Assembly (NCBI RefSeq): GCF_035084215.1
Contig: NC_090338.1
Location: 21,514,001 to 21,578,000 of the forward strand
Source of the DNA: Heptranchias perlo
Taxonomy: Eukaryota
Reading direction: 5' to 3'
DNA: 64,000 nt
Below, piece after piece: positions 1 to 64,000 of this stretch. Below the pieces are notes generated by a model. The model worked only from the letters and a program-made list of their open reading frames with translations, had not been told where the DNA came from and searched no databases. How positions within the stretch are numbered: the first letter of the stretch is position 1; the number at the start of each line of letters is the position of its first letter. Position numbers and translations under genes: made by a program.

Positions 1-1981
1 AATAATTTTGCAGTGCACGTCCCTGTGTAATAAGACGACCCCTCCCTTGTTCAAAATGGCTATCATCAACAAGCCCAATTTTCCCCTCTCTGGTTTTGCA
101 CATTGTTGGCAATGCTACAGGGCATCATTAAATAGTGGGCATCTGGCCCTCTGTTTGCCAGTTGTCAATTTTTGACTCGTGTTTATCTGCACATAGTTAA
201 GCAATGGTTTACAAAAGAAAAGAAATCAAATATGGCAGCAGACTCGCACTGCCCCGATGCAGAACTCCAAGAAGACAGTGAGAATTGCCATTTTCTGACC
301 ACATGCAACTTATCATGAATGCATTAATCGAGGAAGCAAAGGCTTATGACTGCAGGAACTGCAGTATTCACAAGCAACATGACCTGTTATTGTGACCGTT
401 TGATTTTGGTTTACCATCTTGCCTCCCCTCTCCCTCCTCCAATGCCCGACCTAAAAATGAATTTCTATCACTGAACTTGTCATGCCTTAATTACCCAGAA
501 GAACATTTTATTTGTTCAATTAAAAGACGTTGGAAATTATTTTTATGTTGGGTATAAGTTGAACAAAAAGACATTTCTAAATCTTGGTTTATTCATATTT
601 ATTCCATTTTGTTCATTTAAATAAGTTAAATTATTATTTTTCTAAATTATGTATTCTTGCCTGAAGACCTTTCAGAAGTGTCCCCTCGAGCTAAATTACA
701 GTCCTTCTCTAATCTGTACTGAAGTTGCAACCTTTGGGGAAAGTTATTTTTTTAAAAAAAGCTTTGCAATTATTAATGTTCTCAAAGAGTTCCATTTATG
801 AACTATCCCCATTTAAATTCTTGTCTGGAAAGTGAGTTATAGGTCTGTTTTATAAAAAGTACATTCTTATACAAATTTTAGTGAGAGAAAAAAGTATTTG
901 AGTTGTCGACGCCAGGCCCTACAGTGGCTTTCTGCTTAACCTTCTGCTATCTCAATGAAAGAAAAGCAGAATGGCCCAGGGGAATGGAAACAATGACTGG
1001 GAAGGGATTATGGAAGGGATGCAATCACTTGATGGATATCTGATTGTTTCGGTACGAGATTCTACATCGACGGCCATGCTGCTTCAGGCAGATTGTAACC
1101 GGAGAAACAAGGGGTTAAAAGATACTGAGCAATTTGTCTGTCTCTAATTTACATGTGTGTACAGCTGTTCCAAGTGTGTGTGGGGTCAGGCTATGTGGCA
1201 TCGGTGCAGGTAGTTTGTCCATATTGATGTCTTGAGGGAGCCCATTTGGGGACAGCAAAATACTATCTTGCATTTTTCTGTATTCTAAAATAATCATGTT
1301 GATTGTTAGGTAGAAAATTGCACTGGGCATTTAACAATGAGGTAAAGGATCATTTTACAAGGCAAATATCTAATGGAGTTACTTGTCAACCTATGGATTT
1401 AATGCTCGTACAAGATAAAAACCCACACAAATCAATCCTAATATAAAGCATTACAGCAGACTGAGATGTAGAGAGATACTTAACAGGCATTGCAATTAGC
1501 TTAAAGGAGCAGTATCCTTTTTCAAATCGGTTTGCCAGTCAATATCATAAATTTGAAATTTACCAGCATTGGTGCTCAGTAAAGTAGTTGGTGTTCAGGT
1601 AAAATGATGATGCAGTGGCACAGTGTTGGTATACCAGTACGTTGTAAATGCTTCTTCGATTTCAACTATGTTGAAATCAAGACTCAATAAACAGTCTCCT
1701 GCTCCATTTCAGTCATTTCCAGGACCTCACAACCTGCTTCAGTCCTTCCATCCTTCTTAGAATTTCTAGGCATTTAAAACCAAAGCTTGGTGTCACAACC
1801 ATCAATTCCATAATAATACCATCTCCTACTTTTACTTTTTTTTAACTTGTCTTGCCTTGCTTTTTGGACCCTGGGCCTTCCTGTTGGTTTCTCCATTAAA
1901 AACACGGAGTATGGGATTATACATGTGATCAATAAGGAGCTTCATCACATTTTGAGTCATTAAAAAAAAGTCTATTTTTAG

Positions 1982-2119
1982 ACAAAAAGCAAAATACTGC
2001 AGATGCTGGAACTCTGAAATAAAAGCTGGAAATGCTGGAAATGCTGAGCAGGTCAGGCAGCATCTGTGGAGAAAGAAACAGGGTTAGTGTTTCAGGTCAA
2101 TGACCTTTCATCAGAACTC
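1982..2119 (-). mobile_element. Short Penelope-derived terminal repeat fragment with a degenerate hammerhead
   Basis: The minus strand reads gagtt-CTGATGA-a-aggtc-att-gacct-GAAAcact-aaccc, followed by tgtttctttctccacagatgctgcctgacctgctcagcatttccagc. I recognise this as an abundant elasmobranch repeat; family assignment is inference. Confidence 0.6.
2081..2119 (-). ncRNA. Degenerate minimal type I hammerhead ribozyme
   Basis: CUGAUGA and GAAA cores flank a 5-bp helix II (AGGUC/GACCU). Helix I is GAGUU/AACCC with one mismatch. Helix III reads ACACU, which is not palindromic and is probably decayed. Confidence 0.55.
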
Positions 2120-3069
2120 ATTTAAGTTTAGTATCTGTTTGTAAGAGATGGCTGGTCACATGAAACTTGTTTTAATGTAACTGTTGATTTAGCTCTTTGG
2201 TCTTTATGATAACTTTCTGCTGAGCCATCAGTCTAATGCGTATGATAGTTATCTGTTAATTCCCCTCTGATCTGCCAAAGGGAGCCCCTGCTCGCCAACA
2301 CTTCTCACACTACTGTACTGCAACCTGCAGCATGTAGAGACTCTGTGATGTTTAGATAAAACCCCCAAGGGTAAATTACCTCACTGTTTTGAGTACATTG
2401 AGCAGTGTGTAAATGGCAGAGGAAAGTCTTTGAGCAAGGAAATGTGGCTGGAAATTATTTCCACCACTTGTATGCCATTAAAACATCACCCCCCGTCCCC
2501 GAGTTTGCACATGCTTTTTGAACCTTGACGTGTGAGGCCCCATTGCCCTCATTTGCATATGTCAGAGAGCCAGTGACACAGCGACAAGTTTCCTGGATTC
2601 GTACTGCTAATGCATTCTGGGTAAATGTGACTGAGATTTATAAGGCACAACAGCTGCCGGGACCAGCTGATACGGACAGAGGTAAGGAGTTCCCCACACA
2701 GAGGAGACTGGAGATTTTGAATACAGATTTCTGCAACTGGGAAATGCTTCTTAAAGCCTTCTTTGCCATTCTGCCTACACACACCTGTACTTGCTCCCCA
2801 CTGCATCCCAAGGTCAGGCCACCGGAAGACTTTTGGACCTATCACCCCGGCCCCTAACCCACAGTGGGATTCCCAGGAGCAGGTATGGCATTCCTTGTGG
2901 GCTTACGCTTGTCTGCCATTATCATTGTGGAGGAACATCACAGGATGGAGCAAAGGATACTGACAATATTTACTGGTATAGATGTCAGAGCTCATGCCAT
3001 CACTGAGGTCTTCTCTTCTGTGGAACAACATCAACTATTGACATCCACGGCCTTACCCCGATCTCGAGG

Positions 3070-5368
3070 AACTAATTAGGGAACAGGCTATTTTAGGTCT
3101 AGTATTGTGTAATGAGACAGGGTTAATCAGTAATCTTATAGCAATCCTCTGGGGAAGAGTGATCATAACATGATAGAATTTCATAGATTTTGAAAGAGTT
3201 GTAGTTAAGTCCAAAACTAGGGTCTTAAATTTAAACATAGCCAATTACGTAGGTATGAGGGGTGAGTTGGCTAAGGTAGATTGGGAAATTAGATTAAAAG
3301 ATATGATGGTAGATATAATGGTGAACATTTCAAGAAATATTTCAAAATTCTCATCAAATACACATGCCCTTGGGCTATAAAAACTCCACAGGAAAATGAT
3401 CCATTTGTGGCTAACTGGAGAAGTTAAGGATAGTATTAGATTAAAACAAGATGCTTACAATGTGGCCAAAAAGAGTAGTAAGCCTAAGTATTGGGGGGGT
3501 TTTAGAAGTCAGCAAAGGATGGTCAAGAAATTGATGAAGAGGGAGAAAATAGAATATGGGAGTAAACTAGCAAGAAATATAAAAACAGAATGTAAGAGCA
3601 TCTAAAAATATGTAAAAAGGAAGAAACTAGCGAAAGTAAACATGGGTCCGTTAGAGGCAGAGACAGGAGAAATTATAATGGGGAATAAGGAAGTGGCAGA
3701 GATGTTAAACAAACATTTTGTATCTGTCTTCACAGTAGAAGACACAAAAAAGTATCGGAAATAGTGGGGAGCCAAGGGTCTAATGAGAATGAGGAACTTA
3801 AAGTAATTAAGGTAACTAAAGAAAAAGTACTGGAGAAATTAATGGGACCAAAAGCTGACAAATCACCTGGACGTGATGATCTACATCCTGGGGTTTTAAA
3901 AGAGGTGGCTGAAGAGATGGTGGATGCATTGGTTTTGATCTTCCAGAATTCTCTAGGTTCTAGAACGATCCCTGTAGATTGGAAGGTAGCAAATGTAACC
4001 ACGCTATTCAAGAAAGGAGAGAGAGAGAAAACAGGGAAATATGGGCCAGTTAGCCTGGTATCAGTAGTAGGGAAAATGCTAGAATCTGTTATTAAGGACA
4101 TAGTAACAGGGCGCTTAAAAAATCATAAGATTAGGTGAGTCAACACGGTTTTATGAAAGGGAAATCATGTTTGACAACTCTATTGGGGGTTTTTGAGGAT
4201 GTAACTTGCAGGGTAGATAAGGGAGAACCAGTGGATGTAGAATATTTGAATTTTCAAAAGGCATTCGATAAGGTGCCACACAAGATGTTGTTACACAAGG
4301 TTAGGGCTCATGGGATTGGGGGTAATATTTTAGCATGGATTGAGGATTGGTTAATGGACAGAAAACAGAGCAGGAATAAATGGGTCATTTTCAGGGTGGC
4401 AGGTTATAACTAGTGGGGTACCACAAGCATCAGTGCTTGGGCCTCAGCTGTTTACAATATATATCAGTGACTTAGGTGAGGGGACTGAGTGTAATGTGTC
4501 CAAGTTTGCTGACGATACAAAGCTAGATGGGAAAGTAAGCTTTGAGGAGGATGCAAAGAGGCTGCAAAGGGATATAAACAGGTTAAGTGAGTGGGTGAGA
4601 AGGCGTCAGATGGAGTATAATGTGGGGAAATGTGAAATGAGCCACTTTGGTCGGAAGAATAGAAAAGCAGCATATTTTTTAAAAGATGAGAGACGAAGAA
4701 AGGTTGGTATTCAGAGGGATTTAGGTATCCTTGTACACGAATCACAGAAAGTTAACGTGCAGGTACAACAAGCAATTAGGAAGGCAAAAGGTATGTTAGC
4801 CTTCATTGCAAGGGGGTTGGAGTGTAAGAGTAAGGAGGTCTTTATGCAATTATATAGGGCTCTGGTGGGACCACACCTGGAGTAGTGTGTACAGTTTTGG
4901 TCTCCTTACCTGAGGAAGGATATACTTGCCTTAGAGGGGGTGCAGCGGAGGTTCACTAGATTGATCTTGGGATGAGAGAATTGTCCTCGGAGGAGAGATT
5001 AAGTAGAATGGGCCTATTTTCTTTGGAGTTTAGAAGAACGAGAGGTGATCTCATTGAAACGTATAAAATTCTTAGAGGGCTTGACGGTAGATGCTGAGAG
5101 GCCATTTCCCCTGGATGGAGAGTCTAAAACTAGGGTTCATAGTCTCAAGATAAGGGGTCACACATTTCGGACCGAGATGAGGTAAAATTTCTTCACTCGG
5201 AGGGTTGTGAATCTTTGGAATTCTCTACCCCAGAGGGTTTAGCCATTGAGTATATTCAAGATTGAGATCAATAGATTTTTGGGCACGAAAGGGATCAAGG
5301 AATATGGGGATATGGTGAGAAAGTGGAGTTGAGGTAAAAGATGAGCCATGATCTTATTGAATGGCGGA
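3070..5368 (+). mobile_element. CR1 LINE (family A), 5'-truncated, decayed ORF2
   Basis: ORF pieces [57 protein letters not shown] with frameshifts and stops. The 3' UTR is interrupted at gaatggcgga (5368) and resumes at 7536. Confidence 0.93.
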
Positions 5369-7535
5369 ACTGGGAAATTAGGTTAAGGGATAGGTCAGTA
5401 GAGATGCAGTGGCCAACATTTAATGAGATATTTCATAATACTCAGCAAAGATACATTCCAGTGAGAAACAAAGACGCTGGGGGAAGGACGTACCATCCGT
5501 GGCTAACTAAGGAAGTTAAAGATAGTATCAAATTGAAAGAAAAAGCATACAATTCTGCGAAGATTAGTGGCAGGTCAGAAGATTGGACAGAATATAAAAA
5601 ACAGCAAAGAATAACTGAAAGAATAATGAGGAGGGAAAAATTAGAGTACGAGAGAAAGCTAGCTAGAAATACAAAAACAGATAGTAAGAGTTTCTACAGG
5701 TATTTAAAATGAAAAGAGTAAGTAAAGTGAGAATTGATCCTCTAGAGAGTGAGTCTGGGAAATTAATAATGGAGAACAAGGAAATTGTGGATGAATTGAA
5801 CAGATATTTTGCATCTGTCTTCACTGTAGAAGATGCAAATAACATGCCAGAAATAATTGTGAATCAAGAGGTGAAAGGGAGGGAGGAACTTAAAACATTT
5901 ACAATTGCCAGGGAAAGGCTTCTGAAAGAATTATTAGAACTAAAAGCTGACAAGTCCCCACGACTTGATGGACTTCATCCTTGGGTCTTAAAAGAAGTGG
6001 CTGCAGAGATAGTAGATGCATTGGTAATTTTCCAAAATTCCCGAGATTCTGGAAGGATCCCATCATCTTGGACAATAGCAAATGTAACTCCTCTATTGAA
6101 GAAAGGAGGGAAACAGAGAGCAGGACACTATAGGCCAGTTAGCTTAACATCTGTCATAGGGAAAATGCTAGAATCTATTATTAAGGAGCTTATAGCAGGG
6201 CACTTGGAAAATCTAAATGCAATCAGGCAGAGTCAACACGGCTTTGTGAAAGGGAAATCGTGTTTGACGAATTTATTAGAGTTCTTTGACGAAGTAACAA
6301 GCAATGTGAATAAAGGGGATCCTGTGGATGTGGTGTACTTGGATTTCCAGAAGGCATTTGACAAAGTGCCACATCAAAGGCTACTACACAAAATAAGAGT
6401 TCATGGTTTAGGGGGTAACATTAGCATGGATAAAGGATTGGTTAACTAACAGGAAACAAAGAGTAGGTATAAATGGGTAATTTTCAGGTTGGCAAGATGT
6501 AACGAGTGGAGTGCCACAAGGATCAGTGCTGGGGCCTCAACCATTTACAATCTATATCAATGACTTGGATGAAGGGACCGAATGTATGGTTGCTAAATTT
6601 GCTGATGACACAAAGGTAGGTAGGAAAGTAAGTTGTGAAGAAGACATATGGAGTCTGCAAAGGGATATAGATAGGTTAAGTGAATGGGCAAAAATTTGGT
6701 AGATGGAGTATAATGTGGGAAAGTGTGAACTTGTCCACTTTGGCAGGAGGAATAGAAAAGTAGTATATTATTTAAATGGAGAGAGATTGCAGAACTCTGA
6801 GGTACAGAAGTACCTGGGTGTCCTAGTACATGAATCACAAAAAGTTAGTATGCAGGTACAGCAAGTGATTAGGAAGGCAAATGGAATGTTGTCATTTATT
6901 GCAAGGAGAATGGAATATAAAAATAGACATGTTTTGCTACAGTTGTACAGGGCATTGGTGAGACCACATCTAGAATACTGTATGCAGTTTTGGTCTCCTT
7001 ATTTAAGAAAGGACATAATTGCTTTAGAGGCGGTTCAGAGAAGGTTCACTCGACTGATTCCTGGGATGAGGGGGTTATCTTATGAGGAAAGATTGAACAA
7101 GTTGGGCCTGTATACACTGGAGTTTAGAAGAATGAGAGGTGATCTTATTGAAATATATAAGATCCTGAGGGGACTTGAAGGGATAGATGCTGAGAGGATG
7201 TTTCCCCTTGTGGGAGAGACTGGAACTAGAGGACACAGTTTAAAAATAAGGGGTCTCCCATTTAAGACGGAGATGAGGAGTAATTTTTCCTCTCAGAGGG
7301 TCGTGAGTCTATGGAACTCCCCTCCCCAGAGAGCGGTGGAGGCAGGGTCATTGAATATTTTTAAGGCTGAGTTAGATAGATTCCTGATTAACAAGGGAGT
7401 CAAAGGTTATAGTAGGTAGACGGGAAAGTAGGGTTGAGGTCACAACCAGTTCAACCATGATCTTATCAAATGGCAGAGCAGGCTCGAGGGGCCGAATGGC
7501 CTATTCCTGCATTTAATTTGTATGTTCATATATTA
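5369..7535 (+). mobile_element. CR1 LINE (family A subfamily) inserted in the 3' UTR of the preceding CR1
   Basis: ORFs 5709-6449, 6511-6702 and 6703-7419 carry RT motifs (YLDFQKAFDKVPH, PQGSVLGP, FADDTK, RPHLEYC). It has its own 3' UTR and tail at about 7420-7535. Confidence 0.93.
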
Positions 7536-7589
7536 GCAGGCTCGAGGGGCTATATGGCCTACTCCTGCTCCTATTTCTTATATTCTTAT
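7536..7589 (+). mobile_element. Displaced 3' terminus of the CR1 at 3070-5368
   Basis: gcaggctcgaggggctatatggcctactcctgctcctatttcttatattcttat joins seamlessly to gaatggcgga at 5368. Compare the intact end at about 28823-28886. Confidence 0.85.
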
Positions 7590-8204
7590 CTTCCCTACTT
7601 TCAAATAAAAGGACATTCCCTCAAACCATTACCCCACCTACCACATGGCAGCACATCAGCCCTTTTTGCCCATATATGACTGTACCAATCATCATCACCT
7701 GAGTGAAAACGTCAGCGTTAAATAAGTGCACTCTTTCCTGTATGACTCTGACTTTCATCAAGAACAAAGTGAAATGTCAGTGCACATTCTGTTTTAATAC
7801 CGTGAATCCCAAAGTGCAAACAATCAACTAACGCCATTCACACATGTGCCTATTTTTTAAAACTATTCTCTTGCTTCTTCTAGGTGGGACTTTGGGGCCA
7901 GGGTTGTAAGAGGGATACGCATGCTCTACAGAAGGCTCACTTACTAAGTTTGCCATCATCACATGGCAGTTTTCTCCTGGCAGGGAAGTGCTGCTCGTTG
8001 CATCTCTGGAGCTTGCCCCTGGGCAGCCTGGTTTTGCCTCCCACATTTCAGTGGTGTGGCTCTCTGAGGGGGAAGGCCAGGGACTTGGCATGTACTACAG
8101 TCCTGAGAGATAGTAATATTAGGCAGGTGGATTCCACGCTTCGCCATTCCACCAAGGCCCTGGATCTGTGGCCTCACTGATCAGTAGGATGGCTGGTCTA
8201 ATAA

Positions 8205-8525
8205 AAGGAAAGGACTTGCATTTATATGACGCATTTCACAACCTCAGCACGTCACAAAGTGCTTTACAGCCAATAAAGTGCTTTTGAACTGTAGTCACTG
8301 TTGGAATGTAGTAAACACAGCAGCCAAGTTTCTCACAGCAAGGTCCCACAAACAGCAATGTGATAATGACCAGATAATCTGGTTTTTAGGTGTTGTTCGA
8401 GGGATAAATGTTGGCCAGGACACTAGGGAGAACTCCCCTGCTCTTCTTTGAAATAGTGCCATGGGCTCATTTACATCTACCTGAGAGGGCAGACGGGCTT
8501 CAGTTTAACGTCTCTTCCGAAAGAT
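8205..8525 (-). mobile_element. Deu-domain SINE (SacSINE1/AmnSINE1-like), partial
   Basis: Reverse complement of the Deu core (ctttcggaagagacgttaaac..ccgtctgccctctcagg..cccatggcactatttcaaagaagagcaggggagttctccc) plus an L2-like tail (acttgcatttata). Confidence 0.75.
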
Positions 8526-9756
8526 GATGAATTCTGAAAGCCCTCAGACAAGCAGTCACCATAGTGTGGAAGCCACGATTCATGCTGCGCTCCATTCTGC
8601 CCCCGATTGCCTCCAGTGCTGCAGTCTCTGTTTTCGTGGAGGTGGAGACACTGGCTGGGAATGTGTAGCAGATTCCAATGAAGCTGCCACTCACTCCATT
8701 GGTCCTATGCCTTGCTGCCCTCTGAATCCAGGTAGTGGCAGTGTAGTCATCGTCATTTGGAATAATTATAATGAAAATATTGCTTAGACATGCAGTGAAG
8801 TTATTTGAGAGTGAAGTTAAAGAGACGACCACTGTTCCACTCAATAATATTTGTGCCCCAGTGTGCTATTGAAGAGTGCAGGCTAAACTGTTGTTAAAGG
8901 CTACACGGAAGCTTCCAGGTCATTCAGCTGCTTCTGCCATTCTACACAGGTTTTACACCAATGCCTGCACCAATGAGAATACGTTTGAGGAGACCCCGGA
9001 AACCCGTGTGTACTGCCCTCTATAGGCCGCTGGCAGACGGAATTTTCTTTTAAAAGAAGCAACAGCAATATAACTCGCTTTGGAGAAATTCTAGGCTCCC
9101 CATGTATAAGTTTTATATTATCGGCACTGGTTCAGGCTCACCATTAGTAAGCAAAGTGTTCTGTCGTTCGATATTTTTGTATTTGAGGAGATCTAAGTTA
9201 GAAATTCTGTAACCAAGTGTAGCCTGCGGGACTGAATTATGTTACTGTTTAATCTTTAATTTTAATAAACCTGCTTTGTAGTTTGTAGGTTAAATCATAG
9301 GTCTCACGAATATTATTCTTCTGCTATTTAAAGCCTGGAAGAACACAAGCGGACTTTTGTCAGTTCATTGAGCTATTACAGTAATGAGGGTCCTTGCTTG
9401 ACCCCAAAGCAACACATCATTACCAGCTATTGTGCTTGTAAAGGCACACTTTGGTTTCAATAATTGGGAACGCTGCATTACAAGAGTATTTTTTTTTGCT
9501 GCAGAGCACAGGTGAAATATCTAAGTAAAGCCTAAAAATGTAATGGTACATTCACACTAATAGTATCCTCCTCCCCAATCCTTCTGAAGTGAGTTTGCCA
9601 ATCTTCATTGAGATGTCAGGTGGAAACTGAGTGTAGAAGAGGGGTAAGATGCAAATCAGCGTGGAGGGAAAATTGTCAGGGGAGTCAGTCTGGGTTGGCC
9701 TTGAGTGGCTCTTTGTGGGTAAACTCGAGCACCATAAGAGTAAAACATAGAAGAAA

Positions 9757-9860
9757 AAAAAGACTTACATTTATATTGAGCCTTTCACCATCTCAGGACA
9801 TCCCAAAGCATTTTTACAGTCAATGAAGTACTTTTGAATTGTAGTCACTGTTGCAACGTT
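9757..9860 (-). mobile_element. SINE 3' tail fragment
   Basis: Matches 8210-8310 (gacttacatttatat..ctcaggacatcccaaagc..cttttgaattgtagtcactgttg). Confidence 0.65.
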
Positions 9861-11149
9861 ACATCCTCTCAACCTGAGAATGGCACTCGATATAAGCGGA
9901 ACTTAATGAAGGGAGAGAATGCTGGGATACCAACAAAAATAATTGACTTAGTTACCTGCAACAAGGGAAAACTATATGTATAAGATTTTAAAAACATACA
10001 ACCCTTATGTACTGTAATAAGGAACAAATTGAAAGATTAAGCAATCCGAGGTGGAATCCTTCAGTTGACGAGACGATGTGCCACTGCTTCCTGTGGTACG
10101 CAAGTAAGTATGTAATTGCTTTCAATCAAGTTCTCAAAACTTTGAGAAAAGTTACTCCTTCGATGAAGAAACTGATCATGTTGTTTTGTTTGCTGGCACG
10201 TCTCCCCTGATATTGCCCGTAGTAAGTCCGAGGAAGTGTTGTTTTATAAGGACAGGAGGATTTTGCCATGCAATACACAATGTACTATCCCATTACTAAG
10301 GTAAAGTTGCATCCCCGCAAGGCCACAAAGTAAACAGAACCTCAGGCCAATTGTTGTTTGGTCCAGTGACCTTGCAAATTGGAATATGCTGGTCGGTTTC
10401 AGGCTCCAGCTCAAAAGCACACAGCATTTTAAAATTGTTTGCATTTGTAACTATGTGTCATGTCTGTGAATGCCGATGTATAGATTTTTAATAAATGTGG
10501 GCTCATTTATAGGTGTGATTAATAGTGCCTTTGGGTCTGGAACACAGATTTGTTTGCTTAAAATATCAATTGGCATCTGCTATCCATGGATCCATCCCCC
10601 AGAACAAGGCACAGTCTTTAGAGAAGGAGGGGGAATATTAATTTATTATAACTGGGGGATCTGCTTTATGTATAAGAACACTGGGTCAGATAGGTTGCTA
10701 ACTGAAGATGTCGAGTTACAATTTTCGGTGTCTGGTATCCACCATTTCGAGGATGTTGTCATAATGAACTGTAAGATCCAGACAGTTTACTGCAAATCTC
10801 AGCCGTGCTCATTTTCCGGTCAGCCCTAGAGCTGGTGTCAGAGGGTCTTGCCTAAAGCAGGAGGGAGTTTTGTTTGTGTACACAAAGAAAGCAGGAAAGA
10901 GTGCTGCTCTGTTCCCCAGCCAACGAGCGCACAGGGTGCCACGTCCCCAGCATGCTCCGGAAACTTTCAGATAGGGAAGGCCTTTAAAAGGGCCACAGAT
11001 CTGTGTTTTAGGCCTTTTCTGGACCTTTCTTGTTCATTTTATTTCTGTTTTCCCCCCCACTGCTGGCACTTTGGCTTTCATGAGCCTTTGTGCTAGTTGT
11101 CATTAATTATTTGCTTTTTGCTCTCAGCTCCCTTTACTGGCATCATTGG

Positions 11150-11400
11150 ATTTTCCAATGAGGATCCTTCATGCTGACATGTTGAAAAGAAGGGAAGGAT
11201 CAAGGAGGGGTGTCAAGCTGCCTCAGAGGTACTAGCATACTCTAAAGAGAGAGGTGAAAAGTCCTCATTTTGGCAGACATTGAGCTGTTGTAGGCTCCTC
11301 TTCCCAAAGGAAGCTGTGTCAGAAGATTTCCCGATGTCATCACAAAGAAATGTGAATGCCTGACCAACCTTTGTGCTGGAAGCTTCTTCAGCAGCATCCC
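11150..11400 (+). pseudogene. Possible heavily decayed Harbinger transposase N-terminus
   Basis: Short translations CCRLLFPKEAVSE and NLCAGSF resemble the RRRFTRHVVVDIC and ALHNFSSASFQ segments of the Harbinger remnants elsewhere in the window. There is no ORF. Confidence 0.3.
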
Positions 11401-13759
11401 AATCATAACATGCTATGCTTTACATAATAGTGCATGAAAGAAGGCATGCCAGGGTGACCAAGAGCCAGCATTACCTGATGGGCTGCAGCTGGCAAGATGC
11501 TGCCAAACATTTCTGCAGCCCTGGCATGCTGCAGAGGGCTGGGACAATAATGGCCAGCTGAAGTTTGGAATCATCATCTTACAGGCATGCTGCGTTGCAG
11601 GCCAGTGGGGATGTTGCTGCGGAATGGGACAGAGGACAACCTTTTTTTACAGGCATCCCAGGCAGTACCATCTTGACTTCACCAGCATACACAGGTATTG
11701 GATGCTACTCCATCACTTGGCTACAGACTGATGCCTGCACCTAGGTTTCTCTTGCCCTCCAACTTTGTCTGCTATTTATTAATCTCCTGCCCTTTCAGCC
11801 TTTGCAAGGGCTGCTGATGGGGTTGAGATCCATAAGGCTCTCCAAAAGCATGTTGAATTTTTGTTGCCCCTTGTGTAATACTTATTTGTCCGTATCACTT
11901 CTAATTTCATTTACACACAATTTTCCTCTCCTGCCACTCAAATCTTTCTAGATCTTTCTGTGCTTGCACCTGGAGATGTGAATAATTATTCAAATTAACC
12001 TAGGTTGGAGAATTGAGTGGTGTTTGTCCTTGAGAGTCAGGTCAGGTTAGGGCCAATTCTAAACTAGTTGCACCTGAAGAGGATAATCTGCCTGTTAGTT
12101 ATCCCTCAGCCAGTGAAGATGTAGCATCATTTGTTTGTGAGATGTCATTGGTGCAGAATCATTGCAATATTTGCATACATAATAAGACATTACATTCCAG
12201 AAATAATTAATTGTGCAAGTGCTTTGAGATGGTTCAGGGTGACAACGTGCATTGTAAATGCGCAATAGTACGGGGAAAAAAAAGTTTTAAGCTTATAGAT
12301 GCCAGACCAATTGGTATCTGCCGATTTTTGTTTCAGCAGTGCCCAAACTTCTCTCCCAAATTTACCCAGACAGTGCGTTTTAATGCCAATTTCAGAAAAT
12401 TAAACAGTATGATGTTTTAATTTCCCATTCCTATGGGATCTCTGGGTGAGATTGTTGAGTCAATGCCAGTTGTTGCAGCTGAATTTGAGGATGGTATTGT
12501 ACTGTGGGCATGTGTCCCATGTCCACTGGGTTGAGACTGGCCAAGCCAGAAGTTGTCATGCCATCTGTCTCCAAGGGGTTTCTATATTAATTTTTTTTTT
12601 CATTTTGTTATTTTTTTTTCCCCAGTGCAAGCATATCCTTCTGTCTATACTAACCTCCTCAGCCAGGAGAATGGAATCCATCTTTGTCTATAGTCAATTC
12701 ATGTCTAATTCATTCACCAGGAGGGTAACAGCTGAACAGTATTTGACCATCCAGTTCCACAAATTTGATAACTGTCTCGAATTGTCGTGCTTGCTCCCAG
12801 CCCCTGAACTTGACCGTTCAACCATATCTTGACAATAGTTCGCCAGTGACTCCTCAGTGGTAAATCCTTTAGGTACTTCTCTGTGCTGCAGGTGATCCCT
12901 TACCCTGGACAGATTTTCCTCCCTTTATACAGATGCACCGAGCAGAGGGTGGGCCCCCTCTATTAGAGTAGGCCATCGTAAGTCAAAATTGCATCTGCCA
13001 GTTAGAAGTTTGATGTTTCTAGTACTGCAGCACTCCCAAACCACAACAGATTGATCTTGTTGAGGGCTATCAAAAAGAAAATATGTGTTTGTGAAGCAGC
13101 GGCATTCCTTTTAAAAATTGATCTACTCATCAAGTTTCATGTCAGTTTCATAAATTTGGAATCAGTTCAGTGGTAATTGCTACATATAAGAGTAGAATTT
13201 AAGAGAGGGCACATTAAGTAAGCAGTCACATTTTATGTAATTGTGTATATATAGAATTACGGTTTGTTGCAAGTGAGTAATAAGGCTGCAATTTATTCAA
13301 TAAAATGGAAATCAGACTGATGATAGTTAAAAGCCATTATACTGACTGAAGACTATAAAAGGGTATTTTGATTCCATCGCTGCAGAATAATAATATCTAA
13401 CGACTCACAGGAGGGTGTAATAAAGAGAATAACAGATATCTGAAATGACATAATATCATAAATGACATAATATCAGGTAGAATGATAAACAGAGAGAGCC
13501 TGAACTTGCTCCTGTCTGTCATCTGAACCCCAAAGTGACATAGTTGCCTCAAAATAACTCCAGCGTATCATTCTTTATAATCACTGCTATAAGGCTTTTG
13601 ATCTTTACATCTACTGAAGGCAACCATGGTGGACACTGAGAGCCAGTACCTTCTGTGTCATTGTTTGTGATGCTATCCACACTAGAAGATTGAGTGGGAT
13701 GAAGGATTATTGAATAGGAATGAACAATTGAGGCCCAGTTATGTCATTTCAGATATCTG

Positions 13760-14150
13760 CGGTAGTCGGGCGGGTGGTTAATATGGTGGTCACGCGCTTG
13801 CCGCTGTGTTCCCGACGCTTTTGCGCCTGCCGTCATATTTAACGCCACCAATACCGATCGCGGGAAAATCATCTGCCACATGCAGGCGGGTGCCTCATCA
13901 ATATTTATGTCATGGTCCAATGATGTCATTCAGATCGCAACGTGATTTTAAATCGCGATCACAGCTACGACTTGGGGGTGGGGGGGTCAGGCAAGATTGT
14001 GGCCAGGAGTCCCAGGTAAGTTCAATTTTTTTTTGCTTTTTCTTTAAAGGTTTCCTTGTAGGCCAGGAGGAGAAGGTGTGCTCCTCCGGGCTCCACAAGG
14101 AAACCTTGGGCCTCCCCTGCCTCAGGATTCCCTCCCCCGATCGTGATTGC
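13760..14150. mobile_element. CpG-rich non-autonomous DNA-element remnant (Harbinger-type?)
   Basis: Abrupt CpG-rich island in AT-rich sequence, similar in style to the subterminal regions of the Harbingers. No clean TIR pair was found. Confidence 0.3.
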
Positions 14151-15515
14151 CTCTTGCAATAGAATTCACAGCCTTTTGTTTATCTCTTTTATTTCATGGC
14201 TTTAAAAAAATCCCTGCTAAAAGCTGACAATGAACACCATGCACTGTTACCTTCATTGGAGGGCAGCAAATATCCCAGAGTGAAGTAAAGATTTCAGATT
14301 TAAACGACAGAGAATGACACTTCACTTGCCCCTCCTCCTCAGCTCGCTGGTATCAGCAATGCCAGTGATCAATGTACCACCTTATGAACCTAAGTATTAT
14401 TTGTGATGGAAGCTTTCTCAGAAACAACCATCAGGAACATACGAGTGCACAGGACAGGAAAATACCATTTCCATCCATCTGGCCAGCCTCAGACTTGATA
14501 AGCAGAAAACACAGTTTACTACGAATCTCCCCCAATTGATTGTCTTGCCAAATACCTATCCAACTCTCACTTAAAATGACTGATGTTGCTATCCTCGATC
14601 ACCTTCCTGAGCAGTCCATTCCAAGCATTCACCACCCGCTTTGTAAAAGAGTTATATTTGATCTCTCGAATCCCCTTCCCTGTTCTGAGCTTCATGAAAA
14701 GTATGACAGAGATCAGTTTATATCTTTATACATTTTGTCCAAATAGGTGGAAAATGAAATGAGGCGTGGGGCTTATTCTCAAAAAGCAAAATAATTCGTA
14801 CTTGGATCAAAACATGTTTATTTTTGGTTTCGGATAAACTGTTTGCACTTTGATATAATTACCTTGAAGGACAGTGTAGCTGTTCTCTAATGCTCAAACC
14901 ACTTAAGATGTTGTGTGAGTCATGTGGAAAGTAAATTATTTCTAAGCATCTTCTTATGTGCACTTTAATTAGATTCAGAAAAGTTTATCTTTTCTTTATT
15001 TATTCCACCTATTAATGATAATTATTTTTGTTTTCTTTCACTACCCATTTTCTGTGAATTTACTTTAGGTCTCCTCACATGTATGTGTAGCATCTCAGAG
15101 GATGTGTCCACAGACCCATTCTAGGTTTCTGAGAGTGTCATTCAAATGTAGGTTCACCATTTGAGAGATGATGAGAAGAGACAAGGATGAATCAATCATT
15201 TTTCCCCATTAAATTTGAAATTTTTCTTTTAAATTCTCCTTGTATTCTCAGGTGAGAGACTGATTCTTAAACTTGGCAAAACCTCTTTGAACAGTCAGTT
15301 TCACTTCCAAGCCTGTTATCTTAAAATTTGATTAAGGCTAGGCAGCTGGCCTATTAGTTAAGCATAAGGCTCACTGGTGTAAAGTAAGCAGAACAGCTAC
15401 GAATAGGCAAGACCCTTCGTTTACTTCATATTCTTACCTCCGAACTGAAAACTGTATATAAACATATCAATTAATAAATTTACACTTTTATCACATCTAC
15501 CAAAGATATTTTTTC

Positions 15516-15780
15516 TTTTATTCATTCATGGGATGTGGGCATCGCTGACAAGGCCAGCATTTATTGCTCATCCCTAATTGCCCTTGAGAAATGTAAGGAA
15601 TCTTACAACACCAGGTTATAGTCCAACTTTTTGACTATAACCTGGTGTTGTAAGATTCCTTACATTTGTCAACCCCAGTCCATCACTGGCATCTCCACAT
15701 CATGCGCTTGAGAAGGTGGTGGTGAGCCGCCTTCTTGAACCGCTGCAGTCCGAGTGGTGAAGGTACTCCCACAGTGCTGT
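15516..15780 (-). mobile_element. CR1-clade LINE family B 3' end, interrupted by a Penelope mini-element
   Basis: Matches the 3' end at 35330-35465 (ttcatgggatgtgggcatcgctg..taattgcccttgagaaggtggtggtgagccgcc). Confidence 0.85.
15591..15703 (+). mobile_element. Fold-back Penelope mini-element (no ribozyme left)
   Basis: About 35-bp inverted arms (aaatgtaaggaatcttacaacaccaggttatagtc and its reverse complement), then the Penelope terminus gtcaaccccagtccatcactggcatctccacatcat. Flanked by gcccttgagaa / gcgcttgagaa. Confidence 0.8.
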
Positions 15781-15784
15781 TCGG

Positions 15785-15883
15785 AATATTTCAAAGCACT
15801 TCACATATGATGAATGCTGTTATCATGCAGGCAAACTCAACAGCCATTTTGTGCACACCAAAATCCCATAAACAGCAAAGAGA
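15785..15883 (-). mobile_element. Deu-SINE 3' part, split by a CR1 insertion
   Basis: cagccattttgtgcacaccaaaatcccataaacagcaa resembles 8320-8360. The SINE continues at 18562. Confidence 0.6.
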
Positions 15884-18561
15884 CATAAGGACAGTAGTGA
15901 GAAAGGTTCTTAGCTCAGAAGATCAGGAAGTAGAATCAGTATGGGTGGAGATAAGAAATAACAAAGGGCAGAAAACACTGGTTGGAGTAGTTTATAGGCC
16001 CCCTAACAGTAGCTGTACCGTTGGACAGAGTATTAATCAAGAAATAATAGGACCTTGTAACAAAGATAATGCAATAATCGTGGGAGACTTTAATCTTCAT
16101 TTAGATTGAGCAAATCACATTGGCAAAGGTAGTCTGGAGGACGAGTTCATGGAATGCATTCGAGACAGTTTCCTAGATCAATATGTCGTGGAATCAACCA
16201 GGGAACAGGCTGTTTTAGATCTTGTATTGTGTAATGAGTCAGGGTTAATTAGTAATCTCATAGTAAAGGATCCTCTGGGGAAGAGTGATCATAATACGAT
16301 AGAATTTTACATTGAGTTTGAGAGTGACATACTTAAGTCTGAAACTAGAGTCTCAAACATAAATAAAGCCAATTACATAGGTATGAGGGTCAAGTTGGCT
16401 AAAGTAGATTGGGAAGTTAGATTAAAAGGTATGATGGTAGATAAGTAGTGGCAGACATTTAAAGAACTATTTCAAAATTCTCAGCGATTATACATTCCAT
16501 TGAGAAATAAAAGCTCCACGGGAAAAGTGATCCATCTGTGGCTAACTAAAGAAGTTAAGGATAGTATTAGATTAAAACAAAACATTTATAATGTTGTGAA
16601 GAATAGTAGTCAGCCTGTGGATTGGGACAGTTTTAGAAACCAACAAAGGATGACCCAAAAATTGATAAAATGGGAGAAAATAGAATATGAGAATAAACTA
16701 GCAAAAAATATAAAAACAGATTGTAAGAGCTTCTACAAGTATTAAAAAGGAAGAGAGTAACAAAACTAAATGTTGGTCCCTTAAAGGCTGAGACAGGATA
16801 AATTTTAATGGTGAAGGAAATGGCAGAGATGTTAAACAAATGCTTTGTATCTGTCGTCATAGTAGAAAACACAAGCATACCAAAAATAGTGGGGAACGAA
16901 GGGGCTAATGAGAGTGAGGAACTTAAAGTAATTAATATCAGAAGAGAAGAAGTATTAGAGAAACTAATGGGACTGAAAGCTGACAAATCCTCTGGACCTG
17001 ATGGCCTACATCTGAGGGTTCTAAAAGAGGTGGAGATAGTGAAGAAATAGTGGATGCATTGGTTGTGATCTTCCAAAATTCCCTAGATTCTAGAATGGTC
17101 CCAGCGGATTGGAAGGTGGCAAATGTAACACCGCTATTCAAGAAAGGAGGGAGAGAGAAAATAAGGGAACTACAGGCCAGTTAGCCTGACATCAGTCGTC
17201 GGGAAAATGCTGGAATCCATTATTAAGGAAGTGGCAAAAGGACACTCAGAAAATCATAATATGATTGGGCAGAGTCAACATGGTTTTGTGAAGGGGAAAT
17301 TGTGTTTAACAAATCTATTAGCGTTTTTTGAGGGTGTAACTAGCAGGGTAGATAAAGGGGGAACCAGCAGATGTAGTATATTTGGATTTTCAAAAGGCAT
17401 TCGATAAGGTGCCACATAAAAGGCTGTTACGCAAAATAAGGGTTCATGGGATTGGGGATAATATATTAACATGGATAGAGGATTGGTTAACGGACAGAAA
17501 ACAGACAGTAGGGATAAAGGGATCATTCTCAGGTTGGCAGGCTGTAACTAGTGGGGTGCCGCAAGGATCAGTGCTTGGGCCTCAGCTATTTACAATCTAC
17601 ATTAATGACATAGATGAAGGGACCAGGTGTAATGTATCCAAGTTTGCTGATGGTACAAAGCCAGGTGGGAAAGTAAGCTGTGAGGAGGACACCGTGAGTC
17701 TACTAAGGGATATAGATAGGTTACGTGAGTGGGCAAGAAGGTGGCAGATGGAACGTAATGTGGGGAAATGTGAGGCTATTCACTTTGGTAGGAAGAATAA
17801 ATAAACAGGATATTTTTTAAATGGTGAGAAACTATTAAATGTTGGTGATCAGAGAGATTTGGGTGTTCTCGTACAAGAAACACAAAGTTGATATGCAGGT
17901 ACAGCAAGAAATTAGGAAGGCAAATGGCATGTTGGCCTTTATTGCAAGGGGGTTGGAGTACAAGAGTAAGGAAGTCTTGCTACAATTGTACAGGGCTTTG
18001 GTGAGACCACACCTGGAGTACAGTGCATGGTTTTGGTCTCCTTTTCTAAGGAAGGATATACTTGCCTTATAGGGGGTGCAATGAAGGTTCGCTAGATTGA
18101 TTCCTGGAATGAGAGGGTTATCCTATGAGGAGAGATTGAGTAAAATGGGCCAATATTCTCTGGAGTTTAGAAGACTGAGAGGTGATCTCATTGAAACATA
18201 TAAGATTCTGAGGGGACTTGACAGGGTAGATGCTGAGAGGTTGTTTCCCCTGGCTGGAGAGCCTAGAACTGGGGGGCATAGTCTCAGGATAAAAGGTCGG
18301 CCATTTAAGACTGAGATGAGGAGGAATTTCTTCACTGTGAGGGTTGTGAATCTTTGGAATTCTCTACCCCAAAGGGCTGTGGATGCTCAGTCGTTGAATA
18401 TATTTAAGGCTGAGATAGATAGATTTTTGGACTCTAAGGGAATCAAGGGATATGGGGATCGGACAGGAAAGTGAAGTTGACGTTGAAGATTAGCCATGAT
18501 ATTGAATGGCGGAGCAGGCACAAGAATGAACTACTCCTGTTCTTATTTCTTATGTTCTTAT
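15884..18561 (+). mobile_element. CR1 LINE family A, endonuclease-to-3' end, decayed
   Basis: APE motifs VGVVYRPP, IIVGDFN, LDLVL, LGKSDH; RT motifs DFQKAFDKVPH, GVPQGSVLGP. Ends in a ttcttatg tail, with gaga on both sides. Confidence 0.95.
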
Positions 18562-18855
18562 GAGATGAATGACTGGTTGATCTGGGTTTTTTTGTGTTTG
18601 ATGAGGGAGAATTGATGACCAGGACACTGGGTGCACTCTAGCTCTTTAAATAGTATCATGGGATCTTTAACGTCTACATAAACTGCTAGAACTGACAGGA
18701 AAGTCCTCAGTTTAACATCTCATTCAAAGGGTGGCACCTCAACAATGCAACACTCTCTCAGCAAGGCATTGAAGTGTGTTCAAGTGCTGGAGGGGAGCTT
18801 GAACCCACAACTTTCTGGCTTTGTGGTGAAAATCCTACCAACTGAGTTATAATGA
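18562..18855 (-). mobile_element. Deu-SINE 5' part (tRNA-like head plus Deu core)
   Basis: cctcagtttaacatctcattcaaagggtggcacctc is the Deu core in reverse; cttgaacccac is B-box-like on the minus strand. Confidence 0.7.
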
Positions 18856-19519
18856 CAGATGGATAGAGATTTCATAGTTTGTTGATGTGCATGCAAGGTC
18901 TGATGAAAATTGAGAGAGACAGGGATCCTAAACAGTGCGTTTCTGACTGCTTGATGTAGTGTTCTGTTGAAGAAATGTAAGTTCCAGCTCTTCATCTGGG
19001 ATTAGTCCAATGCTCTGCAACTGGAAAATATCCTAAATTGTTCTACAGATATAGCTGAAGTCTAAAACGTATATTAATGCATATACTGATTGGCGTGATT
19101 ATGCAATAATGATCTTCAAAAAGATATTTCTTTGGTTGAGACACTTGGGTACTTGGATACTTCTGGTTGAGACAGAACCAGAGTTCAAGCCTTCTGCATT
19201 TTCTTTCGGTAGATACTGTTAAGTTTCTGGGTTTTACCACAGATAGTTGTCTTAGCTTCAACATCTCAGTTGACTCCTGTGAGTGAGTTTTCACCCTATG
19301 AATTAGAGTTTGTCTTTGGTATCTCGAAGTGCGTCTGGGATAGAACGGAAGACTCTTGGCACTGCATTTCACTTTACTAGTTTTATATGTGACCTCATAC
19401 GATCTTTCCCAACTTTGAAAGCAGAATAAACACTCCATTCGACTCTGGCTTCCTCTATCAACTGCCAAACAGATTTATTAAACAGTAAGTGGCTAAGTGA
19501 ACAATGCCAATGGCACACT

Positions 19520-19628
19520 GTAGATTTATTTGAAGTCAGTGGGAAGTAAAACCGGGCAGGATGTAAGCCGGATGGCAGCGCCGATCCTGTCATTTACCCG
19601 CCAGGTGGGTTAAGTTAACATTACCCTC
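19520..19628. mobile_element. Right half of a small MITE (same family as 51106-51218)
   Basis: ggatgtaagccggatggcagcgccgatcc..gttaacattaccc resembles 51149-51218. Confidence 0.45.
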
Positions 19629-20449
19629 CATATGTACTATAAAAGGAAGAAAGAAGCTGATAACATGATACATCAAAACCAAAATGCTTCAATTTTGCCA
19701 CAGATACATCCATCTTAAAATCAAAATTCATTATAATTTTAAAACAGTTTGCTTGGCTTTTCTGAATATTAAATTTACTCAGCATTTGTCAAATTCACAT
19801 TTTTCCGGGCTGCAAGAGATTGAAGTCGCAAATACATCCGCCAGTGATTAATCAGTTTCATTTCTCTGGCTCTGTCAAAATTCTCTGATCCTTTCTTTGT
19901 GATTCCATCTGGGATGGGTCCCACTCCAGTGTTGTTTTGTTTGTTTTATGTGTGCCAATTCAGCATTTGACGTGATAACCTATGTGTTTTGTTTTGCTTG
20001 ATGATGTGTTTGTACAACGTTGTCAGTCAGTCTATTGGAAAAGAGAAACATAACTGAGTGGTGGCTCAAATAATGCTAATCAGTCAGGAATGTCCACAAA
20101 CAGGGCTTAGACCAAATTAATAGGCCATTCCTCGCCAACTGGAGGAACCATAATTTGTTGTATTTTAGTGGGGTGACTTTTTTTTGTCAAGAGAAGAGAT
20201 AAAAGTAATAAGAAAAAACAGCGCATGTTGGAAAGGTAAAATACATTTCAGATGAAGGGTGCTACCTAAAACAGCCTTTTTCTTTCACGTGCTGATTGGT
20301 CTCTGGTGATTTCTAGCACTCTCACCTGGAATTTCTGCAGGATTCTCCCGATCTCCCGCTGTAACTTTGATAGAACATCAGTAGAAACCCTGATGAGACA
20401 GCACTGTTTACACTCTTTCTCCAGGGCTACCACTGACTTTCTGGAGAGC

Positions 20450-20659
20450 ATGATGTGGAGATGCCGGTGATGGACTGGGGTTGACAATTGTAAACAATTT
20501 TACAACACCAAGTTATAGTCCAGCAATTTTATTTTAAATTCACAAGCTTTCGGAGGCTTCCTCCTTCGTTCACCTGAGGAAGGAGGCAGCCTCCGAAAGC
20601 TTGTGAATTTAAAATAAAATTGCTGGACTATAACTTGGTGTTGTAAAATTATTTACAAT
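20450..20659. mobile_element. Fold-back Penelope mini-element with an intact hammerhead
   Basis: Terminus atgatgtggagatgccggtgatggactggggttgac is the same as at 63504. Inverted arms of about 82 bp (20486-20567 / 20579-20660). 12-bp direct repeat tttctggagagc at 20438-20449 and 20660-20671. Confidence 0.88.
20569..20607 (+). ncRNA. Minimal type I hammerhead ribozyme
   Basis: UUCAC-CUGAGGA-A-GGAGG-CAG-CCUCC-GAAAG-CUU-GUGAA. Perfect helix I and helix II, both catalytic cores, and a palindromic loopless helix III (AAGCUU). Predicted cut 3' of 20602. Confidence 0.85.
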
Positions 20660-21139
20660 TTTCTGGAGAGCGGGAGACTCCCATGAAGTTCTCCACCTCT
20701 GTTTTATTTTATGACCGATAACAGTGCTGACTAATTTTTGAACCCAGTGTCAGCATCAAGTAGTGCTGGGGCAAGTCTATAAGGAGTTAACTGAGGTTAA
20801 AATCCTTCTGCACTGCTCAACAATGTGCTTTGCTTCACAAACTCATGAGAAAAAAAATCCTACTGCACTAGAAAACATTTCCATTTCCCTCCCCAACCAT
20901 CCTTGTGGCCTTTCAGAGTGAAATTGCCAACATCATGCCAATTTATGTTGAGTTTTGAACTGTGGACCCACACTCACAAGGAATTTATTGAGCCTGCCTA
21001 CATTCAATTTCCTTAAGCCTCTTATAGGCATTGGAGAATGAGGAGGTTTTCATCATATCAGTCTGAATTGACTTTGAGCCCAGGTCGCAGAGTTAAAGGA
21101 CAGTTTACTAATTGACTGCACCACTGCCTCAATACCTCA

Positions 21140-21302
21140 GTAAAAAGTACCTGGACTTGCACGTAAAGTGCTGTAAGTTGCAGGACTACGGACCGGGTGC
21201 TGGAAGGTAGGATTAGAGTGGGCACCTGGTTGTCCTTCGAGCCGGCGCGGACACAATGAGCCGAATGGCCCCCTTCTGTGCTGTATCTTCTCTATGGTTC
21301 TA
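21140..21302 (+). mobile_element. CR1 3' end fragment
   Basis: Ends gagccgaatggcccccttctgtgctgtatcttctctatggttcta, a typical CR1 3' UTR and tail. Confidence 0.65.
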
Positions 21303-22583
21303 CCTCTTGCTGTCCTCATGAAATGCTTGACAAGAGAGTGACAGGTTTTCATGATGGACCTGAGATCTGCAAGATGATCAGAAGTGGACATATTTACTTT
21401 GTGGTAGTCAGATGGGGAAAATGAGGTTCTACCCAAAGTAGGGTAGAAAACAATTTATTCTGTCTTCATAACTGTCACAAGTATGTAATAAGGAAATGAA
21501 TGATTCAGTACTATTTTACTCTGTGATTGTTGGCCATTTCACTCTCACTATATAAGCCCAGCAACCATTGTTCAAAATGCACCAGATAATAACTATTTCA
21601 TCTTTCTCTGGCACTACTCTTAGTAGAAGGGATTGGGAGCAGTAAATGGGATTCATTTTTCTATTTATACATGTTCATTGTGTAAATGAAGGGTGATTTT
21701 TTTTCCAACGTTGAATAGCCTGACTGAATAATACTGAGGAGTAAAAAGGTGAGGAAAGAGAAAATAAATGACGGATAGAATACAGGACTTACTATTGGAA
21801 AGAAAAAACTGCCCAAAGGAAAATGACAATAGCTGGAGAACTGCTGGAGGAAGATGTACATTTTTTTAAAACTATTTTTCCACTTACTGCCAATAAGTAA
21901 CAAAAGAAAAATCTTAAGCTCCTTGTAACCCTGCACCTTCTATGGCTAAAAATACTGCTGAACATGTTAAGTCACTGCCAGGTATCTCCGAGCATAGAAT
22001 AAATGGCAAATCTTTTGTAATTGAGCCCTTAGATTTTGTGCTCAATATTCAGTCACAGAGAATTTACCATTTAAATAATTGGAAAAATGGTAAATTGACT
22101 CTCTGAAGGACATTCATGGTTACAACAGTATCCTTTCACCTCTAGCTGTGATTCCAGCTCAGACCGATTAAATTCTCTTCTCTCTAGTCCTGTGTGCAAT
22201 GAAAGTGGTCAATCTCAGTGCAGTTCCAACTTGGCTCAGGTACACAGACTAAAGCCTCCTGTAACCCCGGTATAAATTGTATTGAACGATTCATTTAATT
22301 CTTTGTTATATTGTTTTAAGTTCAGTTTAGTCTCAGTTGCTCATTCAAGTCCAGAGATATGGTCTGAACCATGCAGTCGATGCCAAAGGGTGCTTCATGT
22401 TATAATATAACTGCGCACACAACAGTGGGATGAACTGCTCATGGCCCACTCATAATCATTTAATTTTTGCCAATTTTCTTCCCTTCTCCACCATCTCCTT
22501 CTCCTCTGAAGGCACTGAAGTATGGTTCCACAGGTGCTAATTGCTCTCCACCTTGCCAAAGTGACCATTCTTTCTGTGTAGGC

Positions 22584-22709
22584 CTTCTCCCCTTCTCCTC
22601 TTCCCCCCCCCCCACCCCAGGACATAACCGAGGGCCACTGCCAGCAAAGCAAATGGCCCAAAATTCAATCCTCCTGAAGGGCGAGCTGCCTACGGAGGCC
22701 CAATTTCAG
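22584..22709 (+). repeat. 126-bp direct repeat of 26931-27061
   Basis: Identical except for poly-C length and two substitutions. Both ORF translations share PLPAKQMAQNSILLKGELPTEAQFQ. Confidence 0.9.
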
Positions 22710-23124
22710 TGACCGTTGGCAGGATAATCAACCAAGTCCAATCTTGCTCTCACTGATGACCGCACGCGTGCACTTCCAGCAGAGGTCACTGGATAGCAAT
22801 CAGAAACAGGGGTAGAAATTGGTCACCTGGAAAACATAGGAACATAGGAAAATAGGGCCCGATTTTACCAGGCCTGCGGGTTTCCGGCGGGTTGGGTTTC
22901 GGGAGCGTGGTCAACACGCTGGGTGAAATTAGTGGGTTGCCCGCGCGATCGTAGCAGGCAACACACTAATTGGATCCACTTACCTGCTCTTCCGGGCTCC
23001 GCGCTGCTGGTCTGCGCGTCGGGCGGGCTGCGCATGCGCAGTACGATCTGTCAGCTGGAGGCTCTCTAGTTAAAGGGGCAGTCATCCACTGACAGATGCT
23101 GCAACCAATAGAACAAATTACAGC

Positions 23125-23354
23125 ATGGAGCAGCCCAGGGGGAAGGCTGCTCCCAGTTTAATGATGCCTCACCCCAGGTATTATCAGATGGGGTGAGGAG
23201 GAGGGGGAGGACAGAGCTCTTCCACCCGGCGGGCGGGAGGAAGCGGCCTGCCTCTGCCACCAAGAAGGCCTGGCTCGAGACCTGCACCACCAACATATCG
23301 CCCACCTGCATACAGTGCAGGAGGCGCTCCAATGACCGCAGTAGGTCAGCCACA
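23125..23354 (+). pseudogene. Harbinger Myb/SANT-like DNA-binding protein, first exon, frameshifted
   Basis: MEQPRGKAAP, frameshift, then FNDAS..GRKRPASATKKAWLE..CIQCRRRSNDRSRSA, followed by a gtgaga donor-like site. Confidence 0.75.
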
Positions 23355-23919
23355 GTGAGAACACGTAGTCTTTCCCCTACACTCCGTCTGCCACAACACT
23401 GCCCCCACTCCACATCTCCTTCGGCACCGCCAACACTACTCTGTCACATCAACCCTCATACCCACTCAAACCACATCCTCATCTTACCTGCACCTACACA
23501 CCTCGCGAGTACTCACCCCGCCACTACCACGCAACCCAATCCTCATATAATCTCATGGCTCTATCCCATACTCACCCTCTCGTGCATCTCCCTCACGGCC
23601 AGCCTCACTCAACCTGCCACCACCTGTGCTGCAGCCACAGGGCATGCATCACATATGTGCATTAGGCAGCGTATGGCAAACGTATCGTGAGCATGAAGGG
23701 GATGCACAAGGGTGTTTGAGGGTTTGTCATGGGTGTTACCTATATTGAATTTCAGAACAACTCACATCACACATTATATTGGCACCACCACTGCCATGTC
23801 TCCGCAAATCCTGTCTGTTTTGTGCAATAATGCCCGCTCCTGGGTATCACTATGAGGACCCACCACTGATGCCACCCATTGTGTTACTGCAGAGTAGGTG
23901 CAGGTGTATTTGCAGGGCT

Positions 23920-24360
23920 CCTCCGCGCAGACGACTGAGAGACATCGGCGGTGTACCCGGCTGCACCCTGGAAGGATGCGGAGGAGAAGTTGTGGAGGGC
24001 AGTGGTGACTTTGGCAGCGACAGGTAAGCAGATGGTGCTGGGGCCAGCCAGGAGCAGCTCGGCATGAAAGAGGCTGCAGATGTCCACGACTACATGTCGA
24101 GTGAATCTGCGCCTCCGTGTGCACTGCTGCTCAGAGAGGTCCAGGAAGCTGAGCCTCGGTCTGTGGACCCTGTGGCGAGGGTAGTGCCCCCTGCGACGCG
24201 TCTCTCTCTGCGGTAGCCCTCCCTCCTGCTGTACAGGTGGATGTGTCACAGCACTCTGTTGTGGAGCTCCACGTGTCAGAGGTGGACGGCATGGATGGTG
24301 AGGCTGGCGATGTTGTGCGCCCTCCGAGGAGGTCATGACTGCAGCTACGGCGGCCCCCAT
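23920..24360 (-). pseudogene. Harbinger (HARBI1-like) transposase N-terminal HTH remnant
   Basis: HYPRHRVHRPRLSFLDLSEQQCTRRRRFTRHVVVDICSL..LPVAAKVTTALHNFSSASFQ. The catalytic DDE region is absent. Confidence 0.8.
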
Positions 24361-24894
24361 CCGCAATATGTACATCTGAGGGGGTCCGCAAGGTAGGCAC
24401 ATGTCTCCGGACCCTGGGGTGAGTGTGCAGGTTGGTGACTTTGACCGTCAGGAGGGGGGTGGTGGAGGCCACACTTTGTCCCAAGTGACAGAGCAGCCTC
24501 CTGCAATGGGTGAGGGTCTCCCCCACCCAACTGTCAAATGGACCTTTGCAGCTGCCACAGGCTGACGGCTGCAACACATCCAGTTCAACTTATACTGTTT
24601 CCCCCAGTGTGTGAAACAGTCCCATGTTTCTCCAAAATCACACACAGTCCCTTAATCAGGTCAGTTAATGACCTGAACAAGCAAAATAAATACACTCAAG
24701 TGGCATCCCGCTGGCTTTAATTGCCTGCAGGTTTCCCACCAGCGGGGGCTGCGCACGCACCGCCGCACGTCATCGGGGAACCCGGAAGTGGGCGGGATCG
24801 TGGCGCGATCTGGTCACGTGCCTGGATATCGGGATTTTCGGGGGCCCCCCCGCTGGAAACGCACACGAAACCCGCTGGTAAAATCGAGCCCATA

Positions 24895-26563
24895 GGAACA
24901 GGAGGAGGCCATTCAGACCCTCGTGCCTGCTCCAGGCCATTTGATAAGATCATGGCTGATCTGTGATCTAACTCCATATACCTACCTTTGGCCCATATCC
25001 CTTAATACCTTTGGTTGCCAAAAAGCTATCTATCTCACATTTAAATTTAGCAATTGAGCTCGTATCAATTGCCATTTGTGGAAGAGAGTTCCAAACTTCT
25101 ACAACCCTTTGCGTGTAGAAATGTTTTCTAATCTCGCTCCTGAAAGGTCTGGCTTTAATTTTTAGATTGTTCCCCCTACTCCTAAAATCCCCAACCAGCA
25201 GAAATAGTTTCTCTCTATCCACTCTATCTGTTCCCCTTAATATCTTATAAACTTCGATCAGATCACCCCTTAACCTTCAAAACTCTGGAGAATACAACCC
25301 CAATTTGTGTAATCTCTCCTCGTAACTTAACCCTTGAAGTCCAGGTATCATTCTAGTAAACCTACGCTGCACTCCCTCCAAGGCCAATATGTCCTTCCGA
25401 AGGTACGGTGCCCAGAACTGCTCACAGTACTCCAGGTGCGGTCGAACCAGGGTTTTGTATAGCTGCAGCATAACCTCTGTCCCCTTGTATTCTAGTCCTC
25501 TAGATATAAAGGCCAGCATTCCATTTGCCTTCTTGATTATTTTCTGCACCTGTTCATGACACTTCAATGATCTATGTACCTGAACCCCTAAGTCCCTTTG
25601 GACATCCACTGTTTTTAACTTTTTACCATTTAGAAAGTACCCTGTTCTATCCTTTTTTGATCCAAAGTGGATGACCTCACATTTGTCTACATTGAATTCC
25701 ATTTACCACAGTTTTGCCCATTCACCTAATCTATCAATATCGTTTTGTAATTTTATGTTTTCATCTACACTGCTTACAATGCCACCAATCCTTGTGTCAT
25801 CGGCAAACTTAGATATGAGACTTTCTATGCCTTCATCTAAGTCATTAATAAATACTGTGAATAATTGAGGCCCCAAGACAGATCCCTGCGGGACTCCACT
25901 AGTCACATCCTGCCAATGTGAGTACCTTCCCATTATCCCTACTCTCTGTCGCCTTTCGCTCAGCCAACTTCCTAACCAAGTCCGTACTTTTCCCTCGATT
26001 CTATGGGCTTCTATCTTAGCTAACAGTCTCTTATGTGGGACCTTATCAAATGCCTTCTGGAAGTCCATATAAATAACTTCCATTGACATTCCCCTGTCCA
26101 CTACTTTAATCACCTCTTCAAAAAATTCAATCAGGTTTGTCAGGCACGACCTACCTTTCACAAATCCATGCTGGCTCTCTCTGATTAACTGAAAATTCTC
26201 GAGGTGTTCAGTCACCCTATCTTTAATTATAGACTCCAGCATTTTCCCCACAACAGATGTTAGGCTAACTGGTCTATAATTCCCTGGTTTCCCTCTCTCT
26301 CCTTTCTTAAAAAGCGGAGTGACATGTGCAATTTTCCAATCTGGAGGGACAGTTTCTGAATCTAGAGAACTTTGAAAGATTATAGTTATGGTATCCGCAA
26401 TGTGCTCACCTACTTCCTTTAAAACCCTGGGATGGAAACCATCTGGTCCTGGGGATTTGTCACTCTTTAGTGCTATTATTTTCTTCATTACTGTTGCTTT
26501 ACCTATGTTAATTTTATCGAGTCCCTGTCCCCGATTCAACATAAATTTTCTTGGGATTTCCAA
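24895..26563 (-). mobile_element. Young CR1 LINE, 5'-truncated; tail displaced to 22835-22854
   Basis: ORFs 25703-26596, 25277-25702 and 24968-25222 form an almost continuous RT to C-terminus. Nearly identical to 58605-60078. Confidence 0.95.
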
Positions 26564-26930
26564 TACGTTTCCAAAATGTCGGGCAAAAATGACCAATTTT
26601 GCAGGGCTCTGCCCTGCACCCCAGTGATGCCTGAAAAAAAATCTGACGCCATAATAGTCTCAGATGATTTTCAGGCGTTCGGCCGCCTAAAGCAGGCATC
26701 AGGCCCCTTACCTATGCTAATAAGGGGCCTAACACCTCTTTTAGGACCCCTCATGGAAATTGGGCTGCCCTCAGTGAAGCTGGCACAGGCCTGCTCCGCT
26801 CAGGTTTTGCTGGCGTGGATATGGCCTCGCCTTAAAGGTAGTGTAAAACTTAATTTTTTTTTAGTAACGTGGAGCTCCACCCGGATCCACAGCACTCCTA
26901 CTGGCCGCAATCGCCCCACGCTTCTGCCAT

Positions 26931-27061
26931 CTTCTCCCCTTCTCCTCTTCCCCCCCCCCCCCCCCACCCCAGGACATACCCGAGGGCCGCTGCCAGCAAA
27001 GCAAATGGCCCAAAATTCAATCCTCCTGAAGGGCGAGCTGCCTACGGAGGCCCAATTTCAG
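26931..27061 (+). repeat. Second copy of the 126-bp direct repeat
   Basis: See 22584-22709. Confidence 0.9.
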
Positions 27062-28250
27062 ACCAGCCTTGGACCTCTCTGTTCAGGTGCGCTGCTCATG
27101 GAGTACCGAGTCTGGGCCCAAAAACCCCAACTGACTTTCCCTTCCCTAGCCTAGTTTTTCCAAGGCCATTTATACCATGTCTGCCAACACTCCAGCTAAA
27201 ATCGACTCAGTACACGACCAAAGGATTGAACTTTGGATCTTCCAGATCAGTAAAGCTCAGCTACTGACTGCCTCTCAACCATTAGTAGAAAACTCATCTT
27301 AATTTTTAGAGTATAATTCTAAACACTAAACCTGACTCCACTCCAGAACACTGCCTGCAGATGGCCTTTGCCCAACAAAACACCAGTCATTGGCTTTAGT
27401 GATCAGTAGCAGGCCTCCCCCATTCTTCCAAAATTTGGAAGGTTCTTTCAGCTTTGTCTCTTGCTGACATGAGTTCACTGGAGGATTATTACAACACTTG
27501 CATTATTAAACAGAAATTCAAAATGTTTAATTAGGAGCTGATTATATGGTCTTACAACTAGGGATCAAGTTACATTACTGTTGCAACATGAGAAGATGAA
27601 CTGCATTTTCCCTTTTTCAATGATTAACAGGCCAATTTAAAACAATAGCAAAATATCTAGAATGCATTTTGGGAAGCCGAGATAGGCTTGCAACAATAGA
27701 GGACAAGAGACGCAGGTAACATCCGTAATGGTGTTCTTGCGTGTGTTCTGAGCTCTGCTACAATGTAGTGCTTTAAATGACCCCTTGTTCTCTCTTGCAT
27801 CCCACAGTGCGTGTGAACACGACCTTGTTATGGAGGTGATTTTACCCATGTTGAGGAGTGCTAAGCAATGCAAGCTGAAAGGGCAAACCATTTCACTGTT
27901 CTGCAGTCCTTATAAAGTGCATTGACAGAGGTTAAGCAATCTAGGTCGGGAGAACAACTATTTTGGTTTGTGTTACTGCTAAGGCTGACTGGCGAGAATA
28001 TGCCTGTTGGCACTTGGCAGTAATCCTACCAGATTCCACTTTTGCTGAATTTTGTAGAGATGGAAATATAGTTTACCTCTTTCATGGTTCCAGAGAGCTT
28101 ATTTGTACATCCAAAAGTATTATATGATGGCGTTTTATTAACGTATGTTTTTGTCCTGACATTTTGTCCATCAATGTAAGAGAACGGAGGTGAAGGTGAG
28201 GAACATTTTTCCTCACTGCATCCAGTAATACCAACAAGCACTCTGGCACT

Positions 28251-28886
28251 ACAGCAAGCAATTAGGAAGGCAAATGGTATGTTAGCGTTTATTGCAAGGG
28301 GGTTGGAGTATAAGAGTTAGGAGGTCTTGCTGCAATTATATAGGGCTCTGGAGAGACCACACCTGGAGTACTATGTACAATTTTGGTCTCCTTACCTAAG
28401 GAAGGATATACTTGCCTTAGAGGGGGTGCAACAAAGGTTCGCTAAATTGATTCCTGGGCTGAGAGGGTTGTCCTATGAGGAGAGATTGAGTAGAATGGAC
28501 CTATATTCTCTGGAGTTTAGAAGAATGAGAGGTGATCTCATTGAAACATATAAGATTCTGAGGGGGCTTGACAGGGTAGATGCTGAGAGGTTGTTTCCCC
28601 TGGCTGGAGAGCCTAGAATTAGGGGCATAGTCTCAGGATAAGGGGTCGGCCATTTAAGATTGAGATGAGGAGGAATTTCTTCACTGAAAGGGCTGTGGAT
28701 GCTGAGTCGTTGAGTACATTCGAGGCTGAGATAAATAGATTTTTGGACTCTAGGAGAATCAAGGGATATGGGGATCGGGCAGGAAAGTGGCGCTGAGGTC
28801 GAAGATCAGCCATGATCTGATTGAATGGCGGAGCAGGCTCAAGGGGCCATATGGCCTACTCCTGCTCCTATTTCTTTTGTTCTTAT
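28251..28886 (+). mobile_element. CR1 family A 3' fragment
   Basis: ORF 28327-28641 (LQLYRALERPHLEY..RFAKLIPGLRGLSYEERL), 3' UTR and ttcttat tail. Confidence 0.92.
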
Positions 28887-29031
28887 GAGATGAATGACTG
28901 GTTGATCTGTTTTGTTTGTGTTTGATGAGGGAGAATTGTTGACCAGAACACTGAGTGCACTCTAGCTTTTTAAATAGTATCATGGGATCTTTAATATCTA
29001 CATAAACCACTGGAACTGACAGAAAAGACCT
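28887..29031 (+). repeat. Copy of the SINE-derived 3' flank at 18562-18707
   Basis: gagatgaatgactggttgatctg..gtgcactctagct..aaatagtatcatgggatctttaa..gaactgacag follows the CR1 tail at the same junction in both loci. Confidence 0.85.
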
Positions 29032-31151
29032 GTTTCTTCTGTCCATATGTTTTTAATCTGTGCTCAGGGTAGACTGTAGGCTAGATGAACTACAGAGATT
29101 CCCTGTGTTACCTGACCATCACCTTTGCTGTAAGAGGCGGGCCTTTACTGCGGCAAGCCTCCCTGCACTGATGTTGCCGATGCACCACTAACCTCCAGAG
29201 GAATCCCCCTCCACTGCAAGATTGTGACATTTCTATCTTGCACGCCTTCACTCCTTATGGCCTTACAAAGCATTTGCTTGCAAAATCAGTTTGGTTGGCA
29301 CCTCGCCATGATTTGCATGTGCCAGTGCAAGAGAAAATGCTCCTCCCTCTTCAAGAAGTGTCATTTTTAGAGGAGGTACTCAATCAGGATCGTCATGTTG
29401 TGAGCACTGAAATGCCTGCTACTTGCATTTTCTCCATCTGTATGGACAGAGTGTATTGTGTAGAAACGACTCATGGAACAAAAAACTTAGCAATTCGATA
29501 CATTAAAAAAAACTCCCCACAGCCTGCAACCGTACAAATGTCCTCCCTCCATGCCCCCAATATTATTCAAAAATTAAACTTTAATTTGCAGGGCTCCTGC
29601 CCTCTGAAGAAATTAGTTCTCGATCCGTGGCCAAGTTTTTGCTCTGGACTCATCTGCACTGGGAATTAAGTTAACGGGAAACTTTAGACATACAGTTGAT
29701 TTGACCTCCTATGTGGAGAGATCTGTAATGTATTATCCTTTCCTGACGGGAATGGGTGAGGGGTTGTGTGAGTGAGAGAGAACGAGTGAGGGAGAATAAA
29801 GATGACGTGAAGTGTGATTTGTATTTGTGAAATATGTAGTTCAGCTTTACTTCCAATTAAGATGTCTGTTGAGGCTGAACCCTAAGCTTCAGCCTATTCT
29901 TCTCGCTTTACACTAGGCTGCGATAGTGCCCAGACTCCTTCAGACAGCTGCCAGAAGCAGGAAACGCAATTTCTGCTCTCTAACCTGGAGTGCAGCCAAA
30001 TCCCACAGAAAAAAAATTAAATAGTTTTAAAAGGTACAATTAGTACATTGATTTTGTAATTGATTCATTAAAATAAATTAAGATGATTGGAATAAAATAT
30101 TACCTGCTTTTTTTTTTCTTTTTCCCTGGTGTGTGTTTTATTCTTGACTCAGTTGTTTAATATTAAAATCTAAAGGTTTATTTGCCAAGTAACCCAAGTA
30201 TGTGACTAATTGAATTAAAAAACGTCAACTCTGATTTATTTTGTAGCCATTTCACTCCTGTCCCTGATCCTGTTCCACATTCTTTTCATAAGCTAAGCAT
30301 GCAGGCAGGCAACCTGTTACCAAGCCTCTGCCAAGGCCATCTTTGAACATAGCACTATCAAATGATCTAGAGAAGAGCCCTAATACTCCCAATTGTGATT
30401 TTGAAGTTAGTGTGTGTTTATGTGGGTGGGGAAGAATAGCAGTGCACCATCGGACTCCATCTTTCATATACCAACTTCATCAACTTAATCAGGCAACCAG
30501 CTGTCGGGCATCTGCCATTGTCACTCAGGGAGATGTGAAGGAATCGACTTGGGTAATTTTCCACCTCTGTGCAGAAGTATCTGGCCTCCACTTGGTGTCT
30601 CTGCTCAGAGATTCTACGGAGAACAGTAATTCAGTGGGAGAAACAAATCTGCATCCTACCACATCTATGCCTCTCTGCCGTTATATTCAGTTACTTCATA
30701 ACCTTTGTCCAGTGCATAGCTGCTGATTAAACTCAGAACAGAAACTTAGAATCAAGATGCGAATGTATCTCTATTTATAGGATCAAGTGGGAAGATTATT
30801 GCATCATGCACCATTTCTCATCCAAGTGGTTGGAGCGAGGACCTTCTTCCAACCTTCTTTTAATGTCACTTTGTAACTGTCTTTATGAAGGTACATAGGA
30901 ACAAACTGTGGAAAGGATGACTTCCCCTCCTATTTTGTTCCTCTTCCTCCCTGGGGAGAATGTTTCTTGTGCCTCCCACCTCATATTGTGAGAAAGTCTC
31001 TTGTTCAAATCCCATTGTCCCATCACTCCATGGCACAATGCTGTGGAGCACCAATGTGTCATAGCACCATATATGATAAATATTTTAAAAGTTGTCGTGG
31101 ATACCACTTCGGCATGAACCAAAATTATACATTAGCGTGTTTCATCGAACT

Positions 31152-31300
31152 TCATAGTGGGTACAGCACAGGAGGCGGCCATTCGGCCCATTGCGCCTGT
31201 GCCGGCTCTTTGAAAGAGCTATCCAATTAGTCCCATTCCCCAGCTTTTTCCCCATAGCCCTGTAAATTTTTTCCCTTCATGTATTTATCCAACTTCCATT
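31152..31300 (-). mobile_element. CR1 3' UTR fragment
   Basis: Homologous to 62535-62690 (tacagcac..ggagg..ggcccattg..gaaagagct..caattagtcccattccc..ttttttcccttca). Confidence 0.7.
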
Positions 31301-32012
31301 CCAAGAGAAGGAACTGGTCAGTTGAAACTTCCAAGAGTTGCTTTACATTCGAACAAACTCCTTCTGTGGTAAGAAGTTTAAGAAGAAAAGAAACACTAAT
31401 ATACAAGTTATTTACAAAGGGTTAACTTAGTGCTTCGAGTTGCAATCCTTTCATTGTTTATCCACTCAAGGAGTGAGGTCGAAGGATTTCTACTATAAAT
31501 TTAAAATTATTATTTGACTGTGACTGTTCTTTTGTTAAATAAATTAACTTATTGGTTTTAAACATAAAACAAGGTCTGAAAGTGTGTTGCAATAGTCTTA
31601 AAGACAAGTGATCCTTTGAAGACAAAGGTTAAATCCAGTAGCTAAAAACAATGAATAGAGAGGGTTTGCTGTTTGTTTCTTGGGCACTTTATCAAGAGTT
31701 TACCTATATCTCAAGGCTAGGATAGACACTTTCGAAGGTGTGGGGAGTTGGAACTTGCCCAAGAGAGTGATCAAAGATATGAGAGCCGAAATTGTTTAGA
31801 AAAGTAGGGGAGAAAAAGACCCAACAATACGATAACTGCGTTTTATATTAATGCATATGGACACTTTTCAGAGACATGATAAGGCATTATATCAATGTAA
31901 TTTTCTTTCTTCCTTACTTGTTTACCTACATCATAACAGTCAATGCACTTAGAAGTAATTCATTGTATATGAAGCACTTTGAGATCGTTCTGAGACATAT
32001 GACTAGACACCG

Positions 32013-32890
32013 TGGGCACAATTTTAATATGCCAGCGTGAAGAGTCTGGGGGGGAGGTGGTGGGGGGGTGATTTACGGGTGCCAAACCCGGAAGGGAAGT
32101 CGGTGAGTTGCAATCGCGACCCTAATGAGGCCAATCAAAGCCTTTTCTGGGTTCCTGTCAATCAGGCTGGCTGCCGACAGGAACTGCACATCCGAGGTTG
32201 GGGGGTGGGGGGGGAGAGAAAGAGAGAGAGAGAGAGAGAGCGAGACCTCATCGACAGTTAGGATAGAGATTGGCGAGAGTGGGGGGTGGGGGGAAGCAAA
32301 GATTAGAGTGGAGACATCGGATATCAGGATCAGAGGGCAGATATCGGACATCGGGATCAGAGTGGGGGGAGGGGTCCAGGCAACATGTTATTAACTGACC
32401 AGTTCAGAGCAATAAATGTGTGTTTTTTAGGTATGTTTATTTAATTTGTTTGCAATGGGAAATGTAATTTTGAAATTCACTGGCTCCTCCATGGAACTAC
32501 ACCAGCAGGGAGCCCCGAAAGGGGGTGGGAAGGCAATAGTCGGGGGAAGGATGAGGGACCGACAGTGGGAGGTGGGAGATGATTTTTGTTTGACCAGGGG
32601 GTGTATTTCTAGCCCAACCTAAATTGGTTGAAAAAAAGCCATGTTTTCCGAGCAACCTCCAGTCGCTCCTTTAAGGATGGTTGGTTTGGCTGTTCTCCAT
32701 TCAGTTCCATGGTGCAGGGCTTGTGCAGCGCACGCTCTGCCCAGTGGAAGGTCAAAATTACATTGGGATCCTAAATACATCAAAGACCCCAATTTAAATA
32801 TATTGCCTGAAACTTCCTCCTGTTTCGGGCAGGAACGCTGGCCACTTGAATCGAGGCCCGCTTGCACGTCGCAATTGGTGAACCTAGGGC
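32013..32890. mobile_element. GC-rich MITE-like remnant with an internal (GA)n tract
   Basis: Starts gggcacaattttaa (Harbinger-like end) and contains cccggaag, G-runs and (GA)n at 32214-32240. The right end is not resolved. Confidence 0.4.
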
Positions 32891-35329
32891 GGAAACTCGG
32901 CAGTGTTATTTTGTCCTATTTTTGTCTTGCTACAGCCATTCCCTTTGTGCAATCTGAGCTGCCAGCTCAGGAGCACACTGGCTGAGGTTTGGGCACATTG
33001 TTACCTGCTCACATTTTCATTTGGGAACAGGAAGCGGTGCCAGGGATAAAGGGTGAAAAAAAAACTTAACAGTGAGAGTGAGGGAAATTAGTAAATAATT
33101 CAAATCATCTAAGATCTGTTGAACTTCCAGATGTGTTGTAATTACTCAATTAGTCATATGTACTGATTGAACTGAACAAACCAGTTCAGAGCAATAAATG
33201 CGTGTTTGCGGTTTAGCCATTTGAGTTATGGGATTTCGTGGAGCTGCTTATTCAGGCATTTTGAAACTTATTTATGGCTAGAGCTATTTATGGATGTACA
33301 GGAATAAACACTTCCCCAACTTTTAATTTAATTGAATATTCATGAAAGGGTTATTAATTTTTGTACTTTTTTTTCGAGCGCCTCTTTGATTTTGCTTTGT
33401 AATTAAGCCGTTGAGAATTCTTAAAGTATTTTAAGAAATAATTTGGTAAATATTATGCTCATTGTTATGAATTTGGGACTGCTGTGGATACTTTCTCAGG
33501 TTCTGTTGCATCAGTAACTCCTGTAAGTACTTACTCTGAGGGCTTTACTTTTATGAGAGTGAACTCACATTTCCTTTTCTCTACTTGTACAGTAACAGGA
33601 CCCAGAAGTATTATAATGAAGCTCCCTTGAAATTTGGACCAAATTTCTGTGTCTTTCACACTCGTCCTTCAACCACTCCAAAAGCAAACTGAATTAAACC
33701 ACGTGAGGCGTAGCTTAGTTTGAATAATTAAGGTGCCTTATTGTACAGTAAGGTAATTGTACAGAGCAATCATCTGGAGCAGATTTGCTTAGTTCAATCG
33801 AGACAACTTGGCTGCACATAAAGATATATAAATAATAAAAATGCAACGCTATCCCACTTTGAAAGGTCGTCTTAATTTACTTGAATAAAATAATCTCTCT
33901 GCTTTCTGTCCTACAATCTCAGAGTAGAATTTCTACTCCGCAGTCTTTTGCTGCCTGACTGCATTTGCAGGCTGTTTTCAAAAAACAGACTGCCTTTTTA
34001 GGTATATAGTGTTCTGCTTTATTTCTGACTTCACACTTATGGACACAAGCCACAGAATTGCTACTGTTTGGTTTCTGAAGGAAAACAATGTAACATTAGC
34101 ATATTAATTACCTTTCGTCTGACTTTGGATTCATAACCTAGGTTGTCCTTTTTAAAATATCTCATATCTCGATTCTTCCTGTAACACTGGTTAAAAAAAA
34201 ATCCAGAAATGTGACACTTGTCAAGATGGCGGAGAATGGAATGTTTTTTTCTACATTTTTTTCTGTGAATGTCAAATCACATTCACTCACTGGCCAGTCA
34301 TATATTACACAGGTGGATGCACAGTGAAGTTCTCTCTACACTGACCCATCAGGCAATTTTTTAAATTGAGAATTCCCATAGTGCAGGGCACCATCAAGGT
34401 GAAAATAGAAGGAGGGATGATGAGCTAAGTCACATGATAATGGTTAAGCGAGACTATGTTTGGATTTTTAAAGCCTGTAGAATGTAGGAGGAAAGTAAGA
34501 TGTCTAGAGAATGCATTTGATATGACGCCTACACACCTTCGTGAAACCAACTGCGTTGTTATTGCTACAAATGATATCAGCTTTGTTTCACGTAAGGTCC
34601 AATTAATGATGTCAATTTTCAAATGCTAGAAATAATAAAAAAAAACAAATTGAGGCCCAACCTTAAATTCATATTTGAGCTGATGTTCTCGAAGTTGATT
34701 GAGAAATGTGATATATGGCAATGGAAACAGTGGCTATGAATGTGGTGCATGAAGGTACTGTTTGTTTATCATCACGGAGGCACATTTATTTTGCTATATA
34801 TCCACAAATTTAGCTTTATTAAACTGTCTTTGGGATGCTGTGTATTGCAGTTTCATTGATTTTTTTTTCCTCCTTGAAAATGTTACTTGAGTCTTAGCTT
34901 CGGTATGAAACTGACTCACATAGATCGGCTTGCAACAGTTGAAAGTAATTCTGCGATAAATCACAGGGTGCACATTGCAGCAGTTGAAAGTAATTCTGGG
35001 ATGAAATGACACAGTAGTCAGGGAACTGAATGTTGCAAGAATGCAAACTGCACAGTCACATCTGAGGCCTGGATTTTCAGATAGCTTGGAAGTCTCCTTT
35101 TTCTGTTGGTTGTAAGAGTCCTATTTGAAATCAGTTGGAGCAATCTCAACCCAATTCCTAGTAGATCTGGACCCACAGGGCAAAATTGTATCTAATTTAA
35201 TGCTTAAAAAGGTAGTTTCACTTGGTTAGGAAAAGGAAAGTGTCACAGAGGTGCAGTTTCTGAAATTAGGGTGATGGTGCATCTTTGAGGTAGAGTAGAG
35301 GGAAGTTTACTTTGAATCTAACTTTTTTT

Positions 35330-36368
35330 TTATTCGTTCATGAGATGTGGGCATCGCTGGCGAGGCCAGCATTTATTGCCCATCTCTAATTGCCCTTGAG
35401 AAGCTGGTGGTGAGCCGCCTTCTTGAACTGCTGCAGTCCTTCTGGTGAAGGTTCTCCCACAGTGCTGTAAGGAAGGGAGTTCCAGGATTTTGACCCAGCG
35501 ACGATGAAGGAGCGACAATATATTTCCAAGTCGGGATGGTGTGTGACTTGGAAGGGAATGTGCAGGTGGTGTTGTTCCCATGTGCCTGCTGCTCTTGTCC
35601 TTCTAGGTGGTAGAGGTCGCGGGTTTGTGAGGTGCTGTCGAAGAAGCCTTGGCGAGTTGCTGCAGTGCATCCTGTAGATGGTACACACTGCAGCCACGAT
35701 GCGCTGTTGGTGAAGGGAGTGAATGTTTAGGGTGGTGGATGAGGTGCCAATCAAGCAGGCTGCTTTGCCCTGGATGGTGTCGAGCTTCTTGAGTGTTGTT
35801 GGAGCTGCACTCATCCAGGCAAGTAGAGATTATTTCATCACACTCCTGACTTGTGCCTTGTAGATGGCTTTGGGGAGTCAGGAGGAGTCACTCGCTGCAG
35901 AATACCCAGCCTGTCTCCTGCTTTTGTAGCCACAGTATTTATATGGCTGGTCCAGTTAAGTTTCTGGTCAATGGTGACTTCCAGGATGTTGATGGTGGGG
36001 GATTCGGCGATGGTAATACCGTTGAATATTAAGGGGAGATGATTAGACTCTTTCTTGTTGGAGATGGTCATTGCCTGGCAATTGTCTGGCCCGAATGTTA
36101 CTTTCTACTTATCAGCCTAAGCCTGGATGTTGTCCAGGTATTTCTGCATGCGGGCACGATTGCTTCATTATTTGAGGGGTTGCGAATGGAACTGAACACT
36201 GTGCAATTATCAGCAAACATCCCCATTTCTGACCTTATGATGGAGGGAAGGTCATTGATGAAGCAGCTGAAGATGGTTGGGCCTAGGACACTGCCCTGAG
36301 GAACTCCTGCAGCAATGTCCTGGGGCTGAGATGATTGACCTCCAACAACCACTGCCATCTTCCTTTGT
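35330..36368 (-). mobile_element. CR1-clade LINE family B, 3' ~1 kb
   Basis: GVPQGSVLGPTIFSCFINDLPSIIRSEMGMFADN, TIDQKLNWTSHI, FIVAGSKSWNSLP; A-rich end. Confidence 0.9.
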
Positions 36369-39134
36369 AAATACGCTACACCTGACCTGGAAGTGTTTGA
36401 TGTTGACTCTGATGCCCAAATAGGAAAGCGTTATGTTTTCTCATGCTGACATCCATTCCTCACATCAATAAGCACAAAATTCTTCTTGAGAAATTAGTAC
36501 ACGCTGTCCTATGAACCACAGTCATTTTTTAAGATGTGGATTAAATGTAGATTTAAGGTCCTCGGCCCAATAGTTGGCAAAATCCCAATACGAGCAGTTC
36601 ATACCCGACTGCAGTAGAATAAAATTTCAATTTCCTACACCAGGTGTCCTTTAAGCCTCTGAGTGAGATTATTGATTTAACATGAGTTGTGGACGGTTTT
36701 GTGCTGTGAACTCGTGCAAAGAACATCTGGGTTCACTCTGTCTAAATTGATTTGACTGAGGATTCTTAGGGCAAGACCAAGGCAGATTAGTCTGCCAGCC
36801 TCAATAGGATGATACCAGTGAGAGGCAGTGCACTGGTCACGGGAGGGGAGTGAATTCAGCCGGCTGGGATGCTGTCCCAGGACCTCAGGTGAGCGGAGCG
36901 GGGAGGGCGGTTGAGAGGTGGCCAGCAATGGCTCGTGGTTTTAATGTGGAGGTGGGAGGAGCGCTCATGCTCCACATTAAGGCAAGTGAAAAACTTGAAA
37001 CTTACCCACTGGGTGCAAGCCTCTAACGATCCTGTTAAGGACATCTGATTTGGCTGTTGTGCACCTGAGAGAACTGACTGCAACATGCAAGGCTCATGCT
37101 GCAGTCAGTCACCAATGGATTTTACAAAGGGGCCTGAAACAGGCATCAGGCCCACAATTTGCATAAGAAGTGAACCTAATGACAGTTTCAGGTGGACACC
37201 CTGAATGACTACAGGGTGTCCTGACCAACATGGCGCGCGGCACACTGCTGGTATAGACATGGAGCGCACGCCTTAGTGTGTCCTGCAGCACCCGTTCACC
37301 TGAAAAACGGGTGCTGCACAATCGAATTTCTAGATCTAGGGATCTAACCTTGACCTTCCTAGTTCAGTACCACATCATGTGGTACATTGGCCAACTGAGA
37401 TATTGAGGAAACAAAATCTTTTTAAACATCATTAGATGAAAATGAAGGAGCTAGTGGGACAAGGCCTTACCAGTTGGATCTCTTTCAAACATTAGATTAC
37501 TCTCAAGGCCCAGGAGATGTGAGAAAACTTATATTACTGCAGATTAAATTACTCCTAAATTCAAAGTGTACTAAATAATTGTCAGATTACTTCTATTATA
37601 GAATAGACCATAAAAATTACTTTTATTTCCATTTTCTTTTCCTTTTCTCTCCTCCTGTCCTAAAGTCATTGAATCCTGCTGGGTTATGGTTTTAAGGACT
37701 TTGGCAGCTTTCAACTACCTCTCTCAATTAACTTCTTAATTCTTTAGTCCAGAGATTGAGCATCAGCAGGTTATCTGATCATAGAATCCTAGAATTAACT
37801 AATTGATGATTCAGGATTATTTGACAGAGCCTAGTATATGGAAAATATACAGTATTTATTGAATTCATGTCTGTTTTTAGCAGAGGGTGGCTCGTTACAG
37901 GAGCACTGTCGCTTCTGGGAAAGCTTTCCTATGCTGATAGACACACATCACAATGATATCCTTTATATATTAGCATCATTAAAACATCATCACACTTTTT
38001 TGTGACATCATTGTGATGCAAGCTCGTCTAGCCTCTCTAAAATAGCGACAATCCCCTTTACCCCTTGGAGTCCCCTTACATTCTGCTCAACACAACTGGC
38101 ATAAAATGCCATACATTTTTGTGGATTGTTGATTTAAAATGCTGCAACTCTCAATCCCAGAGGCTGCAATAAGCCTTGTGGAAATCATGCTCGTGGGTGG
38201 TCATTGTGGCAAACTGAGCTGTTGAGTGATAAGATTCAGGTTCACCCCCCCAAATCTCATTGTGTTTTCCCTATGTATACATTACCTAATCTGAAACTGA
38301 GATAATGAGTGAAGATGAGAGAAGAAGGGAGTCCGAGGAAGATTTAACCGATGCCTACTTTCTACCACATTGAGAGGAGCATTTCAGTCCACCTTACTGA
38401 ACAGTAATACAGGCCTCTCGCTGGTCCTGAACGAGGGATAGCAACTATGATTGGACCTATTCCTGGAGGTTTTATCACGTGACCTCTCACCTCCAACAAC
38501 TCCTGCCCAGTCAAATAGCATTTTCCCCATCTTAATATAACTAAACATATTCAAAGAAAATGTACAATTTTTCAATGCCACTGTGTGATTTGTGTCCTGG
38601 CTTGCTCACAGCAGTGTCCAGGAGATTAATCTTTAATTCCTGGAGTCACCAGGGCAATCCTAGAGGTTTGGCAACCCTATCCTAAAGCCGCCACACAGTG
38701 ACATGACAATTTCTGTTAGAATATCCCAATTTTATGCCACCGTGCGATTTGCTCGGTGGGCACAGGCAGTTTGTTTGAGTATACTTATCGCTGTCTCAGA
38801 AACATTCCAGTTTGAGATGACTGAAGGCACTGGTGATAATCTGGACAAGTTGACATGTTGTGATGTTATGCACTGTGATCTAATCTGGGTTAAAATGGGG
38901 GCGATGATTCAAACTTGCTGCAGATACATTTTCCTCAAGTTCAATGAAAACATTTGTTTTCATTGGCAAGCCCTTGTTCCTTATGAACTGAAATGTCACC
39001 TCATGTATTAAGTATTCTGAGATAACAGGCCATTAGGCATATAATAAACCCTTTTTACCACTGATATACACTGGAAATAATATGGGATCCTGCCGTGCAA
39101 TCCTGATACCTCTGATTAATGGGAAATACCACAC

Positions 39135-39537
39135 TACAACAACAATAACTTGTATTTATGGAGCGCAATTAATGTACTAAAAACACCCCAAGGCGTTTCA
39201 AAGGAGCGTTATCAGAAAAATTTGACACCGAGCTACATAAGGAGATATTAGGACAGGTGACCAAAAGCTTGGTCAAAGAGGTAGGTTTTAAAGAGCGACT
39301 TAAAAAATGGAAAGAGGTGGAGAGATGGAAACGTTTAGGGGTGGAATTCCAGAGCTTAGGGCCTAGGCAGCTGAAGGCAAGGCCGTCAATGATGGAGTGA
39401 TGAAAATCGGGGATGTGCAAGAGGCCAGAATTGGAGGAGCACAGAGATCTTGGAGTGTTGTAGGGCTGAACAGGTTGCAGTGATAGGAAGGGGTGAGGCC
39501 ATGGAAGGATTTGAACACAAAGATGAGAATTTTAAAA
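39135..39537 (-). mobile_element. L2-type LINE 3' end
   Basis: The minus-strand ORF reads DGLAFSCLGPKLWNS. The terminus aacaacaataacttgtattta is shared with 41059 and with the SINE tails. Confidence 0.75.
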
Positions 39538-41058
39538 CCTACAGCAAGGCTGAAAACTACAATTAAGTTTATTGAGAAGTAAGTTTAACAGAAAAGCAAG
39601 ATTTAAACAAAAACAGCAGATTGTAGCGAGAAATATTAATTCATGTAATTCAGTTTTTTTTCAAAACAATAAAATTGAAGAATATTAAAGTTTTCTGCAA
39701 TGTGCATTGTACATTTACTGTTTTAGATTTACAGCTCATCCACTGCACTTAAGAAATGCAGCAGTGTGGAGACATTGGGAACATCACTCATGGTGCTCGT
39801 CAGAAGCCAATTCCCTGAGGTGATTGCCTGGTATGCGGGCCAGGGTCTGCAGATATAGTTAGTGGGGCCAAGCTGGCTTGGTACATGCTGATGTCCTTGG
39901 CATGTCTTCTTCCAGCTACTTCTACTTCAAGCATGGAGTACTGTGATTGTGGGGCTTTCAAAGCAACCCACAGCATAAAGATAACAGTGACTTGTCGAAG
40001 GCATTGCACTTGGTGTATCCACTAGTTCGGTGTCTTGGTACACCTTAGGTGGAATGAAAATTGGTATTGGAGCTTAATAGATCCCGTCTGCTTGAAGGAT
40101 AACCCAGTTCTGCAGAACTCTAGGAGATTGTTTTTGTATGGTAAGTTTCTTAGCGATATTGGTTAAAAAAAATGATTCTGCTGTGATAAATGTTCCTTCC
40201 ATTGTCCGATTTGGAAAAACACATGAAACATTCACGAGGAAACAGTTGTAAAATATAAGTAACACCAGAGAGGGGAGACTTTCATTCCATTTGTGCCATT
40301 ACTCAAATGGAGTGTTCCAACCAATTGTACAAACTAACCTCAGTTACAGTTGCTTTAAAAAGGCTGTGTGGGCACTGAAATACCATTTACTTTTCACCGA
40401 TGGCATTGGTTGGTGTATAAATGGAGGATGTATGACGGGTACCTATTGTACACAATATTTATTCAATGGACAGACCTTACTATATAAGAGCAGCATGACT
40501 GTGAGTGCATTATCAAATTCCCAATGTCAACACCAGTGTAATAATGATTGTATGAAATATTGAATAACTGGGAATGACTGAGTTATTGTTAGCTAAGTCT
40601 GATAGAGTATAAAATGAGGTGTGATGCAGGGTACAGTGGAACCATTAAAAGTGTTTGTACCAGCCTGAACAACACAAGCTGTGGTATGAAATCTGATGCA
40701 CAAAGCCATGTTCAAAAACAACCTTTGCAAGTGCAGAAAGATATGGAAATGTGACATGAACAAGATCCATGGCTCCTCGTTGTGGTGCTGTACATACAGT
40801 ACTAAATTAGGCAATTGTACATTGCTATTATCTCTCTATTAGTCCCAGTTCATAAATCAAGAATGTCATACGTTGTACACCAGAGTTGTTTTTTTAATAT
40901 TTACATATTCAAACACATGGGTCAGATTGTTAACCAAACATTTCTGGGAAAATGAGGGTGGAGGATTTGAATCAAAAGGATCTTGTTCTGGTTCTTGCTT
41001 GCAGCATATCTATGAGTATAAATTTGCCACTTACACACACTTGGGTACATATACACTC

Positions 41059-41812
41059 AACAACAACAACAACTTGTGTTTATATAGCACCTTTAACGTG
41101 GTAAAACATCTCAAGGCACTTCACAGGAATGTTATCAAACAAATTTTGACACTGAGGCACACAAGGAGATATTAGGACAGGAAAGAGGTAGGTTTTAATA
41201 AACGTCTTAAAGGAGGAAAGAGAAGTAGAGAGGCGGAGAGGTTTTAGGGAGGACATTCCAGAGCTTGGGGCCTAGGCAGCTGAAGGTGCTGCTGCCAATG
41301 GTGGAGCGATTAAAATCGGGGATGCGCAAGCGGCCAGAATTGGAGGAGCGCAGAGATCTCAGAGGGTTGTAGGGCTGGAGGAGGTGACAGACATAGGCAG
41401 GGATGATGCCATGGAGGAATTTGAAAACAAGGATGAGATTTTTAAAATCAAGGCTTTGCTGGACTGGGAGCCAATGTAGGTCAGTGAGTACAGGGGTGAT
41501 GGGTGAACAGGACTTGATGTGAGTTAGAATATGGGCAGCAGAGTTTTGGATGAGAAATTTATGGAGGGTGGAAGATGGGAGGGCAGCAAGGAGAGCGCAT
41601 TGGAATAGTCAAGTTTAGAGGTAACAAAGATATAGATGAGGGTTTCAGCAGCAGATGAGCTAAGGCTACGGAGATGGAAGTAGGCGGTCTTGCTGATGGA
41701 ACGGATATGGGGGTCAGAAGCTCATCTCAGGTCAAATAGGACGCAAAGGTTGCGAACGGTCTGGTTCAGCTTCAGATAATGGCCAGGGAGAGGGATGTAG
41801 TCGGTGGCAGGG
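41059..41812 (-). mobile_element. L2-type LINE 3' portion
   Basis: Homologous to 39135-39537 (ggagatattaggacagg..gggcctaggcagctgaagg..ggccagaattggaggagc) and extends further 5'. (caa)n tail. Confidence 0.8.
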
Positions 41813-42218
41813 ACAGAAGACAATGGCTTCAGGAACAGCATGCCTGTTTATGCATTTGCTGACACTTTGGAGAGAAGAGGGGGTTTATCACAATAAAGCA
41901 GTTTCTAATGTGTCTGAGCTTGTATTACTTTTAACATTTGAATTAAGTTTCCTTCACAATCTACTGCCCAAAATGTTCATTTCTTCCCTTTTTGTAAGTT
42001 TCTTCATTTTCCTCTCTTTGCCAAACATCATTTTCTGGCTGAAGGAGTGGACACACAGGCTGCTTGCAGATCTTCTTAATCTATTCATGTTGGCAAGGCA
42101 GTATTTTTTGCCTATCCCTCATTGCCTTGAGTGCATGAAGAGTCAACCACATAGTATGGGACTGGAACCGAGTCAGATGTAAGCTGGACCAGGAAGGACA
42201 TTGGTGAACCACTGGCAG

Positions 42219-43860
42219 ATTGGTAGTGGTTGTTGGAGGCCAATCATCTTAGCCCCAGGACATTGCTGCAGGAGTTCCTCAGTGCAGTGTCCTCGGCCCA
42301 ACCATCTTCAGCTGCTTCATCAATGACCTTCCCTCCATCATAAGGTCAGAAATGGGGATGTTCGCTGATGATTACACAGTGTTCAGTTCCATTCGCAACC
42401 CCTCAGATAATGAAGCAGTCCATGCCCGCATGCAGCAAGACCTGGACAACATTCAGGCTTGGGCTGATAAGTGGCAAGTAACATTCGCGCTAGACAAGTG
42501 CCAGACAATTACCATCTCCAACAAGAGAGAGTCTAACCACCTCCCTTTGACATTCAACGGCATTACCATCACCGAATCCCCCACCATCAACATCCTGGGG
42601 GTCACCATTGACCAGAAACTTAACTGGACCTGCTACAGAAATACTGTGGCTATAAGAGCAGGTCAGAAGCTGGGTATTCTGCGGCGAGTGACTCACCTCC
42701 TGACTCCCCAAAGCCTTTCCACCATCTACAACGCACAAGTCAGGAGTATGATGGAATACTCTCCACTTGCCTGGATGAGTGCAGCTCCAACAAAACTCAA
42801 GAAGCTCGACACCATCCAGGACAAAGAAGCCCACTTGATTGGCACCCCATCCACCACCCTAAACATTCACTCCCTTCACCACCGGTGCACCGTGGCTGCA
42901 GTGTGTACCATCTACAGGATGCACTGCAGCAACTCACCAAGGCTTCTTCAACAGCTCCTCCCAAGCCCGTGACCTCTACCACCTAGAAGGACAAGGGCAG
43001 CAGGCACATGGGAACAACACCACTGCACGTTCCCCTCCAACTCATACACCACCCCGACTCGGAAATATATTGCCGTTCCTTCATCGTCGCTGGGTCAAAA
43101 TCCTGGAACTCCCTACCTAACAGCACTGTGGGAGAATCTTCACCAGACGGACTGCAGCGGTTCAAGAAGGCGGCTCACCACCACCTTCTCAAGGGCGATG
43201 TCTTGTTGAAGTTGTACAAGACATTAGTAAGGCCACACTTGGAATACTGTGTACAGTTCTGGTCACCCTATTATAGAAAGGATATTATTAAACTAGAAAG
43301 AGTGCAGAAAAGATTTACTCGGATGCTAGCGGGACTTGATGGTTTGACTTATAGGGAGAGGTTGGATAGACTGAGACTTTTTTCCCTGGAGAGTAGGAGG
43401 TTTAGGGGTGATCTTATAGAAGTCTATAAAATAATGAGGGGCATAGATAAGGTAGATAGTCAAAATCTTTTCCCAAAGGTAGGGGAGTCTATAACGAGGG
43501 GGCATAGATTTAAGGTGAGAGGGGAGAGATACAAAAGGGTCCAGAGGGGCAATTTTTTTCACTCAAAGGGTGGTGAGTGTCTGGAACGAGCTGCCAGAGG
43601 CAGTAGTAGAGGCGGGTACAATTTTGTCTTTTAAAAAGCATTTGGACAGTTACATGGGTAAGATGGGTATAGAGGGATATGGGCCAAGTGCAGGCAATTG
43701 GGACTAGCTTAGTGGTATAAACTGGGCGACATGGACATGTTGGGCCGAAGGGCCTGTTTCCATGTTGTAAACTTCTATGATTCTATGATTCTAATTAGGG
43801 ATGGGCAATAAATGCTGGCCTCGCCAGCGATGCCCACATCCCATGAACGAATGAAAAAAA
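42219..43860 (+). mobile_element. CR1-clade LINE family B (42219-43196 plus 43793-43860), interrupted
   Basis: ORF 42352-42972 MGMFADDYTVF..QQDLDNIQAWADKWQVTF. ttctcaagggc (43196) rejoins aattagggatgggc (43793). Confidence 0.92.
43197..43792 (+). mobile_element. CR1 family A 3' fragment nested in the family B element
   Basis: DVLLKLYKTLVRPHLEYCVQFWSP..; (ttctatga)n tail ending at 43792; no TSD. Confidence 0.92.
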
Positions 43861-44761
43861 ATTTAGCAATCATTTTCTGGCGGTAGCCCACAAATTACCA
43901 GATTTATTGGATTTAATTTTGCAGTTTGCCATGATGGGAATGTGAACTCACAAACTTTGTGTCGCTAGCCCAGTGCCCTCACCACTAGGCAGCCTCCAGC
44001 TACCCTGGTGCATAACTGGCAGCTTCCACTAAGAACACCCCCCCCCAGACAGTGTGAGATATCAGGAATGTGTGATGCAGACAATCGTAGAAACTAACCT
44101 GACTTTTGCACAGTGAATTAGAGGTCTAACTTTGTCAGCCATATCAGTCGGTGAATACTGCATGTTCAGAAATATGGGAGAAAGTATATCAACTCCAAGC
44201 CATTTTTTCTGTTTCTTCTTTTCATAAACTGCTATCGTGCTTTAGGGGATTAGAAGTCAAAGGAGCTAAAAATTCTATATAACATTTAATATCATAAACT
44301 GTAGATAACTCGCTGCATTAATTAAGCACAACCTGGAAGAGTCTTTCTGGTAGCAATATTGCTTTAACGTGTGCTGAAATTGATTAAACTGCCCTTTTTG
44401 TGCTCCCATGTTGCGTTGCTGTTCAAATACTCGTAAAGTCAAGAAAGTTTCTCCATATTTAACCCTGCAATGCCGAGACTGGGGGATTGGGGAACTGAGC
44501 CTTTTCCACTCATTCCTCTGTAATTTCAGTGGGAGAAGTAATTAGCTGATGCAATATTTCATTGACTTCACTGAACGCCTCAGAATAATTAACATCAGTT
44601 CAGTGAAATCCGAAATGGTTTGTCAAGGTCATGGCTGCCCTTTGGCAGATTCTGTTTGGAGGTGGTTGCCGGGGTGAGGCGCAAGAACAGAAATGAAAGC
44701 AAAAATCTGCCCTGGGGTTGCTCCTGGATTTTCACTTGCTAAGATGATCAATTGTTAGTGT

Positions 44762-45943
44762 TTGGATTTTCAAAAGGCCTTCGATAAGGTACTGCGTAGT
44801 AGACTCATGCCTAAGGTCACAGCTTGTGCAGTCAGTGGACATGCAGCAGAATGGATACAAAACAGAAAAGAGAGAGTAGGGGTTAAGGATAGCTACTCAG
44901 ACTGGCAAAAGATGGAAAGTGGTGTTTCACATGGATCGGTGCAGGGGCCACTGTTGTTCACAACTTACATAAACGATTTGGAAACAGGAATCGGAAGTGC
45001 AATTGCAAAATTTGCGGGCGACACCAAATTGGAGGGAGTCGTTAATACAAAGGAATAATGTGTCAAACTGCAAGAGGACATTAATAAACTTGCAGAATGG
45101 GCGTGTAATTGGCAAATGAATTTCAATATAGGTAAGAGTGAGGTGGTGCATTTTGATAGGAAGAATAAGGAGGCCACATACTACTTGGATAATAAGAGTC
45201 TAAATGGGATAGAGGAGCAAAGGGATCTAGGAGTACAGAGACACAAATCACTAAAAGTAGCGATGCAGGTTAATAAGGCCATTAACAAAGGCAAATCAAG
45301 CACTCGGGTTCATTTCTAGAGGGATAGAATTTAAAAGAAGAGAAGTTATGATAAACTTGAAAAGAACCTTGGTTAGACCCACTTGGAGTACTGTGCACAG
45401 TTCTGGTCTCCATATTATGGAAAGGATATAGAGGCATTCGAGAGGGTGCAAAGAAGATTCACAAGGATGATACCAGAACTGAGAGGATATACTTATCAGG
45501 AAAGGCTGAACAGGTTGAGGCTCGTTTCAATAGAAAAAAGAAGGCCGAGGGGTGACCTGATAGAGGTGTTTAAGATAATGAAAGGGTTTGACAGGGTAGA
45601 CGTGGAGAAAATGTTTCCACTTGTAGGGGAGTCACAAACTAGAGGTTATTAATATAAAATAGTCACGAATAAATCCAATAGGGAATTCAGGAGAAACTTC
45701 TTTACCCAAAGAGTGGTAAGAATATGGAATGCGCTACCACAAGACGTTGTCGAGACAAATAACATAGATACATTTAAGGGGAAGCTAGATAAGCACATGA
45801 GGGAGAAAGGAGTAGAAGGGTATCCTGATAGGGTTAGATGAAGTAGGGAGGGAGGAGGCTCATGTGGACCATAAACACCAGCATAGACCAGTTGAGCCGA
45901 ATGGCCTATTTCTGTGTTGTAGTTTTGATGTAACTAGATGTAA
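44762..45943 (+). mobile_element. CR1 family A RT-to-3' end, decayed
   Basis: DFQKAFDKV, GSVQGPLLFTTYINDL, KFAGDTKL, EYCAQFWSP; 3' UTR gagccgaatggcc. Confidence 0.9.
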
Positions 45944-46543
45944 TCAACTAACATGGCAGTTCTGAAGCAGGCTTAAAACATTATGTTGTGCCCACATAGT
46001 ATTCCATGTCACTATGCTTGGCAGAAATAAGTCCAACAGCATAATAAGCAAAAAAGAATTATATATTCCTGCACGATGATTACAAGTGTGGTTCTGTGCA
46101 GCAGTATTCAAGATATTTGTGGGCGTGCAATGTGACCTGCCTCCCATGATCCTTTTCCAGTGTTTCTTTCAACTATCAAATAAAATGCAGGGAAAAGCAA
46201 AATGAGGTACAAGAGGAGAAAGACTCAGAGTGAGGGAGAAATATAGAGACATTTATACACATACAAAGATATGGGGCTCGAATTTAGCAGGCCTGCGGGT
46301 TCCCAGCGGGTGGTCCTCCGGGAGCGTGGTCAACACGCTCGGCGAAATTAGTGGGTTGCCCACGCGATCGTAGCAGGCAACACACTAATAGGAATCAATT
46401 ACCTGCTCCTCCGGGGTCCACGGCGCTGGCCTGCGCGTCGGTCGGGCTGCGCATGCGCAGTACGATCTGTCAGCTGGAGGCTCTCTAGTTAAAGGGGCAG
46501 TCCTCCACTGACAGATGCTGCAACCAATGGAACAAATTGCAGC

Positions 46544-46788
46544 ATGGAGCAGCCCAGGGGGAAGGCTGCTCCCAGTTTAATGATGCCTCACCCCAGGTAT
46601 CATCAGATGGGGTGAGGAGGAGGGGGAGGACACAGATCTTCCCCCCGGCGGGCGGGAGGAAGCGGCCTGCCTCTGCCACCAAGAAGGCCTGGCTCGAGAT
46701 GGCAGAGGGGGTCACCTGCGCCACCAACATATGGCCCAACTGCACACAGTGCAGGAGGCGCTGCAATGACCGCAGTAGGTCAGCCGCA
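46544..46788 (+). pseudogene. Harbinger Myb/SANT-like protein remnant
   Basis: KRPASATKKAWLEMAEGVTCATNIWPNCTQCRRRCNDRSRS, with the same early frameshift as copy A. Confidence 0.75.
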
Positions 46789-47349
46789 GTGAGAACATGA
46801 AGTCTTTCCCCTACACTCCGTCTGCCACAACACTGCCCCCACCCCACATCTCCTTCGGCACCGCCAACACTATTCTGTCACATCACCCTTCATACCCACT
46901 CAAACCCCATCCTCATCTTACCTCCACCTACTCACCTCGCCAGTACTCATCCTGCCACTAACACGCGACCCAATCCTCATACAATCTCATTGCTCCATCC
47001 CATACTCACCCTCCCGTGCATCTCCCTCACGGCCAGCCTCACTCAACCTGCCACCACCTGTGCTGCAGCCACAGGGCATGCATCACATATGTGCAGTAGG
47101 CAGCGTAAGGCAAACGTGTCGTCAGCATGAAGGGGGTGCACAAGGGTGTCTGAGGGTTTGTCATGGGTGTTACCTATATTGAATTTCAGAGCAACAAACA
47201 GCACACATTATATTGACACCACCACTGCCATGTCTCCGCGAATCCTGTCCGTTGTGTCCAATAATGGCCGCTCCTGGGTATCACTATGAGGACCCACTAC
47301 TGATGCCACCCATCGTGTTACTGCAGAGTAGGTGCAGGTGTATTTGCAG

Positions 47350-47790
47350 GGCTCGTCCGCGCAGACGACTGAGAGACATCGGCGGTGTAGCCGGCTGCAC
47401 CCTGGAAGGATGCGGAGGAGAAGGTGTTGAGGGCAGTGGTGACTTTGACAGCGACAGGTAAGCAGTTGGTGCTGGGGCCAGCCAGGAGCAGCTCGGCATG
47501 AAAGAGGCTGCAGATCTCCACGACTACATGTCGAGCGAATCTGCGCCTCCCTGTGCACTGCTGCTCGGAGAGGTCTGGGGAGCTGCGCCTCGGTCTGTGG
47601 ACCCTGTGGCGAGGGTAGTGCCCTCTGCGATGCGTCTCTCTCTGCGGTAGCCCTCCCTCCTGCTGTGCAGGTGGGCGTGCAACAACACCGTGTTGGGGGG
47701 ATCCACGTCTCTGCGGCGGACGGCGTGGACTGCGAGGCTGCTGGGGCTGGTCATGCTCTTCGTCCTCCGAGGGTGTCCACACACCACCCA
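47350..47790 (-). pseudogene. Harbinger transposase N-terminal remnant
   Basis: HYPRHRVHRPR..DLSEQQC..RFARHVVVEICSL..LPVAVKVTTALNTFSSASFQ. Confidence 0.8.
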
Positions 47791-48819
47791 TCTGGCAGGT
47801 GTTGGTCTGAGGGGTTGTGCAGGGTAGGTGGGTGGTTCCTCGGACTGGGGCTGCGGTTTCGTGTCGGTCTGTCCTCTGGCTTGGCGGGGGGTGGTGGAGG
47901 GCAGGGGTTGCGCTATGTGACGCGGTGGCCTCCTGCGTGGGTGAGGGCTCTCCCCCGTGGAGCGCACCTTGGCACCTGCCACAGGCTGCTGGCTGCAACA
48001 CGCCTGGTTGAGGAGGGACTGTTTCCCCCAGTGTGGGAAACTCACTGCCTTGAACCGAAAATCCCACACTTCCTCTTTTGACAGCTGCTTCAGCTCATTA
48101 ACTGACCACAACGAGCAAGGTAAGTACTCTCAAGTGGAACCCCGCTGGCTTTAATTGCCTGCGGGATTCCCACCAGCGGGGCTTGCGCGCGCAGCCCCGC
48201 ACGTCAGCGCGGTACCCGGAAGTGGCCGGGATTTTGTCGCGATCCGGTCACGTGACCGGATATCGGGATTTTCGGGGCCACCCCGCTGGGAACCCGCCGG
48301 AAACACGATCCCAAAATCGAGCCCATGGTTAATGAGAGACATGTTGTCAGTGAAAGGGAGATAGAAAGCTACAGAGAGAAACAAAAGAAACAGATACTTA
48401 ACACACACACAAATAAATATACATCTCATAATGGTGTTCTATCTCTGACAAAGCCCTTCAGGTATGACAAGAGAAAGACAAAGACTTGAGGTTATAAGTT
48501 CAGTTAATTCTCCACTCTGATCTATTTATTTTTTCTTAATAGTAAGTGCATCTGACATTGTGGTCCGGGAGATATTTTAGCCTGCTCCTTGAGAGTCCTT
48601 TCGGGTTTGACCTCCAATACTACAGCAAGAGAATCAGAGGACTTTGTTCACACTGTTCTTTGTTCTGTTGTAGCCCGTTGACACTCTTTTTTTAATATTT
48701 AATATTTACTTTAAAAAAAAACACTTGATTGTGTTTATTACCTGGTTGTTTGCCGATGGCAAGTATAATGATGATAATCTCAACACACTCCATCAATTGA
48801 CAAGAACCTCAAACGTTTT

Positions 48820-49830
48820 TAGGGACAAAAAAAAGTCACTAGGTCCAACAAGCCCATCCATTTTTTCAATCCCACCTGCACACCATACCTATCGAGTGCT
48901 TGTCTTCTGGAAAATGATTCTACTTGTCTGTTGAATCTATTTCTACTTGAGTGGCCTTCCCTGGTAACTGATTTTACAATTTTGTCACTGAAAATGTTCC
49001 ACTTGACTTCTCATTTTACTCTTCACTTATTAATTTTTAACTAATATTACCTAGTTTTCACCATTGACCACAATTTGTCCAGATTAACTTTACCAATTCC
49101 CATCATAATCTTGAAATAGGCAAGTAAGTCACTTGTGAGTATCCTTCTTTCCAAAGAAAATTAGTCCATACCCTTTCTTCCCAACTTAAATTCCCAGAAT
49201 GATCTTTTTGCTCATTTCTGTATCCTTTCAAAGGCAACAATAATCTTTTCTATGATAAGCTACCAAGGACTGTATTGTGTGGCCCAGTCAGAGTCTGTTC
49301 AACTGCCTCACTCAACAATAATGTAACCCATGATTTTTTTAAAAACTTATCAGCTTCAGCTAATGCAAGCCAGTACCTTATTTGCTCTTTTTTATATAAA
49401 AAAGCTGAGCTCTCTGCTGCTGGTTTCATACATGTATTCTTTGTAACTGCTAGATCTTTTTCTGATCAGTACACTGTACCACTCTTCCATTTAACAAGTA
49501 ATTCCCTTTTTAGTTCTTTGCTCCCTACTAATTATTGTACACTTACCTTTGTTATGCTGCATCGGCACCAATTAGCCCAGTTATCTTAAAGGTCTAAATC
49601 TTTCTCAGTTGGTTAAACTGTTTCTCTTGACTTCTCATTACCTTTTTTAACCTGTTTTAGCTTGTCTTTATAATTTCCCCAATCATCCTGCATTTGGTTT
49701 TGCTTATAAGTATGGAAAATTTTCAGCTACCTCCAACATTGTTATTTAAATCCCTGCTTAACTATTTTGGCCTCTGTTGCCTTTTAATCTTTTTTTTGTT
49801 TGGCTGGAATTAATTTAATCATGCATTGAT
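48820..49830 (-). mobile_element. Very old CR1-like remnant
   Basis: Decayed reverse-strand CR1-like phrases (cccatcataatcttgaa..gtcac, tccataccctttcttcccaactt, ttcagctaatgc); no ORF. Confidence 0.45.
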
Positions 49831-50374
49831 GATGCCTAAACTGATGGATTAACTATTTTGATGTAATCAGTGCAAGTTATGAAGTACTGGGAAATTTGAT
49901 CATTCAAGTATAAAGCAGTAATCTGATCAAGGAGATTTGGATGGTTCCTATGTAGACTAATGGGAATTTGGGAGTAGGTTACAGGGAATAATGTAACTAC
50001 CAGGTTCATATTATTTATGTATAGTACAATGAATATCTGGTGATGAATTATGGCCAATAATTTAATTGTGAGGTTCAACTTTTGCATATTTACAATAATG
50101 AATACTTGGGAATTTACAGGCTGCAATCCAATCAGTCAGTCAGTACCTGTGAAGAGAATAAATTAATATTTTGGGTGTAACCTTTCATCAAAACTAGAAA
50201 AATGAACAACACAAAGTTAAGGGACAGTAACCTGGGAGCAGTTTAGGAAGTGGGACGGTTAATCAGGTTTGAAATGGAAAGCAGAGAAGCTCGGAAAATA
50301 GGTCAGGATCTAGTGATTCAAAGAGCAGAAAAGCAAACCAACACCCAGGGTACAGATTCCTCTGCTATAATGAT

Positions 50375-50562
50375 TCTTACAACACCAGGTTATAGTCCAA
50401 CAGTTTTATTTGAAAATCACAAGCTTTCGGAGGCTTTCTCCTTCGAAGGAGAAAGCCTCCGAAAGCTTGTGATTTTCAAATAAAACTGTTGGACTATAAC
50501 CTGGTGTTGTAAGATTCCTTACATTTGTCCACCCCAGTCCATCACTGGCATCTCCACATCAT
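50375..50562 (+). mobile_element. Fold-back Penelope mini-element: perfect 140-bp palindrome plus terminus
   Basis: 50375-50444 is the exact reverse complement of 50445-50514 with no spacer. Terminus ..catctccacatcat. Direct repeat tgctataatgat at 50363-50374 and 50562-50573. Confidence 0.9.
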
Positions 50563-50599
50563 GCTATAATGATGTTCCACCAGAGGATCTTGTGGTGGA

Positions 50600-50995
50600 A
50601 TCTTGAGAAGAGGAAGGGAGAGTCACACACCAAGGTTTTAAATTTAAGTAAGGCAAACTTTGAAGGGATGAGAAATAAATTGACCACAGTAAACTGAGCT
50701 GAGCTATTAATGGGTATACCTACAGACAAACATTGGGAAGTATTCAAAGGAATAGTTGGTACAATACAAAACTAGTACGTACCCCTAAAAGGCAAAGGCT
50801 CCACTTGTGTTGTTAAGCAACTGTGGTCAACAAATAAGGTAAGAGTACCAAGCTTTAAAAAAAAAGGCTTGCAGATATGCAAGGAAAAGTCGAAATCCAT
50901 TGGACTGGGAGAGCTTTAAAAAGCAAAAAAGGTATTAAAAAAAACTAAAGTGGTGCAAAAAGGGAATATGAAAGAAAAAACGTGCAAGGGTTATC
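50600..50995 (+). mobile_element. CR1 ORF2 internal fragment (linker after the endonuclease)
   Basis: Translates as TKVLNLSKANFEGMRNKLTTVN*.., homologous to 3212-3600. Confidence 0.65.
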
Positions 50996-51105
50996 GCCAG
51001 TGCGTATGTCCAATCTCTCCCCCCTTATTTTTGAGGTTGTTGGTGATTGATTACAACTGAGTAGTTTGTTCGGCACTTCAGAGAGCATCAAGAGTCAGTG
51101 ACTTA

Positions 51106-51218
51106 GGGGTTAATTTTAACCTAACCATCTGGAAAATAAAATCAGGTGGGATGTAAAACAGCCGGCTGATCCGATGCCATCGGTTTCCTGCTGTGTAGGT
51201 TAGGTTAAAATTACCCCC
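51106..51218. mobile_element. 113-bp MITE
   Basis: 21-bp TIR ggggttaattttaacctaacc / ggttaggttaaaattaccccc with one mismatch; flanks tta/ata. Confidence 0.75.
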
Positions 51219-51500
51219 ATAGTGTGGGACTGGAGTCACGTGTGCGCCAGACCGGGTAGGGTTGGCAGGCATGATGTAGGATTTACTCTTTGCTTGAAAT
51301 CCCTGGAAGTCTCTTATCAAATGATTATGTATACATTACATACAGGGTAGCGATTGGAGGTGTTGAAAGGTAGAAATACATTGAGGGGGTTCAGATTCCA
51401 TCACAAACCACAAGAGCAAAGTGACGGTTGTTTCAAAGGGTCACAGCCCCAAGATGTGTTACGTTTTGGAAATATGTTCTCTTGTGTTGCTCCGCATAAA

Positions 51501-51686
51501 GGGGGTAATTTAAATTTTTGGCTATGGTGTAAAATGGACGATATCGAATTAAGCTACCCATGATACACATAGCCTAATTTTCCTTTCATTGAAGTCAATG
51601 AAAGGAAAAATCGGATGGGGCGTATAATGGCTGCCCAATTTGATATCGCCTACTTTAAACCATTGTTGAGAGTTAAAATTACCCCC
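51501..51686. mobile_element. 186-bp fold-back MITE
   Basis: TIR gggggtaattt / aaattaccccc, aaa on both sides, and a central hairpin ttttcctttcattga-ag-tcaatgaaaggaaaa. Arms are imperfectly complementary throughout. Confidence 0.8.
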
Positions 51687-52291
51687 AAAGTATGGTAGTT
51701 GAGTTTGTCATTTCTACTTTTAGCACCTTTCAGTTTTGCTCCATCTGCGTTTCATAGCAGACAATACCATTCACCAGACTCCTGCAATTGAATTAAATCA
51801 TTTGAACTGAAGTGCTGCTGTACCATGTGATTTGAACTCCATTCATACCAGGTTTTATTTCACTGCATGTTCCTGGGGAGCAGCATGCCCTGTATGTATT
51901 ACACATAGGATAATGGATGGCTCACAGTGAGATACAAGACAGTAATTGAATGAAGGCTTTCTGATGATCTCATAAGCTGTGAAAGTGAAGCTCAAACAGT
52001 TCTCAGCATCATCAGAATGCTGCGATTCAATTAACATGTTTTCATCTCTGCCAAATATTTCTTATTCTTTACAGGATGTAGCAAGTAGTTTTTGCGTTTT
52101 CTTATTGATGCTGATTTAGTTTGTTGCTGAGGTTTGTTCTTTTTTCCTCAAGATTACTCTCCATCTGTTGGGGAATGGAGTTTGAGAATGACATTCATCA
52201 GTGGTTCTCAGAGTGCAGCTGGAGGTAGGGGTTGGGGGGAGGCGTCACTCACGACCTACCTCCCCCTCACCTGTGACCTTTAGGTGATTTT

Positions 52292-54020
52292 TTTTATTTG
52301 TTCATGGGATGTGGGCGTCGCTGGCAAGGCCAGCATTTATTGCCCATCCCTAATTGCCCTTGAGAAGGTGGTGGTGAGCCGCCTTCTTGAACCGCTGCAG
52401 TCCGTGAGGTGAAGGTTCTCCCACAGTGCTGTTAGGTGGGGAGTTCCAGGATTTTGACCCAGCGACGATGAAGGAAGGCGATATATTTCCAAGTTGGGTT
52501 AGTGTGTGACCTGGAGGGGAACGTGCAGGTAGTGTTGTTCCCATGTGCCTAATGCCCTTGTCCTTCTAGGTGGTAGAGGTCGCGGGTTTGGGAGGTGCTG
52601 TCGAGGAAGCCTTGGCGAGTTGCTGCAGTCCATCCTGTGGATGGTACACAGTGCGCCGGTGGTGAAGAAAATGACTGTTTAGGGTAGTGGATGAGGTGCC
52701 AATCCAGCGGGCTGCTTTGTCCTGGATGGTGTCGAGCTTCTTCAGTGTTGTTGGAGCTGCACTCATCCAGGCAAGTGGAGAGCATTCCATCACACTCCTG
52801 ACTTGTGCCTTGTAGATGGTGGAAAGGCTCTGGGGAGTCAGGAGGTGAGTCACTCGCCTCAGAATACCCAGCCTCTGACCTGCTCTTGTAGCCACAGTAT
52901 TTATGTGGCTGGTCCAGTCCCACCAGGATGTTGATGGTGGGGGCTTCGGCAACAGTAATGCCATTGAATGTTAAGTGGAGGTGGTTAGACTCTCTCTTTG
53001 TGGAGATGGTCATTGCCTGGCACTTATCAGGCGCGAATGTAACTTGCCACTTATCAGCCCAAGCCTGGATGTTGTCCAGGTATTTCTGCATGCGGGCACG
53101 AATTGCTTCATTATCTGAGGGGTTGCGAATGGAACTGAACACTGTGCAATCATCTGCGAACATCCCCATTTCTGAACTTATGATGAAGGGAAGGTCATTG
53201 ATGAAGCAGCTGAAGATGGTGGGGCCCAAGACACTGCCCTAAGGAACTCCTGCAGCAATGTCCTGGGGCTGTGATGATTGGCCTCCAACAACTGCTACCA
53301 TCTTCCTTTGTGCTAGGTATGACTCCAGCCACTGGAGAGTTTTCCCCCTGATTCCCATTCACTTCAATTTTACTGGGGCTCCTTGGTGCCACACTCGGTC
53401 AAATGCTGCCTTGATGTCAAGGGCAGTCACTCTCACCTCGCCTCTGGAATTCAGCTCTTTTGTCCATGTTTGGATCAAGGCTGTAATGAGGTCTGGAGTT
53501 GAGTGGTCCTGGCGGAACCCAAACTGAGCATCGGTGAGCAGGTTATTGGTGAGTAAGTGCCGCTTGATAGCACTGTCGACGAAACCTTCCATCACTTTGC
53601 TGATGATTGAGAGTAGACTGATGGGGCAGTAATTGGCCGGATTGGATTTGTCCTGCTTTTTGTGGACAGGACATAACTGGGTAATTTCCCACATAGTCGG
53701 GTGGATGCCAGTGTTGTAGCTGTACTGGAACAGTTTGGCTAGTTCTGGAGCACAAATCTTCAGCACTACAGCTGGGATGTTGTCGGGGCCCATAGCCTTT
53801 GTTTTATCCAGTGCACTCAGTCGTTTCTTGATATCACATCGAGTGAATCAAATTGGCTGAAAACTGGCTTCCGTGATGATGGGAATATCGGGAGGAGGCC
53901 GAGATGGATCATCCACTCGGCACTTCTGGCTGAAGATGGTTGCAAACGCTTCAGCCATGTCTTTTGCTCTCAGGTGCTGGACTCTGCCATCATTGAGGAT
54001 GGCGATGTTTACAGAGCCTC
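52292..54020 (-). mobile_element. CR1-clade LINE family B, RT and 3' end
   Basis: GPDNIPAVVLK..PANYCPISLLSIISKVME..QFGFR..ALDIKAAFDRVWH; GPTIFSCFINDL..MFADD. Confidence 0.93.
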
Positions 54021-54467
54021 CTCATCTGTTGCTCTATCTTTTCTGTGGGCCTGAATTCAGTGCTCATCCACTCTGGGTTATACATGTGAGAGGGGAGAGA
54101 AAGACATCATTTTTAAGAAATTAAGCAAGAATGTCAGAATAACCTTCAAACACATCATTGCTCAGGATTGTATGAATACCCTGATGTCACCAATAAGGTA
54201 GTATGTATAAGAATGACTTGTGTTCCAAATGTTATCCAACACAATAAAAAGTGAAAAAAGTAATATTTTGTATTAATATTATTGAACACCAATTTTCATC
54301 ACAATTACAAATCCACCCGACATTTAAACAATCATAAATTAAGTATTTTGTTTAATTTAGTTTTCAGGATTTCCAAAAGCTTCTTTAGCTCTTTTCTCCG
54401 ATCCCATTTTGTTTGACTCTTCCTTCTGATTTGCCTTTAGCCTAATACAGGCTACTCAGCATATCAA

Positions 54468-54682
54468 GGGAAGCTCTTCTCCTGATTGTAGTGCTTGTGC
54501 ATCGATGAAAAGGTTCCAGGTGGGGATGCATCAGCTAAATGACCTGTTAGCAGCAAATACTTTCTGCCACATTATCTTATCAAAGGAGCAGTATTGAGCA
54601 GATCAGTAATTTGGCTGGAGTCCTCCACCTGGAGCCTTTTATCACTTCACAAGCATAGCAAACATCGAGAAGAGATTTTCCT
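54468..54682. mobile_element. Decayed fold-back MITE
   Basis: ctcttctc..gcttgtg..aaaaggttccaggtgg pairs with ccacctggagcctttt..cacaagc..gagaagag. Confidence 0.5.
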
Positions 54683-55137
54683 AAAACGTTGGCCTTGAGA
54701 TTCGATCGCACCTTAAGGATCCAATATGGCAGGCGACATGCATACGTTCATTCAGCTGCTGCTGGATTGGGTCGTCCGTAGGCATCCAGGGCACGTGCCA
54801 GAATCATTTAAAAGCCTTATTTTCATATATTCAAATGAGGGTCCTATGCTTGTAGAATCCTTTTGTGAAATGGATCTGTCCCACTGCCTGACTCGCCACA
54901 TGATAAGCTCACTCAGCTACTCGTGGAGCCAACGGGCAGCAAGGACCCTTCAGCAGTGCTATTTAAAGGGCTCTTGTATCCTATACACGTTAGTTGCTGG
55001 TTTGTCCTTTTAGGCTGCTGGATAACTTCTGGGTGTTTCTTTTTCCTATTTTCTGTTGTCTACAACTGATTTCTGACTTCTGCAAAGAAGTTTTTGCTGG
55101 TATTTGTATCTGCCTTCGCAACAGTTTTACTGCAGCC

Positions 55138-55645
55138 ATGGGTGGTCTTGTAGGTCTGCCTTTGGGGCTGGAGGACGAGGAGGAGCAGCCAAGTAGGCAG
55201 GACAGAACAAGAACAGCTGGGAAAAGAGGGATGAGGAGGAGCACACTGCGCAGGAGGCCATACCCACAGCAGATTTTCAGTTAGCTCTTCTACTTCCTTA
55301 ACTTCACTGAGCATCAGGCACCTTCGCTTCACCAAGGAGGCTATCAGCTGATATCACCTGCTGCAGCCTCAACTCGAGCCTCAAACCAGGGCATGGACAG
55401 CACTGCCTGTGGCTGTCAAAATCACTGTGGCCCTTAACTTTCATGTTCCAGGCTTCAGCAGATGACATCAGTGATATCTCTCAGTTTGCTGTTAACAGTT
55501 GTATCAAGGAGTTGACCAACCCTCTCTATGCCAGGAGGAACAGGATGAGAGAGCGCTAAGCATTGTCCGTATTGGAGACTTCCCCAGAGTGCAAGGTGCT
55601 GTAGACTGCACCCACATTGCCTCGCATGCTCCCCATCACCAGCCA
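55138..55645 (+). pseudogene. Harbinger transposase pseudogene (second family) reaching the first catalytic Asp
   Basis: RRRPYPQQIF, LRFTKEA, LPVAVKITVALNF and GDFPRVQGAVDCTHIA across frameshifts. The element probably begins near 54690 and is truncated by CR1s. Confidence 0.8.
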
Positions 55646-55674
55646 GGTCTTGCCCTCACTTCACTACAAATATT

Positions 55675-55908
55675 ATATCTCAAGAGGACTAGAATACGAA
55701 GGGAAGGTACTTACGCTTCAGTTGTATAAAGCCTTGGTTGGACCCCATTGGGAGTATTGCGATCAGTTCTGGGCACCGCACTTCAGGAAGGATATATTGG
55801 CCTTGGAGGGTGTGAAGTACAGATTCACCAAAGTGATACCTGGGGATAAAGGGTTAAATTGTGAGAACAGGTTGCAGAAACTTGTCTTGTTTTCCCTTGA
55901 GTACAGAA
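55675..55908 (+). mobile_element. CR1 fragment, left part (continues at 61669)
   Basis: YISRGLEY..LQLYKALVGPHWEY..LFSLEYR. Confidence 0.85.
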
Positions 55909-58604
55909 TATAAGAACATAAGAAATAGAAGCAGGAGTCGGCCATATGCCCCCTCGAGCTTGCAGTGCCATTGAATAAGATCATGGCTGATATTCTACCT
56001 CAACTCCACTTTCCTGTCCTAAACCCATATCCCTTGATTCCCTTAGTGTCCAAAAATCTATCAATCTCAGTCTTGAATATGCTTAACGACTGAGCATCCA
56101 CAGCCCTCTGGGGTAGAGAATTTCAAAGATTCACAACACTCTGAGTGAAGAAATTTTTCCTTATCTCACTCCTAAATAGCTGACCCCTTATCCGGAGACT
56201 ATGACCCTGAGTTCTATACTCTCCAGCCAGTGGACACAACCTCTCAGCATCTACCCTCGAAAGGCCTCTGAGAATCTTAGATGTTTCAATGAGATCACCT
56301 CTCATTCTTCTAAACTCCAGAGAATATAGACCCATTCTACTTAATCTCTCCTCATAAGGCAACCCACTCATCCCAGGATTCAATCTAGTGAACCTCCTTT
56401 ACACCCCCACCAGGGCAAGTATATCCTTCCTCAGGTAAGGAGAACAAAACTGGACACAGCACCGCAGGAGTGGTCTCACCAAAGCCCTGTATAATTGCAG
56501 CAAGACTTTCTTACTCTTATACTCTAATCCCCTTGCAATAAAGGCCAGTATACTATTTGCTCTCCTAATTGCTTGCTGTATCCACAAGTTAACTTTCTGT
56601 GATTCGTGTACAAGGACATCCAAATCCCTCCGAATACCAACATTTACTAGTCTCTCACCTTTTAAAAATATTCTGCTTTTCTATTCTTCCTACCAAAGTG
56701 GATAATTTTCACATTTCCCCACTTAATGCTCCATCTGCCACCTTCTCGCCCATTCACTTAACCTGTCTTTATCCCTTTGCAGCCTCTTTGCATCCTCCTC
56801 ACAGCTTACTTTCCCACCTTGCTTTGTATCATCAGCAAACTTGGATACATTACACTCGGTTCCCTCATCGTCATCGATATAGATTGTAAATAACTGAGGC
56901 CCAAGCACTGATTCTTGTGGCACCCCACTAGTTGCAACCTGCCAACCCGAAAATGGCCCGTTTATTCCTACTCTCTGTTTTCTGTCCATTAAGCAATTCT
57001 CAATCCATGCTAATATATTGCCCCCAAACCCATGAGCCCCAATCTTGTGTAACAACCTCTTGCATGGCACTTATCGAATATCTTTTGAAAATCTAATGTA
57101 CTACATCCACTCGTCCCCTTTTATCTACCCTGCTAGTTATACCCTCAAAAAACTCTAATAGATTTGTCAAATATGATTTGCCTTTCATAAAACCATGTTG
57201 ACTCTGCCTAATCATATTATGATTTTCTAAGTGCCCTGTTACTACGTCCCTAATAATAGATTCTAGCATTTTCCCTCCTACTGATGTCAGGCTAACGGGC
57301 CTAGAGTTCCCTGTTTTCTCTCTTCCTTTTTTCTTGAATAGTGGGATGACATTTGCTACCTTCCAATCCACAGGGACCGTTCTAGAATCTAGGGAATTCT
57401 GGAAAATCAAAACCAATGCATTTACTATCTCTATAGCCACTTCTTTCAAAACTCTAGGATATAAGCCATCAGGACAGGGGACTTGTCAGTTTTTAGTCCC
57501 ATTAATTTCTCCAGTACTTTTTCTCTACTAATCCTAATTGCTTTAAGTTCCTCTCTCTCTTGGTTCCCCACTACTTCTGATATGGATTTTGTGTTTTCTA
57601 CTTTGAAGATAGATAGAAAATGTTTGTTTAATATCGCTGCCATTTCCTTATTCCCCATTATAATTTCTCCTGCCTCTGCCTCCAAGGGACCCATGTTTAC
57701 TTTCACTATTCTCTTCCATTTTACATACTTGTATCAGCACTTACAATCTGTTTTTATATTTCTTGTTAGTTTACTCTCATATCCAATTTTCTCCTTCTTT
57801 ATCAATTTCTTGGTCATCCTTTGCTGATTTCTAAAAGCCTCCCAATCCTCAGGTTTACTACTCTTTTGGCAATATTGTAAGCCTCTTCTTTTAATCTAAT
57901 ACTATCCTTAACTTCTCTAGTTAGCCATGGTTGGACCACTTTTCCCGTGGTGTTTTTATCCTCAAGGGAACATATATTCATTGAGAATTATGAATTATTT
58001 ATTTAAATGTTTGCCATTGCTTATCTACCGTCATATCTTTTTATTCTAATTTCCCAATCTACCTTAGCCAATTCCCCCCTCATACCTACGTAATGGGCTT
58101 TGTTTAAATTTAAGACCCTGGTTTCGGACTTAACTTCATCACTCTCAAACTCAATATGAAGTTCTATCACATTATGGATCATTCTCTCCCCAGAGGATCC
58201 TTTACGATAAGATTACGAATTAACCCTGTCTCATTATGCAGTACTGCATCTAAAATAGCCTGTTCCCTAGTTGGTTCCTCGACATATTGTTCTAGAAAAC
58301 TGTCTCAAATGCATTCCATGAACTCGTCCTCCAAACTACTTTTGCCAATTTGGTTTGCCCAGTCTATATGAAGATTAAAGTCCCCCACGATTATTGCATA
58401 ACCCTTGTTACATGGTCCTCTAATTTCCTGATTTATACTCTGTCCAACACTATAACTACTTTTAAAGGGGTCTATAAACTACTCCCACCAGTGTTTTCTG
58501 CCCCTTGTTATTTCTTAGCTCCACCCATACGAATTCAACATCCTGTTATTCTGAACTAAGATCCTTTCTCACTACTGTCTTTATCTCATTCTTTATCAGG
58601 GCTA

Positions 58605-60078
58605 GATTCAGGAACTGTCCCTCTAGATTGGAAAATTGCACATGTCACTCTGCTTTTTAAGAAAGGAGAGAGAGGGAAACCAGGGAATTATAGACCAGTT
58701 AGCCTAACATCTGTTGTGGAGAAAATGCTGGAGTCTATAATTAAGGATAGGGTGACTGAACACCTCGAGAATTTTCAGTTAATCAGGGAGAGCCAGCATG
58801 GATTTGTGAAAGGTAGGTCGTGCCTGACAAACCTGATTGAATTTTTTGAAGAGGTGACTAAAGTAGTGGACAGGGGAATGTCAATGGATGTTATTTATAT
58901 GGACTTCCAGAAGGCATTTGATAAGGTCCCACATAAGAGACTGTTAGCTAAGATAGAAGCCCATAGAATCGAGGGAAAAGTACGGACTTGGTTAGGAAGT
59001 TTGCTGAGCGAAAGGCGACAGAGAGTAGGGATAATGGGTAGGTACTCACATTGGCAGGATGTGACTAGTGGAGTCCCGCAGGGATCTGTCTTGGGGCCTC
59101 AATTATTCACAATATTTATTAATGACTTAGATGAAGGCATAGAAAGTCTCATATCTAAGTTTGCTGATGACACAAGGATTGGTGGCATTGTAAGCAGTGT
59201 AGATGAAAACATAAAATTACAAAGCGATATTGATAGATTAGGTGAATGGGCAAAACTGTGGCACATGGAATTCAATGTGGACAAAGGTGAGGTCATCCAC
59301 TTTGGATCAAAAAAGGATAGAACAGGGTACTTTCTAAATGGTAAAAAGTTAAAAACAGTGGATGTCCAAAGGGACTTAGGGGTTCAGGTACATAGATCAT
59401 TGAAGTGCCATGAACAGTGCAGAGAATAATCAGTAAGGCTAATGGAATGCTGGCCTTTATATCTAGAGGACTAGAGTACAAGGGGGCAGAAGTTATGCTG
59501 CAGCTATACAAAACCCTGGTTGACCGCACCTGGAGTACTGTGAGCAGTTCTGGGCATCGCACCTTCGGAAGGACATATTGGCCTTGGAGGGAGTGCAGCG
59601 TAGGTTTACTAGAATGATACCCGGACTTCAAGGGTTAAGTTACGAGGAGAGATTACACAAATTGGGGTTGTATACTCTAGAGTTTCGAAGGTTAAGGGGT
59701 GATCTGATCGAAGTTTATAAGATATTAAGGGGAACAGATAGGGTGGATGGAGAGAAACTATTTCTGCTGGTTGGGGATTTTAGGAGTAGGGGGCACAGTC
59801 TAAAAATTAGAGCCAGAACTTTCAGGAGCAACATTAGAAAACATTTCTACACGCAAAGGGTTGTAGAAGTTTGGAACTCTCTTCCACAAATGGCAATTGA
59901 TACTAGCTCAATTGCTAAATTTAAATGTGAGATAGATAGCTTTTTGGCAACCAAAGGTATGAAGGGATATGGGCCAAAGGCAGGTATATGGAGTTAGATC
60001 ACAGATCAGCCATGATCTTATCAAATGGTGGAGCAGGCACGAGGGGCTGAATGGCCTACTCCTGTTCCTATGTTCCTA
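58605..60078 (+). mobile_element. Young CR1 LINE nested antisense in the full-length CR1
   Basis: ORFs 58716-59429 and 59578-59997; (ttcctatg) tail; near-identical to 24895-26360. Confidence 0.95.
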
Positions 60079-60419
60079 TACCACCACCCCCGCCCCCCCC
60101 ACCGACTTTCCATTTTGCCTATCTTTTCTAAAAGTGAAGTACCCTGGAATACTTAGTTCTCAACCTTGGTGACCCTGAAACTACGTCTCAGTAATGACTA
60201 TTAGATCAAACCCATTTATCTCTATTTGTGCCATTAATTCATCTATCTTGTTATGAATGCTTCATGCATTCAGATATAGTGCCTTTAATTTTAAGTTTTT
60301 ACCATTTTTCGCTGATGTGACCTTAGTCACTAATGCCCTATTATCTTTGTTAAACTCTCTGTCCCTTCCTGACACACTCTGCTTATTTTTACTCAAACCA
60401 CTTCTCTGCTCTACAGCCT

Positions 60420-61346
60420 TGACTTTAAGCCCTATCTACCGCCCTTGTTATTCGATTCACCGGGACTCTGGTCCCAGCACGGTTTAATGGAGCCCGTCCC
60501 AACGGAACAGCTCCCTCTTTCCCCAGTACTGATGCCAGTGCCCCATGAATTGAAACCCCTGCTTCCCACATCACTCTTTCAGCCACACATTTAACCCTCT
60601 AATCTGTTTGCCCGATGCCAATTTGCACGTGGCAAAGGTAGTAATCCAGAGATTATTACCTTTTGAGGTTCTGTTTTTTAACTTGGACCCAAGCTCCTCA
60701 AACTCCCTCAGCAAAACCACTTTCCTAGTTTTACCTATATTGGTTCCTATATGGACCACAACAACTGGATCCTCCCCCTCCTGCTTCAAGTTCTTCTCCA
60801 GCCATGAGGAGATGTCCTTAACCCTTGCACCAGGCAGGCAACACAACCTTCGGGACTCCCGGTCATGGCTGCAGAGAACAGTATCTTTCCCCCTACCACT
60901 ACCACATTCTTTTTTGTTCTCCCCACCTGAATGGCCTCCTGTACCACGGTGCCATAGTCAATTTGCCCATCCTCCCTGCAGTCTTTGTTCTTATCCACAC
61001 ATGTATCAAGTACCCCATACCTATTGGACAAGGGCAAAGACTGATGCTCCTCCACCACTGCATCTGGGGTCTCCTTTACCTGACTGACTCGCAGTCACAT
61101 CCTCCTGTCCCCGACCACAAATCAAATCTAAACCACTGCCCAATCTGCCTCCTGGATCAATGTGTCCATGTAACTCTACACCTCCCTGGTGCATTACAAC
61201 ATCTGCACCTCAGACTCCAGCTCAACAACTCTGAGCCGAAGTTCCCCAAGTTGCAAACACTTACTGCAGATGTGGTTGCCTGGGATCACGCTGCTCTCCA
61301 CTCACTCCCACATGCTGCAGTTACGGCACACCACCTGCATTGCCAT
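60420..61346 (-). pseudogene. CR1 ORF1 remnant: Cys-rich N-terminus, coiled coil, SGNH esterase-like domain
   Basis: MAMQVVCRNCSMWE..HICSKCLQLGELRLRVVELESE; PLSNRY; VVVVG; CLPGARVKD..VVVHIGTN. Confidence 0.8.
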
Positions 61347-61668
61347 CTCGATCTAACCTTGTTTTATTTATTTAATTAATCAAAGTTTTTATGTAATTAA
61401 TTCACTTGGTTTATTTTTAGTTTTTTTAAAACTAGTTAATTTATCTCATTTTCATTATTAATTTAATGAAGTATTAGCAAGTTGTAGGTTCCTAGTTTAA
61501 ACCACTCCCCTAGCATGGAGAGCAAAAAAAATGTATTACTCACCAACCAGTCACCAACCAACTGTCCTGTGACGTCAACAGAGGCTGCTCGCCTCACACA
61601 CCCAGTTCCACTCCTGCTGCTCTCCCCTCCCTCTTTATGTGTGGGCCGCTCGCCTCACACACCCAGGT

Positions 61669-61875
61669 AGAAGATTGAGGGGTATTCTAATTGAGGTGTT
61701 TAAAATAATAAAAGAATTTGATAGAGTAGGTACAGAGAAGCTATTTCCTCTGATGGGGGATTCCAGAACAAGGCGGCACAATCTTAAAATTAGAGATAGG
61801 CTATTCAGGAGTGGAATCAAGAAGCACTTCTTCACACAAACATTAATGGAAATCTGGAAATCTCTCACCCAAAGG
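61669..61875 (+). mobile_element. CR1 fragment, right part of 55675-55908
   Basis: RRLRGILIEVFKIIKEFDRV..LFP..FFTQ directly continues LFSLEYR; agaa at both junctions. Confidence 0.8.
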
Positions 61876-61889
61876 TTTTTGCCTCCATG

Positions 61890-62250
61890 AATCTCTCTGG
61901 CCGTCCCAAGTGTTGATCACTGTCTGCGTGAAGAGGACTTCCTGATATCAATCCTAAAATTACCTGTTACCAGTTGAACCTCTGTCCACTTGTACCGCTC
62001 CTATAGTTTAATTTAAAATAGTATTTCAAATTAACCTTTTCCATATTGTTTACTATCTTTTTGTCTCTAAGGTCACCTGAGACCCCTCCTTTCTAGGCTG
62101 ATAAACTTAAATCCCTCCACTCTTTCCTCATAACTCAGATCCCTGATGGTAGGTATTAGTTTTGTGGCTCTTCTCCGCACTGCCTCCAGCGTTTGAATAT
62201 CTCTGTTAGTTGGCAATCAGAACAGGACACAGTAATAAAGGTGCGGTCAG
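61890..62250 (-). mobile_element. Old CR1 3' ORF2 remnant
   Basis: The reverse strand gives gaccgcacct..tactgtgtcctgttctg, ctggaggcagtgcggagaagagccacaaaactaatacc and gagttatgaggaaaga. Confidence 0.6.
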
Positions 62251-62527
62251 AGTAAACCCAGTGTTACCCATGTAATCCTTCATCGATCATAAAATGCATG
62301 AATGCGCTGTTAATTTTTTAAAAATCCGATCTGATTACCCTCACAAACCAGCATCACATCTCTCACAGCTGCCTCTCACTGACTGATAATACCTTACTAC
62401 AGTGCATTCCCCACTACAGTGGGATTGAAGTGGAAAGCCAAGGAAAAGCTAATTCATCGTGTCTTCCAGATCCTGTCTCAGGATTGAAGTTGCTCTTTTT
62501 GTTATCCCATGTGCTCCTTCTTCCTAT

Positions 62528-63503
62528 TAGAATCATAGAATGATACAGCACAAAAGGAGGACATTTGGCCCATTGTGCCTGTTGAAAGAGCTGTACAATT
62601 AGTCCCATTCCCTTGTTCTGTCCCCAGGGGAATGGGACTAATTGTACAGCTTGAAAATTTTTTCCCTTCAAGTATTTATCCAATTCCCTTTTCAAAGTTA
62701 TTATTGAATCGGCTTCCACCACTCTTTCAGGCAGTGCATTCCAGACCATTACAACTTGCTGCTTAAAAAAAATGTTTTTTCATGTTACTTCTGGCTCTTT
62801 TGCCGACCACCTTAAATCTGTGTCCTCTGGTTACTGACCTGTCTGCCACTGGATCAGTATCTCCTTGTTTACTCTATCAAAACCGTTCACGATCTTGAAC
62901 ACGTCTATTAAATTTCCCCTTAATCTTCCTTGTTCTCAGGAAAACAACCCCAACTTCTCCCGTCTCTCCACATAACTGAAATCCCTCATTCCTGGCACCA
63001 TTCTAGTAAATCTCTTCTGCACCTTCTCTAAGGCCTTGACATCCTTCCTAAAGTGTGGTGCCCAGAATTGAACACAATACTCCAGCTGAGGCCTAACCAG
63101 TGTTTTATAGAGATTTGGCATAATTTCCTTGCTTTTGTACTCTTTGCCTCTATTAATAAAGCCCAGGATCCCGTATGCTTTTTTAACAGCCTTCTCAATT
63201 TGTCCTGGCACCTTCAAAGATTTTTGTATGTGCACCCTCAGGTCTCTCTGTTCCTGCACCCCCTTTAGAATTGTACCATTTAGTTTGTATTGCCTCTCCT
63301 CAGTCTTCCTACCAAAATATATCACTTCACAATTCTCTGCATTAAATTTGATCTGCCATGTGTCTGCTCATTTCACCAGTCCGTCTATGTCCTCCTGAAG
63401 TCTGTTACTATCCTTCACATTGTTTACTACATTTCTTAGTTTTGTGTCATCTGCAAACTTTGAAATTATGTCCTCTATACCCAAGTCCAGGTCATTAATA
63501 TAT
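62528..63503 (-). mobile_element. CR1 family A 3' portion, interrupted by Penelope at 63504
   Basis: ORF 62936-63325 (LYKTLVRPQLEYCVQFWAPH); KFADDTKL at about 63435-63460; tail tagaatcatagaat. Confidence 0.92.
62589..62651. repeat. Perfect 24-bp inverted repeat with a 15-nt loop
   Basis: agctgtacaattagtcccattccc / gggaatgggactaattgtacagct. Confidence 0.9.
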
Positions 63504-63592
63504 ATGATGTGGAGATGCCGGTGATGGACTGGGGTTGACAATTGTAAACAATTTTACAACACCAAGTTATAGTCCAGCAATTTTATTTTAAA

Positions 63593-63631
63593 TTCACAAG
63601 CTTTCGGAGGCTACCTCCTTCCTCAGGTGAA
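63593..63631 (-). ncRNA. Minimal type I hammerhead ribozyme
   Basis: The minus strand reads UUCAC-CUGAGGA-A-GGAGG-UAG-CCUCC-GAAAG-CUU-GUGAA. It differs from 20569-20607 only in the helix II loop. Confidence 0.85.
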
Positions 63632-63770
63632 CGATGTGGAAATGAAGTCCTCGAAATGAAGTCGCATTTATAATTCACAGAACAATGCTGGTGATAACAG
63701 ACAGTTTTTTCAACTGCCCGTTGCCAAGGCAATCAGTGTGCAGACAGACAGGTGTTACCTGCCAGGTCTC

Positions 63771-64000
63771 AGGAAGCTTGAGAAACTCGGCATCACCACC
63801 AGCATCGACCAAGCTTCCCCTGGTACCACGGTTGCAACCACAGGGAAGTCTATCGTCAATTTGTCCGACCACACCCTTCAACCAGACGAAATCGAAGTTC
63901 TCAGCCGAGGGCTCAATTTCTGCCCCACTACCAAAATGGACCCCACGAGTCTCGCGGCGGACACAGAGGAATTCATCAGGAGAATGAGGCTCCGGGAATT
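63771..64000 (+). CDS. Penelope-like element polyprotein, N-terminal region (5'-truncated, open to the window end; not in the ORF track)
   Basis: Hand translation: RKLEKLGITTSIDQASPGTTVATTGKSIVNLSDHTLQPDEIEVLSRGLNFCPTTKMDPTSLAADTEEFIRRMRLRE. The VNLS..E..VL.RGLNFCP motif precedes the RT in PLEs. Confidence 0.8.

What the first reader, a model, noticed from the sequence alone, without database searches (positions are those of the whole stretch)
20450..20659. Intact hammerhead ribozyme inside a 210-bp self-complementary mini-retroelement
Seen: a perfect minimal type I hammerhead (20569-20607) whose helix II, helix III and 3' helix I are also present as an antisense copy just upstream. Only GUUCACCUGAG is left as the loop of an ~82-bp hairpin. 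Established: Penelope-like element termini carry minimal hammerheads with palindromic helix III that are thought to work as dimers. Inference: read-through transcription would give a long dsRNA hairpin that sequesters the ribozyme, either a self-inhibited ribozyme or an siRNA/ADAR substrate directed against the parent family. It could also be a retrozyme-like non-autonomous unit.
Basis: partly seen in the sequence, partly recalled or inferred. Interest (0 to 1): 0.8.

Follow-up and report, generated by a model that had tools for sequence, protein, structure and literature searches.

The report
Two-armed stub of a Penelope retrotransposon
This 210-base mirror-image sequence is a stub of an abundant Penelope-like jumping gene, not a mobile unit of its own; such stubs across the genome suggest that the element likely copies the uncut front end of its RNA twice, once from each DNA strand, and sometimes likely from two different RNA molecules.

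Summary
In detail: 85-bp arms, a minimal type I hammerhead at 20569-20607, and a 12-bp target-site duplication (TSD). It is a short insertion of a Penelope-like element (PLE) with at least 29,826 tailed copies and an intact 902-aa parent ORF. A tailed arm and a tail-less inverted arm of the parent's terminal repeat are joined head to head, a published layout. It is not a retrozyme: the exact junction has 54 copies, 0 of 214 sampled copies have it, and 91 two-armed copies show 82 different junctions. The family statistics bear on mechanism. Inner arm ends peak 29-31 nt after an invariant TATA box (53 of 238) and shift with it between subfamilies. Only 1 of 238 lies at the ribozyme cut site. Either arm can be the longer. 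In 94 of 1,761 junctions the arms carry different common parental alleles. Best reading: both target strands prime reverse transcription at two start sites about 35 nt apart, the cDNAs run to the 5' end of uncut RNA and are end-joined, sometimes from two RNAs. This disfavours the published self-priming model. Ribozyme sequestration is physically predicted but looks like a by-product; a small-RNA role is untested.

The parts
20438..20449 (+). Left copy of 12-bp target-site duplication
   Evidence: family TSDs are 11-16 bp in 102 of 107 inverted copies
20450..20485 (-). PLE 'tail': parent positions about -34 to +2 relative to the ORF ATG; present at one end only; inferred stretch between the two RT start sites
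   Evidence: Runs straight into the ORF ATG in tandem copies L121/L122; tail = span between RT start sites in PMC11167929
20486..20567 (-). Arm A: tailed copy of the parent terminal repeat, inner end at about -116, lacks the CUGAnGA core
20566..20569 (.). Head-to-head junction microhomology (TC, or TCGT if arm A came from an N7=C template)
   Evidence: N7=C in 44 of 54 exact junctions against 4,879:5,310 in parents, p=7e-7
20566..20659 (+). Arm B: tail-less inverted copy, parent -129 to about -36; two substitutions not seen in arm A (20587, 20651)
   Evidence: arm B outer ends lie at -33 to -39 in 91 of 107 copies
20569..20607 (+). Minimal type I hammerhead of the PLE terminal repeat; predicted cut after 20602; cleavage not shown
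20613..20618 (+). AATAAA, inferred polyadenylation signal of the parent
   Evidence: sequence; inference
20660..20671 (+). Right copy of 12-bp target-site duplication

Best explanation
The element is one short head-to-head insertion of an endonuclease-bearing Penelope-like retrotransposon, likely made by twin priming: both strands of a staggered target break likely prime reverse transcription on the 5' leader of uncut element RNA. SHOWN: intact parent ORF; TSD; tailed end at about -1 to +3 and tail-less end at about -35; junctions differ from copy to copy; inner ends peak at TATA+29 to +31 and avoid the hammerhead cut; arms usually share alleles but sometimes carry two different common alleles. 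INFERRED: the protein nicks the two strands about 12 bp apart; one 3' end primes at the ORF-start site and the other about 35 nt upstream; both cDNAs run towards the transcription start just upstream of the hammerhead; their ends are trimmed and joined by microhomology (here about 21 and 9 nt short of the inferred start); in at least some events the two cDNAs come from two RNA molecules, as a protein dimer holding two RNAs would give. The copy has no TATA box or ORF and is likely dead on arrival; the hairpin is a by-product.
For: Parent: 902-aa ORF, Pfam RVT_1 E=2.5e-10, same tailed/tail-less/TSD layout in full-length insertion L121. 108 of 165 short copies have an inverted arm. Arm B reaches further upstream in 37 of 91, arm A in 19, equal in 35, so arm B is often not a copy of arm A. 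Inner ends (n=238): 53 at TATA+29..31, 72 at +27..32, 1 at the cut site +-1. Subfamily shift: 27:15 against 10:32, Fisher p=3.7e-4; best 3-nt window 53 of 114 relative to TATA against 39 relative to the hammerhead, 0 of 5,000 label shuffles reached 53. TATA-to-start spacing of 30-31 is the optimum in mouse (PMC1779604 abstract). Arm concordance: mean 0.57 differences within against 4.58 between copies, n=60. Discordance: 94 of 1,761 junctions are C/G at N7; controls C/A 1, G/A 1, G/T 15 of which 12 are one identical junction on three small contigs, CpG-type C/T 19. C arm tailed 15, G arm tailed 13 of 30; 2 of 30 differ at three linked sites. In vitro, the anole PLE protein cleaves and extends both strands, starts at two internal sites bounding the tail, uses uncut RNA and is predicted to be a dimer (PMC11167929).
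Against: No RNA 5' end was observed; the start site rests on TATA spacing. 45 of 238 ends lie upstream of TATA+27, and the subfamily with a 39-40-nt TATA-core distance has median +24.5, with a second cluster near +19 to +25. The cap-G test was not significant (11 of 31 against 11 of 58, p=0.12). Loop-II discordance is not higher in N7-discordant copies than at baseline (7 of 30 against 3 of 20, p=0.72), which a clean two-RNA model might predict. About 95% of junctions are concordant at N7, so one RNA for most events is not excluded. Subfamily labels came from best matches to 54 long copies and can bias end calls. 35 of 57 non-inverted short copies showed no TSD in my test and are unexplained.
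Confidence: 0.75

Rival explanations
1. Self-priming or fold-back: one cDNA (or an antisense template) folds back and copies itself, giving the inverted arm. This is the model of Arkhipova et al. 2013.
For: Palindromic junctions occur and were so interpreted (PMC3846280 passages); arms are usually identical; 35 of 91 copies have arms ending within 2 nt of each other.
Against: The tail-less arm holds sequence absent from the tailed arm in 37 of 91 copies, including this one, while the tailed arm holds the tail. Arms carry different common alleles in 94 of 1,761 junctions. Two identical cDNA ends can only anneal at a palindrome, so end joining also predicts palindromic junctions (inference).
Confidence: 0.12
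2. Twin priming on one RNA only; discordant arms come from reverse-transcriptase error hot spots, quasi-palindrome correction at N7, or later gene conversion.
For: 95% concordance at N7; no enrichment of second-site discordance (p=0.72); L274 and L277 share a rarer variant in both arms while differing at N7; N7=C perfects a 4-bp TCGT/ACGA hairpin.
Against: C/G discordance (94) far exceeds other non-CpG classes (about 1, 1 and 4 events); three-site haplotype switches in L272 and L284; the upstream T/C site is concordant in 11 of 11 scorable loci and G arms carry T in 17 of 18 against 4 of 14 at baseline, which is unlike random ectopic donors; N7=C also occurs in subfamilies lacking TCGT.
Confidence: 0.3
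3. The 210-bp unit is itself a non-autonomous retroelement (retrozyme- or MITE-like) spreading from one origin.
For: 54 copies share the exact junction, on many contigs, each inspected one with its own flanks.
Against: 0.18% of tailed copies; 0 of 214 sampled; at least five mirrored haplotypes among 30 copies, each also present in other copies; junction variants L017, L023, L029; enrichment follows microhomology length (44:10); no promoter; no tandem units.
Confidence: 0.04
4. The hairpins are functional: intronic copies yield dsRNA that is diced or edited and restrains the family.
For: About half of sampled copies (103 of 214) are short two-armed hairpins, which scales to roughly 14,000 among the 29,826; family sequence is abundant in contigs of four runs of one sample guessed to be RNA.
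Against: No small-RNA or editing data; no conservation of this locus tested; two unrepaired substitutions in arm B. Not exclusive with the best explanation.
Confidence: 0.2

Closest known systems
Endonuclease-bearing PLE insertions with inverted 5'-truncated copy, pseudo-LTR and 30-40-bp tail (PMC8557442, PMC3846280; passages read)
   Same: Head-to-head inverted arm, tail at one end only, TSD, hammerhead in the terminal repeat, partial tandems.
   Different: Both arms are usually stubs of about 90-140 nt; their inner ends map to TATA+30; those papers propose self-priming or endonuclease resolution, and the passages I read report no allele-discordant arms.
Poseidon of Anolis carolinensis in vitro (PMC11167929; parts 1-2 of 4 read)
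   Same: Two internal RT start sites bounding the tail, both strands cut and extended, uncut RNA as template, predicted dimer.
   Different: There the start sites and hammerhead lie in the ORF; here the tail ends at the ATG and the hammerhead is in the leader. The parent here has the CX4CxxC linker that Poseidon lacks. The parts I read do not explain inverted arms.
Minimal hammerheads of metazoan PLEs (PMC4209133; parts 1-2 of 4 read)
   Same: Extra base after A9, G10.1-C11.1, palindromic 15.2-16.2, short helix I; dual motifs on opposite strands 100-700 bp apart were already noted.
   Different: Their proposed cut-then-circularise template is not seen in these stubs: 1 of 238 ends at the cut site.
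Animal non-LTR retrozymes (bioRxiv 10.64898/2026.07.22.740005; parts 1-3 of 5 read)
   Same: PLE terminal-repeat origin, type I hammerhead, non-coding.
   Different: Retrozymes are head-to-tail tandems with at least two hammerheads; this is one head-to-head insertion with one.
LINE-1 twin priming (recalled, not read)
   Same: Both target strands prime; inversion closed by microhomology.
   Different: L1 primes one end at the poly(A) tail and the other at a variable internal site of the same RNA, copying different segments; here both starts are fixed and the same segment is copied twice.

Membership tests
EN+ Penelope-like element | Parent ORF with RT domain and DKG motif | tested here: met
   P0001, 902 aa, RVT_1 E=2.5e-10; PADKGG
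EN+ Penelope-like element | C-terminal GIY-YIG endonuclease with CCHH motif | tested here: inconclusive
   Read by eye (VVY..C-x3-C..WYIG, downstream histidines); no Pfam hit at E<=0.1 and no PDB hit for this part
EN+ Penelope-like element | Pseudo-LTR with hammerhead, partial tandems | tested here: met
   L121, L122, L067, L069
EN+ Penelope-like element | Inverted truncated copy, 30-40-bp tail at one end, TSD | tested here: met
Neptune/Nematis-type PLE | CX2-5CxxC linker between RT and EN (absent in Penelope/Poseidon) | tested here: met
   CHGNLCKTC in P0001; feature from PMC8557442
Neptune/Nematis-type PLE | RT phylogeny | not tested
   no reference PLE set on hand
PLE minimal hammerhead | CUGAnGA, extra base, G10.1-C11.1, GAA, palindromic helix III, UH | tested here: met
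PLE minimal hammerhead | Covariation in helices | tested here: met
   Inner helix II pair seen as G-C, G-U and A-U, helix I with G-U swaps, among 54 long copies; counts are of related sequences, not independent events
PLE minimal hammerhead | Self-cleavage as a dimer | not testable with these tools
   dimer fold computed only (-20.7 kcal/mol against -36.0 for the best cofold)
Non-LTR retrozyme | At least two tandem units each with a hammerhead | tested here: not met
   single unit between TSDs
Non-LTR retrozyme | Amplifies as a fixed unit | tested here: not met
Non-LTR retrozyme | Circular RNA intermediate | not testable with these tools
   only contigs available

The most novel reading that the evidence does not exclude
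PLEs insert as a two-RNA dimer: each subunit nicks one strand, about 12 bp apart, and copies its own uncut, capped RNA from its own start site, and the two cDNAs are end-joined head to head. This one rule would explain the tail, the inverted arm, the narrow TSD range and the glut of ~200-bp hairpins, and implies that the hammerhead does not make the template's 5' end.
Probability: 0.45. Interest if true: 0.72.

Novelty: new member of a known kind. Interest (0 to 1): 0.45.

Why it matters
The locus itself is one of thousands of dead stubs. The family matters because how PLEs make their inverted arms, and what their hammerhead does, are stated open questions (PMC3846280, PMC8557442, PMC11167929). 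Here the genomic record gives counts that favour two independently primed cDNAs on uncut RNA over self-priming, and a direct test exists in the published in vitro system: mix two barcoded RNAs. The same process seeds a vertebrate genome with more than ten thousand near-perfect hairpins (extrapolated), a possible dsRNA source. Other agents in this scan reached parts of this picture in other genomes; the TATA+30 anchoring and allele-discordant arms were not found in my four look-ups there or in literature searches.

Tried and rejected
Rfam scan of the window: 8 hits, all microRNA-precursor models below their gathering scores and matching hairpins; no hammerhead. Hammerhead cut as the source of arm ends: rejected, 1 of 238. 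Non-templated G from the cap: not significant. Linked second-site discordance test: not significant. Sequencing runs: no RNA holder listed on record; X1-X4 are one sample, guessed to be RNA, contigs only. Laid on 20200-20900 and 11001-30900 they cover repeats, while the unique flanks had almost no cover, which proves nothing about expression of this locus; no editing-like difference was listed over the element. Host gene: 27 of the 67 long frames in the window were scanned; 8 gave RT or endonuclease fragments and none a host gene family, so whether the copy is intronic is unknown. PDB search with P0001: one weak RT hit, E=0.65. A first ungapped end-mapping was dropped for a gapped one. In the column-wise arm comparison (45 of 1,490 polymorphic against 45 of 5,881 near-invariant cells) L169, L064 and L039 are mispaired or edge artefacts, so I do not rely on that p-value. 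Supplements of the cited papers were not read; Frangieh Fig. S1-S2 and Cervera's vertebrate alignments may bear on novelty, as may subscription papers such as Arkhipova 2006 (not seen).

Full report
1. Observation. The inverted repeat is real: arms 20483-20567 and 20579-20663, 96% complementary, 11 nt apart, fold z -21.3. The + strand carries a minimal type I hammerhead at 20569-20607 with an extra A after the CUGAGGA box, a 5-bp helix II, the palindrome AGCU in place of helix III and a predicted cut after 20602. These features match the PLE minimal hammerhead described in PMC4209133 (parts 1-2 of 4 read). A 12-bp TSD flanks the element, and about 35 nt at the left end lie outside the hairpin.

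2. What it belongs to. The genome (G000, 3.25 Gb; the repeat looks like those of cartilaginous fishes, from recall, not tested) holds 29,826 exact matches to a 37-mer spanning tail and arm. Long copies lead to a 902-aa ORF with an RT domain (RVT_1, E=2.5e-10), a DKG motif, a CX4CxxC linker and a GIY-YIG-like C terminus read by eye. By PMC8557442 (passages) the linker marks Neptune/Nematis rather than Penelope/Poseidon; no tree was built. Taking the A of the ATG as 0, the hammerhead spans -126 to -88 and the tail runs to the ATG. Full-length insertion L121 has the same plan as the stub: tailed end, head-to-head junction, tail-less end, TSD. The window copy is the smallest form: arm A from +2 to -116 on the minus strand, arm B from -129 to -36 on the plus strand.

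3. Not a unit of its own. The exact junction has 54 copies. To sample without regard to junction I took the first 100 listed matches and 140 of the 200 listed matches of two flank-trinucleotide patterns. After de-duplication and context filters 219 anchors remained, 5 internal to tandems, 214 external; a few are segmental duplicates. None had this junction, and 91 good two-armed copies gave 82 junction types. Among the 30 best matches to the element, arms mirror each other's variants in 27 (L030 differs at two common variant sites; L001, L011 and L021 were the copies with a single change in the 13-nt helix II stretch, one more than this count allows if all three are excluded, i.e. 26 fully mirrored), and at least five haplotypes occur that are also seen in other copies. 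The junction is enriched for N7=C (44 of 54, against 4,879:5,310; p=7e-7), the allele that gives a 4-nt instead of a 2-nt microhomology. So this junction recurs; it does not spread.

4. Family statistics. Of 214 copies 49 have a long tailed arm and 165 a short one; 108 of the 165 have an inverted arm, 103 with both arms short. In 107 inverted copies the tail-less end lies at -33 to -39 in 91, and the TSD is 11-16 bp in 102. For 238 inner ends with at least 93% identity to one of 54 long reference copies, 53 fall at TATA+29 to +31, 72 at +27 to +32, 45 upstream of +27 and 1 within a base of the hammerhead cut. The TATA-to-core distance varies from 36 to 48 nt between subfamilies and the peak moves with the TATA box (p=3.7e-4; 0 of 5,000 shuffles), although the 39-40-nt group has a second cluster near +19 to +25 and median +24.5. 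A start 30-31 nt after the TATA box is the optimum in mouse (PMC1779604, abstract read). I infer that most arms are run-off copies of the 5' leader of an uncut transcript. An extra G from the cap was not shown (p=0.12).

5. One template or two. Arms of one insertion nearly always match (0.57 against 4.58 differences, n=60). But arm B reaches further upstream than arm A in 37 of 91, including here, which simple fold-back cannot give. Genome-wide, 94 of 1,761 head-to-head junctions of this subfamily carry C in one arm and G in the other at N7, against about 1, 1 and 4 events for the other non-CpG classes and 19 CpG-type changes. In 30 of the 94, either allele could sit on the tailed arm (15:13, 2 unscored), 7 also differed at a loop II site and 2 at three sites. 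Against a clean reading: baseline loop II discordance is similar (3 of 20, p=0.72), and two loci share a rarer outer variant in both arms. The upstream T/C site was concordant in 11 of 11, unlike random donors. Two RNAs from related, co-active masters is my best reading (about 0.6); error hot spots or conversion remain open.

6. Mechanism. Inferred: nicks on both strands about 12 bp apart; one 3' end primes at the ORF-start site, the other about 35 nt upstream; both cDNAs run to the RNA 5' end; trimming and microhomology joining close the gap. Each step but the last has an in vitro parallel in the anole Poseidon (PMC11167929, parts 1-2 of 4 read): both strands cut and extended, two internal starts bounding the tail, uncut RNA as the main substrate, predicted dimer. 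The published alternative is self-priming on an antisense template (PMC3846280, passages).

7. A + strand read-through would bury the hammerhead (42 kcal/mol in favour of the hairpin); the minus strand lacks the core. Since a single minimal hammerhead was inactive in PMC4209133 and needed protein in PMC11167929, inhibition is not needed to explain silence. The hammerhead is under apparent selection in the parent, not shown in the stub. dsRNA effects are plausible for a family with roughly 14,000 such hairpins (29,826 x 103/214, an extrapolation) but untested; the available runs are contigs of one sample.

8. Earlier scan notes (AI notes, leads only). e1-7858806 and e1-7858061 agree that the mirror arm is rebuilt each time and that ends pile just upstream of the core. 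e1-9822609 reports over-use of the cut site in another genome, which is not so here; e1-9850483 found it only mildly favoured.

9. Verdict. Interest 0.45, carried by the mechanistic signal in the family and its cheap decisive test.

Noticed in passing
window 50369-50562: Second two-armed stub of another subfamily, with a perfectly palindromic centre that lacks the hammerhead core in both arms, and its own TSD.
   Followed up: partly
window 15584-15703: Third stub with very short arms (about 42 nt) joined through a T run, inserted in a LINE fragment.
   Followed up: partly
window 63504-63690: Longer copy of the same subfamily that runs past the hammerhead and the TATA box, with no adjacent inverted arm in the part inspected.
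   Followed up: partly
L121:4561-7269; L122; L067; L069; L124: Several intact or near-intact ~900-aa ORFs at 99% identity within the first 5 Mb of contig C1: the family is young and may still be active.
   Followed up: partly
G000 contigs C284, C402, C1392: One junction occurs as 12 identical copies on three small contigs, suggesting amplification within a larger repeat.
   Followed up: no
L042, L084, L089, L104, L212, L261: Junctions with short templated re-copies of arm sequence, or a foreign C-rich insert, as seen in polymerase-theta-type end joining (recalled).
   Followed up: no
L274, L277: Both arms share a rarer outer variant yet differ at the hammerhead N7 site: template switching or conversion between arms is possible.
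   Followed up: no
long copies: TATAAATG and the hammerhead core are nearly invariant while the 36-48 nt between them vary in length and sequence between subfamilies.
   Followed up: yes
window 4355-59426, several places: Many LINE reverse-transcriptase fragments; no host gene family among 27 frames scanned.
   Followed up: no
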